Positions 1 through 64,000 of a DNA stretch of 64,000 nt are shown piece by piece. The position numbers and the translations under genes are program-made. How positions within the stretch are numbered: the first letter of the stretch is position 1; each line of letters opens with the position of its first letter. Source of the stretch: an uncultured Thermodesulfobacteriota bacterium. Lineage in GTDB: Bacteria; Desulfobacterota; Anaeroferrophillalia; Anaeroferrophillales; Anaeroferrophillaceae. The DNA is taken from positions 2,070 through 66,069 of the forward strand of contig CAYZIS010000009.1 of the NCBI GenBank assembly GCA_964478545.1, written 5' to 3'. The notes below the pieces were generated by a model, which had not been told where the DNA came from, did not search any database, and saw nothing but the letters and a program-made list of their open reading frames with translations.

Positions 1-870
1 GGGACAATGAGAAATATCGATATAGGAGGCGGCAAAAGTCAGATTGTCACCGTTAGGCAGCGGTTGATCGTAATGAAGATCGACGGTCCAGGCAGAGTAG
101 TCGTCCTCCACGCCTCCCAGCACCAGATCTTTCTGGTAATCAGCACCGATACCCAAGGCGAGAATCTGCTTCTTGCCGAGATAGGTGCCGGCATTGAACC
201 ATTTGGTTTCCGGGTCAAAGAAATTGTAGCTCAGGCGGCCGGCAAAGCGCATGGTATCATCAGGATTTTTGGCACGGCTCTCTTCGCCGTCACCAACCAT
301 AAGGCGATACTGCAGCTTATCGTCAAGAATATTACCCCACAGGGTAACCGCGTCATCACGGCCAATTTTGCTGGGATAGAAAATGTTGCTGCGCAGGCCA
401 CCCTGACCCCAGTCTAGCTCCGTAGTCAGCAATGATTTTGTTGAGGTGGTACCGTAATTGCGGGTGAAGGGGATGTACATGCGCCCCGCCTGAACCATAA
501 GGTCATCGCCTAACAGTTTATAGGTGATCCAGCCGTCCCGCAGGGCGATTCCAGAACCAAGTCCCTTACCGGAATCGTTGTTGATCTCATCCATCCCGAG
601 TTTGTCGCCGGCAAAGTGAAGGAAAAAACTGAGCTCGGGGGTTACCGTACCTTTGAGGTAAAAATAGCTGCGGCGGACCAGAAAATCATTGATGTCATCA
701 TCGAATTTACCGTCGCCATTGGTATCCATGTCGGAAACATACTGATACCAGACCTGCCCCCACCAACCGGCATTCAATGATATGTCACCTTTTTGGTAAA
801 TTTCCAGGGACCAGGCCATTCCAGGAAAAAACAGCAAAACTGCCAGGCAAACAAGAATTTTTTTCATCAT
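1..870 (-). CDS. Outer-membrane beta-barrel/porin-like protein, partial (runs off the window start). Start MMKKILVCLAVLLFFPGMAWS has a signal peptide.
   Basis: Reverse-complement translation from the ATG at 870 gives a typical Sec signal peptide, then an aromatic- and Gly/Asp-rich beta-strand pattern. The ORF is open to position 1. Confidence 0.5.
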   Translation of the reverse strand, partial: MMKKILVCLAVLLFFPGMAWSLEIYQKGDISLNAGWWGQVWYQYVSDMDTNGDGKFDDDINDFLVRRSYFYLKGTVTPELSFFLHFAGDKLGMDEINNDSGKGLGSGIALRDGWITYKLLGDDLMVQAGRMYIPFTRNYGTTSTKSLLTTELDWGQGGLRSNIFYPSKIGRDDAVTLWGNILDDKLQYRLMVGDGEESRAKNPDDTMRFAGRLSYNFFDPETKWFNAGTYLGKKQILALGIGADYQKDLVLGGVEDDYSAWTVDLHYDQPLPNGDNLTFAASYIDISHCP

Positions 871-924
871 TGGTTTTCCTTTTCAATTGTATTGTAAGAA
901 ATTAAGCGATTTTTTGGTTATTGA

Positions 925-1013
925 AGGGGGCAAGGGGAATCGAACCTCCTCCCGGTTTTGCAGACCGGACCAACGGGTTTGAAGCCCGCGGGGCGCCCAG
1001 CACCATTACCCCC
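925..1013 (-). tRNA. selC: tRNA-Sec (selenocysteine tRNA, anticodon UCA)
   Basis: Reverse complement reads GGGGGTAATGGTGCTGGGCGCCCCGCGGGCTTCAAACCCGTTGGTCCGGTCTGCAAAACCGGGAGGAGGTTCGATTCCCCTTGCCCCC. It has an 8-bp acceptor stem (GGGGGTAA/TTGCCCCC), an anticodon loop CUUCAAA with UCA, a long variable arm, a T-loop GGTTCGATTCC, and about 89 nt with no encoded CCA. Confidence 0.8.
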
Positions 1014-1113
1014 GGATATATAACGTGTAATGGTATCCTAACCCGGCATAGACATTTATTTTGAGTGGTTATTGCCAGCGGATAGGCGGATATGGCGATT
1101 AAAAACCAGTTTC

Positions 1114-1347
1114 CTATTTCCTGGATTCTTGTGTATCAACAACAATTTCCAAATCAGACAATAGATTTTCCAATTCAAGATTAAACCTTTCTGAAACTAC
1201 TTGGATGGTATCAAAAAGAGCCTCGCAACATATGCAGACACCTGCCTTTTCATCAAATTTTTTAAAGACCTTTTCGGTTTCTCGATAACGTGCAATGGTA
1301 TCTATAACGGTCATTTCAGGGTGAATGTGTTTTTCTTTTTTTGACAT
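1114..1347 (-). CDS. DUF1858-like small protein (hybrid-cluster-protein-associated redox disulfide domain type)
   Basis: 77-aa ORF with a CICC motif. It sits between selC and the YjeF-C gene in the same orientation as the Se cluster. Confidence 0.35.
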   Translation of the reverse strand: MSKKEKHIHPEMTVIDTIARYRETEKVFKKFDEKAGVCICCEALFDTIQVVSERFNLELENLLSDLEIVVDTQESRK

Positions 1348-1350
1348 TTT

Positions 1351-2214
1351 TTAACCTCCTTTTTCTAGAACTTCCAGCAGCGCTTTTGGTATGTGACGAA
1401 TGATTTCCGCGACCTGGGTTGCCGGTGTGGGTTTAGCGTAATGACCCGCCAGCCGGTTTGTCTTCATTGCCACTACGGCCGCCTCTTTAATTGCCATGCC
1501 CGAGTCAATCAGGGCCGAGACCAGACCCGTCAGGGTATCCCCGGTACCTCCTATGGCTTCAAGGGCCTCTTCGGTTGGATTGTCAACGGTTTCCAGTACG
1601 CCTTCCCGATTGGCCAGGTAATCCTGCCGCCCTTTAACCAGGAGAAAAGCTGCGGCATTATTGTGGGTATAGGCACGAGAAATAAGATCAGGCACCCGAT
1701 TTTCATCATGGAGGATAAAACCACGGGTATAGAAGGGGTGAGGCGCTTTTTCATCGGCCAGAAAGGCCAGTTCGCCGATGTCAGGGGTAAAAAGATCATA
1801 TAACGAGGCCTTGCCGCTCATTTTGGCGGCATACATGAATCCGGCATCAGCTATTAACGTTGGCCTTTCTTTCATTTCATTTATGGCTTGCTGCAGGTAT
1901 TCGTGCCAGTCAATCATTGGCTGCAGATAGTGAAACGTAAGGGTTTGAAAGTCAGATTGAGGCAACTGCTTGGTTAAATATTTGTAAAGGTTTAGGCTCC
2001 CCTTTCCCCGGCCGATATCTCCGACCAGATATCCGCAAGGTAATGGCTGGCCTAAGGTTTCCGCGGTTTTGATCGCGGCCGCCATCAGAGCCGCGGTGCC
2101 TCGGTTGATGGATACGCGCTCATTACCAATGCGGAGGTGGTCATCGTCGATGGTTATATTACCGGATATTATCGGAAATCCTTCAGAGGGTAGTGTTCCT
2201 GCTATGGCGAGCAT
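1351..2214 (-). CDS. nnrD: ADP-dependent NAD(P)H-hydrate dehydratase-like carbohydrate kinase (YjeF C-terminal family)
   Basis: 287 aa with a GGTGDTLTG motif characteristic of YjeF_C, and overall ribokinase-like fold motifs. Confidence 0.6.
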   Translation of the reverse strand: MLAIAGTLPSEGFPIISGNITIDDDHLRIGNERVSINRGTAALMAAAIKTAETLGQPLPCGYLVGDIGRGKGSLNLYKYLTKQLPQSDFQTLTFHYLQPMIDWHEYLQQAINEMKERPTLIADAGFMYAAKMSGKASLYDLFTPDIGELAFLADEKAPHPFYTRGFILHDENRVPDLISRAYTHNNAAAFLLVKGRQDYLANREGVLETVDNPTEEALEAIGGTGDTLTGLVSALIDSGMAIKEAAVVAMKTNRLAGHYAKPTPATQVAEIIRHIPKALLEVLEKGG

Positions 2215-2759
2215 TGGCGTTGTACCTCCTCAAATGCTAGCTGCAAGGCATATCCACAAAGGGTATGGCCTATTTCACGGGGGCTGGGCGCATTGGTGAG
2301 AGTTTGACCCACCATCTCATAAGCCAGATAGGGAACATCGGGGCACCCACCCCCGGAAACATTGACAATATTTCCAGTTGTCTTTTCAACGGTCAGTTTC
2401 ATATTAGCCGCCCGGACCATGATGTGCTCACCAAAATCCTTAATATGAAAAAGATCCACCGGTTGCAGAAGGGGGCTGGTTACGGGAACCATCTCTAAAG
2501 GAGGAATTCCTTCTTTTTCAAGAGTCCTGAAAATGTTCAGCTCTTCTATGAGGGGAAACTCGATGATGAGATCACAGCCGCTTTGAATTTCAGGCGGCGG
2601 TCCCATAACCCGGATTTTCCAGCCTTCCTTTTTCAGGACATTTTCTGCCTGAATAACCTCACTGGTGTTTTCAAAGACCATAATCCCGCGATCGGCATTT
2701 CCATTATTGCCCGGTGCGCCCTGCTCTTGTTTGCGCTTAAAAAAGCTGAAAAGAGACAC
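2202..2759 (-). CDS. DUF3343 (putative Se/S carrier) domain protein with an extra Cys-containing C-terminal region
   Basis: The N-terminal segment MVFENTSEVIQAENVLKKEGWKIRVMGPPPEIQSGCDLIIEF matches the DUF3343 pattern. The gene sits next to yedF/yedE. Confidence 0.5.
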   Translation of the reverse strand: MSLFSFFKRKQEQGAPGNNGNADRGIMVFENTSEVIQAENVLKKEGWKIRVMGPPPEIQSGCDLIIEFPLIEELNIFRTLEKEGIPPLEMVPVTSPLLQPVDLFHIKDFGEHIMVRAANMKLTVEKTTGNIVNVSGGGCPDVPYLAYEMVGQTLTNAPSPREIGHTLCGYALQLAFEEVQRQCSP

Positions 2760-2761
2760 TG

Positions 2762-2980
2762 CTAATCCTTTCTTATGGTAATCTTATACTCGCCGCTTTC
2801 TTCACTGACATCGGTTACTTTCCACTCCTGACTGGTGGCGGCACGTGAGACATTTTCCTTTGAGGTCTCCGTATCTACAAGAATTTCAATCTCGTTTGAA
2901 TTTTCTGTCTTCATCTCATTCAGAGCCATTAAAACAGGTTGAGGGCAGGAAAGACCCCGGGCGTCAACTTTAGTACTCAT
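2762..2980 (-). CDS. yedF: TusA-like sulfurtransferase / YedF (CPxP motif)
   Basis: 72 aa with GLSCPQPVL, the TusA/YedF active-site motif. It lies immediately downstream of yedE. Confidence 0.65.
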   Translation of the reverse strand: MSTKVDARGLSCPQPVLMALNEMKTENSNEIEILVDTETSKENVSRAATSQEWKVTDVSEESGEYKITIRKD

Positions 2981-2995
2981 ATATTTCTCCCTTCT

Positions 2996-4087
2996 TTAAG
3001 CAATTCTTTTTCTCATCGTAAATCCGATAAACAGACAAACAATCAGGCCAATGATGACTGCCGGAATGCCATAAGGTCCCACCCCTTTTGGGGAACTGGC
3101 CAGACCGAAATTGTGGGCGAATCCCGCCCCGACGATCATTCCCAGTACAAAAACTGCGGCATCCCCATCACCTTCTCCAGACAGGAAAAGCTGACGTCCG
3201 GGACATCCACCAGCAAGAGCAAAGGCAAGACCGGACAGAGCCATCCCCGCAAAGTTCCAGATCTGCATGGTATGAGCTACCGGCTGACCTTTGAATCCTA
3301 AGTGAAACTGTCCGACGATGAGATTGGTAATAAAAGCAGCAACAATAAGTGCGGCGAATCCTGAAAGCAGGTGGGTTTGACGAAAGAGGATAAAATCGCG
3401 CAGGGCACCCATAGTACAAAACCTGCTGCGCTGGGCCAGGAATCCTATAGCAAGACCAATTCCCAGTGATATAAGAAGGGGGGCGTGTATTGCGCCGGGA
3501 CCTTTCAGGCTGTAAAAAAGGACACCGCTTTTGTTTTGACCTTCAATCTGCGGAAAGGCAATGAGAAGAATCAAAAAACCAAGCATTATGAGCGGCAGCA
3601 TCCATCCCGCCGCCGCATGGGTAGTCTGGGTGCGCCCCAGATTGTAACCTTTTTTGAGGAAGAGAGTTCCGATCCAGATGCCGATGATCAGTCCCAGCAG
3701 GCCGAAAATTGCGTTACCATCACCGCCCGCAAGGCGCAAAGCCGCCCGCCAGGGACATCCTAAGAAAACAAGAGCACCAATCATGGCAAAGGCCCCCAGC
3801 ACAAAGCGGACAATGGGAGCGGAACCGAGCCGGGGACGATATTCCTTGAACAAATATGCAGCCATGAGTGAGCCCATAACAAAGCCAATAATTTCCGGTC
3901 GTATATACTGGACAACCCCGGCACGATGTAACCCGAGGGCGCCGGCAATATCCCTTTCAAAACAGGCTACACAGATACCCATATTTCCAGGATTTCCCCA
4001 CTTCTGTAAAAGGGCCGCAAAGATACCGATAAATAAACCTACGCCTATAATTCCCCCCCGGGTTGCAAAAATATTTTTAAACCTCAT
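2996..4087 (-). CDS. yedE: YedE/YeeE family membrane protein (putative selenium/thiosulfate transport)
   Basis: 363-aa polytopic membrane protein with Gly-rich helices and conserved Cys (CVACFERD, GGCPGR). The gene is in a yedE-yedF pairing. Confidence 0.6.
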   Translation of the reverse strand: MRFKNIFATRGGIIGVGLFIGIFAALLQKWGNPGNMGICVACFERDIAGALGLHRAGVVQYIRPEIIGFVMGSLMAAYLFKEYRPRLGSAPIVRFVLGAFAMIGALVFLGCPWRAALRLAGGDGNAIFGLLGLIIGIWIGTLFLKKGYNLGRTQTTHAAAGWMLPLIMLGFLILLIAFPQIEGQNKSGVLFYSLKGPGAIHAPLLISLGIGLAIGFLAQRSRFCTMGALRDFILFRQTHLLSGFAALIVAAFITNLIVGQFHLGFKGQPVAHTMQIWNFAGMALSGLAFALAGGCPGRQLFLSGEGDGDAAVFVLGMIVGAGFAHNFGLASSPKGVGPYGIPAVIIGLIVCLFIGFTMRKRIA

Positions 4088-4304
4088 AGATTAAACATCC
4101 CTTTCCTGATGAATTGCTGCTCTCCAAGTTATTTTTCATAGTATATATATTGGCATATCCTATAAGTCCAATTCATAATAACGATAGTTTATGGTTGGCT
4201 GATAGGTGTCATCTATGGTAGCTATCGGGCATGAAGAGAGATTTGATAAATATTACCACTCCTCCTCTTCAGTTTTCCTCATCCTGGCCGATTACTAAGA
4301 GTAA

Positions 4305-4952
4305 ACCATACATAAAAATAACAGTGCCGACCAAGGAATCGGCATCAGTAAAAATTATCTGGATAAAATATTTGATTCCTACTTCACCACTAAGCACAAA
4401 GACAGCGGCCTCGGGCTGGCAACGGTTTATTCCATTATTAAAAATCACCACGGCCAGATAAAGGTAGAATCAGAACCAGGGAAAGGAACCACCTTTACCA
4501 TTCTCCTTCCGGTTTCAGAGACGATGCAGGAAACCGACAGGGATGTGCCGGATAGCATTGAAACAGGACAAACTGGCAGTGGTAAAATCCTGATTATGGA
4601 TGACGAAGAAGTTGTAAGGGAAATCTGTGGTGAAATGCTCCTCACCATAGGATATACCGTTGACTATGCAGTAAATGGACAGGAAGTACTGGAAAAGTAT
4701 CAACAGGCCATGAAGGAGGAAAAACCTTTTGACCTGGTCATCATGGATTTAACCATTCCCGGCGGCATGGGCGGCAAAGAAGCCATCCGTAAACTGCTGG
4801 AAATCGACCCTCATGCCAGGGCCATTGTCAGCAGCGGTTATTTACACGATGATGTTATGGCCAATTACCAGGATTATGGATTTCAGGGAGTGGCGGCCAA
4901 ACCCTATTTACTTAGCAACCTGAATAAGGTAATAAAAAACATCATTCATTAA
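4305..4952 (+). pseudogene. Remnant of a hybrid histidine kinase: only the HATPase_c C-terminal part plus an intact CheY-like receiver domain remain. No HisKA domain or start codon precedes it; internal ATG at 4524.
   Basis: The frame contains ADQGIGISKNYLDKIFDSYFTTKHKDSGLGLATVYSIIKNHHGQIKVESEPGKGTTFTILLP (G1/G2 boxes) and then a receiver (ILIMDDEE...DLVIMDLTIPGGMGGKEA). The frame is closed by two stops at 4296-4304, and AT-rich non-coding sequence lies upstream. Confidence 0.55.
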
Positions 4953-5020
4953 GTTGAGAGGATTTATATGATCTTTAGGGACGAAAAATCCTTATATCGG
5001 AATTTTGGATATTTCAGAAA

Positions 5021-5698
5021 ATGTTTACTTATAAAGTAATTCTTGGTCGTTTACTGATTGCCTGCCTCTGCGGGGCGCTGATCGGCGTTGAAAGGGAAAG
5101 ACATGGGCGGGCTGCCGGGCTGCGGACACACCTGCTTGTTGCCCTTGGCGCTGCCACCATTATGATCATGTCGCTCATGATCCCGGATTTGTATAACAAT
5201 TCAAACAGTGGCAGCATCATCCGGATTGATCCTGGTCGAATTGCCGCTCAGGTCATAGCTGGCATTGGCTTTCTTGGTGCCGGAGCCATCATCCACACAA
5301 AAAGACTGATCAGGGGCTTGACCACCGCCGCCTGCCTCTGGATTGCTGCCAGCATCGGCCTGGCAGCCGGGATGGGGCTTTTTATTCTGACGGCAATGGT
5401 AACCGGTTTAAGTCTCTTCAGCCTCTACCTGCTGAAATGGTTTGAGCGCATCCTCCCCAAGGATCGGTACTTCATTCTTGAGCTAAAATGTCACTATCAC
5501 CCTGAGCTTTCTGAAACCATTGAAAAAATGCTGACGGAAAACGGGGTGAAAATCATCACGTTTAATTTCAGCCACGATAAAAAGCAGGAACTATTAATTT
5601 TAAACCTGGAAGTACGTCTCCCCATCGAACGGTTACCACAAAAACTGCTGGACCATCTGCATTCCAATCAAAACATTCTCAAAACCTCCTTGCACTAG
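5021..5698 (+). CDS. mgtC: MgtC/SapB family membrane protein
   Basis: LIGVERERHGRAAGLRTHLLVALGAATIM is the MgtC family signature. Length 225 aa. Confidence 0.7.
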   Translation: MFTYKVILGRLLIACLCGALIGVERERHGRAAGLRTHLLVALGAATIMIMSLMIPDLYNNSNSGSIIRIDPGRIAAQVIAGIGFLGAGAIIHTKRLIRGLTTAACLWIAASIGLAAGMGLFILTAMVTGLSLFSLYLLKWFERILPKDRYFILELKCHYHPELSETIEKMLTENGVKIITFNFSHDKKQELLILNLEVRLPIERLPQKLLDHLHSNQNILKTSLH

Positions 5699-5874
5699 CT
5701 TTTTCCATCCTGACTTTTCAGTTTCTCCCTTGCATCCGGTAAGGTTGTTGAGTTATTTTAACCGGAACTGAAATAAATACTTGACAAAAATAATATAGAT
5801 TAATATGTTTAGATAAAGAAATAATATTTTAACATTTCTCATTACACGTTACAGCTTAATTGAAAAGGAAGAAT

Positions 5875-6807
5875 ATGAGCAGGAAAATTGCCGGTAATCT
5901 TGTCGATCTGGTAGGGAATACCCCACTGCTCCGGCTCCCTTCACTGTCCAGTGAGAGTAGAGCGAACATCATTGCCAAGCTGGAATATTTCAACCCCCTT
6001 TCCAGCGTCAAGGATCGAATTGCCATGGCTATGATCAACGCCGGGGAAAAGGCAGGAAAATTAAAACCGGGGGGGTTGATTGTTGAGCCAACCAGCGGCA
6101 ACACTGGTATAGGCCTGGCTTTTGTTGCCGCTGCCCGCGGTTACCGGCTGATTTTGACTATGCCGGATACCATGAGCGTGGAGCGGAGGAATCTGATGCG
6201 GTCTTTAGGGGCCAAGCTCGTCTTAACTCCGGGTAGCGTTGGTATGAAAGGGGCGATTGACCAGGCGGCAGAAATACAAGCTCAAAATCAGGGAAGTTTC
6301 ATGCCCCAGCAGTTCAATAATCCGGCCAACCCGGAAATACACCGGCAGACAACTGCGGTTGAAATATGGCACGATACCGACGGCAAAGTTGACGTGCTGG
6401 TTGCCGGGGTGGGCACTGGCGGCACCATCACCGGCTGCGGAGAATTTTTAAAAGGGAAAAAAGCGGGTATACAGATAATCGCCGTGGAACCGGCAGAATC
6501 CGCTGTCCTTTCCGGCCAGGCAGCTGCCCCCCATCGCATCCAGGGTATTGGCGCCGGATTTATTCCCGAAATACTAAACTTGGGGATCATTGATAAAATT
6601 ATTACAACTTCGTCGGATGAAGCCGGGGCCATGTGCCGACAACTGGCGGAAAAAGAAGGTCTTTTGGTCGGTATTTCCTCCGGGGCTGCAGCCGTTGCCG
6701 CCCTTAAAGTTGGACGGAAACCTGAAAACTTGGGGAAGGTAATTGTGGTTATTTTCCCTGACAGCGGCGAACGCTATCTGTCTACCTGGGCCTTTAATGA
6801 AACATAA
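5875..6807 (+). CDS. cysK: Cysteine synthase A (O-acetylserine sulfhydrylase). Probable ATG at 5875 with an RBS; the ORF track starts at a TTG at 5860.
   Basis: [15 protein letters not shown] (the PLP lysine), a GTGGT-type glycine loop, and about 310 aa. Confidence 0.9.
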
Positions 6808-6966
6808 GTTAAGCGATCAACTGTTAGCTGTCAGCATTTGGCTTTAAAAAATCAAGACATTATGTTCATGAGCAACAAAACCCAAAAGCTGACAGCTTGG
6901 AACAGGAAAAATGTTGTAATTATTGAACAAATAGTTAACGGCTAAAAGCTAATAGCTCAATTCAGG
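6808..6966. mobile_element. MITE-like element, family A copy 1 (about 159 bp, about 45-nt terminal inverted repeats)
   Basis: Left arm 6808-6842 is the reverse complement of the right arm 6930-6966 (GCTAA.AGCTAATAGC...ATCGCTTAA.TT.AGG). The same TIR pair is found at three other loci. Confidence 0.5.
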
Positions 6967-7026
6967 TAAAACATGAATATTCTTTTTTTTACAATGTAAC
7001 CAGACCACTATTATGGAGCAATTATC

Positions 7027-7851
7027 ATGTGGGAATATACGGATAAAGTCAAAGAACATTTTCTGAATCCCAAAAATGTTGGGGAAGTTGAAAATCCTGA
7101 CGGGGTAGGAGATGTGGGTTCCATTGCCTGTGGTGACGCCCTGTACCTGACCTTCAAGCTGGATGAACAGGGACACATTGCCGACGCCAAATTTAAAACC
7201 TTCGGCTGCGCCAGTGCCATCGCTTCCGCCTCAGCCCTGACCGAACTGATCAAAGGGAAAACCCTGGAAGAAGCGGAAAAAATTACCAACCAGGAAATAG
7301 CCAACTACCTGGGCGGCCTGCCAAAAGAAAAAATGCACTGTTCAGTCATGGGGCAGGAAGCCCTGGAACAGGCTATTGCTTCCTGCCGGGGAACTGAAGT
7401 AAAAAAGGCTGAAGGAGAAATCATTTGCGAGTGTTTTGGGGTAACCGATAAGGAAATCGAGCAGGCTGTGCGGGAAAACGGCCTGAAAACAGTGGAGGAT
7501 GTTACCAACTATACCAAAGCTGGCGGCGGCTGTGAACGCTGCCATGATGATATCCGCAAGCTGATTGCTAAAGTTCGGGGAGAAACAAGTCCCGAAGAAA
7601 AAAAACCATTGACCAACATTCAGAAAATCAAACTGATTGAGGAAACCATAGAACGGGAAATCCGCCCCTCTCTGCAGCAGGATGGAGGGAACATCGAACT
7701 GGTTGATATAATTGGCAATCGCGTTCAGGTAGCCACCCGTGGTGCCTGTGCATCCTGTCCTTCAGCTCCTATTACAATGAAGAGCCTGGTGGAGGCAAAG
7801 CTACGGGAATTTGTTTCTCCGGACTTAGTGGTTGAGGAGGTTTCCTCATGA
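7027..7851 (+). CDS. nifU: NifU Fe-S cluster assembly scaffold (N-terminal IscU-like, central [2Fe-2S] BFD-like, C-terminal NifU domain)
   Basis: CGD...C...C scaffold cysteines, CECFGV...CERCH, and a C-terminal CASCPS motif. Confidence 0.85.
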   Translation: MWEYTDKVKEHFLNPKNVGEVENPDGVGDVGSIACGDALYLTFKLDEQGHIADAKFKTFGCASAIASASALTELIKGKTLEEAEKITNQEIANYLGGLPKEKMHCSVMGQEALEQAIASCRGTEVKKAEGEIICECFGVTDKEIEQAVRENGLKTVEDVTNYTKAGGGCERCHDDIRKLIAKVRGETSPEEKKPLTNIQKIKLIEETIEREIRPSLQQDGGNIELVDIIGNRVQVATRGACASCPSAPITMKSLVEAKLREFVSPDLVVEEVSS

Positions 7852-9029
7852 AGCCAATCTATGTGGACAATAATGCCACTACCCAGGTAGCTCCCAAGGT
7901 ATTGGAAGCCATGCTCCCTTATTTCCGGGAATATTACGGCAATCCTTCCAGTATGCATACGTTTGGCGGCCAAGTGGGACCAAAAATCCGGGAAGCCCGG
8001 GAGCAGGTGGCCGAATTGGTGGGTGCTAACGCCGATGAAATCCTTTTTACCAGCTGTGGTTCTGAAAGCGATAACACCGCCATTCATTCCGCCCTGACCA
8101 GCAATCCTGAAAAACGCCACATAGTTATCAGCCGGGTGGAACATCCGGCAATCCGCTCCTTAGTTGCCAGTCTGAGCAAGCAGGGATACCGGATTTCGGA
8201 AATTCCGGTTGATAGCCAGGGTCATCTTAACCTGGAAAAGTTGCAGGAAAGCCTGACCCAGGATACAGCCATTGTTTCCATCATGTGGGCTAACAACGAA
8301 ACCGGAGTCATTTTTCCCATAGAAAAAATTGCCGAAATGGTTCATCGCCATGGAATCATTTTCCATACAGATGCGGTACAGGCAGTGGGGAAAATCCCCG
8401 TAAATCTGCGCAATACCACCATTGACATGCTCTCCCTCTCTGGGCATAAGCTACATGCAGCAAAAGGAATTGGAGCTTTATTTATTCGTAAAGGAACTAA
8501 ATTTTCCCCTTTTCTGATCGGAGGACACCAGGAACGGGGACGGCGGGCCGGGACCGAAAATGTTCCTGGAATCATCGGGCTGGGAGCCGGCTGCCAGCTG
8601 GCTAAAGAAAATATGGACCAGGAAAATTCCCGGGTCCGGAAGCTCCGTAACCACCTGGAAAAAGAGCTTCTCTACCGCATACCCAACTCGGTAGTCAACG
8701 GCGATCCGCTCCAGCGCCTGCCCAACACCAGCAATATCAGTTTCGAGTTTGTGGAGGGGGAAAGCATCCTGCTGATGCTCAATGAATTTAATATTTGTGC
8801 CTCATCAGGCTCAGCCTGCACTTCCGGTTCCCTGGAACCTTCCCATGTCATCCGGGCCATGGGAGTTCCCTTTACCATGGCCCACGGTTCCATTCGCTTC
8901 AGCCTCAGTATTTATAATACCCGGGAGGAAGTTGATTTCATCATTGAAAAGTTGCCACCGGTGATTGAACGTCTGCGCCTCATGTCGCCATTTGGCAACC
9001 AGGGCAATAAGGCCTGCACCCTGCAATAA
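7848..9029 (+). CDS. nifS: Cysteine desulfurase NifS/IscS (class V aminotransferase)
   Basis: SGHKLHAAKG (the PLP lysine) and the SSGSACTSGS active-site Cys loop. The stop of nifU overlaps the start. Confidence 0.9.
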   Translation: MKPIYVDNNATTQVAPKVLEAMLPYFREYYGNPSSMHTFGGQVGPKIREAREQVAELVGANADEILFTSCGSESDNTAIHSALTSNPEKRHIVISRVEHPAIRSLVASLSKQGYRISEIPVDSQGHLNLEKLQESLTQDTAIVSIMWANNETGVIFPIEKIAEMVHRHGIIFHTDAVQAVGKIPVNLRNTTIDMLSLSGHKLHAAKGIGALFIRKGTKFSPFLIGGHQERGRRAGTENVPGIIGLGAGCQLAKENMDQENSRVRKLRNHLEKELLYRIPNSVVNGDPLQRLPNTSNISFEFVEGESILLMLNEFNICASSGSACTSGSLEPSHVIRAMGVPFTMAHGSIRFSLSIYNTREEVDFIIEKLPPVIERLRLMSPFGNQGNKACTLQ

Positions 9030-9073
9030 CATCACTCTGGATCAGAACTGATATAATTTGGGAAAATAAAGTT

Positions 9074-10030
9074 ATGAATAATATCACCACCCCGGAACAA
9101 TGTACTGAACGACTGGAAATTTCCAGCCAGCACCGCCTGGAAATACCCCAGGTGGTTGACCAACTGGTAGCCACCTGCAAGAGCGGGCAATGCTATGAAC
9201 ACCTGGCGCCGGAACCTATGCCGTCACGCGGGATCACTATCGAAATCATTCATCAATGCCGCATGATTCTGTTCCCGGGTTACTTTACCCGTCCCCGGAT
9301 AGACCCCGTCACTATTGAATATTACCTGGGTCAGGAGGTTTCCAACCTCCATGAAATGCTTACTGAACAGATTATCCTGGCAGTCCGCCACAATTGCCTC
9401 CGTTACCACGAATCGTGCAGTCATTGCGAAGTACGGGGATACGAAGCAGCCATTACTTTTATCAAGGAGCTTCCCCGGTTGCGGATCATGCTGGCCAATG
9501 ACGTGCGCGCCGCCATAGAAGGGGACCCCGCCGCAAAAAGCATGGATGAGGTTATTTTCAGTTACCCGGGACTTTTTGCCATCACCATCTACCGGCTTGC
9601 CCATCTGCTCCGCAAACTGGATGTGCCGCTGCTGCCCCGGATTATGACTGAGTATGCCCACAGCAAAACCGGCATTGATATCAACCCGGGAGCGGAAATC
9701 GGTGAACATTTTTTCATCGATCATGGCACCGGTATTGTTATTGGTGAAACAACCGCTATCGGCAACCGAGTACGCATCTATCAGGGGGTAACCCTTGGAG
9801 CCCTGTCACTGTCAAAAGATGCCGGGATACGCTACCGGGATATAAAACGTCATCCGACTATTGAAGACGAGGTAATTATCTATTCCGGGGCTACCATCCT
9901 GGGAGGGGATACAGTGATTGGTGCCCGCTCCATCATCGGCGGGAATGTCTGGATCACCAAATCCATCCCCCCGGATACGAAAGTCCTGCTGAAAAACCCT
10001 GAGCTGATCCATATTACCAGCGAAGGCTGA
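9074..10030 (+). CDS. cysE: Serine O-acetyltransferase (left-handed beta-helix hexapeptide transferase with an N-terminal SATase domain)
   Basis: DVRAAIEGDPAA, hexapeptide repeats (GTGIVIGETTAIGNRVRIYQGVTLG), and a nifU-nifS-cysE arrangement. Confidence 0.85.
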   Translation: MNNITTPEQCTERLEISSQHRLEIPQVVDQLVATCKSGQCYEHLAPEPMPSRGITIEIIHQCRMILFPGYFTRPRIDPVTIEYYLGQEVSNLHEMLTEQIILAVRHNCLRYHESCSHCEVRGYEAAITFIKELPRLRIMLANDVRAAIEGDPAAKSMDEVIFSYPGLFAITIYRLAHLLRKLDVPLLPRIMTEYAHSKTGIDINPGAEIGEHFFIDHGTGIVIGETTAIGNRVRIYQGVTLGALSLSKDAGIRYRDIKRHPTIEDEVIIYSGATILGGDTVIGARSIIGGNVWITKSIPPDTKVLLKNPELIHITSEG

Positions 10031-10286
10031 TGCTATAGTTTGTGTCCCCAGGCAACCATCCTTCTCCCTGTCCTGGAAATCCGGAACATCCGGTTCCTGA
10101 CCACTGAGTTTTTTCTCCAGAGCCATTGACATCCATATAAAAATCAGTTTAATAATTAAGTACAACATCGTCACGTGACTTTCAAGCTGTCGAAATAATA
10201 AGTTTCACTTTTATTCCCCTTTTATACACTAAAATTTTTGACTTAAATCAAAGTCTTTTCATTATTTCCATGACAAAAGAGCTGTT

Positions 10287-11357
10287 ATGCCTTCGTCATG
10301 GAGTAGAATGTCGGACTATATGGAGCATCATATGCCTTTACCCGGAAACTTGCTGACCACGGCCATGGGCGTTATGCCACACAAAGATATTGACCGGGCT
10401 TTGCAACTTGCCATGTCTCTTGACATTCCTTTCTGGCCTCAGCTGCCCCACTACAGCTATTATGAAGACATGTATGTCCAGGCAGCTGAACATTTTCCTG
10501 GAATAATCCTTGATATAAAGAAGAAAACCCTGCGTTTTACCACTGACAGATTCATCAATGAACTGGAAGAGGTCCTCAACCATTTTGAGGAACCGGAATA
10601 TTTTGATGTCAGCAATCAGTATTCCGCCGTTTACCAGAAGTTCCTCTCCTATGACCTCTCCAGCTACCCGGCCATCCGCGGCCAGCTGGAGGGTCCAATC
10701 AGCTTCGGTTTTTACATTAAAGATGAAAACGACCGACCGATCCTTTTCAACGATATGGTACGGCCCTTTCTCTTTGAATTCATGTCCAAACGGATCAACG
10801 TCCAATTGGCCCGGTTGAAGAAAAAGAATCCCAACGCTTTTATGTTTATTGATGAGCCGGGGCTCCAGTTTCTCTTCAGTGCCATGTCCGGCTACAGCGA
10901 TGTTTTCGCCCGGGAAGATATCAACAACCTCTTTGCCATGATCGAACGACCCCGGGGAATTCATCTCTGTGGCAACCCGGACTGGGATTTCCTGCTGGGA
11001 TTCGACATGGACATTGTTTCCATCGACCTCTATACCAACTCAAAAGTCCTGCCCCTCTGCACCAAAGCTATTATCAATTTCTTTGAGCGGGGTGGTGTCA
11101 TTGTCTGGGGCATTGTCCCCACCAACATAGAACCATTTGAACGGGAAACCATGGACAGCCTGATAAAACTGTTGGAAAGTACCTGGGAAGGATTGTATAA
11201 AGAAGGCCTCGACCGGGATTTTCTTCTTTCCCACAGCCTCCTGTCACCAGCCACCTGCTGTCTGATTAATCCGGACAAGGAAAAAACGGTGGAAAAAGCT
11301 TTTCAGCTTACCAAGGATCTTTCAACCCATTTGCGCAACCGGTATAAACTATCATAA
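10287..11357 (+). CDS. Cobalamin-independent methionine synthase (MetE) core-domain-like / URO-D superfamily protein
   Basis: FMFIDEPGL (MetE IDEP motif), GIHLCGN (H-x-C Zn ligands), and a downstream ATCCL Cys. Length about 340 aa. The sulfur-assimilation context fits. Confidence 0.45.
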   Translation: MPSSWSRMSDYMEHHMPLPGNLLTTAMGVMPHKDIDRALQLAMSLDIPFWPQLPHYSYYEDMYVQAAEHFPGIILDIKKKTLRFTTDRFINELEEVLNHFEEPEYFDVSNQYSAVYQKFLSYDLSSYPAIRGQLEGPISFGFYIKDENDRPILFNDMVRPFLFEFMSKRINVQLARLKKKNPNAFMFIDEPGLQFLFSAMSGYSDVFAREDINNLFAMIERPRGIHLCGNPDWDFLLGFDMDIVSIDLYTNSKVLPLCTKAIINFFERGGVIVWGIVPTNIEPFERETMDSLIKLLESTWEGLYKEGLDRDFLLSHSLLSPATCCLINPDKEKTVEKAFQLTKDLSTHLRNRYKLS

Positions 11358-11457
11358 ACAATGAAAAAAAGGAGGGAATGGAACAAAACCTGGGATGGTG
11401 AAAAAGAAATTCATTGGAAGAAATGATAACGTAAGCGGAAGAGGAGGGAAGCAAAAG

Positions 11458-12741
11458 ATGAAATTTAGAAGATTTTTATTATTGGTCTCGGCTGTGGCCT
11501 TGGTGCTTGCCTTGACAATCAGCGGCAAAGTCATGGCGGCGGAAAATACCTGTATCTCCTGTCATGAAAAGGTATCCCCGGGACAGGTGGCTGACTGGCG
11601 AACCAGTATACACTCGGCTGAGGATGTAAGCTGTGCTGATTGCCACGGCAGCAAACACCAGAAAGCCAATGATGGTGATCTGGCGGTCCTGCCCAGCGAG
11701 CATGTCTGCGCTGAATGCCATGAAGAACAATTCTCCCAGTTTTCCAAGGGTAAACATAACTTTGGCTGGACATCCTTGAACGCCATGAATATCACCCACG
11801 TGGAACCAGACGAGTTGATGGAAGGAGGCCGGGGTTGCGGTGGCTGTCATAACATGGGTATCAAGAGCGAGGCCCAGAAAAAAGAGCAGATGGACAAGGA
11901 CTATCGCTACCAGAATAACTCCTGTGACGAATGTCACACCCGCCATAGCTTCTCTAAGAAGGAAGCCCAGGATCCCCATGCCTGCCAGCAATGCCATATG
12001 GGCTATGATCATCCCCAGTGGGAGATGTGGAGCAGCGCCAAGCATGGGACCCGCTGGTTCGCCAGGGAGGCCGGCCGCCTGGATAAAAACGCCCCGGCAC
12101 CCACCTGCCAATTCTGTCATTTGCCCAATGGTAATCACGAAAATCATACCGCCTGGGGTTTTCTCGGCGTTCGCCTGCCATTGCCTGAGGATAAACAATG
12201 GGCTGCCGACCGGGTAACAATTCTGAAAGCTCTCGGCGTCCTCGACCCTTTTACCGGGAAACCAACCGCTCGTCTCGCACTGGTCACTTCGGTTGACATG
12301 GTCCGCGCAACCCAGGAAGCCTGGGAAACTGAACGGGAAAAAATGATCAAGACCTGTGCCAAGTGCCACGCGGAAAAATACGCCCGCTCACAGCTGGAAA
12401 TGGGTGATTCAATGCTGCAGAAAGCCGACCGCCTGCTGGCCGAAGGCATTGAGATCGTCGCCGGCCTCTATAAAGACGGAACTATCAAAAAACCGGACAC
12501 CTATACCTTTGCCTATCCCGACTTTTTCTACTTCCTGCGCACCGGCGGCGGCAATCTGGACCAGGCAACGTTTATTGAGCAGGTGCTGTTCCAGATGTAC
12601 ATGAAGCATCGGATGCGCACCTACCAGGCGCAGTTCCATGTCAATCCGGATTACGCCTACTGGTACGGCTGGGCGATGATGACCAAGGACCTGGTGGAAA
12701 TTAAGGACCTGGCCCACACCATGCGGGCAACCCACAAATAG
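11458..12741 (+). CDS. Octahaem c-type cytochrome, HAO/epsilon-Hao-like (8 CxxCH), with a signal peptide. The probable start (MKFRRF...) is at 11458; the upstream ATG of the track ORF is at 11395.
   Basis: Eight CxxCH motifs (CISCH, CADCH, CAECH, CGGCH, CDECH, CQQCH, CQFCH, CAKCH) in about 430 aa. A good RBS (GGAGGG) precedes 11458. Confidence 0.8.
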   Translation: MKFRRFLLLVSAVALVLALTISGKVMAAENTCISCHEKVSPGQVADWRTSIHSAEDVSCADCHGSKHQKANDGDLAVLPSEHVCAECHEEQFSQFSKGKHNFGWTSLNAMNITHVEPDELMEGGRGCGGCHNMGIKSEAQKKEQMDKDYRYQNNSCDECHTRHSFSKKEAQDPHACQQCHMGYDHPQWEMWSSAKHGTRWFAREAGRLDKNAPAPTCQFCHLPNGNHENHTAWGFLGVRLPLPEDKQWAADRVTILKALGVLDPFTGKPTARLALVTSVDMVRATQEAWETEREKMIKTCAKCHAEKYARSQLEMGDSMLQKADRLLAEGIEIVAGLYKDGTIKKPDTYTFAYPDFFYFLRTGGGNLDQATFIEQVLFQMYMKHRMRTYQAQFHVNPDYAYWYGWAMMTKDLVEIKDLAHTMRATHK

Positions 12742-12763
12742 AAGTTCTCATTTTTCAATCTTG

Positions 12764-12803
12764 AACCAGAAAAGCACCTGAACTCCGGGTGCTTTTCTGG
12801 TTA
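12764..12803 (+). terminator. Rho-independent terminator-like hairpin after the cytochrome gene
   Basis: CCAGAAAAGCACC-(9-nt loop)-GGTGCTTTTCTGG is a perfect 13-bp stem. It is flanked by an 18-nt direct repeat AGTTCTCATTTTTCAATC at 12742 and 12818. Confidence 0.5.
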
Positions 12804-12969
12804 TTGTCCTTCCATAAAGTTCTCATTTTTCAATCAATTCTTTTCCCTGCAGAAAAACTTTCTTAACCTTGACAAAAATAACTTTATACTATCTTAACAA
12901 AGATGTTTCATAACGGATGATCTCATCGGCTAATCCCCGGCAAATGGCTGGGATCTCATCATATGAAGG

Positions 12970-13128
12970 AAAAGGCCATGAAAAAAGAACTGATCATCGT
13001 TGTTGAGGATGAAGCTGATATCCGTGAGGTACTGGAATACAATCTGGAACGGGAAGGCTACAAAGTCCTGACGGTAGCGGACGGCCTATTTTCACCTCGG
13101 CTTCCCCCTGTGTCAGGATAGATGTCGG
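12970..13128 (+). pseudogene. 5' fragment of an OmpR/PhoB-type response regulator gene (the receiver domain is truncated after about 40 codons)
   Basis: MKEKAMKKELIIVVEDEADIREVLEYNLEREGYKVLTVADG, then divergence and a stop. Confidence 0.5.
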
Positions 13129-13200
13129 CCCCACCACTCGTATTTTCACCAACCCCACGCACCAGTTGACGGAAGACTACATCACCGGACGCTTCGGTTG
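13105..13200 (+). pseudogene. 3' fragment of phosphate ABC transporter ATPase pstB (last about 24 codons)
   Basis: The frame reads GPTTRIFTNPTHQLTEDYITGRFG*, which is the canonical PstB C-terminus. No upstream ABC domain is present. Confidence 0.5.
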
Positions 13201-13629
13201 ATCCCCTATTTGCTCGGGCATAGTTTTTCAGAGAATCTCAAAGCTTGAGATCTCGAGGGAAACATGTTTTATCACCGAAAATATCTACCGTGATTGGCAG
13301 GTTTCCTTCATCACACCGGAAAATGCCATGAACCGTCCGGATAGAAACTGGGATCTAATCCATGGAAAACTGACTTTCTGTGCTTCGCTGTCCTGCTTCG
13401 CTTGAAAGCCGGCCTCTGCCATCCATGATTTCGGTGTTCAGTTCGGGAAATCAGATCCGGCCGGTTTGGCAGTATGATTACGATCTCGGCCGTAACTGGC
13501 AACGAGTGGTCTCTGAACCATATCATAAAAAATGCAGTAACGATATTCTTGCAAAATATACTTGACAAATATCTTATTACTTTGTATCTTATGTAGGAAC
13601 AGCATTACAGCATATTATAAGGTGAGCTG

Positions 13630-14223
13630 ATGAAGATAAAAATAAAAAAACTGGCGATGGTGCAGATGGGATATTCATTCCGATCCCGTCTTGAAGCCTC
13701 CAGTAGCGGTGGCGTCGCGGTTATCCAGATGAAAGACCTTCTTGATGACAACACGGTTGGCTGTGGTGACTTGGTAAAAATTGATATGGAGATGGTCAAA
13801 GAACATCACCTTGTGCAGAAGGGAGATTTGGTTTTCAGGTCGCGTGGACACGTAACTACGGCAGCGGTTCTTCTTGAGGAACCGGGGAAGGCGGTTGTTG
13901 CCGCTCCTCTATTAAGGATAAGGATTACCAAGCCGGACAGGGTTTTGCCCGAGTATCTGAACTGGTACATCAGCCAACGGGATGCGCAGATTTTCCTGAC
14001 CAGCAGAGCCAAAGGCACGGTCCAGAAGATGATCAGCAAACAGGCGATTGAGGAGCTTGAAGTTTCATTGCCAAGTTTGGAAAAACAGAAAAATATCGTT
14101 GAGCTGGCATCGCTTATCGCGAGAGAACAAAACCTGCTTCAGCAGATTTCCGAAAAGCGGGAGAAATACATCTCAACAGTACTCATGCAGTTTGCCAAAG
14201 GAACCACGAATGCACACCAATAA
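13630..14223 (+). CDS. hsdS: Type I RM specificity subunit, half-size HsdS (single target-recognition domain plus a conserved coiled region)
   Basis: LPSLEKQKNIVELASLIAREQNLLQQI is the HsdS conserved repeat. Length 197 aa. A -35/-10-like promoter (TTGACA at about 13562) lies upstream. Confidence 0.7.
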   Translation: MKIKIKKLAMVQMGYSFRSRLEASSSGGVAVIQMKDLLDDNTVGCGDLVKIDMEMVKEHHLVQKGDLVFRSRGHVTTAAVLLEEPGKAVVAAPLLRIRITKPDRVLPEYLNWYISQRDAQIFLTSRAKGTVQKMISKQAIEELEVSLPSLEKQKNIVELASLIAREQNLLQQISEKREKYISTVLMQFAKGTTNAHQ

Positions 14224-14592
14224 ACACGAATTATTACTGAAGGATGAAGTATACCAAGTCGTGGGTTGCACTATGGAGGTTTTGAATACGCTCGGTCACG
14301 GGCTACTGGAAAAGCCGTATGAAAATGCATTGGTGGTCGAGTTTGGGTAAGGGGAATCTCTTTCCAGCAGCAGAAACGATTTCCAGTGGTTTATAAATCA
14401 GTTCAGGTCGGGGAATATATTCCAGATTTGATCGCTTTTGATCAAATGGTGATTGACACCAAAGTCATCGAATCTATTGGCAATAATGAAAGAGCCCAAA
14501 TCATCAACTATCTCAAAATAACCGGTCTACGGGTCGGGCTCATCCTCAATTTTAAGCATGCAAAATTAGAGTGGGAACGTATCGTCCTATGA
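14210..14592 (+). pseudogene. GxxExxY protein (PD-(D/E)XK nuclease, PDDEXK_3 family) split by a 1-nt frameshift in a G-run near 14344-14349
   Basis: The N-terminal part reads EVYQVVGCTMEVLNTLGHGLLEKPYENALVVEF. It continues in another frame as VRGISFQQQKRFPVVYKSVQVGEYIPDLIAFD...AQIINYLKITGLRVGLILNF, matching the family end-to-end. Confidence 0.6.
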
Positions 14593-14648
14593 AGATTATT
14601 CGTGTAAATTCGTGTCCATTAGTGGTTTCAAAATAAGGAGAATAAAAC

Positions 14649-16277
14649 ATGAACAGCAAGATTGACCAGAGAGACATCAACAACGCGGCCTGGGCGGCGT
14701 GTGACACCTTCCGAGGGGTTGTTGATCCGGCCCAGTACAAAGACTACATCCTGGTGATGCTGTTTTTGAAATACATCTCCGATGTCTGGCAGGACCATTA
14801 CGATGAATATCAAAAGCAGCATGGCGATGATGATGTTCGTATCCGCCGCAAACTCGAGCGTGAACGCTTTGTTCTCCCAATAGTGAAACTGACGGAAAAA
14901 AATGATCAGACCGGTGAAGAAACGGTGCTAGATGAGTTCCCCGCCAACTACTACAGCCTTTACGAACGCAGATCAGCCGCCAATATCGGTGAGCTGATCA
15001 ACATCGTTCTCGACCATATTGAAGAAAACAACAAGACCAAACTTGAAGGGGTTTTCCGCAATATCGACTTTAACAGCGAGGCCAATCTTGGCAAGACCAA
15101 AGACCGTAACCGCCGCCTGAAACAGCTGCTGGAAGATTTCCATAAACCACAACTCAACATGAAGCCCAGCCTCGTCTCCGAGGATGTGATCGGCAACACT
15201 TATATCTATCTGATCGAACGTTTTGCTTCCGACTCCGGAAAGAAGGCCGGGGAGTTCTTTACCCCGCTGAAGGTTACCGAACTGGTCGCCAAGCTGGCCG
15301 GCCCTAAACCGGGCGACCGTATCTGCGACCCGGCCTGCGGCTCCGGCGGTCTGTTGATTCAGGCAGCCAAACAGGTGGGCGACCTGTCTGCGGGCAACAC
15401 ACAGGCAGGCCGTAACTTTGCCCTCTTCGGCCAAGAATCAAACGGCAGCACCTGGGCGCTCTGCCGCATGAATATGTTCCTCCACAGTTTTGACAGCGCC
15501 CGGATTGAGTGGTGCGATACGCTGAACAGCCCGCTCTTGGTTGAAAATGATCGCCTGATGAAATTCAACTGCGTGGTGGCCAATCCGCCATTTTCGCTGG
15601 ACAAATGGGGCGCTGAGAATGCTGAGAGCGATCAATACAACCGCTTCTGGCGCGGCGTTCCGCCAAAAAGCAAAGGCGACTGGGCCTTTATCAGTCACAT
15701 GGTGGAAATTGCACTGGAAAAAGAGGGTCGTGTGGTCGTGGTGGTTCCCCACGGGGTGCTGTTCCGAGGCGCTGCCGAGGGACGTATCCGGGAAAAGATG
15801 ATTGAAGAAAACCTGCTTGATGCGGTGATCGGCCTGCCGGGCAACCTGTTTCCGACCACCAATATTCCGGTGGCGATTCTGGTCTTTGACCGCTCAAGGG
15901 AAAAAGGCGGTGCCCGCGAAGCGTGCAAGAATGTTCTCTTTATTGATGCCAGTCGGGAGTTTGTCTCCGGTAAAAACCGGAATACCCTTTCTGAAGAACA
16001 TCTGGCCAAGATCATGGAAATCTACACGGCCAGAACCGAAGTGGAAAAATACGCCCATGTGGCTGACGTTGTAGAGATCAAGGAAAACGACTTCAACCTC
16101 AACATCCCCCGCTATGTGGACACCTTTGAAGAGGAAGAGGAAATCGACATCGATGCGGTTCAGCTGGAAATTGAGGCGCTGGAAAAAGAGCTGGCAGAAG
16201 TGCGGGTGAAAATGGCCGAAAAAATGCAGCAAATCCAGAGAAACCACGAATGCACACAAATAGACACGAATGTTTAG
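14649..16277 (+). CDS. hsdM: Type I RM DNA methyltransferase subunit (N6-adenine)
   Basis: VANPPF catalytic motif, a DPACGSGG AdoMet motif, an HsdM N-terminal domain, and 542 aa. The last 11 codons are supplied by repeat element R. Confidence 0.9.
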   Translation: MNSKIDQRDINNAAWAACDTFRGVVDPAQYKDYILVMLFLKYISDVWQDHYDEYQKQHGDDDVRIRRKLERERFVLPIVKLTEKNDQTGEETVLDEFPANYYSLYERRSAANIGELINIVLDHIEENNKTKLEGVFRNIDFNSEANLGKTKDRNRRLKQLLEDFHKPQLNMKPSLVSEDVIGNTYIYLIERFASDSGKKAGEFFTPLKVTELVAKLAGPKPGDRICDPACGSGGLLIQAAKQVGDLSAGNTQAGRNFALFGQESNGSTWALCRMNMFLHSFDSARIEWCDTLNSPLLVENDRLMKFNCVVANPPFSLDKWGAENAESDQYNRFWRGVPPKSKGDWAFISHMVEIALEKEGRVVVVVPHGVLFRGAAEGRIREKMIEENLLDAVIGLPGNLFPTTNIPVAILVFDRSREKGGAREACKNVLFIDASREFVSGKNRNTLSEEHLAKIMEIYTARTEVEKYAHVADVVEIKENDFNLNIPRYVDTFEEEEEIDIDAVQLEIEALEKELAEVRVKMAEKMQQIQRNHECTQIDTNV

Positions 16278-16305
16278 AACCACGGAAAGCTCAAGGAGAT
16301 TCAGC

Positions 16306-16900
16306 GATGAATAAAGACAAAGGCAAACTTTCCCTTCAAGATGAATTAGCCGAATTTCTGCTGTACACCACTCCAGATGGAGGAGTGAAGGTGGAGGTTT
16401 TCCTTTACGGCGAGACCGTCTGGCTACCGCAGAAACGTATTGCAGAGCTCTTTGGGGTTGGTGTGCCTGCCATTTCCAAGCACTTGGATAATATTTACGC
16501 AAGCGGTGAACTGGAAAAACCAGCAACTGTTTCCATTTTGGAAACAGTTCAGCTGGAAGGGAAACGTCAAGTGGCGCGATCTGACACCACTATCGGGAAA
16601 AACTATCTGTCAGAAACGGAAATCAAACAGTTGGAACGTACTGTATCCGCATTCTTTGACTACATTGAAAACATCGTTGAACGCCGCAATAGCTTTACCA
16701 TGAAAAGCTTTACAGCGAGCGTGAATAAGTTTTTGGAGTTCAATGAATATAAAATTCTGGAAGGTCACGGCTCTATTTCCCGCATGCAGGCGGAAGAGAA
16801 GGCTTTCGGCGAATACGAAAGGTTCAACAAGACACAGCTTATAGATTCTGATTTTGACAGGATGGTGAAGGAGTTGTCTACGGAGGGGAACCACGAATGA
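16306..16900 (+). CDS. RhuM-family N-terminal-domain paralogue (short). The track ORF starts at 16250, inside the repeat.
   Basis: YTTPDGGVKVEVFLYGETVWLPQKRIAELFGVGVPAISKHLDNIYASGEL parallels the RhuM N-terminus of the 21515 gene. The conserved leader AAGGAGATTCAGCGATG precedes it. Confidence 0.5.
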
Positions 16901-17039
16901 GCATGAATAGACACGAATAATTAGAACCACGGACGACACGGAAAAACACTGAATTGAAAGCGTTTGATTTTCCGTGCCTTCCGTGCCTTCCGTGCTTTCC
17001 GTGGTTAAAGATGGCCGATAAGCTCAAGGAGATTCAGCG

Positions 17040-17933
17040 ATGATAAATATTGATATTGAAAAACATCACCATCAGACATTTGAGAAAATCAAGCAGACGG
17101 CACAGAATGGTTCTGAGTTCTGGATGGCGCGCCGACTAGCCAAGCTCCTCGACTACGCTGAGTTTCGCAATTTTCTGCCGGTCATCGAAAAGGCGAAAAA
17201 AGCCTGTGAAAATAGTGGTCAGTCCGTGAAAAACCATTTCGTGGAAATGCACGAGATGGTTTCAATTGGTTCCGGAGCTGAGCGAAAAATGAAATCCTAC
17301 GGGCTCTCCCGTTATGCCTGTTACTTGATTGTACAAAATGGCGACCCATCCAAGCCGGTCATCGCCAACGGTCAGACCTATTTCGCCATGCAGACCCGAA
17401 GGCAGGAATTAGCCGATGACCAGGCTTTTCAGCGCCTCAAGGAGGATGAAAAGCGCCTTTTTCTGCGCAACGAAATGCGGGAGCACAACAAACAGCTGGT
17501 GGAAGCTGCTCAACAGGCTGGTGTTGAATCCAATCTCGACTTTGCCATATTCCAGAACCATGGCTACAAAGGACTGTACGGTGGGCTGGACGCCAAGGGG
17601 ATTCATAAACATAAAGGATTGAAAAAGAGCCAACAAATTCTCGACAACATGGGTAGCACCGAACTTGCCGCCAACCTTTTTCGCGCTACGCAAACCGAAG
17701 AAAAACTGCGCCGGGAAAATATTCAGGGCAAGACCAAGGCTAACAAAACCCATTTTGAAGTCGGTAAAAAAGTCCGCCAAACCATCGAAGAACTTGGTGG
17801 AACCATGCCGGAAAATCTCCCGACACCGGACGAAGACCTAAAGAAACTGAAAAGACGGGTGAAGTCGGCAGGGAAAAAGCTGATCAAAGGGTGTGAACTG
17901 CCGGAAAGAGGAACCACGAATGCACACGAATAG
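17040..17933 (+). CDS. dinD: DNA-damage-inducible protein D (DinD) family protein
   Basis: The N-terminus HHQTFEKIKQTAQNGSEFWMARRLAKLLDYAEFRNFLPVIEKAKKACENSG closely matches the DinD family. Such genes are frequently embedded in Type I RM loci. Confidence 0.6.
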   Translation: MINIDIEKHHHQTFEKIKQTAQNGSEFWMARRLAKLLDYAEFRNFLPVIEKAKKACENSGQSVKNHFVEMHEMVSIGSGAERKMKSYGLSRYACYLIVQNGDPSKPVIANGQTYFAMQTRRQELADDQAFQRLKEDEKRLFLRNEMREHNKQLVEAAQQAGVESNLDFAIFQNHGYKGLYGGLDAKGIHKHKGLKKSQQILDNMGSTELAANLFRATQTEEKLRRENIQGKTKANKTHFEVGKKVRQTIEELGGTMPENLPTPDEDLKKLKRRVKSAGKKLIKGCELPERGTTNAHE

Positions 17934-18053
17934 ACACGAATGCTTAGAACCACGGACGACACGGAAAAACACGGAATTGAGAACGTTTAATCTTCCGTGC
18001 CTTCCGTGCTTTCCGTGGTTAAAAATAGCCGAGAAACTCAATGAGATTCAGCG

Positions 18054-19250
18054 ATGAACAAAAAAGATGCTCTCCCAAAAGGATGGAAAAACATAAAGCT
18101 TAAAAAGCTTGTTACTCAGGAAATCAAGAATGGCTATTCACCCAACTGTCCTGAAGAACCAAACGGGAGTTGGATTCTGGGCTTAGGAAATTTAACCGAA
18201 AACGGGTTTGATCCATCCCAGGCAAAACCAGCTCCCAAAGGTGATAGCAGAGTAAAAGACTTTTTACTTGAACCTGGTGATTTTTTAATTAGTCGATCTA
18301 ACACGTTAGACAAGGTTGGAAGGACAATGTTGTTCAGAGGTGAAATTGAAAACTGCTCTTATCCAGATTTACTCATGAGATTTCGTGTAGATGAAACTTA
18401 GGTTACAAATGAATTTTTGGAGGGGTATTTAAGGAGCTCAGTAGTCAGGAAATACATCCAAGGCTGCGCCTCTGGTACAAGCAACAGCATGGTGAAGATC
18501 AATAAAACAATTGTCGAAAAAATACCTATTGTTTTGCCTCCCCATCCAGAGCAAAAAGCCATTGCCGATTTGCTGTCCACCTGGGATGAGGCCATCGAGA
18601 AAACCGAACGGCTGATTCTGGCGCAGGAGAAGCGGTTTAAACAACTGCTGCGGGAGTTGTTAAGAGAAAAAGTCGAGCTGGGGAAAATTGAATTAGGGAA
18701 GGTTTGTAAGATAACAAAAGGAAAACAGTTAAATATAGCTCATATGAATCGTGATGGTTATTATTATGCCTTAAATGGCGGGATTAAACCATCTGGAAGA
18801 ACTGATGATTGGAACACCAAAGCAGGAACCATAACTATCAGTGAAGGTGGAAACTCATGCGGATATGTAAACTTCAATACACAAAGATTCTGGTCTGGTG
18901 GGCATTGTTATTCACTTCTTAATCTAAAAAAATCTGTAGACTCACACTACCTGTTCTTTTATCTAAAAATGAACGAGCCCAAACTTATGAACTTACGGGT
19001 TGGATCTGGACTCCCCAACATACAAAAGAAAGACGTTGATCGGTTTAAAATATCGATCCCACCGCTCGCAGAACAGCATCAAATAGCCGAGACATTATCC
19101 GCCGCCCAACAGGAAATCAACCTGCTGAAACAGCTTGCAGAAAGATACAAAACCCAGAAACGCGGTCTGAGGCAGAAGATGCTCACGGGCGAATGGCGGG
19201 TAAAACCTGAAATCATTACCCAATATGCGGAAGAGGTGCCATGCAAATAA
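18054..19250 (+). pseudogene. hsdS: Type I RM specificity subunit (two TRDs) interrupted by an in-frame TAG at 18399-18401. Both halves are in the same frame.
   Basis: TRD1 (18054-18398), then TAG, then VTNEF-LEGYLRS..., central conserved region, TRD2, and the C-terminal conserved ISIPPLAEQHQIAETLSAAQQEINLLKQLAERYK. Confidence 0.65.
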
Positions 19251-19840
19251 AGCTTACCTATTACAAACCGCAGACGTTGATCCCGGTTATCGGTCTGCTC
19301 TGGGCTCTTTCATCGTGGGCGCTTTCTAAGCTTTGGGGTTACGGCTTCCTACAAGGCACCGGGCCAACCGCCATCGTGATATTTTTTCTAACAGTCTATG
19401 ACAAGTGGCTGTGGAAATACCCTTTGTTTAACTTAATGAACACAATCCCAAACTTGAACGGCATGTATGAAGGAAAAATATCCTTTCACTGGAACGGACA
19501 GGCTGAATCAAAAGACTGTGAACTAGAAATCAAGCAAACCTGTTCAAACATAAAGGTAAAAACGATTTTCACGAAAGAAGGCGAAAACGATACACAGTCC
19601 GTCAGCACCGAAGCATTCATAAAAACTGACGAGGTTAGCGACCAGCATCTCTATTTTTATTATCGCAGTCGTGGTTCCGGGATGGATGGTGACACTCTTG
19701 ATCAGCACGAGGGTATGAATGTTTTGGAGATTCTGAAGAACAACGGATTGATCCAGCTTGATGGATACTATTTTACCAACCGTAATCCTCAAACAAAAGG
19801 CTGCATGAAAGCTACGAAAACAAACAAAGGAGCTAAATAA
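19241..19840 (+). CDS. Small membrane protein with two N-terminal TM helices and a beta-rich C-terminal domain (Cap15-like or 2TM-type CBASS effector candidate)
   Basis: TM1 is LIPVIGLLWALSSWALSKLW and TM2 is GPTAIVIFFLTVYDKWLWKY, followed by about 130 aa of beta-type sequence. The start overlaps the hsdS stop, and the stop overlaps the next start (TAATG). Confidence 0.4.
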   Translation: MQIKLTYYKPQTLIPVIGLLWALSSWALSKLWGYGFLQGTGPTAIVIFFLTVYDKWLWKYPLFNLMNTIPNLNGMYEGKISFHWNGQAESKDCELEIKQTCSNIKVKTIFTKEGENDTQSVSTEAFIKTDEVSDQHLYFYYRSRGSGMDGDTLDQHEGMNVLEILKNNGLIQLDGYYFTNRNPQTKGCMKATKTNKGAK

Positions 19841-20823
19841 TGGATACACATAAACTGTTCTCTGATTTCGATGCTGTAATTCGACTAAACACCTCAAAAA
19901 TAAGTAAATTAAAAAGCAACCGCACAGCACTCCGCAATAAAATTAAAGATCACTTCAAAAAGAACAACTGGACCGCACCAAAATTCTACTCTCAGGGTTC
20001 CTTCCCTTTGAACACAAACCTAAATCCGATCAAAAAAACTACAAGTGATGGAGATGTTAAAGAAGAGTATGACTTGGATGATGGCGTGTATTTCATCTGC
20101 CCAAAATCAGAGCGCAAAGAGCCAGCGACTTATCATGATCGCATCAAGAAGGCTGTGGATGATCATGCCGAAAGCGTCATAGACAAAACAACCTGTGTTA
20201 GGGTTGTATACATAGATGGACATCACATTGATCTGCCGTCTTATTGGCTTGAAAAGGACGGTAACACACCACAACTTACTCACAAGTCTAAAGGTTTTAC
20301 TGATAGCGACCCGAAAGCTTTTAATGAATGGGTTGATGACAATATTTCCAGAGCCAGTAACAATGGTCAACTCCGCAGAATCATCCGCTACTTAAAGGCA
20401 TGGAAGAATTATCGTGAAAATAGCAACAGTACTCTGGAGCTACCGTCAGGTTTCATTTTAACGATTTTGGCATGCAATCATTTTTCAAAGAACAGCCGTG
20501 ATGATCTATCCTTCAAAGGAACAGTTGAATCTATCAAAAATTCACTAAATTTAAGCTTCACCTGTTATCGTCCAACCGTCCCCACCCATGAGGAGCTTTT
20601 GTTTGATTATTCAAAAGATACAGTAATAAAAGAGCTAACCAGCCTGATCGACAACGCACAGAAAGCGATTGATTCGGATTGTGAGAAAAAAGCGTCTGAA
20701 TTCTGGCACAAAGTGTTTGGGGATCGTTTCCCGTCGGGTAAAGAGAAGGATGAGAAGCCCAAGCAATCTACAGCATCCAACACAACCAGAACAAAGGTCA
20801 GTGCTCCATGGGCATCGTTCTAA
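19840..20823 (+). CDS. cGAS/DncV-like nucleotidyltransferase (CD-NTase, SMODS-domain) candidate
   Basis: Pol-beta NTase signature QGSF...SDGDV...YDLDDG, a later VRVVYIDGHHIDLP (third acidic strand), and a C-terminal helical region RRIIRYLKAWKNY typical of CD-NTases. Length 327 aa. Confidence 0.5.
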   Translation: MDTHKLFSDFDAVIRLNTSKISKLKSNRTALRNKIKDHFKKNNWTAPKFYSQGSFPLNTNLNPIKKTTSDGDVKEEYDLDDGVYFICPKSERKEPATYHDRIKKAVDDHAESVIDKTTCVRVVYIDGHHIDLPSYWLEKDGNTPQLTHKSKGFTDSDPKAFNEWVDDNISRASNNGQLRRIIRYLKAWKNYRENSNSTLELPSGFILTILACNHFSKNSRDDLSFKGTVESIKNSLNLSFTCYRPTVPTHEELLFDYSKDTVIKELTSLIDNAQKAIDSDCEKKASEFWHKVFGDRFPSGKEKDEKPKQSTASNTTRTKVSAPWASF

Positions 20824-21440
20824 CAGAACAAGATAAACAAGAGTTGGCTCAAGATTACCCTGCGCTTAACTGTAGTTTGCCGCGAGGGGTAATCTGGGGA
20901 ACCTTGGAGTTGGCTTGTTCATTCGATGAGTCCGCAAATGAAGTTGTTCATGAAGACTCATTTGATAATTACATCCGCGACTGTTATGAGATACGCGTCG
21001 ATTTCAATCAGGCAGACACTTTTGGTTTTCCCAAAGTGTTCGAGGAGTCGGGAATCATTAGAAATTTTGCGGACAGCAATGGTATCAAGCCAGAAGATTT
21101 GCATGTAAACAAAGATGATGCTGACAGCTGCTGTTTGGGGATCTTCCCTGAATATCATTGGACAGGTGCCGCTTCATTCATACGAGATAAGGTAGTGCCG
21201 TTTTTTTACTGGCAGTCTTATCGACGCTTCTATGAGAAAAAACCATGGAAAGGCTATACACATGGCAACCGTGGCATTGTGGAGGCGATGAGTATGCCTC
21301 TCAATGAATCCTCAAAAGGTCACTCACGTAATAAACGATGCCCATGCGGAAGCGGCCAAAAATACAAAAAATGTTGCATGTCTCGAGATGCGATTCTGCG
21401 AAATAAACTATCCAAATCTATTACATCTCGAAAGAGTTGA
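20808..21440 (+). CDS. UBC/E2-like fold protein with a C-terminal SEC-C metal-binding motif (candidate Cap2-like E2-only accessory)
   Basis: Pattern LAQDYPALNCSLPRGVIWGTLEL...YEIRVDF...FPKVF...LHVNKDDADSCCLGIFPEYHW resembles the UBC fold (an HPN-like HVN plus a catalytic Cys). It ends CPCGSGQKYKKCC. The 5' end overlaps the NTase gene by 16 nt. Confidence 0.35.
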   Translation: MGIVLTEQDKQELAQDYPALNCSLPRGVIWGTLELACSFDESANEVVHEDSFDNYIRDCYEIRVDFNQADTFGFPKVFEESGIIRNFADSNGIKPEDLHVNKDDADSCCLGIFPEYHWTGAASFIRDKVVPFFYWQSYRRFYEKKPWKGYTHGNRGIVEAMSMPLNESSKGHSRNKRCPCGSGQKYKKCCMSRDAILRNKLSKSITSRKS

Positions 21441-21442
21441 TA

Positions 21443-21505
21443 ATGACCAATTTCCAAATAAACGAAAAGCATCTTTCTCAAATCCCTGCGATTTTGAGTT
21501 ATTAG
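21443..21505 (+). pseudogene. Duplicated 5' end of hsdR (20 codons, MTNFQINEKHLSQIPAILSY*) left upstream of the inserted rhuM
   Basis: AAATAAACGAAAAGCATCTTTCTCAA is repeated at 21454-21480 and at 22558-22587 (the true hsdR start MHNFQINEKHLSQLPAV). Confidence 0.5.
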
Positions 21506-21514
21506 GGGTGAGTT

Positions 21515-22555
21515 ATGAATAATGATGGCTTGAAAAACAACTCTGAGCTCATGATCTACCAAACCCCTGATGGGAGTATCAAAATAGATGTCCGCCTTGA
21601 GGATGAAAGCGTCTGGCTGACACAGGCGCATATGGCGAAGCTGTTTCAGGTGAAACCGCAGAATATCACCATGCACCTGAAAAACATCTATGCCGAGGGT
21701 GAACTATCCGAAAAGGCAACTTGTCAGGAATTCTTACAAGTTCAAACCGAGGGTTCCCGTCAGGTTGAACGAAAACGGAAGCTTTACAATCTCGACGCAA
21801 TTATTTCCGTGGGTTACCGTATCCAGTCTCAAGTGGCGACCCACTTCCGCATCTGGGCGACGCAACGACTGAAAGAGTACATTGTCAAAGGCTTTGCGTT
21901 AAACGATGACAGATTCAAAAGTGGTCAATCAATGAACTATTTCACGGAACTGCAGGAACGCATCCGCGAAATTCGGCTCTCCGAGCGGTTTTTTTATCAG
22001 AAGATCAAGGACATCTACACCACCAGCATTGACTATGACCCCAGGGATGAAAAGACGATTGAGTTCTTCAAGATCGTTCAAAACAAGTTGCTTTGGGCGA
22101 TCAGCGAACAGACGGCGGCGGAGCTAATCTATCGTCGCGCGGATGCGGCATTGCCCCTAATGGGAATGCAGTCGTTCGATAAGAAAGGCGTGCCGGTCCG
22201 GAAAGGCGATGTTAACATCGCCAAAAACTATCTTCAGGAAGATGAAATAAAACTGCTGGGGTTACTGGTGGAACAGTATCTTGCCTTTGCCGAAACCATG
22301 GCACAACAGCACACAACGATGTATATGAAGGACTGGATTGGGCGGCTTGATGCCATCATTCAACTGAACGGACGGGAACTGCTCACTCACGCCGGAAAGA
22401 TCAGCCATCAACTGGCGTTGGAGAAATCGGCCCGGGAGTATGAAAAATACCAAGAAACACAAAAGCAACTTCAGCACAAAGAGAGTCTGCGGGAACTGGA
22501 GCAGGATCTAAAGCGGCTCAAAAAACCTGGGCAGGCTGGAGACGGCAATGCATAA
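21515..22555 (+). CDS. rhuM: Virulence protein RhuM family (Fic/DOC-related) protein
   Basis: 346 aa. LMIYQTPDGSIKIDVRLEDESVWLTQAHMAKLFQV...ISVGYRIQSQVATHFRIWATQRLKEYIVKGFALNDDRFK is the RhuM family signature. Confidence 0.8.
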   Translation: MNNDGLKNNSELMIYQTPDGSIKIDVRLEDESVWLTQAHMAKLFQVKPQNITMHLKNIYAEGELSEKATCQEFLQVQTEGSRQVERKRKLYNLDAIISVGYRIQSQVATHFRIWATQRLKEYIVKGFALNDDRFKSGQSMNYFTELQERIREIRLSERFFYQKIKDIYTTSIDYDPRDEKTIEFFKIVQNKLLWAISEQTAAELIYRRADAALPLMGMQSFDKKGVPVRKGDVNIAKNYLQEDEIKLLGLLVEQYLAFAETMAQQHTTMYMKDWIGRLDAIIQLNGRELLTHAGKISHQLALEKSAREYEKYQETQKQLQHKESLRELEQDLKRLKKPGQAGDGNA

Positions 22556-25500
22556 CTTTCAGATAAACGAAAAGCATCTTTCTCAACTTCCGGCGGTGCA
22601 ACTGCTGATATCACTGAGCTATGAATATATTTCTCCGGTTGAAGCGCTCCGTGAACGACAGGGAAGAGTTGCCAATGTCTTGCTGGAAAACATTCTCCGC
22701 AATCAGCTCAAAGAAATCAACCGCATTCGCTACAAAGGAAATGAATATCTGTTTAGCGAGGAAAATGTTCAGTCCGCCATCCAGAAGCTGAAAAACATTA
22801 AATATGACGGTTTGCTGAAAACCAATGAAGCAATTTATGATCTGATCACCCTGGGAACGGCCATGGAGCAGACCATCGAGGGTGATTCTAAAAGTTATAA
22901 TTTGAACTATGTTGACTGGCACAATCCCGGCCGCAACAGATTTCACGTGACGGTTGAATACAGTGTTGAGCGGTCCCGGAGCACCGAGACCACCCGGCCG
23001 GATATTGTCCTCTTTGTTAACGGCATTCCTTTTTGCGTGATTGAATGCAAAGCCCCACAGATTGAAGTTGAACAGGCAGTCTCCCAATCCATTAGAAATC
23101 AGAACGACGACTATATTCCGAAGTTATTCATCTATACCCAGTTGGTTCTGGCATTCAATAAGAACAGCGCGATGTTCGCAACCACCGGAACTGCAGCAAA
23201 GTTCTGGTCCATCTGGAAGGAACCACGAATGGACACAAATAAACACGAATACAATAAATTGAAGAAACTGGTAGATGAGTCTGTTCGTGTTGAAATTGAA
23301 CCCAAATCCTTTGAGATTCACTCAGAGCAAAATATTAGTGAAGATTCGTGTTCATTCGTGGTTTCGAAAGAGCGTTTGGTGACGGAGCAAGACAAAGCCC
23401 TTTTTGCTCTCTGCCGCCCGGAACGCCTGCTGGAACTGGCTTGGAAGTTCATTGTTTTTGATGGCGGCATTAAAAAGATTGCCCGCTATCAACAGTATTT
23501 TGTCATCAAGTCCACTCTGAACCGGATCAAGCATTTTGACCGTAACGGTTCCCGCAAGGGCGGTGTTATCTGGCACACGCAGGGGTCAGGGAAATCCCTG
23601 ACCATGGTGATGCTGGCCCGGAATCTGGCCTTGGATCCGGAGATATTGAATCCTCGCATTGTTCTGGTCACCGACCGGGATGATTTGGACAAGCAGCTGG
23701 GTAATACTTTTGCCGCCTGCGGACTGGAAGCCAATCGGGCAACATCGGGAAGAAATCTGCTGGAGTTGGTAGCTGAAAAAAACTCCGGCATTATCACCAC
23801 GCTCATTCATAAATTCGACAAGGCTTACGCGGTAAGAAAATACCAGGATAAATCCCCCGACATTTTCATTCTTGTGGATGAAAGCCACCGTACCCAGTTC
23901 GGCTCGTTTTCCGCCCGTATGCGCCAGATGTTTCCCCATGCCTGCTATCTGGGATTTACAGGTACTCCGTTGCTGAAAAAAGAGAAAAACAACTTCACCA
24001 GGTTCGGAGAACTAGTGGAGCCGCATTACTCCATTTCACAGGCGGTAGAAGACGGCGCGGTCGTTCCACTCTTGTATGAAGGACGGCATGTGGAGATGAC
24101 CCAGAACAAGGCTGCTGTGGACCTCTGGTTCGAGCGTCATACCCAAGGCTTGAGCAAAGAACAGCAGGCGGACCTGAAACGTAAATATGCTCGGGCGGAA
24201 ATGCTGAACAAGGCTTATCAGGTCATTTACATGAGGGCCTTTGATATCAGTGAACACTTTCGGGCTAATTGGCAGGACACCGGGTTCAAGGCACAACTGG
24301 TCGCGCCAAATAAGGCTTCGGCGCTTAAATACCATGCGTATTTGAATGACATCGGCATGGTCAGTTCGGAAGTTGTTATTTCCCCTCCGGATATGCGTGA
24401 AGGCTATGAAAAGACGGACGATGAAACGACTGATGACGTGGTAAGGTTCTGGCAGAAAATGGTGAAACGCTATGGCAGCAAGGAGGAGTATACCAAGCAG
24501 CTCATCAACCAGTTTAAACACGGGAGCGATCCCGAAATCCTTATTGTCGTCGATAAGCTCTTAACCGGCTTTGACGCGCCAAGAAACGCGGTACTTTATT
24601 TATGCAGGGTTCTCAGGGAACATTCGTTGCTTCAGGCTATCGCGCGGGTTAACCGGATCCATGAAGGCAAGGAGTTCGGTTTTATCGTCGATTATGCAAA
24701 TGTTCTTGGTGAGCTGGATAAAGCGCTGACCATGTATAGCGCGTTTGAGGGTTTCGACGAATCGGATCTTGTCGGTACTCTTACTTCCATCAACAGCGAA
24801 ATTGAAAAACTGCCGGGGCGCTATTCGGATTTATGGGATTTCTTTAAGTCGGTAAAGCATTCTTATGATGAAGAGGCATACGAGGTTTTGCTTGCTGATG
24901 ATGAATTAAGGGAAGAGTTTTATAGTCGTCTTTCTGAATTTGGTAAAAACCTCGGTATCGCTCTTTCTTCTGAAAAGTTTTTGTCTGAGACAGATGAAAA
25001 AACTCTGTCCAGATACAAGGCTGATCTCCGGAAATTCCAATCGCTTAAGGCATCTGTCAAGTTGCGCTATGCTGAAGCTATTGATTACCGGGATTATGAG
25101 CCGAAAATCAAGAAGCTGCTGGATACCCATATTCAAGCCAATGAGGTTATCCAGCTCAACGAGCCGGTTAACATCTTCGATGACAAAATGTTCAATCAGG
25201 TAAAAGAGGAGCAAGGAGTTTATCAAACCAGGAAAACCACGGCCTCCAAAGCCGATATGATTGCTCACGCAACGAAAAAAGTGATTACGGAAAAAATGTT
25301 CGAAGACCCTGCTTTTTACGAAAAATTTTCAAAGCTGATCCAGCGGGCTATTGAAGATTTCAGAGCAAAAAGAATATCGGATCTGGATTATCTCAATAAA
25401 GTCGTTGAGGTCAGGAATAAAGTCGTCGGCAAGGTTCATGATGATGTTCCTGATAAACTTTCCGGCAATGAAGATGCCATGGCCTATTATGGGATACTGA

Positions 25501-25769
25501 AACCGTTCCTCGAAAATAACAAATTGAATGAAGAAGACCTTGAAGCTGCCACCGCAGATACGGCCATCGCTCTAAACGGTATTTTGGAAAAACACAAAAA
25601 AGTTCATTTCTGGGATGATGAGGATGCCCAGAAGCAAACGGTTAATGAGATTGACGATTACCTCTATGATGAACTTAAAACAGAAAGAGGTATCGAACTG
25701 TCGCTGGATCAGATGGATGACATCATTGAAAAGGTTCTGCAGGTGGCGAAACACCGGAGTTACAAATGA
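22548..25769 (+). CDS. hsdR: Type I RM restriction subunit HsdR (SF2 helicase/nuclease). It contains a 147-bp in-frame palindromic insertion at 23219-23365.
   Basis: QGSGKSLTMV (Walker A), VDESHR (DEAH box), and an N-terminal PD-(D/E)XK region (DIVLFVNGIPFCVIECK). Length 1073 aa. Confidence 0.9.
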   Translation: MHNFQINEKHLSQLPAVQLLISLSYEYISPVEALRERQGRVANVLLENILRNQLKEINRIRYKGNEYLFSEENVQSAIQKLKNIKYDGLLKTNEAIYDLITLGTAMEQTIEGDSKSYNLNYVDWHNPGRNRFHVTVEYSVERSRSTETTRPDIVLFVNGIPFCVIECKAPQIEVEQAVSQSIRNQNDDYIPKLFIYTQLVLAFNKNSAMFATTGTAAKFWSIWKEPRMDTNKHEYNKLKKLVDESVRVEIEPKSFEIHSEQNISEDSCSFVVSKERLVTEQDKALFALCRPERLLELAWKFIVFDGGIKKIARYQQYFVIKSTLNRIKHFDRNGSRKGGVIWHTQGSGKSLTMVMLARNLALDPEILNPRIVLVTDRDDLDKQLGNTFAACGLEANRATSGRNLLELVAEKNSGIITTLIHKFDKAYAVRKYQDKSPDIFILVDESHRTQFGSFSARMRQMFPHACYLGFTGTPLLKKEKNNFTRFGELVEPHYSISQAVEDGAVVPLLYEGRHVEMTQNKAAVDLWFERHTQGLSKEQQADLKRKYARAEMLNKAYQVIYMRAFDISEHFRANWQDTGFKAQLVAPNKASALKYHAYLNDIGMVSSEVVISPPDMREGYEKTDDETTDDVVRFWQKMVKRYGSKEEYTKQLINQFKHGSDPEILIVVDKLLTGFDAPRNAVLYLCRVLREHSLLQAIARVNRIHEGKEFGFIVDYANVLGELDKALTMYSAFEGFDESDLVGTLTSINSEIEKLPGRYSDLWDFFKSVKHSYDEEAYEVLLADDELREEFYSRLSEFGKNLGIALSSEKFLSETDEKTLSRYKADLRKFQSLKASVKLRYAEAIDYRDYEPKIKKLLDTHIQANEVIQLNEPVNIFDDKMFNQVKEEQGVYQTRKTTASKADMIAHATKKVITEKMFEDPAFYEKFSKLIQRAIEDFRAKRISDLDYLNKVVEVRNKVVGKVHDDVPDKLSGNEDAMAYYGILKPFLENNKLNEEDLEAATADTAIALNGILEKHKKVHFWDDEDAQKQTVNEIDDYLYDELKTERGIELSLDQMDDIIEKVLQVAKHRSYK

Positions 25770-26494
25770 TGGAGGCTGCAATTCATAACGATAAACGCTC
25801 GCTTGTTTATGGGCGCAAGACCATTGATTACAGTCTTTTCTATTGCGATAGAAAAACGATGGAAATTGCGGTTCATCCTGACAGTACCGTCATTGTCAAA
25901 GCACCGATCGACTCCGATATTTCGTTGATCGAGAAAAAGTTAAATAAAAGAGGACGATGGATTTTCAGACAGTTGAACTACTTCAGGCAGTTTAATCCCA
26001 AAACACCTGATCGATGCTATGTGAATGGTGAAACCCACCTGTATCTTGGAAAGCAATATCGCTTAAAACTGACGGAGGGCTCAGAAAATTCAGTAAAGCT
26101 GGTCCGGGGCTTTTTTTATATTACCTGCCGTGATGTACCAAGCCCGGCAACAGCCAAAAAGCTTTTGCACAAGTGGTATTTGGAAAAGGCGGCCAGGCAA
26201 TTCAAAGAAAGCATGGATCGCTGCTGGCAAAAATTCTCCAACTTCGATTTTAGCAAACCCAATTTATCGATCAAACGAATGCAAAAAAGATGGGGCAGCC
26301 TTTCAGAAAAAGGAACGGTGACACTCAATACCGATCTGATCAGAGCACCCAAGGAATGTATTGAGTACGTTGTAACCCACGAACTGTGCCATTTGAAATA
26401 TCGTAATCACAGCCCCGAATTTTATAAGCTGCTCGATTCTGTTATCCCCGGCTGGGAAAAGATAAAACACAGACTTGAACTCAGTATGATGTGA
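25766..26494 (+). CDS. M48/YgjP-like zinc metallopeptidase (DUF45), commonly co-encoded with hsdR
   Basis: HELCHLKYRNH is an HExxH motif. Length 242 aa. The start overlaps the hsdR stop. Confidence 0.6.
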   Translation: MMEAAIHNDKRSLVYGRKTIDYSLFYCDRKTMEIAVHPDSTVIVKAPIDSDISLIEKKLNKRGRWIFRQLNYFRQFNPKTPDRCYVNGETHLYLGKQYRLKLTEGSENSVKLVRGFFYITCRDVPSPATAKKLLHKWYLEKAARQFKESMDRCWQKFSNFDFSKPNLSIKRMQKRWGSLSEKGTVTLNTDLIRAPKECIEYVVTHELCHLKYRNHSPEFYKLLDSVIPGWEKIKHRLELSMM

Positions 26495-26597
26495 ATATGA
26501 ACAGAATTATTTTAATAAAGACTAATGTGGTTTAATTTTAACGGACACTTTTCTGCTATGAGTCATTAAACAGCAAAACCAGTAAGCGAGGTGTCCA

Positions 26598-26727
26598 ATG
26601 ATTGAAAAATAAAAGCGGCCAAAATACACGAAAGAATTCAAGCAAGATGCCATTAAACTGGTCGTAGAGCAGAGCAGTACAGCTTCCTGGGAAATATGTT
26701 CCGCAAGTACAGTTACCTATTATGACC
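26598..26727 (+). mobile_element. IS3-family transposase orfA 5' remnant (degenerate, with an in-frame stop)
   Basis: The frame reads MIEK*KRPKYTKEFKQDAIKLVVEQSSTAS, matching the IS3 OrfA HTH N-terminus. No remainder of the IS follows. Confidence 0.5.
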
Positions 26728-28012
26728 GACAGGTTTCCTTCATCACAAAGGTACAAAGCAGGCAGATGAGAGAAGAAACAGCGAGGATCAGCAACAGTTT
26801 GGAATAGGCCTCCAGCGCATAGCCACCGGCTGCGGTTTTAGGATAGGCATCCAGCACTTTTCCCAGCAGCGGCATAAAGACGGCACCGCCCAAAAAGGGG
26901 AAAAGGTTCACCGTCCCCACGGACGTGCCGGTAATGGCAGCCGGAAAAAGCTCCTTGGTGGTAGTAAAACCGATAACCACCACTGCCGATGAGCAGAAGG
27001 AAAAAAGGAAAAATATCACGTAGAGTGCTACTCGGGGCAGACCAACCGGATAGATGAAGAGAATGAAGAATTCAACCGTTAAAACGGCCATGCAGGCCAT
27101 CAATACCTTTTTACGACTGTGGATGATCCGCTCTGAAAGAAAGCCCAACAGGGGGCTGCCAAAAATCATTCCCCAGGCAATCATGCTGAGAATAGCTCCG
27201 GACTCTGAGCGATTTAGGCCATAGACATCCATCAGGTAAGGACCGCTCCACAAAGCACCAAAACCGAAAAAAATACCACAGTCAAAGAAAAACCAGATAG
27301 CTACCGGCCAGAAATATTTCTCTGTCACCACCTGTCTGGCACCTTCCCACAAACCTATTTCTGCCGTTACCGGGGCCGTTCCCTCTCCCCGCTGATCAAT
27401 TTCTGCCAGAGATGGCCAGCCACGATCAGCAGGACGATCACGGACAATCAGCCAAACCAGAAGGACAAGGAAAAAGGTTAATATCCCGATCAATTCAAAG
27501 GAAATCCGCCAACCCAGATGACCGGTCATCAAGGCCAGAAACCAGGTGGCCGCCATCACCCCGATGCCGCCAACAGCATTGAGAATCCCGGCCATAATTG
27601 CAAATTCCCGGGTTCGAAACCACTGGGAAAGAATTTTCATGGTGGGGATGAAAACCATGGATACCCCAAAGCCCACCATAACCCGACCGATAAAAGCTAT
27701 TTTGATCGTTGGGGCAAAGCCGAACAGGAGGCTGCCGACTGCCGCCAACAGCAGAAAAGAAGTAACGGTCTTGCGTGGTCCCAGGGAGTCGGAAAGTAAG
27801 CCTGCGGGAAACTGCATGACCGCATAGCAATAAAAATAAATTGACCCTAACAGGCCCATAACCCCAGCACTGGCGTGAAAATCCTGTATTAAGTCATTGG
27901 CGACCACGGATAGGGAAAGACGGTGGAAATAGACAAAAAAATAAGCCAATGCCAGAACCAGGAAAATAAACCAGCGAAAGCTAAGAACCTTTTTCCCCGG
28001 TGATAGAGCCAT
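26720..28012 (-). CDS. MFS transporter (12 TM)
   Basis: 430 aa. Typical MFS motifs (GxLaDrxGrR-like FIGRVMVGFG) and 12 predicted helices. Confidence 0.8.
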   Translation of the reverse strand: MALSPGKKVLSFRWFIFLVLALAYFFVYFHRLSLSVVANDLIQDFHASAGVMGLLGSIYFYCYAVMQFPAGLLSDSLGPRKTVTSFLLLAAVGSLLFGFAPTIKIAFIGRVMVGFGVSMVFIPTMKILSQWFRTREFAIMAGILNAVGGIGVMAATWFLALMTGHLGWRISFELIGILTFFLVLLVWLIVRDRPADRGWPSLAEIDQRGEGTAPVTAEIGLWEGARQVVTEKYFWPVAIWFFFDCGIFFGFGALWSGPYLMDVYGLNRSESGAILSMIAWGMIFGSPLLGFLSERIIHSRKKVLMACMAVLTVEFFILFIYPVGLPRVALYVIFFLFSFCSSAVVVIGFTTTKELFPAAITGTSVGTVNLFPFLGGAVFMPLLGKVLDAYPKTAAGGYALEAYSKLLLILAVSSLICLLCTFVMKETCRS

Positions 28013-28026
28013 TTTTTACCTCAAGT

Positions 28027-28428
28027 TTACCCAGACATTACTTTGACGTAATATGTCCTTTTACGTGGACCATCAAACTCAGCGAAATAAACATCCTGCC
28101 AGGTTCCCAACACCAACCGACCGTCCTGAACCAGCAGGGTTTCAGCAAAACTAAGCAGGCTGGCCTTCAAGTGAGCATCTGAATTTCCTTCCAAGTGATG
28201 ATAATCACCTCGTTGGGGAATCAAGCTGGCAAGTTTGGTCAGGATATCCCGTTTGACGCTGGGATCAGCATTCTCATTGATGGTTACTGCGGCAGTGGTA
28301 TGGGGCACAAATACCACACAAAGACCATCATTAATTCCTGATTCCTTCAGGTCAGCCGAAATAGTCCCAGTTATATCTAGCAATTCATTTCGCGATTGCG
28401 TCTGGATTTCATGGTGATATAAAGGCAT
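28027..28428 (-). CDS. yjbQ: YjbQ/UPF0047 family protein (secondary thiamine-phosphate synthase-like)
   Basis: TGTISADL...GLCVVFVPHTTAAVTINENADPSV...HLKASLLS family motifs. Length 133 aa. Confidence 0.7.
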   Translation of the reverse strand: MPLYHHEIQTQSRNELLDITGTISADLKESGINDGLCVVFVPHTTAAVTINENADPSVKRDILTKLASLIPQRGDYHHLEGNSDAHLKASLLSFAETLLVQDGRLVLGTWQDVYFAEFDGPRKRTYYVKVMSG

Positions 28429-28621
28429 ACTCTTCTCCTCTGATGGCAGGCTGGATGCATGGACATAGAAGTAAACCCTTATGAGGTTATCACAAAAATG
28501 TCAAGCAGCAGATTGAATCATAACTTTCAGCCAACAAAAAAGCGGATGACTTATGGCTATGAAGCCACCCATCACCCGCTGTCATGACATAAATATGGTG
28601 GATTTCAGGTTAAATCAGATA

Positions 28622-29053
28622 TTACAATACAGCCTCAATCTGCTTGACAAATGGCTCAACCGCAGCTTTCAGCTTGGCCATTATCGGCGTCTGTTTGATT
28701 TTTAATCCATCAACAACCATGTTCATCTGGAGAAGATTTCTCATCGTATCTTCCAAAATCCCCAAAGACTCGCCGCTCCAGCCGAAAGAAGCGAAAGCCG
28801 CTCCCGGTTTTCCTTCAAGCTTGGCATCCGCAACCTTGAGTAAAAAGGTTTTCATCGGACCGATAAGATCTTTATGGTAGGTCGGCCCTCCCAACATCAA
28901 AAAATCAGCCGCTTCCATATCCGCTACCGTGACCTGGGCCGGTTTAGACACCGTAACCTGATGACCACTTCCTGTCAGCATTTGTCCGGCAAGATCAGCT
29001 ATCTTCTTAGTCCCGCCACGCAGGGAATCATAGACAATCAGAACTTTAGCCAT
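28622..29053 (-). CDS. Flavodoxin
   Basis: MAKVLIVYDSLRGGTKKIA is a flavodoxin FMN-phosphate loop. Length 143 aa. Confidence 0.8.
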   Translation of the reverse strand: MAKVLIVYDSLRGGTKKIADLAGQMLTGSGHQVTVSKPAQVTVADMEAADFLMLGGPTYHKDLIGPMKTFLLKVADAKLEGKPGAAFASFGWSGESLGILEDTMRNLLQMNMVVDGLKIKQTPIMAKLKAAVEPFVKQIEAVL

Positions 29054-29079
29054 GGTTAAGACTCCTTACTGATTCGCAA

Positions 29080-29244
29080 TTAATCTTCTATCGGGCTGAA
29101 ACTATCCTTATCCGCCCCACACAACGGGCAGGTCCAATCATCAGGAAGGTCGGCAAACTTTGTCCCAGCATCAAAGCCATTATCAGGGTCACCAACTTCA
29201 GGATCATAAATATAGCCACATACTTCACAGACATACTTTTCCAT
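29080..29244 (-). CDS. rub: Rubredoxin (54 aa; below the 60-aa cutoff of the ORF track)
   Basis: Translation reads [54 protein letters not shown], with two CxxCG knuckles. Confidence 0.85.
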
Positions 29245-29300
29245 TTTTCATCTCCTTGTTTTTTTACCTATTTATTACAGGTTAAACACCTGCAGAAATC

Positions 29301-29591
29301 CTATTCAACAACTTTCACTACCAGGTGCTGTTTCAAATAATTCAGGACAATCAGCTGATCGACCTTGGACAGTTCTCCCTCGGCATGCTCGCCCATTCTG
29401 GTGACAATTTCTTCCCATTCGGATGCCGTTCGGTGATGTTCAAGAATGACATCCACCTCATGACAGGCCACGCATTTTTTATCCAGAACCGTTTCTTCCT
29501 GGGCCAAGGCAGGAAATACCGGCAATAATCCACCAATTAACAATCCTGTCACGATCAGGGGAACAAATATTTTTGCGATTATTTTAGGCAT
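29301..29591 (-). CDS. Monohaem c-type cytochrome with a signal peptide (the start MPKIIAKIF is internal to the track ORF)
   Basis: Signal-anchor LIVTGLLIGGLLPVFPALA, then CVACHE (CxxCH). The mature protein is about 70 aa. Confidence 0.5.
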   Translation of the reverse strand: MPKIIAKIFVPLIVTGLLIGGLLPVFPALAQEETVLDKKCVACHEVDVILEHHRTASEWEEIVTRMGEHAEGELSKVDQLIVLNYLKQHLVVKVVE

Positions 29592-30072
29592 CCCAAGTCC
29601 ACATTCCCTTATTGTTAATATCATAAAACTGGTCTTGAAGAATCCTGGCATGATCCGCCTCTTCACTGGCCAGACGATTGAACATGGCCATTCCTTGAGG
29701 ATCATCGACTTCCGCTGCCAGCTTTTTATAAGCCTCACCGGCATTTTTCTCATTTTTGATTGCCAAACTCAAAATTTCGGAAACCTTTGTTTTTTCATCA
29801 GCGGAAACCTCTAAGATCGCCCCTTCAAGAGGAATCGGCTTAAAGGAAGTTCCGTCATAGGAGATAAAGCAACCCTCACCGGATAAAGTCTGTTTCAGCT
29901 CAGTCAGGATATCATAATGACCCTGTTCAAACTCACTCAACTGCAGAAACATTTGTTTACCTTTGGCTCCGCTGACTTTTTTTGCGGCATCGGCATAAAA
30001 CCGGCTGGCCGTCTGTTCAGCATCCATTGCCAAATCAATGGCATCCATAACCGTCTTGTTGCATTCCACCAT
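29584..30072 (-). CDS. Rubrerythrin/ferritin-like diiron four-helix-bundle protein (no rubredoxin-like tail)
   Basis: E...ExxH pairs (EQTASRFY, EFEQGHYD, NEKNAGEAY, EEADHARI). Length 162 aa. Confidence 0.6.
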   Translation of the reverse strand: MVECNKTVMDAIDLAMDAEQTASRFYADAAKKVSGAKGKQMFLQLSEFEQGHYDILTELKQTLSGEGCFISYDGTSFKPIPLEGAILEVSADEKTKVSEILSLAIKNEKNAGEAYKKLAAEVDDPQGMAMFNRLASEEADHARILQDQFYDINNKGMWTWDA

Positions 30073-30092
30073 GATCTTGTTTCCTTCCGCCG

Positions 30093-30242
30093 TTATTTAC
30101 TGGAACAGCTGCAACCACAACCGGCTGACTCTGATTCTTCCTTCTTCGCAAAAGAACCCGCTTCACTGCATTCGGGACACTTCCAAAGTTTACAACGACC
30201 TTCTTTTTCATAACCACATTTTTCACATTTCCATATCGCCAT
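30093..30242 (-). CDS. Small Cys-rich zinc-ribbon-like protein (49 aa), not in the ORF track
   Basis: MAIWKCEKCGYEKEGRCKLWKCPECSEAGSFAKKEESESAGCGCSCSSK has CxxC...CxxC plus a CGCSCSS tail. Coding status is uncertain. Confidence 0.3.
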   Translation of the reverse strand: MAIWKCEKCGYEKEGRCKLWKCPECSEAGSFAKKEESESAGCGCSCSSK

Positions 30243-30552
30243 TTTTTCCTCCTGTCCACAATTAAATGTACCTATCCAGTACCAGAATCACTCTCTTTTG
30301 CAGCTCAATAGTGAAAATATTTATACTGCATCTATTGAAGAATAAACATAATCTATTTAGTTTATTTTGCAAGCTTTTTTTAAGCTCCGAGAAATTTTCT
30401 CAAAAAATTATGGCTGTCTTGAAAAATTAGAATTTTTGTTTGAGTACAAGGCAGGAGAACATTATAACTGCAGGAATATATTTCATATTTTGAGGATTAT
30501 AATGTGAGCCTAACGCCGTAATCGAGCAAAAAGTCCATTTCACAAGGTAGTA

Positions 30553-32046
30553 TTATTTTTTAACTTGGCCAATAGCCAGCAGATAAAGGAGACTGGCCTG
30601 ATCCGGCATCCCGATAAGCTCGATTGCTTCCCGGTCATAAAAAGCGCCGATGCCGCAGCAACCCAATCCCAAAGCCGTGGCCCCCAGGTAAAGACGCTGC
30701 CCCAGGCGGCCGGCGGCCAGCATAACCTCACGATACCCCCGGGATCCGGCACAATTTTCAATCTCCACCAGATCGGCAAAAAGGATGACATGGATGGCCG
30801 CCTGTGCCAGCCAGCGCTGGTCCAGACAGGCATGGGACATATGGCCAAGAAAATTCCCGGCAGTCACCAGCGCCAGGGACCGGGTATCTGATTTTACAGC
30901 ATAAAAACCCGGCTCCATTTCAGCAACGTTGTCCACCAACAGGCCACAGGATAACCCTTTGGCAGCGAGAGAACATGATTCAAACCCCTCGTTCACCAAA
31001 GAAATGATTAAGCTCAAGCTGGCTGCTGACATGGGCTCACGGATGATAAAATTGCGTTTTGAGCGCCGATGGAGCAAAACTTCAGGATAACGGTAGACTT
31101 CGTTCGCCGGCACTGGAGGTGGGGGGATGGACTTCCAGGAATTTTCATCAATCAACCCGTACCTGAGCCAATCACCGACCCGACACTCCTGGTGAGGCAC
31201 AACCTTTGTCGATGCCTGATGGATATTCCTGACCGCATCATACATCTTTTCCCGGGTCGCCACCCGACTAGAGCAGGGCAACTCTCCAGCCGATTCCAAC
31301 GGATCAACGGTTTCAACGCCCACAGGATTACAGAGAGGAACCTTAACCAGCGCCAGGCAGCCTTCACGCAGGGGATCAAACCCCAGCATTTCATTAACCT
31401 GGTAATCATCAAAATCGATATTCAATTCATAAACAGAAGAGAAGGCCCCCAAGGCAAGGAGCAGGTTTTCCAGCAAATGGCCGCTATCCAGCAGATGATA
31501 ACGGTACGCCCGGTCCCGATATTTCCAGGTACTGCGAAAAAAGATGGCACTGACCAGAAAGGTCAGCATGGGCGTTCCCGAGGCTTTGTTGCCGCCGCCC
31601 AGTTCCAGCATCGGGTTTCCGGACCTCATCAAGACCAACGCCGGCTTGCTGACATCATAATGGTAAATCCCGGCAGCTAAGCCAGCGACACCAGGGCAGG
31701 TAACATATAGTTCACAGGGATACAGGGCCCCGGCTGAAGCAATACTGCGAAACCAGATTTCACTGTTGGCATGCTGAGCCCGGCCAGTCAGCATTTGCGT
31801 CAGCAACAGTAATTGTCCCAGAACTTCAAAGGAAAGGGAAAGATTTTGCGCCTGATTTTCCTGCTGCTGCAACAGCTTGAAGAATGATGACGGCTCTAAT
31901 TTCACCTCTAAAGGAATATCCAGCACCTTTTTGCCGGGATATTTTTTATAGACCACCGGCTCATGCTTCCAGTCAAGGGTATGAGGGGCCATCTTCAGAC
32001 GCTCATAGCTGCTGAGCTGTTGGTAATCAAAAGCTGAATATTTCAT
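30553..32046 (-). CDS. SagB/ThcOx-type dehydrogenase (tandem nitroreductase-fold domains)
   Basis: 497 aa. Two nitroreductase-like halves with an RSxR-type FMN-binding segment (RRSKRNF). Confidence 0.55.
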   Translation of the reverse strand: MKYSAFDYQQLSSYERLKMAPHTLDWKHEPVVYKKYPGKKVLDIPLEVKLEPSSFFKLLQQQENQAQNLSLSFEVLGQLLLLTQMLTGRAQHANSEIWFRSIASAGALYPCELYVTCPGVAGLAAGIYHYDVSKPALVLMRSGNPMLELGGGNKASGTPMLTFLVSAIFFRSTWKYRDRAYRYHLLDSGHLLENLLLALGAFSSVYELNIDFDDYQVNEMLGFDPLREGCLALVKVPLCNPVGVETVDPLESAGELPCSSRVATREKMYDAVRNIHQASTKVVPHQECRVGDWLRYGLIDENSWKSIPPPPVPANEVYRYPEVLLHRRSKRNFIIREPMSAASLSLIISLVNEGFESCSLAAKGLSCGLLVDNVAEMEPGFYAVKSDTRSLALVTAGNFLGHMSHACLDQRWLAQAAIHVILFADLVEIENCAGSRGYREVMLAAGRLGQRLYLGATALGLGCCGIGAFYDREAIELIGMPDQASLLYLLAIGQVKK

Positions 32047-32287
32047 GGAATATTAAAAAAATATTTAAGGCTGTTCAGTAACTATTTCCAAACTGTCTCG
32101 ATTGGGGTCAGTGCTTGATTACCGGCGGCAAGAAATCACCTTGAAACATCGGAATCCAGACCCACCGGTTGTCAAGCTTTGACCCCGTTGGAGAGAGCGA
32201 AGCAACGTTCGACAGTTTTCACGGTAAATTAGCTGCCAAAACAGCTACCTGAATGGTTACGAATATTTAAAATGTGACCCTCAATAC

Positions 32288-33133
32288 TTATAGATACTTA
32301 TGTAATGCTTCAACATTAACCCGCCGTTGGGAGAGAGGCGTTTGATCATCCCGATAAGCCACTATATTTTCCTCAAAGGTTTTCTTTTGATGCTGATAAA
32401 ATATTCCCAAGGGAAAGGGAAAGGCTTCCAACGCTTTCTGCAATGCCGCCTCCCGATTTCCCTGATCATGATCTTTCAACCAATAGGTATTTTTTTCGTA
32501 CCAGTCATAGGTGTTGATTTTATTGAAAGAAACGCAGGGCTGGAAGATATCGACAAAAGAAAATCCCCGGTGCAGTATCGCCTGGCGCAGAATTTCTTTC
32601 GTTTTATCCGCCTGGCCGCTGTAGGCCCGGGCCACAAATGAGGCATTCGAAGCAATGGCCAGGGCCAGGGGGTTCAAAGGTTCCTCAAAAACCCCTTCCG
32701 GCTGGGCCGGGGTTTTCATGCCAATCATAGTGGTCGGCGACGCCTGGCCTTTGGTCAAGCCATAGACCTGGTTGTTGTGCACCAGCAGGGTTATATCGGC
32801 ATTGCGTCGCAAACCATGGAGAAAGTGATTGCCACCCTCAGCATACATGTCACCATCTCCACCTTCGGCAATCACAGTCAAAGAAGGATTGGCACTTTTA
32901 ACTCCGGTGGCAATGGGAATCGCCCGGCCATGGAGGGTATGGAAACCGTTTGCCTGGATATAGTGGGGCATCTTGGCCGCCTGGCCGATACCACTGATCA
33001 GGGCCACGTCAACCGGATCAAGCTCCAGGTCAGCCAACACCTCCATCAGCACATTCCTGATGGCAAAGTTACCGCATCCCGGGCACCAGGATATATCTTT
33101 TGATCCAGGCCTGGTTGAAACGAATGTATTCAT
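32288..33133 (-). CDS. korB: 2-oxoacid:ferredoxin oxidoreductase beta subunit (TPP-binding)
   Basis: WCPGCGNF, a GDGD-type TPP motif (EGGDGDMYAEGGNH), and 281 aa. It is translationally coupled to the upstream alpha subunit. Confidence 0.8.
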   Translation of the reverse strand: MNTFVSTRPGSKDISWCPGCGNFAIRNVLMEVLADLELDPVDVALISGIGQAAKMPHYIQANGFHTLHGRAIPIATGVKSANPSLTVIAEGGDGDMYAEGGNHFLHGLRRNADITLLVHNNQVYGLTKGQASPTTMIGMKTPAQPEGVFEEPLNPLALAIASNASFVARAYSGQADKTKEILRQAILHRGFSFVDIFQPCVSFNKINTYDWYEKNTYWLKDHDQGNREAALQKALEAFPFPLGIFYQHQKKTFEENIVAYRDDQTPLSQRRVNVEALHKYL

Positions 33134-34809
33134 AGCGCCTCCAGTTTTTCCACAATTTCTTCCACGTAAAAATGACGACCATTGTACTTGAGCATCGATT
33201 CAAAATAATTGCCGGGAAAAAACTGCTGCAGCAGGCCGGCAAACTGGCCGGTCACATTTTCCTCGATGACAACGATTTTATCCGCTTTTTGAAAATATCG
33301 ATCAAGATCAGCTGGCAGAGGCCAGAGCTGGCTGAAGTGGAGCAGACCCAAATCGTCACGGCTGCTGAGCTCCACCGCCTCACGCGCGGTAGAATAGGTT
33401 GATCCCCAGCAAATCAGCAAGATTTTGTATTCCTTATGTCCGCAAAAGCCAGGTACCAGGCTTTCTCCGGCCAGCACCTCCATCTTTTTCATTCTTTTTT
33501 CCGGCATTCGCTGGCTGAGCTGCTCATCCTCGGTAGTATCGCCATATTCATCATGTTCGTTGCCGTTGGCAATGACGACCCCATCACCATGACCGGGAAT
33601 TCCCTGGGGAGAAACGCCGCCGGTCGTCAATTCATATCGCCGGTAATAACTCTCGGTTGCCACCACATGGTAGGTATTTTCACTACCATCAGCCTGCAGC
33701 CGGGGAAGGCAGGTGTAGGAATCAACAAAAAACTGGTCGGTGAGGATAAAAACAGGAACCTGGTACTTATCCGCCAGGTTGAAAGCTTTTTGAGTCAGGT
33801 GAAAGGCCTCTTCCAGGGTTCCGGGAGCAAAAATAACCCGGGGAAATTCTCCGTGCCCGGCATGGAGAACAAGATTCAGGTCGCCCTGCATGGTCCTGGT
33901 CGGTAATCCCGTTGCCGGCCCGGGGCGCTGCGCCAGATGCAAGACCATCGGCGTCTCTGACATCCCCGCCAGACTGATAGATTCTTCCATCAAGGCAAAT
34001 CCACCTCCTGAGGTGGTTACCATTGCCCTGGCACCGGCGTACCAGGCGCCGATAGAAGCCCCGGCAGCGGCAATTTCATCCTCATACTGCTCCACCACCA
34101 TGCCGAATTCACCGGCCCGCTGGGCCAAATAGATTGCAACACCGGTGGCCGGTGACATGGGATAGAAAGAAAGAAAGTTACAACCACCGGCCACGGCCCC
34201 CAAAGCGATGGCCTGGGAACCATTCATCAGGGAGCGCTCACCAGCATCCAAACATCGCTCAACCTCCAGGCCGTCAATTTTTTCTCCCTGGAAGTAACCG
34301 GCCTTCAAGGCCGCCTGGTTGGCGGCAAGCCGTTTTTCTCCCTTGTCGCCGAATAACGATGCGGTTTTTTCCGCCAGCAGACTGAAATCAAGCCGGAACA
34401 GGCCGGAAATCAAGCCGGAAACCACCATATTTATCGGCATGGGTTCGGCACCCTGAGGTTTGGATTCCAGGGCATACGTCCGATTGTTGTGCCACTTTGC
34501 ACCACGTTTATCCAGGATATCAGCAGGTCCAATGAGGATGGTTTCGGCAGTCAGTCGATTTTCAGCCCAGGCGAAGGCTTCGTTACTGAGGGAAATAAAC
34601 ACATCACTCTTTTTTCGGTAGCCATTCTTCTCCTGTCCGGCCACCCGGATGGTAACAATATTAACGCCACCCCGAATGCGCGACATAATATCCTTGGCGG
34701 CAAACAGGTGGAATCCCGCTTCTTTCAACACCGGCAACATCAGGGTTTCCAAGGTATTCAATCCCTGCCCAGCTTCCCCGCCAATGATCAGGTTCATATC
34801 CATCATCAT
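33130..34809 (-). CDS. korA: 2-oxoacid:ferredoxin oxidoreductase alpha subunit (fused gamma/alpha type)
   Basis: N-terminal IIGGEAGQGL (gamma-like domain) followed by a PFOR alpha domain. Length 559 aa. Confidence 0.8.
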   Translation of the reverse strand: MMMDMNLIIGGEAGQGLNTLETLMLPVLKEAGFHLFAAKDIMSRIRGGVNIVTIRVAGQEKNGYRKKSDVFISLSNEAFAWAENRLTAETILIGPADILDKRGAKWHNNRTYALESKPQGAEPMPINMVVSGLISGLFRLDFSLLAEKTASLFGDKGEKRLAANQAALKAGYFQGEKIDGLEVERCLDAGERSLMNGSQAIALGAVAGGCNFLSFYPMSPATGVAIYLAQRAGEFGMVVEQYEDEIAAAGASIGAWYAGARAMVTTSGGGFALMEESISLAGMSETPMVLHLAQRPGPATGLPTRTMQGDLNLVLHAGHGEFPRVIFAPGTLEEAFHLTQKAFNLADKYQVPVFILTDQFFVDSYTCLPRLQADGSENTYHVVATESYYRRYELTTGGVSPQGIPGHGDGVVIANGNEHDEYGDTTEDEQLSQRMPEKRMKKMEVLAGESLVPGFCGHKEYKILLICWGSTYSTAREAVELSSRDDLGLLHFSQLWPLPADLDRYFQKADKIVVIEENVTGQFAGLLQQFFPGNYFESMLKYNGRHFYVEEIVEKLEAL

Positions 34810-34873
34810 ATCTTATCCTCTCCACCTTGCTATTTTTGCAGCAACAGCAATCATTTTGATTTCACCAAATCCT

Positions 34874-35302
34874 CTACAAACCAAGCACATAGATCCAGAC
34901 CACCCCCAGGCCGTAAAAAATCTGGGCCACGGCCAGCAGCACCAACAGCAGGTTGTTTACCCCATGGACCAGGGGCAGCACCAACCGCCATTTTTTATAG
35001 CGATCCAGATAAATGCCACTCACCAGACCAATGATGATCAGTGGCAGCATCAGCACCGCTATCCTGGCATGCATGCCGGTTATAAAAGCCGCATGCCAGG
35101 TAAAACGGACCATAATGAAACCAGCAATCAGGCCCAGCAACCAGACAAGCAGTACCACTTCACCCAATCGCACGTGGCGTTTCCAGGCAAATGGCTGCCG
35201 TTGATGTCTATGCTGGCTTTGAAAACGGGCAATCCCAAGGCGCAAAACATAAAAAGAAAGGATGATAGCAGCCAGCTGCAGCAGAGGATGAAACCAGAGC
35301 AT
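34874..35302 (-). CDS. Small integral membrane protein of unknown function (4 TM)
   Basis: Hydrophobic helices. No recognisable motif. Confidence 0.3.
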   Translation of the reverse strand: MLWFHPLLQLAAIILSFYVLRLGIARFQSQHRHQRQPFAWKRHVRLGEVVLLVWLLGLIAGFIMVRFTWHAAFITGMHARIAVLMLPLIIIGLVSGIYLDRYKKWRLVLPLVHGVNNLLLVLLAVAQIFYGLGVVWIYVLGL

Positions 35303-35366
35303 AATCTATATTCCATACCAAAGATGACGGGGACAGGATACACCCTGTCCCCATTATAATCACTGT

Positions 35367-35846
35367 TTATTTAAACTCATGCAGTAAAATAAAGTCATTA
35401 CGTTCCCGGGCCGCGTGGCAACCAATGCACCCCTGAGGCTTACCAGCTTTATCCACTTTACCCGTGGGAGAATATTTCACCCAGAACCAATCTCCAGCGG
35501 CCGGGTTATAACCCTTCACCTTAACCATCGCTGTGATTGCCTTCAATTCCTTCTTTTTATTGAAATTATCTTTGACAATCATCGTACCATAAGCTGCCGG
35601 CGGTTTTGCCGATGACAACCCGGCTTGATTGACAAATACCTGGTGCAACATCCCATGAGGGGAATGTCCTTTTTGAATCCCCTGATGGTCAGGCCAATTC
35701 TGCCACTGATGATAGGGGGATGTTTTGGAAATGTAGGTCCAGATGGCCGCTGGATCAGCGGAGGGCATCTCCGCAAAACATATCCCGACACCAAACAGTA
35801 AAACCATTGAAACTACCACTACGATACCAAGTTTCTTTTTCATCAT
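35367..35846 (-). CDS. Periplasmic monohaem cytochrome, P460 / c-prime-beta-like
   Basis: Signal peptide, about 160 aa, and a single CIGCHA near the C-terminus as in the cytochrome P460 family. Confidence 0.45.
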   Translation of the reverse strand: MMKKKLGIVVVVSMVLLFGVGICFAEMPSADPAAIWTYISKTSPYHQWQNWPDHQGIQKGHSPHGMLHQVFVNQAGLSSAKPPAAYGTMIVKDNFNKKKELKAITAMVKVKGYNPAAGDWFWVKYSPTGKVDKAGKPQGCIGCHAARERNDFILLHEFK

Positions 35847-35893
35847 CTGCCTCCTCTATGGTTTGAAGTTTACCTGATAGCTGTCTTGAAAAA

Positions 35894-36724
35894 TCAGGAT
35901 AACTCATCCTTCATTTCCAGTAATCTTAGGGCTGTCTTTTCACCCAGGAAAACCAGGGATTCAATATCCAGGTAACAAAGCACCGTTGCATCAAACAAAA
36001 TTTTTACTTTTGCCGGAAAGCCATCATCACGATCCTCATCCCAGTAATAGAGCAGGAAAGGAATCTTTGGCAGGGGATGAAACACCGCATGAAACTCGGC
36101 ATTGGTTTCCATGGGCGGCGAGGATGCCCCCAACTTCAAAAGCACCTCATTCAACTCTTCCATTCGGCCGGTGAAGGCCGCGGCAATTTCATCTTCACAT
36201 CCTTCTTCGAAGGCTTTTTTCTTGGCCAGAGCTCCCGGCAGCTCACCCATGGCAACCCAATTTCCTTTCAACGGTTCCCGGCAGGCCTGGGCAATATAAT
36301 TGTATAACAGGACGTGCTCCCAGACATCATATTCGCAGCCATCAAGGGGAATAGCCTCATTCTTATTCACCGCGTATTGGTGTCCCAGGAGCGTAATCAC
36401 CAGTGATCCCTTACCCTCCTGCAGGAAAAACTCTGCCCCCAGAAAAGGAGCCAGCTCTCTCAAGTCATACTCCTGGATTTTGCTGATGACATGCTTTTTA
36501 GCGCTGACAAAATGTTCAGGAAATGCTGTTACCCCTCCTGCTTCCTGCTCTTTCAAGATCGCCTCCACCCGGGCCAGTTTCTGCGGTTCAAAATGTGGGC
36601 AGGATGACGGTGCCACCCCTTCCCGCAGCACGTGGGTGGCGAAAGCCATACAGGTGAGGTAGCCGCAATCACCGCAGTTGGTCCGCGGCAGCATTTTCAA
36701 AAGTTCTAAAATCTGTAGAGCCAT
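35894..36724 (-). CDS. DUF3786 protein with an N-terminal corrinoid-Fe-S-protein-like [4Fe-4S] domain
   Basis: LPRTNCGDCGYLTCMAFATHV matches the putative Fe-S cluster domain of CFeSP/AcsC N-termini. The probable start is MALQILELL. Confidence 0.5.
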   Translation of the reverse strand: MALQILELLKMLPRTNCGDCGYLTCMAFATHVLREGVAPSSCPHFEPQKLARVEAILKEQEAGGVTAFPEHFVSAKKHVISKIQEYDLRELAPFLGAEFFLQEGKGSLVITLLGHQYAVNKNEAIPLDGCEYDVWEHVLLYNYIAQACREPLKGNWVAMGELPGALAKKKAFEEGCEDEIAAAFTGRMEELNEVLLKLGASSPPMETNAEFHAVFHPLPKIPFLLYYWDEDRDDGFPAKVKILFDATVLCYLDIESLVFLGEKTALRLLEMKDELS

Positions 36725-36781
36725 CTCACATCCCAACTGATTTATTTAAAAACCATAGGTAAAAAAAGACAGTATGAATTT

Positions 36782-38839
36782 TTAAGAGTCCAGCGCCTGT
36801 CGTAGTTCATCTGCATCGGTAATTGCCGACTGGCAGGCGAACTGTTCACACAGGAAAGCTCTTGCCTGTCCATCTCCCGCCGGCAGGGTTTGCAAAAAGG
36901 GAATCAGCTGGGCCAAAGCCTTTCTTTTTTCATCTGCAGGGCAAAAAACCGTCACCAGGGAGGGATGAAATTGCCGTTGGGCAATGTGAAGCATCTCCCT
37001 GGCCAGGGGTTCATCCTCCGCTTCAATCACCAGTTCCCGCCCGGGACCGAGGAGAAAATCAAGCACCGAAAGTAAATGGGTAACTGCTTCAGGATGAGTT
37101 GCAGTAACAGTCAGGCTGGATTGAATCACTCGTTCACCCCGTTCTTCAAATTCCGTCTTACCGGTCAAACGACCAAGATACAAAAGGACATACGCCGCCA
37201 CTGAATTACTAGCCGGAATTGCGCCATCCACCTGTTCAACCGGACGAACGAGAAGCTGCTCCCCGTCGTTGCCAGTAAAGAAGAATCGGCCATTAGAGTC
37301 GTCCCAGAACAGTTCATTCATTTTATCAGTAAGTGCCAAGGCTTTTTCAAGCCAGCGAGGTTCATGGGTTGTAGTAAATAATTCCGCCAATCCCCAAACC
37401 AGAAACGCATAATCATCAAGACAGCCGTGATGTTCGGCTTCTCCTTGGCAGAATCGACGCCATAAACCACCATCCGGACGTTGAAGTTGGGCAAGCAGAA
37501 AATCCGCCGCGTTTTGGGCCAGCCTGATATATTCCTGCTGTCCAAAGGCCCTGCCGGCCCTGGCCAGGACGGCAATCATCAATCCATTCCATGAGGTGAT
37601 GATTTTGTCATCTTTCAAGGGATGAACCCGTTGCTCACGAATACGGAATAAACTCTTGCGGGCTTTTTCCAGCTCCGCTTTTACCTCTTCCTCCGGCCGT
37701 TGTTCAGCCTCGGAAAACGCTGATAAACTGGCGGTCAGGTGGAGAATACTGGTCCTTTTTTCAAAATTTCCAGCCGCGGTTATATTGAAATAACGGCAAA
37801 ATAATTCACCGGTTTCCACCCCAAGATGTTCTTTGATTTCCGCCGGAGTCCAGACATAAAAACATCCTTCTTCCCCTTCGCTATCGGCATCTTCAGCGGT
37901 ATAAAAAGCCCCTTCAGGAGAAGCCATAGATCCGGCCAGGTAATTGACTATTTCTTTGACGACCTGAGAATAAAAAGTTTTGCCAGTCAATTGCCAGGCT
38001 TCCGTATAGACCATGAGCAGCATTGCCTGGTCATAGAGCATCTTCTCAAAATGGGGAACTAGCCATTTTTCATCGACAGAATAGCGGTGGAAACCAAAAC
38101 CAATCTGGTCAAACAGCCCCCCGTAACGGATACTCTCGAGAGTTTTCTCCACCATCTCCAAGGCCTGGCGGTCACCGCTGCGCCGGTACCAGCGGAGCAG
38201 GAAGGTTAAATTATGGGCAGTGGGAAATTTGGGAGCAGAGCCAAAGCCACCATGCCGGCGGTCATAGTTTTCCTGCAGATGCTGAAAAGCTTTTTCCATC
38301 AACCGGGCATCAGCAGTCACAGACGGAGACAATTGTACTTCCATTCCCTGTAGCAGACTGGTCACCTGATCACCGGTCTGGAGGAGTTTGTGCCGATCAT
38401 GCTGCCACAAACGGGCCATATGCTGCAACAGGTCGATAAAACCCGGCATTCCCATCCGGCGGTGCCGGGGGAAGTAGGTCCCGGCAAAAAACGGCTTGCC
38501 TTCAGGGGTCATAAAAACAGACAGGGGCCAACCACCACGCCCGGTCAATGCCTGACAGGCAATCATATAGATCTGATCAATATCCGGCCGCTCTTCACGG
38601 TCCACTTTAATGGGGACAAACCACTGGTTCAACAGTGATGCAATCTCGTCGTTCTCAAAAGATTCATGGGCCATGACGTGGCACCAGTGGCAGGTGGAAT
38701 AACCCACCGAAAGAAAAATTGGTTTATCCTCCTTCCGGGCTTTCTGCAGGGCTTCCTCTCCCCAGGGGTACCAATCCACCGGGTTGTCGACATGTTGAAG
38801 CAGGTAGGGACTTTTTTCATTCTCAAGATGGTTGGCCAT
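36782..38839 (-). CDS. yyaL: Thioredoxin-domain protein YyaL (DUF255 plus six-hairpin glycosidase-like fold). The start is taken at MANHLENEK, and the longer track ORF extension overlaps a repeat element.
   Basis: [44 protein letters not shown] is the DUF255 thioredoxin-like N-terminus. Length about 685 aa. Confidence 0.7.
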
Positions 38840-38887
38840 GGTCTCCCCGATAACTGGGTGTGAAAAATAAGCAGGGGGTTTGGGCGG

Positions 38888-39030
38888 GATGCCCGCAACC
38901 CAAAAGAAATTTTCTGAGGATGTTCCGGCATGGCTCTTGCTCATTCTTGCCGGCTGTCCATGGCCTGCCTGTCGGCAGACACGGCTGCGAGCCAAGCCCG
39001 AACATCCTGAAATGTATTCCCGGCAATACC
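38888..39030. repeat. Palindromic repeat element, family B copy 1 (about 145 nt)
   Basis: CGCAACCCAAAAGAAATTT..GGATGTTCCGGCATGGCTCT.GCTCATTCT.GCCGG...GAGCCAAGCCCGAACATCCTGAAATG.ATT.CCGGCAAT. Shared with 50115-50169 and 51968-52133. Confidence 0.6.
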
Positions 39031-39050
39031 AGGAAGAAAATTGAAGCAGC

Positions 39051-39296
39051 TTATAAGCCGGCTGCTGCCAACATTTTATCAATTTCCTGGGGATTGAAGC
39101 CAACCCGGTGATCTTCACCAATGACAACCACGGGAACTTGACGTTTGCCGGAAATATCAACCATTTCCTTTAGGGCTCGAGGATTTTCACGCACATCAAA
39201 CACTTCATAATCGACCTCTTTTTGCGAAAGATACTCTTTCGCTGTCTGGCAATGGGGTCAGGTGGAGAGGGAATAAATTTTTACGGTTACAGCCAT
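39051..39296 (-). CDS. Glutaredoxin/NrdH-like selenoprotein with an in-frame UGA (Sec) at the UxxC redox site
   Basis: [84 protein letters not shown] is at 39258-39260, exactly where the first Cys of CxxC sits. A stem-loop lies 14 nt downstream. Confidence 0.65.
39225..39243 (-). promoter_or_regulatory. Candidate bacterial SECIS hairpin for the Grx-like selenoprotein
   Basis: GCGAAAGA-GUA-UCUUUCGC is an 8-bp stem with a G-containing apical loop, 14 nt downstream of the UGA. Confidence 0.4.
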
Positions 39297-39321
39297 AGCA
39301 ACACCTCACAGATTTTCAAGG

Positions 39322-39510
39322 TTATCCCAACCGGGGATCAACGCCGGTAAAATTGCATTCAGGAGCATAACAGGTCACGTTGCTGAATTCACATTTCTTA
39401 TGGCAGGAAGGGCATGCCTCCGGTGGTTCCAGAGCCTTGAGCGTATAGCCGCAGGCAGAACACTTCCAATAGCTTTTTGGCATTTCCGGCTGTTTTTCAG
39501 TCATTATCAT
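39322..39510 (-). CDS. Rubredoxin-like/zinc-ribbon small protein
   Basis: WKCSACGY...CPSCH gives two CxxC knuckles about 12 residues apart. Length 62 aa. It lies adjacent to ferritin. Confidence 0.4.
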   Translation of the reverse strand: MIMTEKQPEMPKSYWKCSACGYTLKALEPPEACPSCHKKCEFSNVTCYAPECNFTGVDPRLG

Positions 39511-39547
39511 TCTCCTTTATGGGTTCGCTTCACAACCTACACCACAA

Positions 39548-40057
39548 CTACTTTCCGCTGGCCGGCATGGTAAAAGCCCTGACCCCAAGTTCCTGGTCCA
39601 GCATGAAAATGGCATTGCCCTGGTTGCCCACCAGTTTCAATTTCTGCACAATTTCATCGGCGGAAGCTTCTTCCTCCACCTGTTCAGTAACAAACCACTG
39701 GAGAAAGATATTGGAAGCATGGTCTTTTTCCTCAATGGCAATATCCATCAGGTCATTGATCCGGCCGGTGATATACTGTTCATGTTTGTACGCCGCCTCG
39801 AAGGCTTCCAACGGGCTTTCCCAAACCATTTCAGGGCTATCGATCTGGGTCAGAGTGACCCGCCCGCCACGCTCGATAATAAAATCATAAATCTTCATGG
39901 CATGAACCATCTCTTCGGTAGCCTGAACTTTCATCCATTGGGCAAAACCGGAAAAATTCATCTCGGAAAAGCTCGAAGATATAGACAAATAAAGATAAGC
40001 GGAAAAAATTTCTGCATTAATCTGGTCATTTAAAGCCTTTTCAATTTGTTCTTTCAA
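39548..40057 (-). CDS. ftn: Ferritin (bacterial non-haem Ftn)
   Basis: Ferroxidase-centre residues (EIFSAYLY, EEMVHA, EQYITG...). Length 169 aa. Confidence 0.8.
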   Translation of the reverse strand: MKEQIEKALNDQINAEIFSAYLYLSISSSFSEMNFSGFAQWMKVQATEEMVHAMKIYDFIIERGGRVTLTQIDSPEMVWESPLEAFEAAYKHEQYITGRINDLMDIAIEEKDHASNIFLQWFVTEQVEEEASADEIVQKLKLVGNQGNAIFMLDQELGVRAFTMPASGK

Positions 40058-40344
40058 TATTTTTCATTCTCCTTTGCGCATGCATTTAGATTAGGGGTTG
40101 AAGGAATAATCAAGCTTCCCGGCAAAACATACCCTGGAAGTATCTGATCCATACACTATAATAACACATACTATATTAGCTTTGTCAAGTTAAAATGCTA
40201 TAATTATCATATACTGATGGACAGATAAACGCGACCAATAGGGGAGAAAAAGCAGCAGATATTTTGCATTCACAGTCATTTTTTGCTAGGATAGCATATG
40301 AATATCAGAACAATATAACCTTTCAACAATCGGTGTAACCCTCA

Positions 40345-40722
40345 ATGAAAACATTCAGAGTCTACGAACATGAGTTTTACGGCTACGAAGCGGTAAAACA
40401 GGGCTTTTCCTGGCCGGCGCTATTTTTCGGTTTTATCTGGGCCATGGTCAAAAAACTCTGGAAAGTTTCTGTCATACTCTTCCTGTCTTTCATTCTCATC
40501 AACTTCCTGAGCACCATCGCCCGGGAATCTCATTCTATTCTCCTCTCTTTACTGACAATGGTCGGTTACCTGGCATTATGGTTGATCCCTGGCTGGCAGG
40601 GAAATTTGTGGCGGGAACACCAGCTTGAAAGCAGTGGTTACCGCCTGATCAAGACTGTCGTTGCCACCAACCCAATACAGGCGGTTATTCAAGTTAGCGA
40701 TGAAGAGCTTCACCAACCATGA
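40345..40722 (+). CDS. DUF2628-like small membrane protein
   Basis: MKTFRVYEHEFYGYEAVKQGFSWPALFFGFIWAMVKKLW is the typical DUF2628 N-terminus. Confidence 0.45.
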   Translation: MKTFRVYEHEFYGYEAVKQGFSWPALFFGFIWAMVKKLWKVSVILFLSFILINFLSTIARESHSILLSLLTMVGYLALWLIPGWQGNLWREHQLESSGYRLIKTVVATNPIQAVIQVSDEELHQP

Positions 40723-41384
40723 ATAACCATCGCTTTCAGCGCCTGGCCGAGGTCCTGAACTGTCGCCAGCCGGATTTGACGGTGATCATGGATAATGTCC
40801 ACAAGCCTCACAACCTGGCGGCCATTGTCCGTACCTGTGATGCGGTTGGTATTCTTGAAGCCCATGCCATCTCTTCCAGCTCATCCATCTGTTTAAGCCA
40901 GAAAGCGGCCGGGGGCTGCAAGAAATGGATTGCCATCAAAACCCATAAAACCATCCAGGAGGCCTACAGCCACCTGAGGCAGCAGGGTTTCAAGATTTAT
41001 GCGGCCCATTTTGATTCCCATGCCCGTGATTTCCGCCAGTTTGACTACACCATCCCTACCGCCATCGTTGTCGGGGCGGAACTGGATGGCATTTCCCCCG
41101 CAGCGGTGGACCTTTGTGATGGTACCATTATCATCCCCATGGTTGGCCTGGTCCAGTCGTTGAATGTTTCGGTGGCTACCGCCCTGATCCTTTTTGAAGC
41201 CCAGCGGCAGCGGCAGGTAGCCGGGATGTATGATTCTGTCCGCCTTGACCACCACAGGTACGAACTCCTGTTGTTTGAATGGCTGCATCCAAAAGTTGCC
41301 GTTTATTGCCAGAGACACCGGCTTCCTTATCCTAAAACCAATGAAGAAGGGGAGATCATCGAACCACTGGCCGACCGTAACTGA
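40719..41384 (+). CDS. trmH: SpoU-family tRNA/rRNA 2'-O-methyltransferase (TrmH-like)
   Basis: LTVIMDNVHKPHNLAAIVRTCDAVG, and the SPOUT knot motifs (IVVGAELDGIS, IPMVGLVQSLNVSVATAL). Confidence 0.7.
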   Translation: MNNHRFQRLAEVLNCRQPDLTVIMDNVHKPHNLAAIVRTCDAVGILEAHAISSSSSICLSQKAAGGCKKWIAIKTHKTIQEAYSHLRQQGFKIYAAHFDSHARDFRQFDYTIPTAIVVGAELDGISPAAVDLCDGTIIIPMVGLVQSLNVSVATALILFEAQRQRQVAGMYDSVRLDHHRYELLLFEWLHPKVAVYCQRHRLPYPKTNEEGEIIEPLADRN

Positions 41385-41403
41385 ACGGTAACCACCATAC
41401 TAA

Positions 41404-41835
41404 ATGAGGATTGATACCATGGTTTACCAACAGACATTGACACTCCAAACTCACGGACACCGCGATCTCCATGACCTGACCAAAAACATCAGTGAGATCG
41501 CCAAAAATTCCGGGATAATGACGGGTACAGCGCATATATTTAATATCGGCAGTACGGCCGCCGTGGGCACCATTGAATTTGAACCGGGTCTCCAGCAGGA
41601 CCTGCCGGACATCCTGGACAAGCTCATGCCCCCCAACCGCAGCTACGGTCATGAACAAACCTGGCATGACGGCAACGGGCACTCCCACCTGCAGGCTACC
41701 CTGCTCGGCTCCTCCCTGACCGTCCCCATCCAGGAAGGCAAGTTGATCTTAGGAACCTGGCAGCAGATCTTCCACCTGGAATGCGACATCAAACCCCGCC
41801 AGCGCCAGATCATGGTCACCGTGATGGGTGAGTGA
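41404..41835 (+). CDS. yjbQ: YjbQ/UPF0047 family protein (second copy)
   Basis: Same family motifs as the 28027 gene (TGTAHIFNIGSTAAVGTIEFEPGL, HLQATLLG). Confidence 0.7.
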   Translation: MRIDTMVYQQTLTLQTHGHRDLHDLTKNISEIAKNSGIMTGTAHIFNIGSTAAVGTIEFEPGLQQDLPDILDKLMPPNRSYGHEQTWHDGNGHSHLQATLLGSSLTVPIQEGKLILGTWQQIFHLECDIKPRQRQIMVTVMGE

Positions 41836-41934
41836 AACACATAAATATTACGATTTTCCTGCCGATAGACAACCTTATCAAGGGGAAGGGATGTTTCCTC
41901 CCATTTAACAGTATAGCCATAGAAGGTTTTTGCC

Positions 41935-42297
41935 ATGAATGAAAAACGTTATTTCAAGCGGGTCAATTTCCAAGCCGAGGTCCAAGTCATCTGTAATGGA
42001 AACACCCTGTACGGGGATTTGCTCGATATCTCCTTGAAAGGAGCCCTGATCAGCATCCATGAGTCGGGCATCCTGCAGGTGGGCCGACAGGCCACCGTTC
42101 ATATCTATCTTACTTCACCCGATATTTCCATCACGGCGGAAGCGGATGTGGTTCATCAACGGGTAGAGGATTTTGGCTTTAAATTTTTCCGCATTGACGC
42201 GGAATCAATGGGACATTTGCGGCGACTGCTGGAACTGAATCTTGGCAGCAGTGAAACAGTTGCCAGTGAACTTGAATTCATACTGAAGGAAGGATGA
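41935..42297 (+). CDS. PilZ domain protein (c-di-GMP binding)
   Basis: KRYFKRVNF (RxxxR-like) and DISLKGALI (D-x-S-x-x-G). Length 120 aa. Confidence 0.55.
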
Positions 42298-42301
42298 AAA
42301 A

Positions 42302-43087
42302 ATGAAAAGTCATGAACTAGATCATCAAATCATCGGCGGTGATATTCAGCTGGTTGAGGTGGAACTGGACCCGGGAGAAACGGTCATTGCCGAGGCCGGG
42401 GCGATGAATTACATGGAAGACGGCATCACTTTCACTGCTAAAATGGGTGATGGTTCAAAGCCGGAGTCGGGATTTTTCGGCAAATTGATGGATGCCGGCA
42501 TGCGGAAGATCAGCGGCGAATCGATCTTTCTCACCCACTTCACCAACGAAGGCAGTGGTAAAAAACGAGTGGCTTTTTCCGCTCCCTATCCCGGGAAAAT
42601 CATCCCCATCAACCTGGAGGAGATCAATGGCGAACTTCTCTGCCAGAAGGATGCTTTTTTATGCGCCGCCCTGGGTACCGAAATTGGCATTGCTTTTACC
42701 AAGCGATTGGGCACCGGTTTTTTCGGCGGCGAGGGGTTCATTCTCCAGCGCCTGCGCGGTGATGGCATGGCTTTTATCCACGCCGGCGGTACGGTCATCA
42801 CCAAAAAACTGGTCAATGAACAACTCCGGGTGGATACCGGTTGTATCGTCGCCTTCACCGGCGGGATCGATTATGACATCCAGCGAGCTGGCAGCCTGAA
42901 ATCCATGTTTTTTGGTGGTGAGGGACTTTTCCTGGCCACCCTCCGGGGTACCGGGACGGTACTGCTCCAAAGCCTCCCCTTCTCCCGTTTGGCAGATCGG
43001 ATTCTTGCCCACGCTCCCCGGGCAGGCGGCAGCAGCAAGGGAGAAGGATCGGTGCTGGGAGCTTTTGGTAACCTGCTCGGCGATTAA
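42302..43087 (+). CDS. AIM24/TIGR00266 family protein (DUF124)
   Basis: Repeated GGEGF/GGEGLF motifs and length 261 aa are typical of the family. Confidence 0.6.
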
Positions 43088-43095
43088 ATCAGCCG

Positions 43096-43944
43096 ATGGA
43101 TTTTTGTCACCATGAGGCTGATGTCCTGGAAGAAATCAGCCGCCTGCAGGAAGGAATTACCGAACTTCAGGACCATCATTGCTACCAGGCGAATAGTGCT
43201 GGAGCGTTGATTCCCGGCTGCGCTATCTGCACCAGCATGGCCCACCTGACCCTGCAAATGGGATTTCGCTGCAATGCAAGCTGTCCTTTTTGTTTTCTGG
43301 ATACTTACCAGGAAGCTGAATCCCACCCTTTGGAATACAGCCATCGCCAAATGGTGCTCCAAGATTTCCAGGCCCGCCGGCAGGAAATTGAAGGAATAGC
43401 TATTTCCGGCGGCGAACCGCTGCTTTACCTTGATGAACTGGAAACATGCGTCAAACGTATACGACAGATCAAGCCGGATATTTACCTGTGGCTCTATACC
43501 AACGGCATCCTGGCTGACAAAAATAATTTGGCCCGGGTCCAGTCACTGGGGGTCAATGAAATCCGTTTCGACCTGGCGGCAAGCAATTATGGCAGTCGCA
43601 TCATAGAGCATGTCAGCCTGGCCAGACCTCTCTTTCCATTCCTGGCGGTGGAAGTTCCTTCCTACCCGGTACAAAAAGAACTTTTACTGGCGGTCCTGGA
43701 TGAATTGGACCGTATCGGCATTGACCAGCTGAACCTCCAGGAGCTGCTGCTGACCCCGAAAAGCATGAAAAAAGTGCAGGGTGAGGGTTATGAAGCCGGG
43801 TTTCTCTGTTTCCAGAAATATTTTCTGTACGGCAGCTGGAAAATGACGTATAAAATTATGTGTTATTGCCTTGATCATCGATATTCATTTACTGTCAATC
43901 AGCAGTATCCGGTATGTTTTTTGCGTTGTCTGCAATGTTGTTAA
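43096..43944 (+). CDS. Radical SAM protein (activating-enzyme-like)
   Basis: CNASCPFC (CxxxCxxC) and a Gly-rich SAM motif ISGGEPLL. Confidence 0.6.
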   Translation: MDFCHHEADVLEEISRLQEGITELQDHHCYQANSAGALIPGCAICTSMAHLTLQMGFRCNASCPFCFLDTYQEAESHPLEYSHRQMVLQDFQARRQEIEGIAISGGEPLLYLDELETCVKRIRQIKPDIYLWLYTNGILADKNNLARVQSLGVNEIRFDLAASNYGSRIIEHVSLARPLFPFLAVEVPSYPVQKELLLAVLDELDRIGIDQLNLQELLLTPKSMKKVQGEGYEAGFLCFQKYFLYGSWKMTYKIMCYCLDHRYSFTVNQQYPVCFLRCLQCC

Positions 43945-44068
43945 TTAGTGCTGTTTCAGTGCGACATCGTGAGATGCCGTTGCTTTTCCCGGCGAATAGA
44001 GCGTAAAAATTGACCTGTTTGAGCCCTGGAAGGGCGAGTTTGGCAATTTTGGCGCCATGAACCGTTGG

Positions 44069-44141
44069 AAATGCAGGCAAACGAGCGCCAAAAAGCGCTG
44101 AGATCAGCTCCGGTTAACTGCTGCAAGAACCTAACCGGACA
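44069..44141. repeat. Repeat family C copy 1 (about 70 nt)
   Basis: AAATGCAGGCAAACGAGCGCCAAAAAGCGCTGAGATCAGCTCCGGTTAACTGCTGCAAGAACCTAACCGGACA. Near-identical copies at 46533-46606 and 54272-54329. Confidence 0.6.
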
Positions 44142-44188
44142 CCTTTGACTATCAATGACTGTTCAGCTCGAATGTTTGGGGAAAAACC

Positions 44189-44464
44189 ATGAATGGAAAA
44201 ATATTTTTTACCGTCTTTGGCACTGTCTTCCTGGCTGAGCTGGGGGATAAAACCCAGCTGGCGACCATGCTTTTTGCCGCCGACCACCAGGTCAGCAAAC
44301 TGATAGTTTTCACCGCCGCTGCCTTGGCCCTGATCTGCACCTCAGCCCTCGGGGTTTTAGCCGGCAGTCTGCTCTCGCGCTATGTGGAAACCAGGCAGCT
44401 GGCCATCTTGGCGGGGATAGTTTTTATCACCATCGGCCTTTGGACAATTGCCAAAGTATGGTAA
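44189..44464 (+). CDS. GDT1/TMEM165 (UPF0016) family half-size membrane protein
   Basis: E-x-G-D-K-T motif (LAELGDKTQLATML). Length 91 aa. Confidence 0.6.
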   Translation: MNGKIFFTVFGTVFLAELGDKTQLATMLFAADHQVSKLIVFTAAALALICTSALGVLAGSLLSRYVETRQLAILAGIVFITIGLWTIAKVW

Positions 44465-44509
44465 TAAATAGTGTTCATCCGGAAGTCTGTGCTTCCGGAT
44501 GGAAACTAA

Positions 44510-44815
44510 ATGGAAATTACTTTTATGCCGGAATCATTAACCGAAAAACTTAAAAATGAGATTGGCACCGCCGATTGGACATTGCTGAAACCTCATGCTG
44601 AACGTGGAGTTCTGCTGATCATCCATCCCCAGATTGATCTTCTTGAGGTTGCCATTCAGGTGGCAAAAGATCAGGCTGAAGAAATTCGCTTATGGCTTGA
44701 TGGTGGCAAAATCACCCGACCAACCCAAGCCCAGATGGAACAATGGGAAACGGGAGATACCATTTTCACCTGTGTCATCGTCCAACCATTTGTCCTGATT
44801 CAGCTACCTTCATAA
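44510..44815 (+). CDS. Small conserved hypothetical protein (DUF2288-like)
   Basis: 101-aa ORF with a plausible RBS context. No motif assignable. Confidence 0.3.
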   Translation: MEITFMPESLTEKLKNEIGTADWTLLKPHAERGVLLIIHPQIDLLEVAIQVAKDQAEEIRLWLDGGKITRPTQAQMEQWETGDTIFTCVIVQPFVLIQLPS

Positions 44816-44938
44816 AGGTATTCCATCGTTCAGCCATTTCAACAGTTTTTTCATCATTAGTCCTTCAAGCTTTGCCCAGGCGCTGACGAAAAACAACAAG
44901 AGAGAAGTACAGAAAAACCGCTGAAACCCAATGGAGGA

Positions 44939-46390
44939 TTGATCATGATAAGGGCAAACCTGGGACGTCACGCCAAGATAGTTGCAACCCTGGGACCGGC
45001 TTCATCATCAGTGGAGATGATTGCCTCATTGATTTTGGCGGGGATGAATGTCGCCCGCATCAACATGAGCTATGGAACCTACAAAAGCCACGCGGCGCTG
45101 ATTAAAAACATCCGCGAAGCATCCAGAGAAACGGGGCTGGAAGTTGCCATTCTCATTGACCTTCAGGGCCCAAAAATCCGGATTGATAAACTGCCGGTAC
45201 CACTGCAGTTGCAGGAAGGTGAAACCTGGATGATCGGAACCTCCAGCGTCCGGGATACTCACCCGGAATACCACAACCGCCTTATCCCTACCACTTATGA
45301 ACGACTGGTGTCAGACTGTCGGGATGGCGACCGAATACTTTTCAATGATGGTACCATAACCACCCGGGCGGTGGCCCGCAGGAATGATGTCTATGAAATT
45401 CAGGTGGAAGTTGGCGGGGAGCTGACCTCACATAAGGGCATCAACCTGCCGGATTCCATCGTCACAACCTCCAGTTTCACGGAAAAAGATCGGCTGGATC
45501 TGGCCTTCGGACTCAAACATCAAATCGATTATGTAGCGCTTTCTTTTGTCCGCAAAAAAGAAGATGTACTCCAGGTCAAAAAGGCAATCAATGAACACCG
45601 GGAGGACCTCCCGGTGGTGGCCAAAATTGAAAACCCGGAAGGCATAAAAAACATCCAGGAGATTGTTGAAACCGCAGATGTCATCATGGTGGCCCGGGGG
45701 GATATGGGGGTAGAAATCGGCAACCACCTGGTACCAACCGTGCAAAAACAGATCATCAGTCGTTGTAATAATCAGGGAGTACCGGTCATCACTGCCACCC
45801 AGATGCTTGAATCAATGATCGAAAGTCCGGTTCCAACCAGGGCCGAAGCCAGCGACGTGGCCAACGCCATTTGGGATGGAACCGATGCCGTCATGCTCAG
45901 TGCTGAAACCGCTGCTGGCAGGTATCCACTGGAAGCCATCCAGATGATGGGGAAAATTATCCATGAAGCGGAAAAGACCCCAAAAGAACGTCCCAGTCTG
46001 AGGAACCTCGATTTGGCCCGGGTGGATGATGCCATCATGCTGGCTGCCTCCCTGCTGGCGGAAAAAATCGGTGCCAAGCGGATCCTGGCAGTCAGTGAAT
46101 CCGGCAATTCCTGTCTGAGAATCACCCAATATCGGCCCAAAGTTTCCGTCCTCGGCATTTCCCACCACCTGCGAGTGGTCAGAAAAATGTGTTTGTACTG
46201 GGGTGTCAGCCCATTTCTTCTGCAAGATTACCATAAAGACCAGCCTGATCTGGAGATCCATGTTATCAAGGAAGTCAGGGAACGCTGCCAGCTGAATAAT
46301 GGTGACCGAATTGTCATTACCCGGGGAAATGGGAAGTTTTTCGCCAGCGGCAGTGCTAATTCCATCCGGGTTGAAACTATCAACCAGTAG
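44939..46390 (+). CDS. pyk: Pyruvate kinase
   Basis: KIVATLGPAS, MVARGDMG, and NPEG with the active-site lysine. Length 483 aa. Confidence 0.9.
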   Translation: MIMIRANLGRHAKIVATLGPASSSVEMIASLILAGMNVARINMSYGTYKSHAALIKNIREASRETGLEVAILIDLQGPKIRIDKLPVPLQLQEGETWMIGTSSVRDTHPEYHNRLIPTTYERLVSDCRDGDRILFNDGTITTRAVARRNDVYEIQVEVGGELTSHKGINLPDSIVTTSSFTEKDRLDLAFGLKHQIDYVALSFVRKKEDVLQVKKAINEHREDLPVVAKIENPEGIKNIQEIVETADVIMVARGDMGVEIGNHLVPTVQKQIISRCNNQGVPVITATQMLESMIESPVPTRAEASDVANAIWDGTDAVMLSAETAAGRYPLEAIQMMGKIIHEAEKTPKERPSLRNLDLARVDDAIMLAASLLAEKIGAKRILAVSESGNSCLRITQYRPKVSVLGISHHLRVVRKMCLYWGVSPFLLQDYHKDQPDLEIHVIKEVRERCQLNNGDRIVITRGNGKFFASGSANSIRVETINQ

Positions 46391-46653
46391 CCTTGAGGGA
46401 CAAAGCCATCAACTTTACTTAAAACCCGGAATAGTGTATTGATACTGGTCTTTAAAAACTCAACTTTCTGAGTTGTTTTAAAAAACAGCCCAGCCTGTCG
46501 CCGTGCCTGCCGGCAAGCTGGACGGTGGGCTGAAAAAGCAGGCAATTGAGCGCCAAAAAGCGCTGAAATCAGCTCCGGTTGACAGTATGCAACTTTCTAA
46601 CCGGGCACTGCTGAGAAATTTGAGTTTTAAAAAATAACATCCGGGAAAACATC

Positions 46654-47850
46654 ATGACAACTGAGTCTCCAAAAAGTGAACAAACACTCACACTTCCCGA
46701 CCGGGTCCGGGTACTGACCGTAAACGATAAAACCGTTTATCTGCTGGGAACCGCCCACATTTCCAAGGAAAGTGTGCAGGATGTGGAAACAACCATCAGG
46801 ATGCTCAAGCCGGATGCGGTTTGCGTCGAATTATGTCCAGCCCGCTACCAGGCTCTCAACCGTCAGGATGCCTGGAAGCAAATGGATATTGTCAAGATAG
46901 TCAGGGAAAAGAAATCCCTGTTTCTCTTGGCCCAGCTGATTATGACCTCTTTTTACCGCAAGATTGGCGATCAACTGGGAGTACAGCCTGGTGCTGAAAT
47001 GATTACCGGCTACCAGCTGGCGGAAGAAATTGGCGCCGAGCTGGTGCTGGCTGATCGCAGCATTGAAATCACCCTGAAAAGGGTCTGGGGATACCTGAAT
47101 TACTGGAACAAGTTGAAGATGACCGGTCATCTCCTGCTCAGCCTCTTGAGTTCTGAAGAGATTGACGCGGAGCTTATTGAAGAAATGAAAGAACAAGATC
47201 AGCTGGAACACATCCTTGAATCTCTGGGTGAATCATTCCCCGAAGTCAAAAAACGATTGATAGACGAACGGGACATCTACCTGGCCCAGAAGATCAGGGA
47301 AGCACCCGGACAAACCGTGGTTGCCGTGGTGGGAGCCGGGCATGTTCCAGGAATCATAGAATATATCCAGGCAGATCATAATTTGGAAGCCATTACCAGC
47401 CTGCCGCCAAAATCCTGGGTTCCGAGAGTATTGAAATGGGCAATACCCGGATTGATTATCGCCATGCTGATCGGCGGTTTTTTTAAAGGCGGTAGCCAAT
47501 TTTCCTTGCATTCTATTTACATCTGGGTACTGGTCAACGGCCTGCTGGCCGGGCTGGGAACGGCCCTGGCCCTGGGCCACCCATTAACCATTCTGTCATC
47601 AATCATGGCTGCCCCGTTGACCAGCCTGAATCCGCTGGTCGCCGCCGGCTGGGTCTCCGGCATGGTCCAGGCCTATGTAAAAAAACCGACGGTAGCCGAT
47701 CTTGAAGATTTGCCCAATGCTATCTCCAGTGTCAAAGGATTCTGGACAAACCCGGCCTGCCGCATCTTGTTGGTGGTTGTCCTGGCCAACCTGGGGAGTT
47801 CCATCGGCACCTTTATCTCCGGCAGTTGGATTGCCGCCCGCATGTTTTAG
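46654..47850 (+). CDS. TraB/GumN family protein
   Basis: YLLGTAHISKESVQDV N-terminal motif and a C-terminal membrane region. Length 398 aa. Confidence 0.6.
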   Translation: MTTESPKSEQTLTLPDRVRVLTVNDKTVYLLGTAHISKESVQDVETTIRMLKPDAVCVELCPARYQALNRQDAWKQMDIVKIVREKKSLFLLAQLIMTSFYRKIGDQLGVQPGAEMITGYQLAEEIGAELVLADRSIEITLKRVWGYLNYWNKLKMTGHLLLSLLSSEEIDAELIEEMKEQDQLEHILESLGESFPEVKKRLIDERDIYLAQKIREAPGQTVVAVVGAGHVPGIIEYIQADHNLEAITSLPPKSWVPRVLKWAIPGLIIAMLIGGFFKGGSQFSLHSIYIWVLVNGLLAGLGTALALGHPLTILSSIMAAPLTSLNPLVAAGWVSGMVQAYVKKPTVADLEDLPNAISSVKGFWTNPACRILLVVVLANLGSSIGTFISGSWIAARMF

Positions 47851-47852
47851 CA

Positions 47853-48214
47853 GAAGTGAGCACTTAGCCGTTAGCTTTTAGCCTTTAACTTCGTAAAATA
47901 AGTCTCTTACGTTAATTTCAAAGTAAATATTCGGTATTGTTTTCAAACTACCGGGATTGAGGTCATTTCTTGACGAAGGCGTATCGTGATATTTTCTTTT
48001 ATTGGTGATTTTCAATAGCCTTTGTCAAGATGTGACCCCTCGCGAAGCGGGGCGAAGCGAACCAACTTAATTACCCGCTGTGAGATAGTGTTTTATTACG
48101 TAGCCGAATAGTTACATTTCAAACAACACCTGATGGCTGAAGATTTGTTATGACAAACTTCCTGTAATCATAAACTAATAGCTAACCGCTAATAGCCAAT
48201 CGCTTAAATTCAGG
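47853..48214. mobile_element. MITE-like element, family A copy 2 (about 360 bp, same TIRs)
   Basis: The right TIR 48164-48214 (GTAATCATAAACTAATAGCTAACCGCTAATAGCCAATCGCTTAAATTCAGG) pairs with an inverted left arm at 47853-47895. Confidence 0.45.
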
Positions 48215-48231
48215 GTAGAAGGAGAATAAAG

Positions 48232-49242
48232 ATGAACATACTGGTTACCGGGGGCTCCGGCTATATTGGCAGCCATACCTGTCTGGAACTGTTGAATGCC
48301 GGTCACCAGGTCATTGTCGTTGACAATCTTTCGAACAGTAAAAAAACATCGTTAATCCGGGTACAGGATCTGACCGGCAAGGAGCTTACATTTCACCAGG
48401 TAAACCTGTTGGACAAACTGGCCCTGGACAATGTTTTTGCCGCTCATCCCGTGGACGCGGTCATCCATTTTGCCGGTCTGAAAGCGGTGGGCGAGTCAGT
48501 TGAAATCCCCTTAAACTACTACCACAACAATATTACCGGCACCATCAACCTCTGTGAAGTGATGAAAAATCATCAAGTATCCACCCTGGTTTTCAGCTCT
48601 TCCGCCACCGTCTATGGTGATCCACAGACGGTTCCCATTAAAGAAGATTTTCCTCTCGGACCTACCAATCCTTATGGTCGATCAAAACTGATGATCGAAA
48701 AAATATTGAGGGATCTACAGCGGGCTGAACCGCAGTGGAGCATCGCCCTGCTGCGTTATTTCAACCCGGTGGGAGCTCATGAAAGTAGCCGTATCGGTGA
48801 AGACCCCAACGGCATCCCCAACAACCTGTTGCCCTACATTTCCCAAGTGGCGGTAGGCAAGCTTGAAAAACTGGCGGTTTTCGGCAATGATTATCCAACT
48901 CCAGACGGTACCGGCGTCCGTGACTACATCCATGTAGTGGACCTGGCCATCGGTCATTTGCAGGCTCTGAAAAAACTGTCAGCCGGACCGGGAATTTTCA
49001 CCTTCAACCTGGGCACCGGACAGGGGTACAGTGTCCTGGAAATGATTCACGCCTTTGAAAAATCCTCCGGCCGGAAAGTCCCCTATAAAATAGTCGGCCG
49101 CCGGGCCGGTGACATTGCCACTTGCTATGCCGACCCCAGCCTGGCCCGGGAAGAACTCGGCTGGACCGCCAGCCGGGGAATTGAAACCATGACTACCGAT
49201 GCCTGGCGCTGGCAGCAGAATAATCCGGACGGCTATGCCTGA
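48232..49242 (+). CDS. galE: UDP-glucose 4-epimerase
   Basis: GGSGYIGSH (Rossmann), YxxxK (YGRSK), and 336 aa. Confidence 0.9.
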
Positions 49243-49555
49243 AAACATCTTTTCCAGCCTATTTGAAGCAACTACTGATGAATGGATTGAAACTCTGCTG
49301 CAGGGCAAAAACTTTCGCCTTGAGCGCATCGTTTCCCATGGCCAGATATCTCCGGACAATTTCTGGTATGACCAAGATCATCCCGAATGGGTTATTCTTC
49401 TTGCTGGCGGTGCCCGGCTGCTGTTTGCCAATCAGAACAAAGAAATCGAACTTCATCCCGGAGATTATCTCAACATTCCCGCCCACCAGAAACACCGGGT
49501 AAGCTGGACCGACCCTGATCAGTCTTCAGTCTGGCTGGCTGTTCACTATGAATAA
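49241..49555 (+). CDS. Cupin-domain protein
   Basis: H-x-H...E...H-type cupin motifs (HPEWVILLAGGA, PAHQKHRV). The start overlaps the galE stop. Confidence 0.5.
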   Translation, partial: ENIFSSLFEATTDEWIETLLQGKNFRLERIVSHGQISPDNFWYDQDHPEWVILLAGGARLLFANQNKEIELHPGDYLNIPAHQKHRVSWTDPDQSSVWLAVHYE

Positions 49556-49557
49556 CG

Positions 49558-50049
49558 ATGAGCTCAACTACACCAGTTCCTCCAAAAAATTTACTGGCTG
49601 TTGATGTGGGGCTGCGCACCGGATTGGCTTTTTATGACCATGAAGGGTGCCTTTTATGGTATCGCTCCCGCCATTTCGGTTCCCCAACCCATCTACGCCG
49701 CGGCATCATCGCCATTTTAAACAACTTGCCAGAACTATCCTGGCTGATCCTGGAAGGTGGCGGCATTCTGGCTGACATCTGGAAGAGTGAAGCAAAACGG
49801 CGCAAACTGAATTTTCAAGGGATTAACGCTGAACAATGGCGTCAGCAATTACTCTACCCTAGGGAACAACGCCACGGTCCCGAAGCCAAAAAACATGCCG
49901 ACTACCTGGCCCGCCGGGTTATTGACTGGGCCGGGGCACCCCGACCCACTTCCCTGCGCCATGATGCCGCCGAAGCCATTCTTATCGGCCTCTGGGGTGC
50001 CGTCCATGTGGGACTGCTTCAGGAAATTCCCAAGAATATCAGGCACTGA
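49558..50049 (+). CDS. RNase H-like fold protein (RuvC/YqgF-like), function unknown
   Basis: The N-terminus LLAVDVGLRTGLAFYDHEG resembles the first beta-strand and Asp of RuvC/YqgF-type nucleases. Confidence 0.3.
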   Translation: MSSTTPVPPKNLLAVDVGLRTGLAFYDHEGCLLWYRSRHFGSPTHLRRGIIAILNNLPELSWLILEGGGILADIWKSEAKRRKLNFQGINAEQWRQQLLYPREQRHGPEAKKHADYLARRVIDWAGAPRPTSLRHDAAEAILIGLWGAVHVGLLQEIPKNIRH

Positions 50050-50114
50050 TTACCGGCAAACAACTACCAATTTTCCGGTCACTATGCTACATCTAACCAA
50101 AATGGGTCTATATC

Positions 50115-50169
50115 CGCAACCCAAAAAAAACTTTCCGGGATGTTCCGGCATGGCTCTCGCTCATTCTAA
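50115..50169. repeat. Family B repeat, partial copy 2 (left arm only)
   Basis: GCAACCCAAAAAAAACTTTCCGGGATGTTCCGGCATGGCTCTCGCTCATTCT. Confidence 0.5.
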
Positions 50170-50190
50170 AGTCATTCATTTACAACCACC

Positions 50191-50601
50191 TTGATGTACG
50201 AAATATACCCAATGAAAAACAGCAGACAAACCGTCGATTATGTCCTCCTGAATGCCTTTATGGACAGCCTGAAGGATCCCTTTTTATTTGTTGATACGAA
50301 TCATATCATCCGCTACATGAACAAAACCGCCCGCAGCCATTTCAAGGACGGAGTTGATCTTTTGAACCGCTCGCTGTTGGATTGCCATAATGAACATTCC
50401 TGCCGGATTATCAGGAAAAATCTGGAAGCATTTAAAAATGGTGAGGATGAACGGCTGATTCACAACAGCGAAAAAAAGAGACTTTTCATGCGGGCAGTAC
50501 GCGATGAAGAAGGTCAACTGATAGGCTACTATGAGCGCTATGAGCCACCCCGACCAGGCATAAGGTTGGGGCCGCTTTCGGCAGCAAAAACCGAAGATTA
50601 A
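50191..50601 (+). CDS. PAS-domain protein (stand-alone sensor)
   Basis: PAS core (FLFVDTNHIIRYMNKTA...), 136 aa, and no output domain. Confidence 0.5.
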   Translation: MMYEIYPMKNSRQTVDYVLLNAFMDSLKDPFLFVDTNHIIRYMNKTARSHFKDGVDLLNRSLLDCHNEHSCRIIRKNLEAFKNGEDERLIHNSEKKRLFMRAVRDEEGQLIGYYERYEPPRPGIRLGPLSAAKTED

Positions 50602-50673
50602 AATACAGATATATGTTATTAATAAAGGTAAATAGTCCTTGATATTTTCCTTAAAATAAGACATATTGTAAAC

Positions 50674-51951
50674 ATGAAACAGATCCTAAAAACAATTATC
50701 AAAGATTTCCATTCAAGGCCGCTACCCGCATTCAAGCTTCGGCAATTGGAGGTACCTCTTGATCTGAACAAGATTATCACAATCATTGGTCCCCGCAGGG
50801 CTGGGAAAACGTGGTATTTTTTTCAACTAATGGCAAGATTGGAAAAACTTGGTATAAAAAGGGAGCAATTCCTGTATCTCAATTTTGAGGATGAACGCAT
50901 TGAGTTGGAAGCTAATTATGACCAAATTCTCGACGCATATCTTGAGCTATACCCAGATCAGGAGCTGAGTGAACTTTACATTTTTTTTGATGAAATACAG
51001 GAGCTGCCAGCTTGGGAAAAATATGTCCGCCGCCTGTATGACACCGTAAGCAGAAAAATCTTTCTCACTGGCTCAAATGCGAAGATGCTCTCAAAAGAAA
51101 TTGCGACCTCATTACGAGGCCGCAGTCTCTCATTTGAAATAATGCCACTATCGTTTACTGAATTTCTCTTCTTCCAAAATATTGATCCGGAAGACCATTT
51201 TTCCAGCAGAAATAGGGCGAAAATTCAACGTAGTTTTGATGAATATCTGCTCTGGGGAGGGTATCCAGAGCTGGTTGATATTGAAACTCGTTTTAAGGCG
51301 GATATTCTACAAGAATATTTTAATGTAATGCTCTACCGGGACTTAATAGACCGATATGATATCCGTGATGCTTCACTGCTGAAATATTTGATTAAACGCC
51401 TGATTGCATCATTTACTAAGGAGTTTTCAGTCAATAAGTTGTATAATGATTTGAAGTCCAGAGGAATCAGAATTGGTAAGGACACCATTTATCGACTGAT
51501 TGACCAGATATTCTCTATCTACATGGTAACGTGTGTGGAAAAATATGACCCGGAAGTGGTAAAAAGGGAGATGAGCAATCGGAAAATTTATCTCTACGAC
51601 AATGGTCTTGCCTCAGCTACCCATTATTCTTTTTTTGAAGACCGAGGCAAACTACTTGAAAACCTGATTTTTACTAAATTACGTGCAACATCCGAAGATA
51701 TTTATTTCTTAAAAAATGGTTATGAGTGTGATTTTGTAGCTTTTCCACGGGTTGAAGAACCTATTCTTATCCAAGCTACGGGAATATTGCATCAGGATAA
51801 TGTAGATCGGGAGATAAAGGGTCTGGAAAAGGCACGCAAAAGGATTGAAAATGCACGGGGATTGCTCATAGCCGGCAATATAACCGCTCCCTTTGATATA
51901 CTACCAAAATGGATTGAGCTTAAAACGGCCATCGATTGGTTACTGGAATAA
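50674..51951 (+). CDS. AAA-family ATPase with DUF4143 C-terminal domain
   Basis: GPRRAGKT (Walker A) and FFDEIQ (Walker B). Length 425 aa. Confidence 0.65.
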   Translation: MKQILKTIIKDFHSRPLPAFKLRQLEVPLDLNKIITIIGPRRAGKTWYFFQLMARLEKLGIKREQFLYLNFEDERIELEANYDQILDAYLELYPDQELSELYIFFDEIQELPAWEKYVRRLYDTVSRKIFLTGSNAKMLSKEIATSLRGRSLSFEIMPLSFTEFLFFQNIDPEDHFSSRNRAKIQRSFDEYLLWGGYPELVDIETRFKADILQEYFNVMLYRDLIDRYDIRDASLLKYLIKRLIASFTKEFSVNKLYNDLKSRGIRIGKDTIYRLIDQIFSIYMVTCVEKYDPEVVKREMSNRKIYLYDNGLASATHYSFFEDRGKLLENLIFTKLRATSEDIYFLKNGYECDFVAFPRVEEPILIQATGILHQDNVDREIKGLEKARKRIENARGLLIAGNITAPFDILPKWIELKTAIDWLLE

Positions 51952-51967
51952 CTGACGCGGACTGAAT

Positions 51968-52133
51968 GCCCGCAACCCAAAAGAAATTTACCAGGATGTT
52001 CCGGCATGGCTCTCGCTCATTCTCGCCGGCCGTTCGCCGCTAATCACCATCTTGATGATTAGTTCGGCGGCCAAACCCACTGAGAGCCAAGCCCGAACAT
52101 CCTGAAATGCATTTCCGGCAATGCTGGGTAAAA
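51968..52133. repeat. Palindromic repeat element, family B copy 3 (about 165 nt)
   Basis: The conserved arms are as in copy 1. The central variable segment is itself self-complementary (CCGCCGCTAATCA...TGATTAGTTCGGCGG). Confidence 0.6.
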
Positions 52134-52181
52134 ATCAGCAGCAAAAACTGAAGACAGCCTGAAGATTAACCGGAGGTTGGA

Positions 52182-52472
52182 ATGTTAAGGCATCTTATTT
52201 TTCTCAAATTCAGGCCAGAAGTGACGGATGCAGAAATTAATGCCATCGAGAAGGGCCTGGCAGTTTTACCGGCGGCAATTCCTGAGATTGAAAGTTTTGA
52301 ATTCGGCCGGGATATCTTCCACTCCGATCGCTCCTTTGATTTCGCCCTGGTTTCCTCTTTCGCCGATCAAGAAGCTTTAAAACACTACCAAGTCCATCCG
52401 ACCCACCGGGAAGTCCTGGTGTTGGTTAAGGCCGCCTGTGATCAGATTTTGGCCGTAGACTACCAGATATGA
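52182..52472 (+). CDS. Dabb (stress-responsive A/B-barrel) protein
   Basis: MLRHLIFLKFRPE...H-containing A/B-barrel pattern. Length 96 aa. Confidence 0.6.
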   Translation: MLRHLIFLKFRPEVTDAEINAIEKGLAVLPAAIPEIESFEFGRDIFHSDRSFDFALVSSFADQEALKHYQVHPTHREVLVLVKAACDQILAVDYQI

Positions 52473-52506
52473 ATTGACAATCAATACGCTTATGAGCGCC
52501 TGAGCC

Positions 52507-54210
52507 ATGTTTCTTCCCACCACTATTGCTGAGCTTCATGCTCTCGGCTGGTCTGGCCTGGATATCATCCTGATAACCGGCGACACCTATATTGACAGTC
52601 CGTTTATCGGCACCGCCCTGATCGGCAAAGTCTTGGCCTCAGCTGGTTTTCGGGTCGGAATTATTGCCCAGCCGGCCACTGATTCCGACCGTGACATCAC
52701 CAGGCTGGGAGAACCTGAACTTTTCTGGGGTGTCTCCGGTGGCAGTTTCGATTCCATGGTCGCCAACTATACCGCCAGCGGCAAATACCGGCACCAGGAT
52801 GACCTGACCCCGGGAGGCCGCAACAATCGCCGCCCGGACCGGGCGGTCCTCGTCTATACCAATCTCATCCGCCGCTATTTCAAGCAAACCCGACCCATCG
52901 TCCTCGGTGGCATTGAGGCTAGCCTCCGCCGCATTGCCCATTACGATTTCTGGTCCAACAGCATCCGCCGCTCGGTGTTATTTGATGCCAAGGGCGATTA
53001 TCTCATGTATGGCATGGGCGAAAATTCCATGGTGGAACTGGCCAGCCACCTGAAGGAACAAAAACCGGTAGAAGATATCCGTGGCCTCTGCTATCGCGGC
53101 AAAACGCCGCCAGCTGACTATCTCGAACTACCCGACTATGATGAAGTCAAAGAAAATCGGCAGAAATTCAGCGAGATGTTCCAGCAATTTTACCGCAACC
53201 AGGACCCGATCTCAGGCCATGGTCTTTACCAACGTCATGGTGATCGCTACCTGGTTCACAACCCGCCAGCATTGTATCTTACCCAAGCCGAGCTTGACCG
53301 GGTGTATGCCCTTGATTTTGAACGCCTCGTTCACCCTTATTACCGGGAACTGGGCCGGGTTCGGGCCATGGATACCATCCAGTTTTCCCTGGCCAGCCAC
53401 CGGGGCTGCTACGGGGCCTGTAATTTCTGCGCCATCGCCGTCCACCAGGGACAGACAGTCCGTTGGCGCAGCCAAAATTCCATCATCTCCGAAGCCAGGA
53501 TTTTGAGCAAACACCCTGATTTCAAAGGTATTATTTCAGATGTCGGTGGCCCAACGGCCAACATGTATGGTTTTGAGTGCGAGAAAAAAATCAGCAGGGG
53601 CATCTGCGCTGACAAGCACTGCCTCTATCCCAAAGTCTGCAGCCAGCTGCCGGTCCAACATCAAAGTCAGGCCAGAATGCTGAAAAAACTGCGACAACTG
53701 CCAGGCATCAGAAAAGTCTTCGTAGCTTCGGGAATCCGCTACGACCTGGTGCTTGCTGATCAGAAATATGGCGACCGCTACTTGAAGGAAGTTGTTTTCC
53801 ATCATGTCTCAGGGCAGTTGAAAGTTGCCCCGGAGCATAGTGAACCGGAAGTTTTGGCGGCGATGGGCAAGCCGCCCATTGACCTGCTGCTGGAATTTAA
53901 AAATCGATTTGAGCGTTTCACCCGGGAAGCCGGCAAAAAACAATTCCTCACCTATTACCTGATCGCCGCCCACCCGGGCTGTACGGAAAGCCACATGCAT
54001 AAGCTCCAGCATTTTATCAGCCGACAGCTGAAAACACGGCCAGAGCAGGTGCAGATTTTCACTCCGACGCCCTCCACCTATGCCAGTCTCATGTACTGGA
54101 CCGGCATCGATCCCTTTACCAACGAGACCATTTTTGTTGAGAAAAATATCCGGGCAAAGGTAAAACAGAAAATGGTACTATTGCCAAAACTCCAGAAAAA
54201 AACTCATTGA
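52507..54210 (+). CDS. ygiQ: YgiQ/UPF0313 family radical SAM protein
   Basis: SHRGCYGACNFCAI radical-SAM Cys triad and YgiQ-type N/C domains. Length 567 aa. Confidence 0.8.
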   Translation: MFLPTTIAELHALGWSGLDIILITGDTYIDSPFIGTALIGKVLASAGFRVGIIAQPATDSDRDITRLGEPELFWGVSGGSFDSMVANYTASGKYRHQDDLTPGGRNNRRPDRAVLVYTNLIRRYFKQTRPIVLGGIEASLRRIAHYDFWSNSIRRSVLFDAKGDYLMYGMGENSMVELASHLKEQKPVEDIRGLCYRGKTPPADYLELPDYDEVKENRQKFSEMFQQFYRNQDPISGHGLYQRHGDRYLVHNPPALYLTQAELDRVYALDFERLVHPYYRELGRVRAMDTIQFSLASHRGCYGACNFCAIAVHQGQTVRWRSQNSIISEARILSKHPDFKGIISDVGGPTANMYGFECEKKISRGICADKHCLYPKVCSQLPVQHQSQARMLKKLRQLPGIRKVFVASGIRYDLVLADQKYGDRYLKEVVFHHVSGQLKVAPEHSEPEVLAAMGKPPIDLLLEFKNRFERFTREAGKKQFLTYYLIAAHPGCTESHMHKLQHFISRQLKTRPEQVQIFTPTPSTYASLMYWTGIDPFTNETIFVEKNIRAKVKQKMVLLPKLQKKTH

Positions 54211-54520
54211 TTGTTTCGCTCATTATCTGTAGAATTATTGCTTATCCATCTTTCAGATCAATATTCGACTAGTTGCCAAAAGCGCTGAAATCAGCTCCGG
54301 TTGACAGTATGCAACTTTCTAACCGGACAGTACTGAAGTACTATTCGAAAAAACAAACGTTTATTTGTATTCTGGTTTACCCAATTGTTTTTTCTCACGG
54401 AGGTACAGAGACACAGAGCTGCGGAAAGGAAGTTTGCATTTCTCTGTGTCTTAGTGTCTCTGTGAGCGTTATTTTATTTTCATTGTTAACCAAATAGTTA
54501 CTATTTCAGAAAGGAATGCC

Positions 54521-55114
54521 ATGAGAAAAATAGGTCTTTTGATTATATCCATCCTTTTAGTAACCTTGATTCAGTGGACATCATTGCCAACTGGCTGCCT
54601 TATAGCAACAGCAGGAGAAAACTCCCAGGTGGTTTTTTCTACTACCAAGGGAGATATGACCATTGAACTCTATGCCGATAAGGCACCCATCTCCGCTAAA
54701 AATTTTCTTGCTTATGTGGACAGCGGATTTTACGACGGGGTCATCTTTCATCGGGTTATTCCCGGATTTGTTATCCAGGGCGGTGGTTTTAGCGCCGAGA
54801 TGGTTAAAAAGACTACCAAAGATCCGATTAAAAACGAAGCTGATAATGGCTTGAAGAATCTTCGCGGAACCCTGTCTTTAGCCCGCACCCAGGTGGTAGA
54901 CAGCGCCACCACCCAGTTTTTTATCAATTTAAGCGACAATACCGCCCTTGATCATCGTTCTGGAAACTTCGGCTATGCAGTCTTTGGCAAGGTAGTAAAG
55001 GGAATGGACGTGGTCGATACCATCGCCGGGGTTCCTACCGGCAATCATGGTCATTATCAAGACGTTCCCACAATACCGGTCATCATCAAAAAAGCAACCC
55101 GAAAAAAGCCATAA
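54521..55114 (+). CDS. ppiB: Cyclophilin-type peptidyl-prolyl cis-trans isomerase with a signal peptide
   Basis: [40 protein letters not shown]. Confidence 0.85.
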
Positions 55115-55126
55115 AGGAACGGGAAA

Positions 55127-55864
55127 ATGACTGAAACAAGCTTACCACCTGCAATTGCCAGCCGTTATCTGCCATTCATCCACGAAGTCATGGCTTCCGA
55201 TGGCAAACATATCCATTCGGTTCATGTTTCCGGCAGCGCCCTGACTGAAGATTTTGATCCGAAATTGGCTGATATCGATTCGGTGATCGTCCTCCACCAA
55301 ATGGACCTTGATTTTCTGAAGCTGCTGGCGCCGCTGGGGAAAAAATACGGAAAAAAGGGTATTGCCGCTCCGCTGATCATGACTCCCGACTACATTAGCA
55401 GTTCCCTTGATGTTTTCCCGATTGAATTTCTGGATCTCAAGCTTTTACATCAGACCATTCACGGGGAAGACCTGTTTGCCGACCTGGAAATTAGGATGGA
55501 TGACCTGCGTCATCAGTGTGAACGGGAGTTGAAAAGCCGCTTAATCGGCCTGCGCCAGGATTACCTTTCAGCCGCCGGTGACCGGAAAATTCTGGCTGCT
55601 GGGTTCAACCACGCGTTCTCCCACTACTTGCCTCTCTTTCGCGGCGTCATCCAACTATTTGGCAGCCAGCCGACCATTAATTCGACGGCAGTCCTTGATC
55701 AACTTCATGAAGCAACCGGGGTTGATCTTTCCGCCTTCCAGACCATTTTTTGGGCGCGCAGGAAACGACAGAACCTGTCTATGGCCCAACTGAACACGGT
55801 ATTTGCAAACTGTTACCAGGCCCTGGAACAGTTGGGGAAATTGGTTGATGAACACCAGAACTAG
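55127..55864 (+). CDS. Nucleotidyltransferase-fold (pol-beta-like) domain protein, function unknown
   Basis: VHVSGSALTEDFDPKLADIDSVIV fits the GS-x(n)-DxD NTase signature. Confidence 0.4.
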   Translation: MTETSLPPAIASRYLPFIHEVMASDGKHIHSVHVSGSALTEDFDPKLADIDSVIVLHQMDLDFLKLLAPLGKKYGKKGIAAPLIMTPDYISSSLDVFPIEFLDLKLLHQTIHGEDLFADLEIRMDDLRHQCERELKSRLIGLRQDYLSAAGDRKILAAGFNHAFSHYLPLFRGVIQLFGSQPTINSTAVLDQLHEATGVDLSAFQTIFWARRKRQNLSMAQLNTVFANCYQALEQLGKLVDEHQN

Positions 55865-56630
55865 GATTCTTTTCTGGCTTGTCCTGCTGTTATGCTGTTG
55901 TTTGCCGGTCGCTTATGCGTCCGCCATCCAGCTTCCGGCACAACCAAGCTACTATGTGGTTGACCAGGCCGGCCTCGTTGACCCGGCCACCGAGCAGAAA
56001 ATCAATGGCTACCTGCAGGAGCTGGAACAAAAGACCACCGCCCAGATGGTGGTTCTTACCATTCCCAGCCTGGAGGGAGAATCCCTGGAGGACTTTTCAC
56101 TGCACGTTGCCCACGATCTCTGGAAACTGGGGCAGAAAGGGAAAGACAACGGTGTCCTGCTATTGATTTCAAGCGGAGATCAAAAGTACCGCTTTGAAAT
56201 CGGCTATGGCCTCGAAGGGGTCCTGCCGGACAGTTTTGTCGGCAGCCTCGGGCGCATCTATCTGGTGCCGTTTTTCCGCCGGGGGGAATATAATAAAGGG
56301 ATTTATGCCGCCGTACTGGCCGTTGCCCGCGAGATTGCCGCCGATGCCGGCGTGACCATAACCGGGATGCCACAGCTTAAGAATCATCCCGGTAGCCGTT
56401 CAGTAAACCGCAAAAAACCAAGCCTGTTCAGTAAAATTATTTCACTGCTGTTCCTAGTAATTATGGTTATAATATTCATCCGCAATCCCCGACTTTTCCT
56501 GATGCTCCTCCTTTTTTCAGCCATGGGCGGCAGGCGCGGTTCCTGGGGTGGATCGGGTGGCGGCGGTGGAGGATTCGGCGGTGGCGGTGGAGGAGGATTC
56601 GGCGGTGGCGGGGCTTCCGGCGGCTGGTAA
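55848..56630 (+). CDS. TPM-domain (YgcG-like) protein with a C-terminal TM and Gly-rich tail
   Basis: Signal peptide, TPM core (VVDQAGLV...QMVVLTI...GVLLLIS), TM, and a GGGGGFGGGGGG tail. Confidence 0.7.
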   Translation: MNTRTRILFWLVLLLCCCLPVAYASAIQLPAQPSYYVVDQAGLVDPATEQKINGYLQELEQKTTAQMVVLTIPSLEGESLEDFSLHVAHDLWKLGQKGKDNGVLLLISSGDQKYRFEIGYGLEGVLPDSFVGSLGRIYLVPFFRRGEYNKGIYAAVLAVAREIAADAGVTITGMPQLKNHPGSRSVNRKKPSLFSKIISLLFLVIMVIIFIRNPRLFLMLLLFSAMGGRRGSWGGSGGGGGGFGGGGGGGFGGGGASGGW

Positions 56631-56635
56631 TCAAA

Positions 56636-56792
56636 ACCCAAGTTGAGCGGTTAGCTATTAGCAGTTAGCTTTGAGAAAATAAAGCATTAGATTCGTGAGA
56701 AATAACATCCAATGGGTAACAGTTTGTCTTGGTAAACACCCTGTCATCATTAAACTAAGAGCTAATGGCTAAAAGCTCATCGCTTCATTTAG
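56636..56792. mobile_element. MITE-like element, family A copy 3 (about 157 bp)
   Basis: Left arm 56636-56675 is the inverse of the right arm 56745-56792. Confidence 0.5.
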
Positions 56793-56845
56793 GTACAAGA
56801 AAGCCTATCAATAAAAATCCTCACATCATTTTCAAGGAGAGTAAC

Positions 56846-57421
56846 ATGTCAAAAAAAGTAAAAACTATTCTCACCATCGTGATTATTCTGTTGCTCATTG
56901 GTTTCATGGCTTTTGGCTGGGTGATCAAAGGCTACAACCGGGCCGTGGCCATGGACGAAAACATCAAGGGCCGTTGGGCCCAGGTTGAAAACCAACTGAA
57001 ACGGCGCTATGATCTGATTCCCAACTTGGTGCAAACCGTCAAAGGCTACGCGACCCACGAAAAAGAACTGTTTGAAAACATTGCCGAAGCCCGGACCAAA
57101 TATTTTCAGGCTGGAAATATTAAAAATAAAGTAGCAGCATCCAACCAGCTGGAAGGGGTTCTTTCCCGCCTGCTGATGCTCCAGGAACGCTACCCGGATC
57201 TAAAAGCTAACCAGTCTTTTCTCAAACTGCAGGACAGTCTTGAAGGAACGGAAAACCGGATTGCCGTGGAGAGAAAACGCTACAACGATGCAGTTCAGGG
57301 CCTGAATACCTATGCCCGGACTTTCTTCGGCCGTTTTTTCACCAGCATTGCCGGGGTCAGCAGTGCCACCTACTATGAGATACCAAAGGGAGAAAAGGCC
57401 GTCCCCAAAGTTAAATTTTAG
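56846..57421 (+). CDS. lemA: LemA family protein (start at MSKKVKT)
   Basis: N-terminal TM then GYNRAVAMDENIKGRWAQVENQLKRRYDLIPNLV, the LemA signature. Confidence 0.75.
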   Translation: MSKKVKTILTIVIILLLIGFMAFGWVIKGYNRAVAMDENIKGRWAQVENQLKRRYDLIPNLVQTVKGYATHEKELFENIAEARTKYFQAGNIKNKVAASNQLEGVLSRLLMLQERYPDLKANQSFLKLQDSLEGTENRIAVERKRYNDAVQGLNTYARTFFGRFFTSIAGVSSATYYEIPKGEKAVPKVKF

Positions 57422-57703
57422 GGAGGTAAAGCATCGCCTCATCAACAGGAAGATAACAACCAGAAAGAATAATTTTTTTGTTGCAGCCGTGGCTAGCATG
57501 AGCATTCTCCAGACAGGGTAAATGGCAGAAAAACTCTGGCGGAACGGGGAAAGAATAGTGCTATTATGTTTGTCCGGCCGGAAATAATTGCAGCACTCCT
57601 GCCACGCTATTCTCAGCTAAAGGGACACAAGCAATAGCTATAGTTTCTTATTAACGGGTGAGGAAACCTTTGTCAAGCCGGGGATTATCAGAATTCGAAC
57701 TTC

Positions 57704-59020
57704 TTACCGGCCAGGGTTGTCGTCTCCATCCTGGTGGCATTCAGCAATTTTCTGTAGCAGGGATGTTTTTTTCTCCTCGCTGTTGCCGGGGTCACTACCA
57801 ATTGCCAAAGGTTCTGTTGGCTGGTGGGAAGCCGGCAGGTTCCCCAGCAGGGATTCAGCTGGTTGCCGCCCTGAACCGGCAGCATCAAGAAAACCGCCTG
57901 AGGTATCGACACTATCATCCAGCGGAATTTCAGGAATTTCCACGGAGGGATCAACAATCTTCTCGGACTCGGCAGGAATCTTAGTTGCTGTCGTTCTCTG
58001 CAGTTTTGATGATGGGGTGGTAGGTGGTGGGCTGTTTGGTCTAAGTGTTTCTGGCCGTCTTTCCCCTCCGGTCGATGCTGGACGGGGGATTCTACGCCTG
58101 GTCGGTTCTTTTGCTGCCGCTTTTTTTGCCATTTCTCTGGCGGCGGGTACCGGCTCTCGCGCTTTTGCCATCGCTTCGGCCGCCCCTTGGAGCTGATAAT
58201 ACACTCCCCGGAGATAATTCTGGGTCTGAAACTGCGGGGCAATGCCACCCAGGGATTCAGAACCACCGATAATCAGATAGCCATCCCGGGCCAGTACCTG
58301 ACCAAGTTTCTGGAACAGTTTTCTTTTGTCATTCCCGGTAAAATAAATAGCAACGTTGCGGCAAAAAACAATATCAAAATTACCCAGCCCGGCATAAGAA
58401 TCCATAAGGTTGAATTTTTTAAAGACGGCCAGGGAGCGGATTTCATCCTTGATTTTCCAGCCACCGGCAGCCGGAGTAAAATAGCGCTGCAGGGGGGTTT
58501 TCGGCAAGCCCCGTTCAATCTCGAAGTTACCATACATACCGTAGCTGGCCTTGGCCACCGCTTCGTCGGAAATATCCGTTCCCAGGAGGGTAATATCATA
58601 ATCTGAGAGGTCGCCCAGAGCCTCCAGCAGAGAGATGGCAATACTATACACCTCCTGGCCGGTAGAGCAGGCAGCGCTCCAGATCCGTAACTTGGTTTTT
58701 CCCTGTCTACTGGTAGCTGTACGCCGGTCAACCAAGTCGGGAATAATTTTATTTTTCAGCAGTTCAAAGGGTTTATTATCACGGAAAAAGAGGGTTTCAT
58801 TGGTGGAAATGGCATTGACAACCTCTTTATCCAGCTGTCTGGAGGTATCGGTCTTGGCCCGATAGTAGAGGTCCATAAAAGAACTGCAGCCATAGGAATC
58901 CAACAGAGGATTCAACCGGGTTTCCAGCAAATAGCCTTTGCTCTGATCCAGATAAATACCTGAAATATTATAGATATATTTGGCCAGCAGCTCGATTTCT
59001 TCAGCCGTTATTTTTGCCAT
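57704..59020 (-). CDS. cheR: Chemotaxis protein methyltransferase CheR with a roughly 160-aa disordered Pro/Ala/Thr-rich C-terminal extension
   Basis: CheR N-terminal helical domain plus SAM-MTase (RIWSAACSTGQEVYSIA). The tail AKAREPVPAAREMAKKAAAKEPTRRRIPRPASTGG... is low complexity. Confidence 0.8.
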   Translation of the reverse strand: MAKITAEEIELLAKYIYNISGIYLDQSKGYLLETRLNPLLDSYGCSSFMDLYYRAKTDTSRQLDKEVVNAISTNETLFFRDNKPFELLKNKIIPDLVDRRTATSRQGKTKLRIWSAACSTGQEVYSIAISLLEALGDLSDYDITLLGTDISDEAVAKASYGMYGNFEIERGLPKTPLQRYFTPAAGGWKIKDEIRSLAVFKKFNLMDSYAGLGNFDIVFCRNVAIYFTGNDKRKLFQKLGQVLARDGYLIIGGSESLGGIAPQFQTQNYLRGVYYQLQGAAEAMAKAREPVPAAREMAKKAAAKEPTRRRIPRPASTGGERRPETLRPNSPPPTTPSSKLQRTTATKIPAESEKIVDPSVEIPEIPLDDSVDTSGGFLDAAGSGRQPAESLLGNLPASHQPTEPLAIGSDPGNSEEKKTSLLQKIAECHQDGDDNPGR

Positions 59021-59023
59021 TAT

Positions 59024-60145
59024 TTAACCATGCACCGTTTTAACTATCTCACTGGCGATCCCCCCCAGGGAGGCCACCACATCCACCAAGCCAGCTTCAG
59101 CAACAGCCTTGGGCATACCGTAAACCACACAGGTATCCGCATTCTGGGCAATACTCACTGCCCCGGCACTTTTCAAATCTTGCAGTCCCAGTTTGCCGTC
59201 CGCCCCCATCCCGGTCATAATTACCCCGGTGGTCTTGGAACCGTACTCCCGGGCCACTGAACGGAAAAGGTAATCGACCGATGGCTTGCAGTTGTTTTCT
59301 GGTGGCTCATCGGTAATCCGAAGGATTTTACTGTGAACATCGGTACCACTGGCCACTTTCATCTGGCTGCCACCAGGGGCGATATAAATGGTATTTTTTT
59401 TCACCAGCTCGCCATTTACCGCCTCTTTCACCTCCAGGGCACATTTTTTATCCAAGCTGGCGGCCAGGGATTTGGTAAAAATCGGCGGCATATGCTGAAC
59501 AATAAGCACCGGAACTCCCAAATCAGCGGGAAGTTTTGGCAGCATGACAGTCAGGGCATTAGGCCCACCGGTGGAAATACCGATAGCCACTACGGTTGAT
59601 TTTTCAACCCGTTTCACCCGGGCCTTGGTCTGTTGAAGAACTTCAGTTGCTACTCCTGGTTTACGTATTCTTTCCCGTGCAGGAACCACAGGCCGCTTTC
59701 CCCGCAGCAGACGGCGCAATTGACTCTGCTGTCCAAAGACCTTCAATCGCCGGGAAAGCTCCTTCTGGATATACGCAAGATTTTCTTCGGGAGTATCCAG
59801 ATCAGGCTTAAGCACAAAATCAAATGCACCCAACTCAAGGGCCTTCATGGTTATCTCGCCACCCTGTTCGGTGAGTGAACTAAACATCAGACATTCCACT
59901 TCCAACTTTTCCTGCTGGATGGCCACCAGGGTTTCGAGGCCGTTCATCACCGGCATTTCCACATCCAGGGTTACCAGGTCCGGTTTCAGGGATTTGATCC
60001 GGGACAAGGCAATCTTCCCATTATTGGCCATTCCCACAACCTCAACTCCGGGGATGGTTTTCAATACGTCACCAATAATTTTCCGGTACATGATCGTATC
60101 ATCAACCACCAAAACTTTAATATTCATGTATTTCACCATACACAT
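59024..60145 (-). CDS. cheB: Chemotaxis response regulator protein-glutamate methylesterase CheB (likely start MNIKVLVVDD)
   Basis: Receiver domain plus methylesterase (GISTGGP, HMPPIFT, GMGADG). Confidence 0.85.
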   Translation of the reverse strand: MCMVKYMNIKVLVVDDTIMYRKIIGDVLKTIPGVEVVGMANNGKIALSRIKSLKPDLVTLDVEMPVMNGLETLVAIQQEKLEVECLMFSSLTEQGGEITMKALELGAFDFVLKPDLDTPEENLAYIQKELSRRLKVFGQQSQLRRLLRGKRPVVPARERIRKPGVATEVLQQTKARVKRVEKSTVVAIGISTGGPNALTVMLPKLPADLGVPVLIVQHMPPIFTKSLAASLDKKCALEVKEAVNGELVKKNTIYIAPGGSQMKVASGTDVHSKILRITDEPPENNCKPSVDYLFRSVAREYGSKTTGVIMTGMGADGKLGLQDLKSAGAVSIAQNADTCVVYGMPKAVAEAGLVDVVASLGGIASEIVKTVHG

Positions 60146-60190
60146 AGGGTTACATAATAATATCGCAGTTAAAACCGAAGGACACCACCT

Positions 60191-60682
60191 TCATCCATTC
60201 TCTCCCTTCTTCTCTGTCAGCACGGCACCTACATCCAGGATGCTGATCAAAGAATCCTGCAACTTGCAGGCACCGCTGAAAAACGTCCCTTTCTGAATAT
60301 CAATATTGGCCGGAGGCGGAGTAATCTGTGAAGCAACGATGGTCACCACATCCTTAATCCCATCCACCAGCAGGCCGATATATTCATCATCATAATTGAC
60401 GATGATCACCCGGCTTTTACCGCCCATGGAGCAAGGAGTCAATCCCAGTTTTTTACCTAAGTTGATCACCGTAACAATGCGGCCGCGCAGATTCATGATC
60501 CCCACCACGTAGTCAGGTGAGAGGGGGACCTGGGTAAGATCAAGATTTCGGTTAATTTCCTGCACCCATTTAATATCGATGCCATAGAGCAGCTCATCGA
60601 TGATAAAACAGGCAAGCTGCATGGCATCATCAGCTGCCGGTTTTCCCGCCTCGGCCTGGGAGGTCTGGTTATTTCCAGCCAT
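60191..60682 (-). CDS. cheW: Chemotaxis coupling protein CheW
   Basis: VVGIMNLRGRIVTVINL is the CheW signature. Length 163 aa. Confidence 0.85.
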   Translation of the reverse strand: MAGNNQTSQAEAGKPAADDAMQLACFIIDELLYGIDIKWVQEINRNLDLTQVPLSPDYVVGIMNLRGRIVTVINLGKKLGLTPCSMGGKSRVIIVNYDDEYIGLLVDGIKDVVTIVASQITPPPANIDIQKGTFFSGACKLQDSLISILDVGAVLTEKKGENG

Positions 60683-60715
60683 GAAAATTTCTCCTTTTCA
60701 AATTTGGTTAACCAT

Positions 60716-60882
60716 CAAGCGTAAATTAAGCTATTAGCTTTTAGCAGTTAGCTATTAGTTTAATGATTACAAAATGTTTAGCATGACAAACTTTCACCCG
60801 TTGGGTGTTATTTTCCATAAACGTAAGCCCCTGATTTTCAAAGCTAAACGCTAATGGCTAACGGTTCATCGCTTAACTTGCG
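60716..60882. mobile_element. MITE-like element, family A copy 4 (about 167 bp), between the MCP stop and the cheW start
   Basis: Left arm 60716-60765 is the inverse of the right arm 60830-60882. Confidence 0.5.
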
Positions 60883-62994
60883 TCAAACCGTAAACTGCCT
60901 CATAAGTTCCTTCAATTTTTCTGCCAGCTGGCTCAATTCCTCAGCACTCTGGCGCACCTGGGCACTGGAATTGCTCATCTCACTGGCCGATTCATTGACA
61001 TCGGCAATATCCCGGGCGATGGTCCCTGACACCTCGGTGGTCTGGGACAAATTCTCATTCACTTCAGTAATCCCCTGGGAAGTCTGGGCAATATTTTCGG
61101 CAATCTCCTGGGTAGTGGAGGCCTGCTGTTCCACCGCCGTAGCAATAGTCGAAACAATACCGTCAACTTCATCGTTAATCCGGGAAATTTCCTTGATTTC
61201 GGTTACTGTGTCCCCGGTTGAATCCTGGATTCCCTTAATCTTGGCGGCAATCTCGCCGGTAGCTGACGCCGTCTGCTGGGCCAGGTCTTTGATCTCGTTG
61301 GCCACCACCGCAAAACCTTTGCCAGCCTCGCCGGCCCGGGCCGCCTCAATGGTGGCATTAAGGGCAAGGAGGTTGGTTTGGGAGGAGATGTCGTTGATGG
61401 TTTCCGTCACTTTACCGATTTCCTGGGCCGCCTTCCCCAGTTCATCAATTCTTTCAGTAGCGCTCTGGCCCTGAGCCACCGCCTGGTTAGTAATTTCCTT
61501 GGCGGTTTCGGCATTTTTGGCAATCTCACCGATGGTGGCACTCATCTCCTCACTACCGGAGACCACTGTATTGACGTTGACCGCTGCCTGCTCCATGGCC
61601 GCCGCCACCGAACTCATATTAGCATTCATCTTTTCAGTAGCGGTAGCCACATTATTGGCCTTGCCGGCAGTATTGTCCGCCCCGGTCGCCAACTGGCCGG
61701 AAATAGCATTCAACTCGGTGGAGGAGGAAGCCGTAGTTTCCACCCCATCCATGATATCACGAATCATGCTTTTCAAAGCCTGCCCCATCTTATTGAGGGC
61801 TGTAATCAAAGCACCGATCTCATCCCGCTGCTTAACAACCAATTCGGTGGTAAAATCCCCGGTGGCCATGGTTTCGGCAAACTTAACTCCCCGATTTAAG
61901 GGTCCGACAATCCCCCGGGTAATGAAGATCCCCAGGACCAGAGCCAGGGCCACGCCCCCGGCAACCATCATGGCCACCAGCCAGAGGGCCGAGCTGGCGG
62001 TTTTTTTACTGCCGGCCACCGCCGTCTGCATCTCTTGAGCAAACGTCGATACCACGGTGTCCAGTGAGTTATCCATGGTTTTTACCGTTTCCAAGAAACC
62101 CTGGAGATCGAGATACTGTTCGGTCTTGAGCGAATCATATTCTTCCTCGACGTATTCCTGCAACTCGTTGAAGCTGTTCGTTAAAGCCTCAATCCGGGTT
62201 TCGGTGACCATGGTCAGCATCATTTTGCGCTGATCCACCGGCACGGCCATAACCGTCTTACCCATCTCGTACAAATTGCCATTAGCTTCTTTACAGGCAG
62301 TCAACAACTCCATCAGCTCTTCTTCATCGCTCTGATAATCAGCCAGCCAGCGGCTAAACTCACTCTCTTCCGGTTCAATCAAACCGGAAAAATCGGCTTG
62401 ATAAGACTGAACCGTTTTCTGCAGAGCAGCCAACCACTGGCTGTTGACATCCTTCACATGATAGATAAAAGCCGGCAGGGTGTAATGGACATCATCAAGA
62501 ACAAAACTAAACGCTCTCAATATCTCGCATAAAGGCACAATCGCTTCTGCCTGTTTATTCACTTTCTGCAGCCCCTGGCGCAAGGAGGCCACCTGTTTCT
62601 GCACCGCAGGGCCGGCCTTCTGCACCACGATGTCCATCTTATCATGGACATACATCTTGCCGACGGCACTGTTTTTAAATTTTTGGCTTTCAGTACCAAA
62701 TTCAAACATGGAAAGCCATATGTTGAAATTTTCCAGCCATTTGGCAATATCCACTTCTATCTGCTTCAAACTGTCATCAGCTCCCAGCAGTTCGTGCATA
62801 CTCTGAATCACCTGGCCCAGCGTAATTTTTGCTTCCATGGCGACGTCTTTGGATGGCACCTTTTCTTCAACCACCATCTGGCTGTTCCTGGACACCTTTT
62901 TAACCATAAATACCCCGGTTACCCCAACAATGGTCACCAGGACGGCCATGAGCAAAAAAGCTCCCAACAATTTTTTAGCAATAGTTAATTTCAT
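60883..62994 (-). CDS. mcp: Methyl-accepting chemotaxis protein (N-terminal TM, roughly 300-aa periplasmic sensor, HAMP, MA signalling domain)
   Basis: Conserved MCP hairpin tip ([38 protein letters not shown]). Length 703 aa. Confidence 0.85.
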   Translation of the reverse strand: MKLTIAKKLLGAFLLMAVLVTIVGVTGVFMVKKVSRNSQMVVEEKVPSKDVAMEAKITLGQVIQSMHELLGADDSLKQIEVDIAKWLENFNIWLSMFEFGTESQKFKNSAVGKMYVHDKMDIVVQKAGPAVQKQVASLRQGLQKVNKQAEAIVPLCEILRAFSFVLDDVHYTLPAFIYHVKDVNSQWLAALQKTVQSYQADFSGLIEPEESEFSRWLADYQSDEEELMELLTACKEANGNLYEMGKTVMAVPVDQRKMMLTMVTETRIEALTNSFNELQEYVEEEYDSLKTEQYLDLQGFLETVKTMDNSLDTVVSTFAQEMQTAVAGSKKTASSALWLVAMMVAGGVALALVLGIFITRGIVGPLNRGVKFAETMATGDFTTELVVKQRDEIGALITALNKMGQALKSMIRDIMDGVETTASSSTELNAISGQLATGADNTAGKANNVATATEKMNANMSSVAAAMEQAAVNVNTVVSGSEEMSATIGEIAKNAETAKEITNQAVAQGQSATERIDELGKAAQEIGKVTETINDISSQTNLLALNATIEAARAGEAGKGFAVVANEIKDLAQQTASATGEIAAKIKGIQDSTGDTVTEIKEISRINDEVDGIVSTIATAVEQQASTTQEIAENIAQTSQGITEVNENLSQTTEVSGTIARDIADVNESASEMSNSSAQVRQSAEELSQLAEKLKELMRQFTV

Positions 62995-63091
62995 CTTTCC
63001 GCTCCTGCACTATTGTTTATTTCCAGCAACACGGGAAATTAAAATATAATTTTCATCACCATGAAGAACTTGGAAAGCACGAAGCCACCCA

Positions 63092-64000
63092 TCAAAGTTT
63101 AAACCGGTTCATCAACCCATTCAATTCCGCCGACAGCTGCTTTAAGCCTTCGGCGCTTTGGCGCACCTGGGCGCTGGCATTGCTCATGGACCCAGCCGCC
63201 TCATTCACTTCGGCAATTTCCTGGGCTATGGTTCCGGAAACCTCTGTGGTCTGGGCCACATTTTCATTCACCTCCCCAATCCCCCCGGAAGTCTGGGCAA
63301 TATTTTCGGCAATCTCTTTAGTCGTGGCTGATTGTTCTTCCACAGCGGCAGAAATGATGGCTACAATTTCATCCACTTCCTTGTTGATCCGGGCAATCTC
63401 ATTGATCTCGGTCACCGTAGCATCAGTGGAATCCTGGATTCCCTTGATTTTGGCAGCAATCTCACCGGTGGCCGATGCCGTCTGTTGGGCTAGATCTTTA
63501 ATCTCGTTGGCTACCACCGCAAAACCTTTCCCCGCCTCACCGGCCCGAGCCGCCTCGATGGTGGCATTGAGAGCCAAAAGATTGGTCTGGGAAGAAATGG
63601 CGTTGATGGTTTCGGTCACCTGGCCGATTTCCTGGGCCGCATGGCCTAATTCATCAATACGGCTGGCCGCTGTTTCACCCTGAGCCACCGCCTGATCGGT
63701 GATGTTTTTGGCCTGTCCGGTATTCTTGGCAATCTCGGCAATAGTGGCCGTCATCTCTTCAGTACCGGAAGCAACGGTAGTAACATTGGTCGATGCCTGT
63801 TCCATGGCTGCGGCCACCGTACTCATGTTGCTGTTCATTTCTTCGGCAGCGGTGGCTACCCCGGTAGCCTTGGTCGCCATCTGATCCGCTCCGGCTGCCT
63901 GCTGCCCGGCGAGAGAATCAAGACTGTCGGCCTCCCGAGACAGGTTTTCAAAGCCCTTGACCATGCGCCGCAGCATTTTCTGCAGATTTTCAATAAAGGC
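63092..64000 (-). CDS. mcp: Methyl-accepting chemotaxis protein, C-terminal part (the gene continues beyond the window end)
   Basis: Near-identical signalling domain to the upstream MCP. The ORF is open at 64000. Confidence 0.8.

Follow-up and report, generated by a model that had tools for sequence, protein, structure and literature searches.

A truncated second start of hsdR between CBASS and rhuM genes of a type I restriction-modification operon is probably a scar of cargo joining

Defence genes can be embedded in type I restriction-modification (R-M) operons, as PrrC is in EcoprrI. To our knowledge, how such genes enter these operons has been little studied. TgvAB, encoded in VPI-2 of V. 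cholerae, also consists of defence genes embedded in a type I R-M operon (10.1101/2024.04.04.588119), and the 'guilt-by-embedding' candidates of PADLOC include PDC-S05, which is RhuM (10.1101/2024.01.29.577857; 10.1101/2024.09.26.614923). Narrow text searches of two papers that describe embedding met neither insertion scars nor a mechanism of insertion. The 64,000-nt stretch of DNA analysed here (the window) carries a comparable operon, in which the cargo between hsdS and hsdR consists of a predicted CBASS module and RhuM (Table 1); in related loci, the cargo found between these genes includes Fic, Schlafen/AlbA_2 and TIR proteins and YhcG. A first-pass annotation of the window had reported that the start of hsdR is duplicated around rhuM, and had explained this by insertion of rhuM with a target-site-like duplication. 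Our analysis bears out the duplication and points to a different origin.

This operon type is conserved in 78 loci. The family has a common gene order (an hsdS-like gene, hsdM, cargo, hsdS, cargo, hsdR and ygjP), circulates in many phyla and swaps its cargo via recombination among related loci. The window hsdM is 83-91% identical at the amino acid level to hsdM of about 50 related loci, and the ygjP-like gene has tblastn matches in nearly all related loci. HsdR combines an HSDR_N nuclease with SF2 motor domains and is encoded in one operon with hsdM and hsdS, which places it in the HsdR family. RhuM matches PF13310 over profile positions 1-250 of 252, as a full-length family member does, and its closest relatives are 82-88% identical and of the Electrothrix type. 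The CD-NTase scores above the cut-off of the NCBIfam CBASS cGAMP synthase model (E 6.5e-63). Judged by such HMM matches, the CD-NTase, the effector and the adjacent E2-like gene would form a CBASS system of the short type II, with E2 only. Look-ups of the exact HsdR and RhuM proteins returned the same locus only, and a megablast of the region against E. coli genomes found nothing, so that the host is not an enterobacterium.

Table 1 Features of the R-M operon and its cargo in the window
Feature	Coordinates	Strand	Evidence or remark
hsdM, type I methyltransferase, borders the first cargo site on the left	14649..16277	+	Pfam N6_Mtase E 8e-101, HsdM_N
Partial junction-unit copy at the true hsdM 3' end (iteron block and AAGCTCAAGGAGATTCAGCGATGA)	16237..16310	+	
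Junction unit (CACGAAT iterons, hairpin of three 7-bp iterons, hsdM 3'-end stub)	16884..17043	+	
Second full junction-unit copy	17907..18057	+	hsdM 3'-end stub 18025-18057 feeds the split hsdS
hsdS N-terminal 115 aa, separate ORF	18054-18401	+	PADLOC Specificity_I models
hsdS main part, left border of the hsdS-hsdR cargo site	18417..19250	+	Pfam Methylase_S E 1e-34
Predicted CBASS effector, Cap15-type 2TM	19241..19840	+	Pfam Cap15_CD_rec E 6e-19; PADLOC Effector 2TM E 8e-31
Predicted CBASS CD-NTase (cGAS/DncV-like)	19840..20823	+	Pfam SMODS, DncV-like_NTFase
Predicted CBASS E2-like gene, 210 aa, C-terminal SEC-C motif	20808..21440	+	PADLOC CBASS E2 E 8e-21; Pfam SEC-C
hsdR 5' stub, 20-codon ORF (MTNFQINEKHLSQIPAILSY, then stop)	21443..21505	+	hsdR homology 21443-21490; tail 21491-21505 out of register, TAG
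Exact 24-nt core, copy 1	21458..21481	+	Word search
Junction and rhuM leader, with the stub stop TAG and the Shine-Dalgarno-like stretch GGGGTGAG	21491..21514	+	Sequence
rhuM, 346 aa, PADLOC candidate defence family PDC-S05	21515..22555	+	Pfam PF13310 E 2e-102; PDC-S05 E 1e-138
Functional hsdR, 1073 aa	22548..25769	+	HSDR_N, SWI2_SNF2, ResIII
Repeat copy 2, inside hsdR	22548-22595	+	Exact core 22563-22586
YgjP-like metallopeptidase, conserved right-hand partner of hsdR	25766..26494	+	PF01863 in gene table

A repeat search of the window revealed a direct repeat of 49 nt (21442-21490 and 22547-22595, 82% identity, spacing 1105 nt). Its first copy holds a stub, 21443-21490, that agrees with nt 1-48 of hsdR (22548-22595) at 39 of 48 positions (81%); coordinates and wording of the first-pass annotation are thereby slightly corrected. 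The longest exact word common to both copies is the 24-nt core ATAAACGAAAAGCATCTTTCTCAA (21458-21481 and 22563-22586), which has exactly two matches in the window when up to 3 mismatches are allowed, a match level attained in none of 100 dinucleotide shuffles. A 26-mer previously given for both copies is exact in the first but not in the second, where AGATAAAC replaces AAATAAAC. The remaining description stands: the 20-codon ORF (21443-21505) directly follows the E2-like gene, whose stop TGA lies 2 nt upstream of the stub ATG; the second copy opens the 1073-aa HsdR (22548-25769); and rhuM lies between the copies, overlapping the hsdR start by 8 nt.

Six of the 9 differences between the copies fall on third codon positions, and of the 6 codons that differ, 4 are synonymous. 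After 21490 the hsdR register is lost, and a TAG follows at 21503-21505. An nhmmer profile built from 65 hsdR 5' ends detects the stub (E 1e-8), and two independent assemblies (ENA ERZ27316679 and Logan SRR8862235) carry it in identical form. The 5' end of hsdR is not unusually conserved in DNA, as might be expected of a recombination site: over the 660 nt compared, third-position identity is 0.41-0.57 in the first 120 nt versus 0.42-0.63 in the remainder. The stub is homologous to hsdR, begins at its ATG and is truncated, that is, an hsdR 5' pseudogene fragment, and the 20-codon ORF should be flagged in annotation as such and not as a gene. An extension of the stub to hsdR nt 80, offered by the nhmmer alignment and a 13-nt TGAGyTATGAATA match, was rejected: a tGAGgTATGA-type leader is common to the rhuM genes of four other loci (L012, L013, L016 and L074), and the stretch is this rhuM leader.

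With the hsdR ATG as its first codon, the stub follows the E2-like gene at a distance of 2 nt; an hsdR must therefore once have begun directly after that gene, as the first-pass annotation had proposed for the CBASS-like module. Stubs of this kind are dated footprints, here of a time when hsdR and the CBASS E2-like gene were direct neighbours. E2-like genes lie directly 5' of hsdR in L026, L053 and L061. In L083, hsdS is followed by an embedded, related Cap15/CD-NTase/E2 module, and debris lies between E2 and hsdR; a possible 17-nt stub there (ATGCACAATTCCATAT) is too weak to claim. In a metagenome scan with the E2-like protein, the only real relatives were L082 and L083, the remaining matches being to the SEC-C motif alone.

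We compared 65 related type I R-M operons, drawn from many phyla, counting stubs that were anchored at the hsdR 5' end. Seven of the 65 carry one: the window and L035 upstream of rhuM; L071, L019, L042 and L046 upstream of Fic; and L021 upstream of YhcG/DUF1016. Stub length ranges from about 25 to about 230 nt, the window stub measuring about 48 nt, the stub that L035 shares with L129 and L130 about 25-40 nt, and those before Fic 174 nt (L071) and about 230 nt (L042). The signature recurs around other rhuM genes, but most rhuM-hsdR loci lack it, including about 13 others with rhuM before hsdR. In 508 kb of upstream sequence, the only hsdR fragment beyond the stubs is a piece next to that of L042. 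We regarded two short matches, of 17 nt in L039 and of 20 nt on the minus strand in L018, as chance or unrelated. The window junction was not found among the closest RhuM homologues, where the sole stub is a different, Electrothrix-type one; L123-L126 and L128 are without a stub, and the rhuM of L127 is not part of an R-M locus.

Two pairs of loci with and without the cargo define the unit that differs. Coming from the left, the rhuM-less L077 matches L035 as far as hsdR nt 25; on the right, homology returns at nt 10. L035, L129 and L130 exceed L077 by exactly leader, rhuM and a new hsdR start, with hsdR nt 10-25 on both sides. Similarly, L005 and L071 are collinear through 174 nt of hsdR, after which L071 has a 742-nt Fic insert and then hsdR from nt 1. 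Both pairs show that the indel unit is the cargo gene together with a new hsdR start. The proposal that rhuM is a later insertion agrees with the L077 pair; the window fits equally a CBASS-plus-stub block as the incoming part.

The two copies also differ in allele affinity. In the window, the nearest allele to the stub is that of L004 (41/48), four other alleles reach 40/48 and the adjacent hsdR 39/48, a level that 16% of random hsdR allele pairs attain or exceed. Alleles of hsdR from other phyla thus match the stub as well as the neighbouring hsdR does, or better. In L071, the stub is identical to the L053 hsdR at 89 of 90 positions versus 84% for its own hsdR; therefore, the two copies there derive from different alleles. 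The window locus is itself a mosaic: rhuM is closest to L035, the body of hsdR is closest to that of L007, a Desulfobacterales-type locus (DNA identity of 92-98% in the gene centre), and the first ~100-150 nt of hsdR are closest to neither. We rejected allele affinity as a guide to polarity: the stub has affinity to alleles of the L004 and L053 types, but the mosaic structure of the hsdM side makes that side unusable as a reference.

Taken together, the stub is probably a pseudogene remnant, nt 1-48 of another hsdR allele, that dates from the joining of two cargo blocks in the R-M operon. We hypothesize that a donor segment would come from another locus of the operon family, with a cargo gene already joined to the hsdR start of that locus (rhuM-hsdR in this case). 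The right end of the segment would be resolved by homologous crossover within hsdR, and its left end by an illegitimate joint some tens of nucleotides into the resident gene. The resident upstream cargo, here CBASS, would be preserved, so that additive acquisition leaves an hsdR 5' stub. We infer that selection may favour joints at this place, because resident cargo abuts or overlaps the hsdR start and only joints inside the 5' end would keep it intact. In the mirror polarity, a CBASS block with the stub of its former hsdR neighbour would have been inserted upstream of a resident rhuM-hsdR, giving the same structure. Stubs would record that incoming cargo brings along an hsdR start of a different allele, which replaces the resident one, and that older cargo is preserved.

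The mosaic flanks fit homology-facilitated illegitimate recombination. In classical experiments, however, this process usually deletes, rather than duplicates, recipient DNA, which counts against the scar model, as does the possibility that a copy identical at first was replaced afterwards through homologous exchange. The with/without pairs give no polarity, since L077 could have lost rhuM via deletion between the repeats. No donor or pre-insertion relative of the window locus was found among the related loci, and a convincing microhomology was not identified at the joint 21490/21491; the 13-nt TGAGyTATGAATA was set aside in this role also, as it belongs to the rhuM leader of other loci. Polarity and the exact joint are deduced indirectly because the sequence of the closest hsdR (L007) is cut off at codon 24. 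The pre-insertion state would be a relative in which GAGTTGATAATGACCAATTTCCAAATAAACGAAAAGC runs on without interruption into a complete hsdR.

A second cargo site, on the hsdM side, presents a mirror image of the hsdR-side stubs. There, each cassette is preceded by an hsdM 3'-end stub with a Shine-Dalgarno sequence and an ATGA overlap. The stub at 17011-17043 (MADKLKEIQR, then stop) provides the start of dinD with its ATGA, and the partial unit at 16237..16310 feeds an internally deleted RhuM-like gene (16307-16900). The hairpin of the unit at 17907..18057 folds with z = -4.9, and the iteron hairpins match no Rfam family. This logic suggests a general rule for the additive growth of operon-embedded defence islands.

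If the stub is such a scar, it could still have acquired a use. It retains the ribosome-binding site and ATG of hsdR, and probably serves today as a short ORF for translational coupling, handing ribosomes on from the CBASS genes to rhuM-hsdR. That it has been kept for this function, a proposal compatible with the scar origin, is possible but not what we favour. The open 20 codons, the start 2 nt past the E2 stop and a stop codon 9 nt before the rhuM ATG, overlapping GGGGTGAG, would suit it. Likewise, the Electrothrix stub is an ORF of 20 codons that stops about 18 nt short of rhuM, and the stub end in L071 and L019 (AAGGAG-TAA-ACAA-ATG) gives Fic a Shine-Dalgarno sequence and the stub a stop, where hsdR has AAAGAG. 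However, other stubs are frameshifted, internally deleted or distant from the next start (L019, L021, L046), the region lacks an RNA structure signal (z +0.6), and its promoter- and terminator-like sites are no commoner than in shuffled sequence.

A Campbell-type or unequal crossover, in which a circular or misaligned [hsdR 5' part - leader - rhuM - hsdR start] integrates by a single homologous crossover within the hsdR 5' end, seems unlikely as the origin, although it would make direct repeats around the insert automatic. The stub would then be the left homology arm of a cassette that hops between related operons or loops out. L071 and L019 have the Fic gene and the stub right end in common and differ in the stub 5' half and upstream genes, as a crossover inside the stub would give; the hsdM site repeats junction units of 114-150 nt before each cassette; and both with/without pairs fit loop-out deletion equally well. 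Yet the very first stub would still require an illegitimate event, an exact core of just 24 nt is a poor RecA substrate, circular forms and rhuM-less variants of the window locus were not observed, and its junction is present in no other locus of the set.

When a transposon duplicates its target site, the two copies have a short, fixed length and are identical when they arise, and the element they enclose has terminal repeats and a transposase. What the window has in common with this is an insert with direct repeats of its target gene immediately on both sides, and rhuM genes are widespread and often lie inside R-M loci; the other hallmarks are absent. The explanation first given for the repeat, a true target-site duplication by rhuM as a mobile element, is thus highly improbable. 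It is contradicted by copies only 81% identical with a third-position bias, by a stub closer to L004 than to its neighbour, by variable stub lengths that also flank Fic and YhcG genes, and by the many stubless rhuM-hsdR loci. The insert ends have no inverted repeats, the insert encodes only a RhuM-family protein, without a transposase or integrase domain, and a recombinase is absent from the source-contig gene table for about 10 kb each side of hsdR. An assembly chimera, for which the metagenomic source and mosaic locus might speak, or a chance similarity is of negligible probability, given the identical arrangement in contigs of two independent samples, the shuffles and the profile match.

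The window stub would be an informative but ordinary scar, and a systematic search for stubs could reconstruct the order of cargo acquisition. Among described systems, module arrays with toxin C-terminus fragments offer one likeness: a conserved gene serves as a homologous anchor, new modules bring a piece of it, and older modules are kept beside its fragments in mosaic arrays. In contrast to these arrays, the fragments here come from core genes, namely the 5' end of hsdR, which lies downstream, and at the other site the 3' end of hsdM, not from a toxin C-terminus, and the old cargo is intact and upstream, without toxin-immunity logic. Integrons offer another likeness. Their attI short ORF helps translate cassettes that lack a ribosome-binding site, and their arrays, as here, stack promoter-less genes at one operon site with repeated boundaries and a short upstream ORF, possibly for translation. 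In contrast to integrons, this operon has no integrase and no attC, and its boundaries are pieces of core genes; the iteron hairpins at the hsdM site are putative recombination sites. It is a doubtful extension that this cross-phylum family exchanges its cargo as promoter-less cassettes, bounded by the hsdR 5' end and by the hsdM 3' end with its Shine-Dalgarno sequence, ATGA overlap and iteron hairpins. Every addition would then leave a stub, which would be both a homology arm that travels with the cassette to other operons and a coupling leader. If true, this would amount to a recombinase-free, integron-like building of defence islands.

The window contains a type I R-M operon in which defence genes (cargo) are embedded at two sites, one between hsdM and hsdS and the other between hsdS and hsdR. 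The gene order was obtained from HMM searches. The embedding of defence genes in such operons is established (10.1101/2024.01.29.577857; 10.1101/2024.04.04.588119), and a text search of the former's available text found no mention of recombination or remnants. The hsdS-hsdR site holds a short type II CBASS and rhuM, a gene of the PADLOC candidate family PDC-S05, one representative of which gave ~1000-fold protection against T7 and T5 and ~10-fold against T4 (10.1101/2024.09.26.614923). The RhuM-like gene (197-216 aa) matches the PDC-S05 profiles only over N-terminal ~5-85 and C-terminal ~227-332, and is a degraded cargo gene of the hsdM-hsdS site. The half-size HsdS-like gene is conserved across most related loci (55-86% identity); the gene table of the source contig places a 46-aa PDDEXK_3 fragment directly after it. 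The same split of hsdS is found in five related loci (L011, L029, L061, L068 and L071; L-numbers denote R-M loci from other genomes).

Features of the R-M locus and its flank, in window coordinates
Feature	Positions	Remarks
Half-size HsdS-like gene	13630-14223	
hsdM	14649-16277	
Iteron block + stub at true hsdM end	16237-16310	74 nt, without hairpin
hsdM 3'-end repeat	16287-16310	before RhuM-like fragment
RhuM-like gene	16307-16900	internally deleted
Full junction unit	16884-17043	
hsdM 3'-end repeat	17011-17043	before dinD
dinD / Bro-N	17040-17933	
Full junction unit	17907-18057	
hsdM 3'-end repeat	18025-18057	before split hsdS
Split hsdS	18054-18401 and 18417-19250	ORFs of 115 aa and 277 aa
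Cap15 effector	19241-19840	
cGAS-like CD-NTase	19840-20823	
E2-like SEC-C protein	20808-21440	
Direct repeat, copy 1	21442-21490	
hsdR stub	21443-21505	20 codons, MTNFQINEKHLSQIPAILSY then stop
Exact 24-nt word	21458-21481 and 22563-22586	ATAAACGAAAAGCATCTTTCTCAA
rhuM (PADLOC PDC-S05)	21515-22555	
Direct repeat, copy 2	22547-22595	
hsdR	22548-25769	1073 aa
Iteron-flanked segment in hsdR	23216-23366	
ygjP-like gene	25766-26494	
Flank past ygjP	26500-26790	87-91% match to L007 only

Inspection of 21200-22800 together with a repeat search gave a single direct repeat of 49 nt with 82% identity between its copies. The exact word common to both has only two matches in the 64 kb at up to three mismatches, a result equalled in 0 of 100 shuffles. 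Copy 1 opens the stub, copy 2 opens hsdR, and rhuM, which lies between them, shares its last 8 nt with the hsdR start. The identical arrangement is seen in contigs of two independent samples. This confirms the first-pass annotation, which had seen the hsdR start twice around rhuM, with a 20-codon ORF from one copy, the 1073-aa HsdR from the other and rhuM running into it. Its coordinates for the repeat were a few bases off, and its 26-mer is exact in copy 1 only.

The two copies differ at nine positions over 16 codons, six of them third positions; six codons are affected, four of them synonymously. Compared with 65 hsdR 5' ends of related loci, the stub is closer to L004 (41/48) and to four other alleles (40/48) than to the adjacent hsdR (39/48). 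The latter likewise finds its best matches (42/48) in other genomes. Among random pairs of hsdR alleles, 16% reach at least 39/48 and 5.8% have an unbroken exact match of at least 24 nt. Because of the third-position bias, the synonymous codons and the closer matches elsewhere, the copies behave as alleles of one gene, diverged under coding constraint. They do not resemble the products of an on-the-spot duplication of the hsdR start.

Peptide, nhmmer and blastn scans upstream of the real hsdR detected additional 5'-anchored hsdR copies in seven of the 65 loci. The stub precedes rhuM in the window (48 nt) and in L035 (~25-40 nt; also in L129 and L130), Fic in L071 (174 nt), in L019 (right end as in L071, internally deleted) and in L042 (~230 nt, with a further piece from inside hsdR), Fic-rhuM in L046 (MTNTQINQKYLFKLL then stop) and YhcG in L021 (~45 nt, with a deletion). 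Apart from copies of the iteron repeat element, the 508 kb of upstream sequence contained no further hsdR fragments, and ~13 other loci with rhuM directly upstream of hsdR have no stub. Given these seven loci, the Fic and YhcG cargo and the stubless rhuM loci, the signature is recurrent, neither specific to rhuM nor obligatory.

Loci with and without the insert could be paired. In L077 (Ca. Electrothrix aarhusensis), hsdR immediately follows a Fic-like gene; L035 (Ca. E. laxa) runs collinear to it (96%) as far as hsdR nt 25, then carries a 1079-nt insert made up of a leader, rhuM and a new start of hsdR, and collinearity returns from hsdR nt 10 at 90%. L005 and L071 are collinear (91%) through TIR-SLOG and into hsdR for 174 nt, beyond which L071 has a 742-nt Fic insert and hsdR anew from nt 1. 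The L071 stub matches the functional hsdR of L053 at 89/90 positions and its own hsdR at 84%; of the 27 differences from the latter, 17 fall at third positions. The Fic gene and stub right end of L071 recur in L019, where the stub 5' half and the upstream genes are different. These pairs show that the new hsdR start derives from another allele.

The window locus is itself a mosaic. The closest counterpart of rhuM is in L035, and that of the hsdR body, ygjP and the right flank is in L007, a Desulfobacterales MAG; neither locus is the closest over the initial ~100-150 nt of hsdR. The flank past ygjP, which matches L007 only, suggests that the window derives from a relative of this MAG. We infer, as the simplest account, that the stub arose by recombination between two loci of this operon family. 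One crossover would have been homologous, within hsdR, and the other joint illegitimate, a few dozen nucleotides into the resident hsdR. In this family, upstream cargo is often placed right against the hsdR start or runs into it: 2 nt separate the two in the window, and elsewhere the start is overlapped by TIR-SLOG, rhuM and Fic. Only joints within the hsdR 5' end would spare this cargo, so that additive acquisitions would leave stubs. Alternatives are single-crossover integration or loop-out, with the stub as homology arm, and the mirror polarity, with CBASS and stub as the incoming block. A transposon-type target-site duplication, as the first-pass annotation had proposed, is contradicted by the allelic divergence of the copies, the variable stub lengths, the several different cargo genes behind stubs and a rhuM insert without terminal repeats or transposase. 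Its interpretation is supported in part: the insert with a second hsdR start is real, that start being another allele's in the paired loci; its signature recurs at only some rhuM genes, and the former CBASS-hsdR adjacency it implied is supported. On the recombination account, the stub is an informative but ordinary scar.

Concerning function, the stub gave no RNA-structure signal (z +0.6), its promoter-like and terminator-like sites are no more frequent than in shuffled sequence, and third-position conservation at the hsdR 5' end does not exceed that over the remainder of its first 660 nt. The stub retains the hsdR ribosome-binding site and ATG, and stops 9 nt ahead of the rhuM ATG, inside GGGGTGAG; a translational-coupling ORF is plausible. 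The stub end in L071 (10160-10180) and L019 (10125-10145) reads CTTAAGGAGTAAACAAATG, versus CTCAAAGAGATAAAC in hsdR, and now forms AAGGAG-TAA, a Shine-Dalgarno sequence and a stop 7 nt before the Fic ATG, which may be an exaptation of the scar.

At the other site, simple loci end hsdM in GCCGAGAAGCTCAAGGAGATTCAGCGATGA, whose ATGA provides the next gene's start. The window repeats this 3' end three times. Full junction units (150-160 nt), standing before hsdM-hsdS cassettes, comprise a CACGAAT iteron block, a long hairpin built from three 7-bp iterons (CACGGAA / TTCCGTG; RNA fold z = -4.9) and a stub of the hsdM 3' end, supplying a Shine-Dalgarno sequence and ATGA start. The iterons match no Rfam family. 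Within the 64 kb they are confined to the R-M locus, yet across many phyla they turn up again in this operon family. With hsdM 3'-end copies on one side and the hsdR 5' stub on the other, both cargo sites are therefore marked by core-gene-end stubs. Inside hsdR, a ~150-nt in-frame segment (KEPRMDTNKHEY…SCSFVVSK) lies between inverted ATTCGTG iterons and looks like a small palindromic element tolerated in a protein loop; similar insertions occur at hsdR nt ~670-820 in ~10 of 65 related genes (for example L009, L013, L043, L050, L054 and L072).

One scan of species-representative genomes with HsdR yielded 78 loci (62-93% amino acid identity) in Desulfobacterota, Chlorobiota, Spirochaetota, Planctomycetota, Kiritimatiellota, Bacillota, Nitrospirota and Gammaproteobacteria; a Methanosarcinales MAG (L049) also carries the operon. 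Across L004-L081, hsdM, hsdS, hsdR and ygjP are 62-93% identical in protein over at least ten phyla, which points to very active horizontal transfer. All related loci share this frame, with an hsdS-hsdR interval of 142 nt to 8.5 kb. Its cargo is modular: Fic (17 loci), Schlafen/AlbA_2-wHTH (17), RhuM (12), two other CBASS types, ThsB-like TIR, TIR-SLOG, AAA_13, YhcG/DUF1016 and DUF2188. The interval is a defence island. OLD-like genes also occur there in L004-L081. In L026, L053 and L061, CBASS closes with a 219-aa gene immediately upstream of hsdR; it has no Pfam match, and by tblastn its L053 version is 24% identical to residues 4-189 of the window E2-like protein. The CBASS of L083 is nearer to the window's (E2 66% identical) and likewise embedded after hsdS.

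Between a related Cap15/CD-NTase/E2 module and hsdR, L083 (3689-4100) and L082 (690-1056) hold ~400 nt of debris, made up of a leader fragment of rhuM type and the decayed C-terminus of an AlbA_2-wHTH gene, which is another layered scar. AlbA_2/Schlafen 5' stubs (MTKESQNIEWK…) with an iteron leader stand before rhuM in L012 (~8489-8560) and L057 (~4358-4420) and before YhcG in L021 (~8391-8450), with 3' fragments beyond the insert in L012 and L021; the 5' ends of cargo genes therefore also take up other cargo. In L013 and L017, hsdR nt ~2950-3080 include a 50-90 nt segment common with leaders upstream of rhuM and other cargo in L008, L012, L016, L019, L045 and L058. One possibility is that cargo becomes portable between operons through such stubs and junction units. 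The logic of the hsdR stubs here is the displaced-module logic proposed for T6SS and Rhs arrays (PMC5361080).

Follow-up and report, generated by a model that had tools for sequence, protein, structure and literature searches.

Element-type inverted repeats at both borders of a native linker in the type I restriction subunit HsdR

A 147-nt palindromic segment of hsdR, in the 64,000-nt stretch of DNA analyzed here (the window), is an inter-domain protein linker that carries at each border a 30-nt arm belonging to a cross-phylum repeat family, and the arms are under constraint at the DNA level. The original prediction took the segment for a 49-codon element inserted into the gene; the inverted-repeat ends are indeed real, multi-copy and in frame, but the insertion of a 49-codon element is not borne out, since 114 of the 120 closest HsdR homologues (87–90% identical, from many phyla) have a linker of 44 aa at the same site. 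We consider it plausible, if slightly less than evenly probable, that a native linker between a PD-(D/E)XK nuclease and an SF2 motor has had element ends written onto its borders and that recognition has kept them there.

The host gene encodes a type I restriction-modification (R-M) restriction subunit, HsdR, with a nuclease, an SF2 motor and an hsdM/hsdS operon context. Pfam domains are HSDR_N at residues 6–216, SWI2_SNF2 at 315–540, ResIII and a T1R_D3-like match; the SWI2/SNF2-ResIII motor begins at residue 312, and the translation contains the motifs GSGKS, DESH and TGTP. Homologues at 87–90% identity are annotated as type I restriction endonuclease subunit R, EcoR124I HsdR matches the window HsdR at 4e-31, and the island includes an hsdM that matches TIGR00497 as well as hsdS fragments. 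The gene is under purifying selection (variable sites 16%, 8.5% and 73% at codon positions 1, 2 and 3 across the four hsdR genes with the CACGAAT arm type), and it is unlikely that the segment inactivates restriction, as had been suggested. The gene and the parts of the segment are as follows.

22548-25769, + strand: hsdR, type I restriction subunit, intact, 1073 aa, host of the segment (ORF and translation, Pfam, homologues).
23219-23365, + strand: the 147-nt segment, a linker between HsdR domains bordered on either side by repeat-element arms (sequence and homologue alignment).
23221-23250, + strand: left arm, AACCACGAATGGACACAAATAAACACGAAT, three heptamers in 10-bp phase, encoding (E)PRMDTNKHE (21 of 21 specified consensus positions matched).
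23251-23333, + strand: loop, the ancestral linker core (YNKLKKLVDESV...F...), with a predicted helix at residues 232–245 (homology to HsdR linkers, structure model).
23334-23363, - strand: right arm (reverse complement AACCACGAATGAACACGAATCTTCACTAAT), encoding ISEDSCSFVV, predicted to be disordered (arm matches, structure model).

As originally described, the segment at 23219–23365 is stop-free and in frame within the intact ORF; its first base, 23219, falls on the third position of codon K224, so that the 147 nt are divisible by three yet not codon-aligned. The segment covers residues ~225–273 and so lies, also as described, between the nuclease and helicase regions (HSDR_N ends at residue 216, and the motor starts at 312). 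The imperfect inverted ends are confirmed at 23221–23251 and 23333–23363 (31 nt, 81% complementary, 81 nt apart), each arm being built from three CACNAAT heptamers set in 10-bp phase, with AACCAC at its terminus. In the structure model, pLDDT falls below 50 at residues 262–272, in the right-arm peptide. Folded as RNA, the segment reaches −46.8 kcal/mol (z −4.3) and, as DNA, z values of −3.4 and −3.3 on the two strands, in each case better than 200 of 200 shuffles; the arms on their own do not fold.

Comparison with homologues separates the loop from the arms. The linker is 45–51 aa long in the six repeat-carrying alleles among the 120 closest homologues, and in aligned representatives of at least 700 aa at 35–59% identity it is mostly 37–50 aa, with the core motif that the loop has kept. 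Because this conserved core is encoded by the central ~80 bp of the segment, the net gain in the arm alleles is just +1 to +7 codons, and the clean 49-aa indel that had been expected against close homologues is not seen. The linker is therefore ancestral as far as the loop is concerned; the arms are not part of that ancestral sequence. These data bear directly on a classical insertion, in which a complete 147-bp MITE- or RPE-like palindrome would have transposed into hsdR and added 49 residues. The architecture of the segment (30-nt arms, 83-nt loop) does resemble that of 77 complete elements listed elsewhere, the arm family shows insertion polymorphism at another site in the island (hsdS'/hsdM), and the RPEs of Rickettsia provide a precedent for in-frame palindromes (PMC10969869). 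However, a linker of similar length already stands at the same place in homologues, the loop is homologous to the linker of close and distant relatives alike, the ends in two related alleles (loci L004 and L005) carry unrelated repeat types, and no target-site duplication is visible or definable at the hsdR copy. On these sequence comparisons, classical insertion appears largely refuted, and we regard it as improbable.

The distribution of the alleles points to repeated events at the two borders. Four hsdR genes with the CACGAAT arm type were found (the window, L001, L002 and L127), the last being the single further locus in a metagenome scan for the hsdR-specific left arm, which indicates that the arm-bearing allele is rare. 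In L003, CACGGAA heptamers are present at both linker borders; in L004 and L005, CACGAAA or CGCGAAA is found at the left border and an unrelated 7-nt tandem at the right, so the two ends were acquired independently of each other. On the HsdR backbone, the repeat-bearing alleles are polyphyletic and scattered over the tree. Outside the linker, the window HsdR (P0001) and that of L003 (P0002) are 93% identical and the proteins of L001 (P0003) and L005 (P0095) 96.5% identical; at the DNA level, window and L003 have 90% identity in the flanks vs 58% in the linker. Differing heptamer types at the same two borders of such sister alleles suggest that the site has been rewritten repeatedly. The loops of the CACGAAT, CACGGAA and CACGAAA alleles, on the other hand, resemble one another more than they resemble the majority linker, so that one older event, after which the arm type changed, is also possible. 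The CACGAAT arms of hsdR are not closer to the arms of their own island than to those of other islands, and ongoing local gene conversion is thus not visible for this type. Within-island similarity between hsdR and intergenic arms was noted as anecdotal matches only, in L003 and L005.

We also considered whether the whole ~44-aa linker might descend from an old palindromic insertion, the arm alleles being ancestral and the majority allele decayed. A minority of the HsdR family has only 10–23 aa at the site, EcoR124I HsdR has ~26 residues between the two aligned blocks vs 70 in the window HsdR, alleles with arms branch deepest in the close HsdR clade, and 19 of 31 nt at the left border of the majority allele agree with the arm, all of which speaks for a domesticated element. 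Against this, arms that match the consensus at 21 of 21 positions could not have outlasted divergence to 35–59% identity without active maintenance, sister alleles differ in arm type, and no arm-like peptides or iterons are present in the outgroup linkers examined (the displayed part of the distant alignment and the Magnetomorum fragment L161). A 105-aa query around the linker returned five short protein fragments only, among them L161, with its armless linker. We give little credence to such an ancient origin.

The left-end motif recurs, as had been noted, at four gene junctions of the island (14202, 16242, 16889 and 17912). With at most one mismatch, AACCACGAATG has nine copies in the window vs 1.49 expected, a count reached by 0 of 100 shuffles; exact copies are at 14202, 16242, 16889, 17912 and 23221 on the + strand and at 23353 on the - strand. 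The double heptamer CACGAATNNNCACGAAT (at most two mismatches) has 14 copies in the window vs 0.34 expected, all within the R-M island. The junction copies are the following.

14202-14627, + strand: full-size element between hsdS' and hsdM (left and right arms at 14202-14231 and 14598-14627, GxxExxY pseudogene at 14210-14592).
16242-16271, + strand: solo left arm, fused to hsdM at its 3' end (motif match).
16889-16918, + strand: solo left arm, 3' end of a truncated rhuM-like gene; a CACGGAA-type palindrome comes next, at 16925-17006 (motif match).
17912-17941, + strand: solo left arm, dinD 3' end; a CACGGAA-type palindrome comes next, at 17948-18020 (motif match).

The pseudogene at 14210–14592 matches TIGR04256 (GxxExxY) at 4e-28. 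Its junction, between hsdS' and hsdM, holds the element in the window and in L002 but lacks it in L004, L005 and L006, i.e., it is an insertion polymorphism. The element is bordered in the window by an AAGGA direct repeat, which may be a target-site duplication or a ribosome-binding site borne by the element. Every cargo junction of the R-M island has arms (window, L001 and L002), and these junction arms provide stop codons as well as an ATG with a ribosome-binding-like sequence in front of it. In L002, an in-frame solo arm patch is also found within hsdM, where KGGAREECKN is replaced by VRMDTNKHE.

The family extends far beyond the island, and the ends are thus anything but private to hsdR: arms are carried by at least 120 genomic loci, from Verrucomicrobiota, Planctomycetota, Acidobacteriota, Bacteroidota, Proteobacteria and others, and by 33 viral contigs, in which they stand back to back between genes. 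Among the matches listed, 77 complete elements have 30-nt arms around loops of 8–406 nt, and versions of ~440–470 bp contain ORFs of the GxxExxY family of PD-(D/E)XK nucleases, the sole known cargo gene of the arm family; L002 and L072 are examples of loci with an intact GxxExxY protein. Of 271 arms, again among the matches listed, almost all are intergenic, and those deep in long ORFs (more than 200 codons on each side of the arm) are all in hsdR. Several heptamer types have a common AACCRCG terminus. The flanks of ~60 elements contain no common direct repeat, and the palindrome often continues into them. No homologue of the HsdR, HsdM or HsdS of the window island was found by tblastn (E ≤ 1e-5) in the 120 listed genomic arm loci, nor any R-M homologue of that island in the 33 viral arm loci, showing that the arm family is not peculiar to this R-M island. 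The segment is AT-richer than its surroundings (34–38% GC vs about 45–55% in the flanks), as might be expected of a compositional artefact of a low-complexity coding region; with motif counts far above those of shuffles and identical 30-nt arms in more than 150 unrelated loci, chance is already refuted and keeps next to no probability.

To what extent the arms are constrained as DNA was assessed in the hsdR genes of the window, L001 and L002, which were found independently, with every one of the 30 positions of each arm counted. Of the 10 third-codon positions in an arm, 1 varies in the left arm (P = 3e-4) and 2 vary in the right arm (P = 3e-3) vs a background of 67%, and adding the fourth hsdR (L127) gives the same outcome. 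Synonymous sites in the arms are thus conserved over a flank divergence of about 20%, which argues that something still reads the arms as DNA. The loop, in contrast, evolves faster than the rest of hsdR, with 43% and 27% of codon positions 1 and 2 variable vs 14% and 7%. Read on the strand of its arm, each of the first two spacer bases tends to be a purine; these bases would therefore form mismatches in a hairpin, and left/right identity at free positions is 56% vs 50% in shuffles (77 complete elements, among the matches listed); covariation this scant suggests that the stem is not the conserved feature. Judged from these alignments, the constraint is on the sequence of the arms and not on their pairing.

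Such constraint raises the question of whether the arms, whatever their origin, are kept for a service to the island. The arms might act as phased operators bound by a protein that the island encodes, or as a hairpin that adjusts the stability or the translation of the hsdR mRNA. They might also provide an internal start (GAAGGA and, 7 nt further on, the ATG of M228), from which a nuclease-less HsdR would be made, or recombination sites at which inversion or deletion between arms switches restriction. Conservation of vertically inherited, orthologous arms at synonymous sites, with a loop that is not conserved, would be unexpected for purely selfish DNA, and the presence of arms at all island cargo junctions, the stable hairpin predicted for the segment and the stops and starts provided by the junction arms are in line with such a role. 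Conversely, the same arms abound in genomes and viral contigs that lack homologues of the island R-M genes, the stem is not conserved and the majority of HsdR homologues do without arms. Scanning 22900–23700 revealed no promoter and, as for terminators, only two terminator-like matches, both on the minus strand and upstream of the segment; an Rfam scan of 13000–26000 gave two sub-threshold chance matches, neither at the segment. A selected cis-element is, in our estimate, somewhat unlikely as the main explanation.

Under the reading that we prefer, a native linker with element ends written onto it, 30-bp terminal inverted repeats occupy both linker borders in a minority class of alleles and have replaced native sequence of similar length, with no arrival of a single 147-bp insertion. 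The anatomy, the membership of the arms in the family, the distribution of the alleles and the constraint on the DNA are shown by the data, and the route of copying and the binding protein are inferred from them. The native E-P-x-M-D codons (GAR CCN NNN ATG GAY) were probably already similar to the arm terminus, and the arms may have been copied in by short-patch, template-directed repair, in a homing- or gene-conversion-like process. The protein would tolerate them because the linker is variable and partly disordered. The arms would be bound, as phased sites, by a sequence-specific protein, for which the nuclease of the element is the most plausible candidate; that recognition, or a cis function gained by the arms, would since have kept them intact as the loop drifted. 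It counts against this reading that GxxExxY is no more than the recurrent cargo and that the copy in the window is a pseudogene.

More broadly, the arms connect a very large family of unknown function (GxxExxY, PF13366/TIGR04256) to a defined DNA site, and this connection provides a testable hypothesis for what GxxExxY proteins recognize. PF13366 has been described as a family of unknown function (PMC3424549), and no account of the arm repeat family was found in the literature on GxxExxY/PDDEXK_3 and IVS proteins or on MITEs in Verrucomicrobia or Planctomycetes. The results also bear on how cargo is gained and exchanged in type I R-M defense islands that move across phyla at ~90% protein identity. 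In its most far-reaching form, which we think unlikely, the proposal would be that a cross-phylum, iteron-ended family with GxxExxY partners can, by short-patch replacement, write its 30-bp ends into genes and that selection at the nucleotide level keeps the ends in the island (at every cargo junction, in hsdR and in hsdM) because they work as sites of protein binding or recombination; if so, the island arms could be what shuffles cargo, exchanges linker alleles or switches restriction.

Among known systems, Rickettsia RPEs are in-frame palindromic repeats of about 100–150 bp that leave the protein intact (PMC10969869). The hsdR segment is likewise a stop-free, in-frame palindrome inside an intact gene, with extra peptide in a tolerant region. 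RPEs, however, are whole-element insertions with clean indels relative to orthologues, whereas in hsdR the element accounts for the 30-bp ends only, around a native middle, and on this count we rejected an RPE-like insertion; the hsdR case differs in that element ends alone frame a native protein linker. The arm family is, moreover, cross-phylum and nearly all intergenic, and to our knowledge the two sequence families are unrelated. With bacterial MITEs (Correia, ERIC, BOX), the arm family shares small size, many copies, conserved terminal inverted repeats, variable interiors, a non-autonomous character and longer relatives with the same ends. It differs in that the long relative carries a gene for a GxxExxY PD-(D/E)XK nuclease and no recognized transposase, the ends consist of three phased heptamers of several types with the common terminus, and no consistent target-site duplication was seen, one site having an AAGGA direct repeat only.

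Intervening sequences (IVSs) of 23S rRNA, of the S23p/four-helix-bundle type, have inverted repeats around a small, high-copy, horizontally mobile ORF in a transcript that must stay functional. The bracketing of a small mobile ORF by inverted repeats is common to both, but the arm family conserves the sequence of the arms, not a stem, and its cargo is a PD-(D/E)XK protein. The promoter-stem-loop (PeSL) cassettes of T4-type phages, which are mobile and regulatory, and phage module boundaries have short conserved repeats at cassette junctions and undergo modular shuffling; arms are similarly placed at all cargo junctions of the R-M island and between genes in viral contigs, although their sequence is unrelated and no promoter was detected at the segment (22900–23700). 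A REP/BIME (RAYT) assignment was rejected, the arm sequence having no GTAG or CGTC tag and lone arms being unfolded. Integron attC sites are imperfect palindromes of 60–140 bp at the 3' ends of arrayed genes, as are the junction palindromes, which have TTAGAAC on the left side and end in GTGGTTAAAA or GTGGTTAAAG; by eye, these lack the R''/R' cores (RYYYAAC / GTTRRRY), and the attC reading was set aside. No integron integrase was found among the scanned island genes of the window. A phage-type integrase is present in the related locus L005.

The intact hsdR ORF (1073 codons) encodes a type I restriction subunit that matches EcoR124I HsdR at 4e-31, with HSDR_N at residues 6-216, a SWI2/SNF2-ResIII motor from residue 312 and then T1R_D3 (Pfam). 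As the original prediction stated, it contains an in-frame 147-nt segment with inverted arms at both ends, lying between nuclease and motor (residues ~225-273), and the left-end motif recurs at four other island positions.

22548-25769, hsdR ORF, host of the segment at 23219-23365
23221-23251 and 23333-23363, inverted arms of the segment (31 nt, 81% complementary)
14202, 16242, 16889 and 17912, further copies of the hsdR arm (motif search of the window)

Each arm carries three CACNAAT heptamers at 10-bp spacing behind an AACCAC terminus; AACCACGAATG has 9 matches in the window (1.5 expected) and the double heptamer 14 copies (0.34 expected). None of the shuffles folds as well as the segment, whether as RNA or as DNA; no Rfam match was found at the segment in a scan of 13000-26000, and a scan of 22900-23700 gave no promoter, and no terminator at the segment. 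In a structure model, residues 232-245 form a helix and the right-arm peptide (262-272) has pLDDT < 50. As a whole, hsdR is under purifying selection, and thus the segment does not inactivate it; inactivation had been raised as a possibility.

The segment had been read as a 49-codon insertion that should appear as a clean indel. Among the 120 best HsdR matches (85-90% identical, 1066-1096 aa), which come from many phyla and include Geobacter, Syntrophotalea, spirochaetes, Kiritimatiellae and Desulfobulbaceae, 114 already have a 44-aa linker (EPQMDNGEREFEKLAAVVNQPLAEDVV..FDVKPEAFTG.RLVTEQD) at exactly this place, and six repeat-carrying alleles have one of 45-51 aa; arm-bearing alleles are therefore longer than the majority by only +1 aa (locus L001) to +7 aa (window). 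The linker is native. The alignment of the wider family took in those of its 150 representatives (35-59% identity) that reach 700 aa; most share a linker of 37-50 aa and, within it, a conserved core (E, hydrophobic, x, x, L, hydrophobic, N/D, x, P/S, L ... F ... R, x, x, T, x, Q, D), and a minority have 10-23 aa. This core is encoded by the middle of the segment (YNKLKKLVDESV...SFEI), so that the middle is ancestral linker. The Rickettsia RPE is the closest known case (PMC10969869); because a clean indel defines RPEs and the hsdR segment lacks one, we do not class it as an RPE-type insertion. The linker site seems generally permissive: P0185, a 1287-aa HsdR homologue (~47% identical), has an extra in-frame ~85 aa there, directly after WKEE, which looks repeat-derived (..SPPTPNFRGESQ..VPFTKGDLGG..). 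Its motor domain contains a second long low-complexity insert.

The ends of the segment derive from an inverted-repeat element family. A scan for AACCACNAATNNNCACNAATNNNCACNAAT, with one genome per species, found at least 120 loci, and the arm is also present on 33 IMG/VR contigs. Verrucomicrobiota dominate the loci listed, which also come from Planctomycetota, Acidobacteriota, Bacteroidota, Proteobacteria, Chloroflexota and others; none of the 120 listed has a homologue of the island's HsdR, HsdM or HsdS (tblastn E <= 1e-5). Pairing arms gave 77 complete elements with nearly identical arms and unrelated loops of 8-406 nt, an architecture that the hsdR segment, with its 83-nt loop, matches. 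Of the 271 arms in all sequence examined, hsdR holds every one that lies deep within a long ORF (> 200 codons to either side). A literature search found no published description of the family. Three IMG/VR contigs (L130, L151, L154) have several same-strand arms back to back among phage-like genes (right-arm end, ~25 nt, left arm) and carry no R-M or GxxExxY genes.

The repeat type at the linker borders varies. A CACGAAT palindrome occupies the linker in L001, L002 and L127 and a CACGGAA palindrome that of L003, the latter type also forming junction hairpins in the window (16925-17006 and 17948-18020). In L004 and L005 the left border is CACGAAA or CGCGAAA and the right arm is replaced by five in-frame tandem copies of an unrelated 7-nt unit, CAYTCAK (peptide SIHHSSLSTQ; L004:10770-10803, L005:10785-10818), found nowhere else across the fetched loci. 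The iterons are absent from the Geobacter-type majority linker. With the linker masked, repeat-carrying alleles fall at scattered places in the HsdR tree, and sister proteins carry different types: the window (CACGAAT) with L003 (CACGGAA), 93%, and L001 (CACGAAT) with L005 (CGCGAAA), 96.5%. Arm-carrying hsdR alleles are thus repeated and polyphyletic. Between the window and L003, hsdR DNA is 90% identical in the flanks vs 58% in the linker, and both linker borders were rewritten, or exchanged, on more than one occasion. A single MITE-type insertion into hsdR is very improbable, being contradicted by the other repeat types at the same borders and by the native 44-aa linker of the majority; the likeness to a MITE is that the segment shares its ends with a MITE-like family in which the long elements have a PD-(D/E)XK gene, and any target-site duplication or transposase would be putative. 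In L002, a solo arm (GTACGAATGGACACAAATAAACACGAAT; 2536-2569) lies in frame within hsdM, where VRMDTNKHE replaces the conserved loop KGGAREECKN, ten codons; arms can thus be written one at a time, in place of native sequence. This hsdM is the second coding gene of the island with an arm. For the CACGAAT type, no within-island homogenisation of hsdR arms was found.

The hsdR arms are under nucleotide-level constraint, read as DNA. In the three hsdR genes that protein similarity had retrieved (window, L001, L002), 67% of third-codon positions outside the linker vary vs 1/10 in the left arm (P = 3e-4) and 2/10 in the right arm (P = 3e-3); the loop changes faster, with positions 1 and 2 variable at 43% and 27% vs gene averages of 14% and 7%, and adding L127 as a fourth gene gives the same picture. 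In the 77 elements, spacer bases one and two (consensus positions 11-12 and 21-22) are rich in purines on the strand of the arm itself, and base three (13 and 23) is a conserved A; left and right arms agree at 56% of all free positions vs 50% in shuffles, so that the conserved feature is the phased heptamer sequence, resembling protein-bound terminal repeats, rather than a stem. The synonymous-site conservation favors arms kept for a selected cis-function, and the abundance of the family outside R-M loci argues the other way; we consider this reading rather unlikely. That the segment is an ancient domesticated element, which requires active maintenance of the arms, is a good deal less likely still. 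We favor instead a model in which arms were copied into the linker by short-patch, template-directed replacement, where the ancestral codons E-P-x-M-D (GAACCnnnnATGGA) would have been similar to the arm terminus beforehand. A sequence-specific protein is the putative reader of the arms, and the GxxExxY nuclease (TIGR04256 / PF13366), the sole gene found between such arms, is the best candidate. The family matters as it is cross-phylum, tied to an uncharacterised protein family and has element ends constrained within coding sequence.

GxxExxY ORFs are contained in ~440-470-bp elements, and that of the window, with the same inverted arms, is inserted between hsdS' and hsdM (14202-14627, region to 14640), its gene being a pseudogene (stop at 14348 plus a frameshift). 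The junction is a filled-versus-empty polymorphism with AAGGA flanks: GCAAAAGGAG(A/C)ATAAAACATG when empty (L004, L005, L006) and GCCAAAGGA / ACCACG...GTGGTTTCAAAATAAGGA / GAATAAAACATG when filled (window). The GxxExxY element of L002 has its right arm in three tandem copies, with a 46-bp repeat unit (1135-1272). L125 (4150-4800) has a GxxExxY gene that is more distant (~45% identical) and lies between CACGGAT-type, not CACGAAT, palindromes, a hint that protein subfamily and heptamer type go together.

The type I operon contains defence genes as cargo (16307-22555), and directly upstream of the island lies an ORF for a multihaem cytochrome with numerous CxxCH motifs (11395-12741).

16307-16900, truncated RhuM
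17040-17933, DinD
18054-18401 and 18417-19250, hsdS ORFs in the same frame, split by a single in-frame TAG (18399-18401)
19241-19840 and 19840-20823, CBASS pair (Cap15-like effector, cGAS-like CD-NTase)
20808-21440, SEC-C-motif protein
21515-22555, RhuM
25766-26494, YgjP-like metallopeptidase, 3' of hsdR
16286-16309, 17010-17042 and 18025-18056, repeats of the hsdM 3' end, each 3' of a solo left arm

Given the split hsdS, the specificity subunit may be inactive in the source genome, and with it the R-M system as a whole, despite the intact hsdR. The last ~30 nt of hsdM (..AEKLxEIQR, ATGA overlap) recur upstream of every cargo gene and of hsdS; the second and third repeats are also preceded by a CACGGAA-type palindrome and the first only by its AACCACGG stub, and the arrangement resembles a cassette array in which translational coupling is preserved.

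Follow-up and report, generated by a model that had tools for sequence, protein, structure and literature searches.

The window analysed here, a 64-kb stretch of the genome of an uncultured Thermodesulfobacteriota bacterium, contains three related palindromic sequences, all given on the plus strand. The first of them (copy 1; 38895-39033, 139 nt), whose limits are set by empty-site alignments with the loci L223, L225 and L231 of relatives, lies, as a first-pass annotation had it, between a selenoprotein gene and yyaL. The selenoprotein gene is of the glutaredoxin family (grx; 39051-39299, minus strand) and has an in-frame TGA in its redox motif T-U-P-H-C, which is kept in L223, L224, L225 and L231; a tRNA-Sec gene is found at 926-1013 (minus strand; 52 bits against a gathering threshold of 47). 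Copy 2 (50116-50167, 52 nt) is truncated at its 3' end. Copy 3 (51972-52134, 163 nt) follows an AAA_14/DUF4143 ATPase gene (50674-51951), and its right limit is given by the duplicated 3' end of a PAS gene, which begins at 52135. Three copies, one of them a half, had been called at the outset; all are present, with limits refined to the above.

These sequences belong to a family, here termed family B, for which a core consensus was derived from 35 aligned full copies (30 of these make up alignment A2). The full core is about 129 nt long and consists of a long stem, P1, with two hairpins, HP1 and HP2, inside it, in the following order: the P1 5' arm, the junction J1 (TCGCTCATTCTC), HP1, a linker TCCGAG, HP2, the AATRCCGCTAT junction and the P1 3' arm. 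P1 is a 19-bp stem with two fixed mismatches, C.C in 30/30 copies and A.A in 29/30. HP1 occurs in three forms (GCCGGCC/GGCCGGC, GCGGCAC/GTGCCGC and GCTGCAC/GTGCAGC), and HP2, which contains a TT bulge, has about 16 bp. A third hairpin, module X, is optional; it stands before the P1 3' arm in some copies and in the left flank in others, and has a long form (CCTGCCTGTCGCCGTGCCTGCCGGCAGGCTGGGCAGACACGG) and a short form (CCTGCCTGTCGGCAGACACGG). The mutual complementarity of the arms that had been noted earlier is borne out in the window, where GGATGTTCCGGCATGGCTC and GAGCCAAGCCCGAACATCC pair at 17/19 positions, the two conserved mismatches being symmetric, C.C and A.A.

Mapped onto this scheme, copy 1 runs from a left end GCAACCCAAAAGAAATTTTCTGA through the P1 5' arm (38918-38936), J1, half of HP1 and a short module X TGCCTGTCGGCAGACACGG to the P1 3' arm (38989-39007) and a right end TGAAATGTATTCCCGGCAATACCAGG. 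In copy 2 the left end is followed by the P1 5' arm and J1; its last letters are exactly ...CTCATTCT, i.e. the end of J1 or first junction. Copy 3 has the left end, both P1 arms (51994-52012 and 52084-52102), J1 and HP2 (approximately 52028-52070), HP1 being deleted and the right end being a degenerate terminal repeat. The centre had earlier been described as variable and palindromic: the centres indeed differ and each is self-complementary, but the cause is the loss and exchange of modules. Copy 3 lost HP1 via a deletion of about 20 nt and kept HP2, while copy 1 kept half of HP1, lost HP2 and has the short form of X, so that each of the two centres represents its own selection of the hairpin modules found in a longer consensus, and there is no freely varying region. 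The arrangement of copy 1 recurs in a metagenome contig (L148) at an unrelated locus and is therefore a propagated variant; copies with internal deletions are common across the family.

The left-arm 20-mer GGATGTTCCGGCATGGCTCT has three exact plus-strand matches in the window (0.00 expected from shuffles) and two minus-strand matches with 2-3 mismatches, which are the right arms, and a right 26-mer has two exact matches (0.00 expected). Folding energies are -60.2 kcal/mol for copy 3 (z = -7.0) and -50.4 kcal/mol for copy 1 (z = -2.8), and the half copy shows no fold (z = +1.0). When a covariance model of 30 members of the family is run over the window with its filters off, it scores copy 3 at 122.8, copy 1 at 86.4 and copy 2 at 26.5 bits, and recovers no fourth copy in the 64 kb.

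Covarying stems had been predicted, and they are seen between subfamilies. Across the alignment, 92.7% of cells pair under the proposed structure, as against 87.2% in shuffles, and 11 pairs show changes on both sides, amounting to 64 cells versus 20.9 ± 2.9 in shuffles and 0-8 in slid controls, a count inflated by shared ancestry within subfamilies. Pair 46-61, for example, occurs as CG, GC and UA, and pair 75-111 as CG, GC and AU; RNAalifold independently arrives at the same three helices. The best-conserved segment is J1, with a majority fraction of 0.994 and 10 of its 12 columns invariant, compared with 0.96 for the arms, 0.80 for HP1 and 0.65 for the flanks. Single departures from pairing are G.U in 23 cases and A.C in 24; this favours neither strand and gives the private mutations a neutral look. 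Compensation is thus seen between subfamilies while single insertions decay, a pattern to be expected if what the fold serves is the spread of the element and not the host at individual loci. As single-stranded DNA, a whole B-type element folds into one branched hairpin (z = -7.5). An alternative helix between J1 (GCTCAT) and ATGAGC was rejected, being broken in L016c and L099b, where P1 is compensated. An ORF of 24 codons is readable in one subfamily and is broken in the others by 1-nt indels; with such differences between subfamilies, no frame is conserved.

One genome per species was scanned for GGATGTTCNGGCNTGGCTC, all counts being lower bounds, which gave at least 44 elements in "Proteobacteria bacterium HyVt-111" and at least 32 in "bacterium GMC6.concoct.48_sub". 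HyVt-111 is a relative of the window organism, as its orthologous genes are about 78% identical to those of the window in DNA. Among the matches listed, single copies are found on contigs labelled Desulfobulbaceae (AUK272), Desulfobacterales (GMC4.077) and Pseudomonadota (MAG240), and a few short contigs with copies are binned elsewhere. About half of the elements lie at contig ends, as expected of a repeat that breaks assemblies. Further copies occur in contigs of the Antarctic-lake type (Ga0307990 and Ga0307991). The pattern used for metagenomes, GCAACCCAAAARAAAYTT, was too A-rich, and most of its 118 loci are chance matches, those in L117, L136 and L148 being real; L117 additionally has 270 nt in common with window positions 43899-44165 at 87% identity. 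BLAST against annotated plasmids and phages gave no match, and the core is absent from IMG/VR, where eight matches of a terminal-repeat 17-mer were dismissed as chance, lacking an inverted partner. Full-text searches of the literature returned none of three signature sequences and no Desulfobulbaceae MITEs. The family is new, of a known kind of element, the bacterial MITE-like repeat.

The first-pass annotation named as possible refutations a lack of additional copies genome-wide, against which this census speaks, and an origin of the copies as remnants of a single duplicated gene fragment. The latter may be widened to a local segmental duplication, the copies then constituting no repeat family. 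Copies 2 and 3 are indeed just 1.8 kb apart. However, more than 80 copies lie at unrelated loci over several genomes, no reading frame is conserved across the 1-nt indels, and the flanks of the copies are unrelated; the census refutes this explanation.

The family falls into subfamilies that differ in the sequences framing the core, i.e. their shells. Subfamilies B and C have the core between terminal inverted repeats of 16-20 nt (CTCAACTTTCTGAGTTGC ... GCAAsTCAGAAAGTTGAG), the whole element measuring 194-255 nt, with one internally deleted copy of 91 nt. These elements are flanked by AT-rich direct repeats of 6-7 bp, e.g. TATAAAA, CTGATAA, TTTTTAA and TATTGA; the flanking 7-mers of 13 elements with paired terminal repeats agree at 55/91 positions, against 36.4 ± 4.4 when re-paired (p = 0.0002). 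With terminal inverted repeats and target duplications, subfamilies B and C are therefore read as MITEs. The most numerous subfamily, A, has no terminal inverted repeats: it starts with CTAA or CCAA, followed by the perfect small palindrome GGCGGGCTTAACGCCCGC and then AACCCAAA, and ends in a module Z that closes with the hairpin GCCTT..AAGGC and ACTAA. Hence, at least part of the family must move by another route. The A shell also occurs with a different cargo (L021 and L078), and both the terminal-repeat shell and the A shell are found without the core. One such core-less related element lies in the window itself (46459-46630, plus strand); it has the left terminal repeat CTCAACTTTCTGAGTTG, as in B and C, and a module X, is joined to another repeat family, and carries TTTAAAAA on both sides.

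The window copies combine the two shells. Their left ends are of the A type (a GC hairpin, then GCAACCCAAAAGAAATTT) and the left terminal repeat is absent; at the right, copy 3 has a degenerate terminal repeat of the B type and copy 1 is cut short. The sequence past the copies had been taken for a degenerate right repeat, which proved partly wrong, the sequence being native after 39033 and after 52134. A hairpin of the form GCGGG-loop-CCCGC occupies the left-end position in every copy of the A or window type. At copy 3 a small hairpin GCGGACTGAATGCCCGC (51957-51973, plus strand), 5 nt past the AAA_14 stop codon, adjoins and overlaps the left end, and at copy 1 the GC-rich half-hairpin GGGCGGGATGCCC (38882-38894, plus strand) adjoins it. 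The latter is native and lies outside the insertion, as it stands at the same distance to the yyaL start in the element-free L223, L225 and L231.

Comparison of orthologous loci gives the history of these insertions. The homologues of YyaL are 94, 82, 78, 78 and 69% identical and are all found in a ferritin-rubredoxin-glutaredoxin(Sec)-yyaL context. In L223 (94%), L225 and L231 (78%) copy 1 is absent and the spacer of about 100 nt contains no element: on the yyaL side homology extends up to ...GGGCG(A/G)GATGCCC, and on the grx side it starts again at AAGAA..., with L223 having 25 unrelated nt in place of window positions 38895-39033. The alignment with the empty site thus makes the hairpin half to the left of copy 1 native and leaves no target duplication, the junctions showing microhomology only. 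Copy 1 looks like a replacement at microhomologies and not like a clean transposition. In the three element-free loci (L225:1030-1075, L231:1428-1462 and L223:2425-2460, orthologous to 38882-39035), the glutaredoxin gene is followed by a native 12-bp hairpin, GGGGCGGGATGTTC-TGAC-GGACATCCCGCCC, whose stem has GGATGTTC/GxACATCC (also given as GGATGTTC/GAACATCC) in common with the base of P1; this likeness may be a coincidence, a target preference or a relic.

Copy 2 is absent from the orthologous spacer of L229, and its right edge adjoins sequence common to L227 and L228. Copy 3 is absent in L227, L228 and L229. In L227 and L229 the stop codon of the PAS gene is separated from the start of the Dabb gene by 12-15 nt, a spacing to which the window adds 1557 nt. 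This insertion (50598-52154, plus strand; absent from L227, L228 and L229) consists of the low-GC AAA_14/DUF4143 gene followed by copy 3, with a 20-nt direct repeat of the PAS 3' end on either side (50578-50597 and 52135-52154). The GC content of the ATPase gene is 0.36-0.43, versus 0.50-0.58 nearby, and its homologues (75-82% identity) are found on many contigs only about 1.5-1.8 kb long, with a promoter-like 5' flank of about 55 nt in common and nothing past the stop codon. Copy 3 is thus no part of the unit to which that gene belongs. The insertion and the distribution of these homologues suggest a small mobile gene cassette. As all three copies are missing from the orthologous loci of relatives (94-78% protein identity), they are insertions, and the comparison shows that they reached their present sites after the split from the close relatives. 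The converse case is also found: in HyVt-111 (L032) a gene is followed at 20 nt by a family-B element, while its orthologue in the window, which ends at 6807, has a different repeat behind it. Between the two MAGs (L048 versus L051 and L082 versus L086), the spacers are too diverged for the junctions to be defined.

The repeat at that window site (6806-6963) belongs to a second palindromic family, rich in TTAGC/GCTAA and with inverted ends mostly about 155 nt apart, which further occurs at 47853-48210, 56640-56790 and 60723-60879. The TTAGC/GCTAA motif also flanks several family-B copies in MAGs.

The conservation of the core raises the question of whether it is kept as an RNA. Under such a reading, which includes the structured small RNA proposed in the first-pass annotation, the core would be a functional structured RNA (a cis-regulatory or stabilising element, a small RNA or the guide RNA of a mobile element) that is spread by transposons and kept for its activity. 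The covariation of three helices, the near-invariance of J1, the fixed mismatches in P1 and the presence of the core in two unrelated shells would all suit this, as would a T-rich run that follows P1 on the minus strand and is terminator-like in copy 1, between grx and yyaL. Yet at the gathering threshold Rfam finds only the tRNA-Sec in the window, and at E <= 1 the loci of six full copies give only a chance match to NsiR9 (23.8 bits versus a threshold of 90). The orientation of the elements relative to transcription is random, with approximately 9 sense, 8 antisense, 9 divergent and 3 convergent cases where both neighbours were called, on crude ORF calls. There is no excess of G.U over A.C and no promoter-like site within the copies. 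Copies without HP1, HP2 or half of the element persist, so that large internal deletions are tolerated, and close relatives have no element at these loci. The T-rich run is the sole terminator-like feature, is suitably oriented in copy 1 only, and was rejected as evidence of a terminator role given its restriction to the minus strand and the random orientation. Overall, mobile DNA is better supported than a host small RNA, and a functional structured RNA is, in our assessment, distinctly improbable.

We therefore come to the reading, to which we assign a probability of roughly 0.65, that the three window sequences are copies of a non-coding, non-autonomous, modular and hairpin-rich family of mobile DNA that is MITE-like in character. 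The first-pass annotation had suggested a hairpin-forming MITE/REP-like element, and dozens of dispersed intergenic copies, the terminal repeats and duplications of B and C, and empty sites for all three window copies agree with it. Dozens of copies occur in related uncultured genomes of sulfate-reducer-like organisms, and the same sites are empty in close relatives of the window organism. As a mechanism, a DDE-type transposase would move subfamilies B and C in trans, while the hairpin ends of subfamily A, bounded by CTAA, resemble those of REP or IS200/IS605-derived elements. The window copies are derivatives with an A-type left end, a degenerate B-type right end and deleted or exchanged hairpins, and are likely decaying, probably immobile insertions. 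The fold, kept in propagating lineages but not in single insertions, most likely serves mobilisation, as folded single-stranded DNA or a protein-binding cruciform, and not the host. Several points speak against this reading: the left terminal repeat is missing from the window copies, no target duplication accompanies copy 1, and A-type elements are without terminal inverted repeats. Furthermore, a near-invariant J1 and fixed mismatches in P1 would also be expected of a functional RNA.

Bacterial MITEs include Correia/NEMIS in Neisseria, ERIC/IRU in enterobacteria, RUP in Streptococcus pneumoniae and Nezha in cyanobacteria. Like these, the members of family B are short (90-255 nt, below the limit of about 600 bp), have no ORF, are intergenic, dispersed and present in dozens of copies per genome, and show presence/absence polymorphism at orthologous sites; the terminal inverted repeats and short AT-rich target duplications of B and C, the folding of the whole element into a long hairpin and the internal-deletion derivatives add to the likeness. 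They differ in other respects: a search of about 0.6 Mb, mostly short MAG contigs, gave no parent IS that shares their termini; terminal repeats and duplications are missing from the commonest subfamily (A) and from the window copies; and the conserved part is an internal three-helix core, present in two shells, and not the termini. In the same 0.6 Mb, pairs of terminal repeats at distances of 0.5-4 kb all proved to be neighbouring MITEs, with no transposase between them, and no protein family recurs beside the core except as orthologue pairs. An IS3-family element (L071:1100-2092, reverse strand; OrfA MSNKRKQYSPEFKAKVALAAIKNEETIAELARRF...) directly adjoins a family-B copy in the MAG GMC6; it was considered as a partner and rejected as an unrelated insertion.

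Integron attC sites, in which R''/R' boxes (RYYYAAC ... GTTRRRY) surround an imperfect hairpin with extrahelical bases, were likewise considered and rejected. On inspection of the window copies, no GTTRRRY is present on the right and the CCGCAAC on the left does not fit RYYYAAC; moreover, the flanking genes are housekeeping genes and not cassettes.

The properties of subfamily A invite comparison with elements moved by HUH/Y1 enzymes. REPs are palindromes of 20-50 nt that follow a conserved tetranucleotide, usually GTAG, and have a conserved bulge needed for cleavage (PMC8266576); in REPINs compensatory changes are common (PMC3116915); and PATEs have been named as non-autonomous derivatives of IS200/IS605 (PMC3119063, PMC7290912). 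Family B resembles the REP/BIME/REPIN elements (mobilised by RAYT, i.e. TnpAREP) in being built of extragenic palindromes and mosaic modules, with conserved mismatches within a stem and compensatory changes, and in subfamily A a conserved tetranucleotide precedes a perfect small palindrome. The family-B core is, however, larger, is no simple doublet of inverted REPs, and in some subfamilies is accompanied by terminal repeats and target duplications; no GTAG stands beside P1 or the terminal hairpin, subfamily A having CTAA or CCAA. The PATE likeness of subfamily A lies in the absence of terminal inverted repeats, a subterminal hairpin at each end and CTAA at the left flank and right terminus (CTAA|hairpin ... 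hairpin-ACTAA|). Unlike PATEs, the family has no known TnpA or TnpB partner, and the window copies do not follow CTAA, copy 1 following the native ...GATGCCC.

These likenesses could mean that the whole family moves as single-stranded DNA through a putative HUH/Y1 enzyme, either a RAYT that has REP/REPIN-like hairpins as its substrate or an IS200/IS605 TnpA that mobilises a PATE-like element. Such an enzyme would recognise the folded hairpins and the flanking tetranucleotide, and the subfamilies with terminal repeats would represent secondary captures of the same cargo. The lack of terminal inverted repeats and target duplications in subfamily A and the window copies fits this proposal, as do the CTAA-GGCGGGCTTAACGCCCGC start and hairpin-ACTAA end of the former, the occurrence of the A shell with a different cargo, the compensated stems and fixed long-stem mismatches, which parallel those of REPs and REPINs, and the GC hairpin that adjoins the left end of every A-type or window copy. 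Against it, no Y1 or RAYT gene was seen in the partial genomes covered, the conserved tetranucleotide is CTAA or CCAA and not GTAG, the left flank of copy 1 is native GCCC and not CTAA, and the clear terminal repeats and 6-7-bp duplications of B and C are not made by HUH enzymes. We consider movement of the family in this manner unlikely, and retain the MITE-like family with more than one route of movement as the preferred reading.

A more speculative proposal concerns the core itself, namely that selection acts on the 129 nt themselves as a functional folded nucleic acid, which might serve as an RNA or single-stranded-DNA recognition or guide module for a hairpin-targeting recombinase. It builds on the covarying helices, the invariant junction and the two fixed mismatches of the closing stem. 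It would explain the two unrelated shells, the landing of the element always against GC-rich hairpins, and the presence of GGATGTTC/GAACATCC in both the target hairpin of copy 1 and the base of P1. We hold this to be very unlikely. Only if it were true would the family rise above the ordinary; otherwise, this is a fairly ordinary bacterial "junk" element of modest interest. As a MITE-like family, it illustrates neatly how one folded core is shuffled between a shell with terminal repeats and a shell with hairpin ends, and the combination of compensatory change between subfamilies with neutral decay of individual copies points to selection on the element and not on the host. On the practical side, the family breaks metagenome assemblies of this Desulfobulbaceae-like lineage, as seen in the many copies at contig ends; its insertion polymorphisms can be used as strain markers, and masking it is advisable before calling regulatory motifs or small RNAs in these genomes.

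The window contains several other repeats. A family with the sequence GAGCGCCAAAAAGCGCTGAAATCAGCTCCGGTTGACAGTATGCAACTTTCTAACCGG is found upstream of genes at 44066-44118, 46531-46614 and 54253-54336, and units of AACCACGAATGCACAC..ACACGAAT and CTTCCGTG (14197-18068 and 23216-23265) precede short genes with near-identical starts (families D3, D4, D9 and D12). The segments 60883-61709 and 63092-63918 are 71-74% identical at a distance of 2209 nt and are probably tandem paralogous genes. Another palindromic repeat, CACGGAGG.ACAGAG.CACA.AG ... CTCTGTG..., is present at 54390-54470 and also at L230:1-80, upstream of yyaL in an 86% relative.

Follow-up and report, generated by a model that had tools for sequence, protein, structure and literature searches.

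The locus considered here raises a simple question: does the minus-strand reading frame at positions 39051 to 39296 of the window (the whole 64-kb stretch of DNA that was analysed) end at its in-frame TGA, or is that codon translated as selenocysteine (Sec) to give a complete glutaredoxin (Grx)-like protein? A sequence-only reading had proposed the second, and the selenoprotein reading of this gene is strongly supported by the comparisons of predicted genes and proteins set out below. We are highly confident in the prediction that the locus encodes an 81-residue Grx-like thiol/selenol-disulfide oxidoreductase of the thioredoxin fold, with Sec13 of a T-U-P-H-C motif as its likely catalytic nucleophile. 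The gene, referred to here as Sec-Grx, is a further member of an already known and experimentally verified family, that is, an ordinary selenoprotein gene.

The reading frame and its read-through product

The frame opens at ATG 39296-39294 and runs to a TAA at 39053-39051, with the in-frame TGA at 39260-39258 as codon 13 in a UGAC context, giving 12 + 1 + 68 = 81 codons and a product that ends in ...AAAGL-TAA, exactly the start and length given by the sequence-only reading. A Shine-Dalgarno-like GAGGTG lies on the same strand at 39302 to 39307, its GAGG core (39307-39304) being 7 nt upstream of the ATG, and in the related loci L001 and L002 the ATG has comparable motifs ahead of it, AGGAGG and AGGGG.

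With Sec modelled as Cys, the read-through product matches the Glutaredoxin family PF00462 at E=6.3e-19 and 68.4 bits (cutoff 22.9), over profile positions 1-59 of 60. It aligns with PDB 7C10 over residues 1-77 and with 3IC4 over residues 5-76, and U13-P-H-C16 falls in register with the CPHC motif of both structures, at the N-terminus of helix alpha-1. Further along the protein, V54 and P55, which form the cis-Pro (V-P) motif, are nearly invariant in alignment A1, and a V-G-F stands where, on reading the sequence, classical Grx proteins have a motif of the GG-x-DD type.

The expectation that standard ORF finders would fail to call such a gene is borne out by the public collections, where it occurs only as a fragment of 50-58 aa or as a protein mistranslated with 'W'; the entries for exactly this gene are either a 50-aa fragment (P0157, P0162) or a protein with W at the TGA (P0001, table-4-style).

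Conservation at the predicted selenocysteine position

Most of the best 150 of 1106 library representatives carry CxxC at the aligned site, and the six among these best 150 that are recorded with a 'W' there have TGA in their DNA. Of the individual loci compared, L003 has TGT at the Sec codon position, while TGA is kept at the codon 13 position in L001, L002 and L004-L019; close orthologues, at 84-90% identity, keep the TGA together with both flanks. Outside the metagenome scan, at least nine distinct lineages have a TGA at this site followed by conserved Grx sequence. The scan itself, by the degenerate DNA pattern TGH-CCN-CAY-TGY-N6-GCN-AAR-GAR-TAY-YT, returned at least 119 loci, including at least 36 TGA loci in which the beta-1 strand precedes the TGA and a full Grx domain follows it, and at least 67 TGY loci encoding the same peptide; TGA forms make up about a third of the exact-peptide loci (36/103 among the matches listed). 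The aligned Cys homologues, the TGT of L003 and the TGY loci thus set the TGA at the first Cys of the CxxC motif, the position that had been proposed for it. Homologues that all terminated at the TGA, or that lost conservation after it, had been named as evidence to the contrary; the homologues instead have CxxC, or a TGA with conserved flanks.

These comparisons bear directly on the possibility that the TGA is a true stop and the locus a pseudogene or split gene, encoding a 12-residue peptide or a separate 50-residue ORF from GTG 39203. Standard gene callers give exactly this 50-aa ORF, and other genes of the window do use TGA as a normal stop, but a pseudogene would decay, whereas here the TGA has been kept together with its two flanks across dozens of lineages, in proteins down to 24-50% identity. 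The 50-aa fragment would also lack strand beta-1, helix alpha-1 and the active site that align in solved structures, a ribosome-binding site stands ahead of ATG 39296, and the SECIS hairpin described below appears to be under selection only where the TGA is present. We consider termination at this codon very unlikely, and the selenoprotein reading is retained in what follows.

A SECIS-like hairpin linked to the TGA codon

Downstream of the TGA, at 39224 to 39242 on the minus strand, the transcript can form a putative bacterial SECIS (bSECIS) hairpin with an 8-bp stem, GCGAAAGA/UCUUUCGC, and a GUA triloop (39234-39232), which occupies the codons for A-K-E-Y-L-S-Q. The sequence-only reading had described a stem-loop with a GUA loop beginning 14 nt downstream; the stem-loop is present and only its distance changes, trivially, since the first stem base lies 15 nt past the A of the TGA. 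The loop is 23 nt downstream of the UGA, and the bare hairpin folds at -8.6 kcal/mol, or at -10.1 kcal/mol once flanks are included.

According to PMC13188914, the criteria published for a bSECIS are a loop of 3-9 nt, a stem of 4-16 bp, a G in the first two loop positions, a UGA-to-loop distance of 16-37 nt and an MFE of -7.5 kcal/mol or lower. The Grx hairpin passes all of these (3-nt GUA loop, 8-bp stem, 23 nt spacing, -8.6/-10.1 kcal/mol), including the apical G that had been taken as compatible with a bSECIS; the same set is passed by chance after 2.9% of the window's 2654 TGA triplets. Compared with the E. coli fdhF-type bSECIS of the Zhang and Gladyshev model, as PMC13188914 describes it, the window hairpin likewise lies in the coding sequence directly downstream of the UGA, and shares with the consensus a loop that opens with G and then U, the 23 nt spacing and an MFE below -7.5 kcal/mol. 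Unlike the fdhF type, it is minimal, with a perfect 8-bp stem, a 3-nt loop at the lower size limit, no bulged U and no conserved lower stem.

The hairpin lies within codons, and a rival reading is that it is no SECIS at all, having arisen as a by-product of coding for A-K-E-Y-L-S or as some unrelated mRNA element. Part of the stem (AAAGA/UCUUU) is indeed favoured by the K-E-Y-L codons themselves, which are inherently partly self-complementary, and a dinucleotide-shuffle test on a 63-nt segment gave only a modest z of -1.8. Classical, compensatory covariation was absent among 43 TGA sequences, whose stems hardly vary (one double change), and shuffle controls were not exceeded; because the upper stem varies so little, the covariation test is uninformative. 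Against such a by-product stands the outcome of re-encoding the same peptide with synonymous codons: just 0.3% of the variants reach an equally stable fold (-10.1 vs -2.6 +/- 1.7 kcal/mol).

A further contrast comes from a controlled test that compares only sequences encoding the same [U/C]PHCxxAKEY[L/F] peptide, with 35 unique TGA and 76 unique TGY sequences among the matches listed. Within this set, 32 of the 35 TGA sequences have a hairpin of at least 7 bp, against 1 of the 76 TGY sequences. The TGA sequences listed have a mean local MFE of -9.1, with the full 8-bp stem in 28 and 7 bp in 4, and the TGY sequences listed a mean MFE of -2.4, with 8 bp in only 1; on these matches the Mann-Whitney test separates the two classes both by MFE (p=5e-12) and by contiguous pairs (p=8e-16). 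The canonical hairpin is missing from 3 of the 35 listed TGA sequences (L041, L116 and L092), L092 having a hairpin in shifted register.

Codon usage in the same listed matches follows this division. In the TGA class (n=35) the wobble sites are fixed to the pairing base, with GCG in 33/35, TAT in 34/35, CTT in 34/35, TCG in 32/35 and the loop codon GAG in 32/35, while the adjacent Pro, His and Cys wobble sites of the very same sequences are randomised; in the TGY class the stem and loop wobble sites all vary. As a phylogenetic control among the matches listed, Cys-type proteins that are 70-84% identical to a Sec-type neighbour are without the hairpin, whereas in Sec-type pairs of 50% identity or less both members keep it in 233 of 315 cases. 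In divergent TGA genes that encode other peptides (L016, L017 and L018) a hairpin is still formed at an unchanged offset, though its register is shifted. On these sequence comparisons the hairpin appears to be maintained by selection specifically in TGA-bearing genes, and a mere coding by-product is most improbable.

A candidate lower stem between the UGA and a downstream GGUC/GGGG was rejected as a conserved element, since only 56% of cells show pairing.

Among the Cys-type sequences, the single hairpin-bearing TGY sequence (1/76 among the matches listed) looks like a recent Sec-to-Cys convert, and L043 looks like a fresh Sec-to-Cys fossil.

Genetic code and selenium genes in the window

TGA ends 10 of the 29 Pfam-supported genes in the window, which therefore uses the standard code. 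Both selenium-related features that the sequence-only reading had reported here were recovered. The tRNA-Sec gene (selC), with anticodon UCA, lies at 925 to 1013 on the minus strand, where it is found by ARAGORN and matches Rfam RF01852 with 52 bits (gathering score 47); at the gathering threshold it is the sole Rfam match in the window. The selenium-handling yedE/yedF cluster occupies 2202 to 4087, also on the minus strand, and consists of YedE (2996-4087; TIGR04112, 494.8 bits vs a cutoff of 200), a TusA/YedF-like ORF of 72 aa (2762-2980; its identical counterpart in L139 carries a PF01206 TusA annotation) and a gene for a DUF3343 Se/S carrier (2202-2759; PF11823, E=1.1e-23). A Pfam survey of nearly every ORF of 110 aa or more found no selA, selB or selD in the 64-kb window, and none lies in the ~9 kb past its right edge, where only chemotaxis and signalling genes are seen.

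That the UGA is instead read as Trp, Cys or Gly, by an alternative code or by near-cognate read-through, is extremely unlikely: some public pipelines did place W there (P0001, P0002, P0020 and others) and a UGA-C context is leaky, but the 10/29 well-supported window genes that end in TGA rule out codes 4 and 25, a CxxC redox protein would lose its activity with Trp or Gly in place of the catalytic Cys, the window has a dedicated tRNA-Sec, and a hairpin matching the SelB-binding consensus is kept specifically downstream of the TGA.

With Sec insertion as the preferred reading, decoding would follow the known bacterial pathway, in which the ribosome would reach UGA 39260-39258 with the GUA-triloop hairpin inside the coding sequence and its loop 23 nt on, and SelB carrying Sec-tRNA(Sec) would bind the hairpin and, competing with release factor 2, bring Sec to the codon. 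The gene at 925-1013 would supply the tRNA for UGA decoding, and after Sec a further 68 codons would be translated up to the TAA.

A scan of the window for other in-frame-TGA candidates with C/U redox motifs gave none that is credible, all lying in overlapping alternative frames, being upstream stops, or lacking a hairpin; the candidate at 14320 is just a stop codon ahead of a downstream ORF.

Family assignment and characterised relatives

The sequence-only reading had called the protein Glutaredoxin/NrdH-like, of which the first half stands on the PF00462 domain and the second does not. Judged by profile scores, the best family fit of Sec-Grx is the YruB/Grx type and not NrdH: the top NCBIfam match is TIGR02196 (YruB family), which covers profile positions 1-73 of 74 and scores 84.6 bits, about 4 below the trusted cutoff of 88.55. 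Proteins of the Cys-type YruB family have their first Cys where the window protein would have Sec. The YruB name (TIGR02196) presumably comes from a rubredoxin operon, which would parallel the rubredoxin-like neighbour described below. NrdH-redoxin was rejected, with 56.1 vs 85.75 bits for TIGR02194, 38.8 vs 131 bits for PRK10329 and no nrdEF context. The UXX-star Grx-like selenoproteins were likewise set aside; NF041212 scores 65.4 vs 66 bits and NF041114 57.5 vs 72 (profile 1-65 of 70), and the C-terminal U-x-x-stop of that group is missing, the protein ending in ...AAAGL-TAA without a C-terminal TGA.

The closest verified relative is cGrx1 of Clostridium oremlandii (Clostridium sp. OhILAs), for which the source is reportedly Kim et al. 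2011, Mol Microbiol 79:1194. It is a native selenoprotein with Sec13/Cys16 (PMC4479559, PMC7642778). This protein (structures PDB 7C10/7C12/7C13) and the window protein align end to end, with 38% identity over 77 aa against 7C10 (E=1e-17), and have in common a single Grx domain of ~80 aa, U13/C16, the T-U-P-H-C motif, V-P (cis-Pro) and V-G-F; Clostridia-type TGA relatives from the scan also have the same GCGAARGA-GUA-UCUUUCGC hairpin as the window gene. Unlike cGrx1, the window gene sits in a genome of Gram-negative type with multihaem cytochromes and chemotaxis genes, behind a ferritin gene and a rubredoxin-like gene, and no MsrA partner gene was seen in the window. By homology to cGrx1, the Sec13 selenolate would attack an oxidised substrate, a disulfide or sulfenic acid, Cys16 would resolve the intermediate to give an intramolecular Se-S bond, and an upstream reductant would regenerate the protein.

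More widely, PMC13188914, PMC9312934 and PMC1794560 describe Grx with UxxC as an experimentally verified prokaryotic selenoprotein family. The Deltaproteobacteria/Clostridia members (e.g. WP_010943784.1 of Geobacter sulfurreducens) share with the window protein the PF00462 domain and UxxC, and, as for the window gene, their hosts are anaerobic Sec users and the in-frame UGA typically leads to mis-annotation of the gene.

Genomic neighbourhood and possible function

Sec-Grx is the last gene of a conserved minus-strand trio. Immediately before it, 25 nt upstream of its start, is a gene for a rubrerythrin-type rubredoxin-like protein of 62 aa (39322 to 39510; PF21349, E=1.8e-8), and the two probably belong to one operon; the first gene of the trio encodes a ferritin (39548 to 40057; PF00210, E=1.8e-45). 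The rubredoxin-like/Grx synteny is kept in L004 and L012, in L001 and L002 the sequence ahead of the Grx gene shows the C-terminus of a homologous rubredoxin-like protein, and a ferritin is called upstream of it in L004, L005, L006, L009 and L012. No mention of this ferritin/rubredoxin-like synteny was found in the available parts of PMC1794560, PMC9312934 and PMC13188914.

The trio is set among genes for nitroreductase, rubrerythrin and flavodoxin, which are oxidative-stress genes, and there is no ribonucleotide reductase gene near Sec-Grx, whose neighbours are the ferritin, the rubredoxin-like protein and DUF255. From this synteny, a role in redox repair or in oxidative-stress defence in an anaerobe is likely.

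A bolder joint reading, which we regard as doubtful, takes the trio as a dedicated selenium-dependent module and the A-K-E-Y-L-S helix of Grx as a pre-adapted SECIS. Under its first part, the redox partner of Sec-Grx could be the rubredoxin-like protein and not glutathione, and the pair could serve, for example, ferritin iron release or oxidative-stress repair. Under its second, the codons that give AAAGA-GUA-UCUUU are already self-complementary and the outer pairs would need only a few more base choices, mostly at wobble sites; such a pre-adapted element would account for repeated switching from Cys to Sec and from Sec to Cys.

Implications for annotation

Current understanding of Sec decoding and of glutaredoxins is unchanged by the Sec-Grx locus, and its practical value lies in annotation. 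Because the gene is public only as a fragment or as a 'W' protein, this uncultured anaerobe's redox and selenium biology is under-reported. A simple and specific search key for the Sec-Grx family could be the 19-nt hairpin GCGAARGAGUAUCUUUCGC, which is near-invariant and stands 15 nt after TGACCN.

An in-frame TGA in a glutaredoxin gene

Direct reading of the sequence places the Sec-Grx ORF on the minus strand, from an ATG at 39296-39294 to a TAA at 39053-39051, with a GAGG (39307-39304, minus strand) 7 nt upstream of the ATG and an in-frame TGA (39260-39258, minus strand) that has 12 codons before it and 68 after. The hairpin GCGAAAGA-GUA-UCUUUCGC (39242-39224, minus strand), whose stem sits within the codons for A-K-E-Y-L-S-Q, was recovered by RNAfold in both 63-nt and 151-nt contexts. 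The ORF, its TGA and the downstream hairpin are as the sequence-only reading had described them, and decoding of the TGA gives the 81 residues it proposed; the separation of TGA and hairpin is 15 nt, however, and not the 14 nt given there. The same reading held that standard ORF finders would miss the gene, and mechanical ORF finding indeed yields only a 50-aa GTG ORF (39051-39203). A weak terminator-like site overlaps the Sec-Grx stop codon. The longest-ORF call for a DUF255/YyaL thioredoxin-domain gene (36782-39160, minus strand; 792 aa, TTG start) reaches into the 3′ end of Sec-Grx in another frame; this call is an over-extension, because the Pfam match, counted from the ATG at 38827, already starts at the first residue.

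When the TGA codon is read as Cys, the product matches the full Pfam Glutaredoxin domain (PF00462) at E=6.3e-19 (68.4 bits, cutoff 22.9). The best NCBIfam match is the YruB-family glutaredoxin-like profile TIGR02196, at 84.6 bits against a cutoff of 88.55. The glutaredoxin identity first proposed therefore stands, but the NrdH-like label does not, as TIGR02194 (NrdH) scores 56.1 bits against 85.75. Membership of the UXX-star proteins was also rejected: the scores fall under the cutoffs of both the subfamily (NF041212, 65.4 against 66 bits) and family 1 (NF041114, 57.5 against 72 bits), and the C-terminal U-x-x-stop required there is absent from the window protein.

Among proteins of known structure, Archaeoglobus Grx-1 (3IC4) aligns to residues 5-76 of the window protein and 7C10 to residues 1-77. 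The latter is Clostridium oremlandii cGrx1, natively a selenoprotein, whose active site is U(or C)PXC and which was crystallised after replacement of Sec by Cys (PMC7642778). Mutant names used by the same group, U13C/C16S, put Sec at position 13 and the resolving Cys at 16 (PMC4479559), just where the window protein has them. The two proteins share 38% identity over 77 residues.

Sec and Cys among homologues

A word-indexed protein search returned proteins 99% and 84% identical to Sec-Grx with ‘W’ at the TGA position, together with 50-58-aa fragments starting past the TGA. At two MAG loci, L001 and L002 (proteins 90% and 84% identical), TGA occupies the same codon within conserved flanks, and a locus from Wukongibacter (Clostridia), L003, has TGT there. 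HMMER, run exhaustively against 1.84 billion representatives, detected 1106 relatives; of the best 150, most carry CxxC at the site and six carry WxxC, and in the DNA of these six representatives the ‘W’ is TGA in 6/6, with a conserved Grx domain after it. The TGA thus takes the place of the first Cys of CxxC, as originally suggested, and homologues do not stop at it, since conserved Grx sequence continues in L001, L002 and the six WxxC representatives. Cys at the site in some homologues, and TGA with conserved flanks in others, therefore satisfy the classic Sec/Cys test on both counts. In the protein collection, the cluster of P0157/P0162 groups 50-aa Grx fragments at 90% identity with 416-aa ‘ankyrin repeat’ proteins, P0158 among them, to which they are unrelated, and this looks like a clustering artefact.

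UxxC glutaredoxin is listed among experimentally verified prokaryotic selenoprotein families in the accounts of PMC13188914 and PMC9312934, and the 2006 catalogue of PMC1794560 includes selenoprotein glutaredoxin from Geobacter sulfurreducens, Alkaliphilus and Moorella. To this family the window adds a new, divergent member from an uncultured lineage, present in databases previously only as a fragment; as an element it is of a known type.

The hairpin: SECIS element or coding side effect?

The bSECIS criteria summarised in PMC13188914 are an apical loop of 3-9 nt, an upper stem of 4-16 bp, a G among the first two loop bases, a UGA-to-loop spacing of 16-37 nt and an MFE of -7.5 kcal/mol or lower. 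The window hairpin has a 3-nt loop (GUA, with the G first), an 8-bp stem, a spacing of 23 nt and an MFE of -8.6 kcal/mol bare or -10.1 with flanks, all in accord with these criteria and so compatible with a bacterial SECIS, as had been claimed. The same criteria are satisfied by chance at 77 of the 2654 TGA triplets of the window (2.9%); on their own they are weak evidence, and the weight of the case rests on the comparisons that follow.

A controlled comparison of TGA with TGY genes was run because the stem lies in the A-K-E-Y-L-S-Q codons and its AAAGA/UCUUU part is partly dictated by K-E-Y-L. Metagenome contigs were scanned with the pattern TGH CCN CAY TGY N6 GCN AAR GAR TAY YT, i.e. [U/C]-P-H-C-x-x-A-K-E-Y-[L/F], giving at least 119 loci; all usable matches listed lie in Grx-like ORFs, at least 36 with TGA and at least 67 with TGY (36/103 TGA). 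Among the matches listed, the 35 unique 63-nt sequences of the TGA class include 28 with the full 8-bp hairpin and four with 7 bp (mean local MFE -9.1 kcal/mol), whereas the 76 of the TGY class include one and none, respectively (mean -2.4 kcal/mol; Mann-Whitney p=5e-12 for MFE and p=8e-16 for contiguous pairs).

Third codon positions, counted in the same listed matches (TGA class n=35, TGY class n=76), separate the two classes further. Within the stem, the Ala GCN wobble is G 33, A 2 in the TGA class versus C 48, A 15, T 7, G 6 in the TGY class, Tyr TAY is T 34, C 1 versus T 46, C 30, and Leu/Phe YTN is T 34, A 1 versus C 30, G 19, T 15, A 12; Lys AAR, where A and G both pair with U, is A 25, G 10 versus G 57, A 19, and Glu GAR, which provides the loop G, is G 32, A 3 versus A 45, G 31. 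Leu is followed by TCG in 32/35 versus 2/76. Outside the hairpin, Pro CCN is C 22, T 5, G 4, A 4 versus G 24, C 23, T 22, A 7, His CAY is C 21, T 14 versus C 41, T 35, and Cys TGY is C 18, T 17 versus C 54, T 22. The in-stem wobbles of the TGA class are therefore fixed to the pairing base, while those of Pro, His and Cys a few nt upstream are randomised.

Shared ancestry was controlled for with the Cys-type loci L085, L029, L070 and L038, which are 70-84% identical to a Sec-type neighbour and lack the hairpin, whereas Sec-type pairs no more than 50% identical keep it in both members in 233/315. Across TGA-class proteins among the matches listed, with pairwise identity down to 24% (median 51%), the 19-nt hairpin is near-invariant. 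Classical covariation statistics on the TGA sequences gave no signal, because the stem hardly varies, and a lower stem involving the UGA, which pairs in only 56%, is not conserved. Among synonymous re-encodings of the window gene, 0.3% equal its folding and 0.17% reach 8 bp. Divergent TGA genes encoding different peptides (L016, L017, L018) have a 6-7-bp hairpin at the same offset; hairpins whose register is displaced by 1-2 nt and whose loop is AGUU or GAAUA instead of GUA (L016:131-190, L017:870-929, L018:213-272 and L092:880-939), are alternative structural solutions at that offset.

The single TGY sequence with an intact 8-bp GCGAAAGA-GUA-UCUUUCGC hairpin among the matches listed is L043 (metagenome contig BARW01006269.1, pattern at 901-932, minus strand), a Cys-type gene (TGT) that shares 92% identity with Sec-type L110. 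Apparently this gene switched from Sec to Cys recently and kept a fossil SECIS, as PMC1794560 describes for other families. The selenoprotein interpretation of the window gene is thus supported by comparative sequence evidence, and Sec-type Grx may be commoner in anaerobic metagenomes, with at least 36 TGA genes among the matches listed, than the ‘limited number of species’ mentioned in a 2026 review.

Genetic code and selenium genes

TGA is the stop codon of 10/29 Pfam-supported window genes, which makes the code standard and the Grx TGA a site of recoding. The tRNA-Sec and yedE/yedF cluster noted in the sequence-only reading are both present on the minus strand: tRNA-Sec with anticodon UCA (925-1013; ARAGORN, Rfam), a YedE-family putative selenium transporter (2996-4087; TIGR04112, 494.8 bits) and a 72-aa TusA/YedF-like gene (2762-2980) also found on L139, a contig carrying window genes. 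A DUF3343 Se/S-carrier gene (2202-2759, minus strand; Pfam) accompanies them, and PMC9312934 reports comparative genomics tying YedE, YedF and DUF3343 to selenium metabolism. A Pfam survey of ORFs found selA, selB and selD absent from the 64-kb window, and they are also absent from the extra sequence of a longer contig overlapping it.

Between this cluster and tRNA-Sec, overlapping the end of the DUF3343 gene, is a gene with weak carbohydrate-kinase/NAD(P)H-hydrate-dehydratase-like matches (1351-2214, minus strand; PF01256 47 bits, TIGR00196 40 bits). Response-regulator and MgtC genes separate the YedE cluster from a stretch about 2 kb away (5860-10030, plus strand) that encodes a PLP enzyme (PALP), NifU, a class-V aminotransferase of NifS/cysteine-desulfurase type and a hexapeptide transferase; the NifS-like enzyme could in principle mobilise selenium too.

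Genomic neighbourhood

Sec-Grx is the last gene of a conserved trio, after ferritin (39548-40057, minus strand) and a rubrerythrin-type rubredoxin-like protein (39322-39510, minus strand), with intergenic gaps of 37 nt and then 25 nt. The full trio is called at the homologous loci L004 and L012, and ferritin upstream of Grx also at L005, L006 and L009. In L004-L008, genes for DUF3786, nitroreductase, rubrerythrin, rubredoxin and flavodoxin come after. The same gene set lies a few kb beyond Sec-Grx in the window, with DUF3786 at 35894-36736, nitroreductase at 30553-32046, a rubrerythrin-like gene at 29584-30072 and flavodoxin at 28622-29053, here interspersed with DUF255 thioredoxin-domain, cytochrome P460 and 2-oxoacid:ferredoxin oxidoreductase genes. 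This redox and oxidative-stress context points to a likely oxidative-stress or redox-repair duty for Sec-Grx in an anaerobe. Two YjbQ/UPF0047 paralogues (28027-28428, minus strand, and 41404-41835, plus strand) both lie near redox gene clusters.

Elsewhere in the window, the stretch 13630-26494 (plus strand) mixes type I restriction-modification genes (HsdS, HsdM, HsdR) with genes for RhuM and Bro-N domains and may be a defence or mobile island. At 10287-11357 (plus strand), a 356-aa ORF without a Pfam match stands directly upstream of a multihaem cytochrome gene (11395-12741), and the pair is also called on L139.
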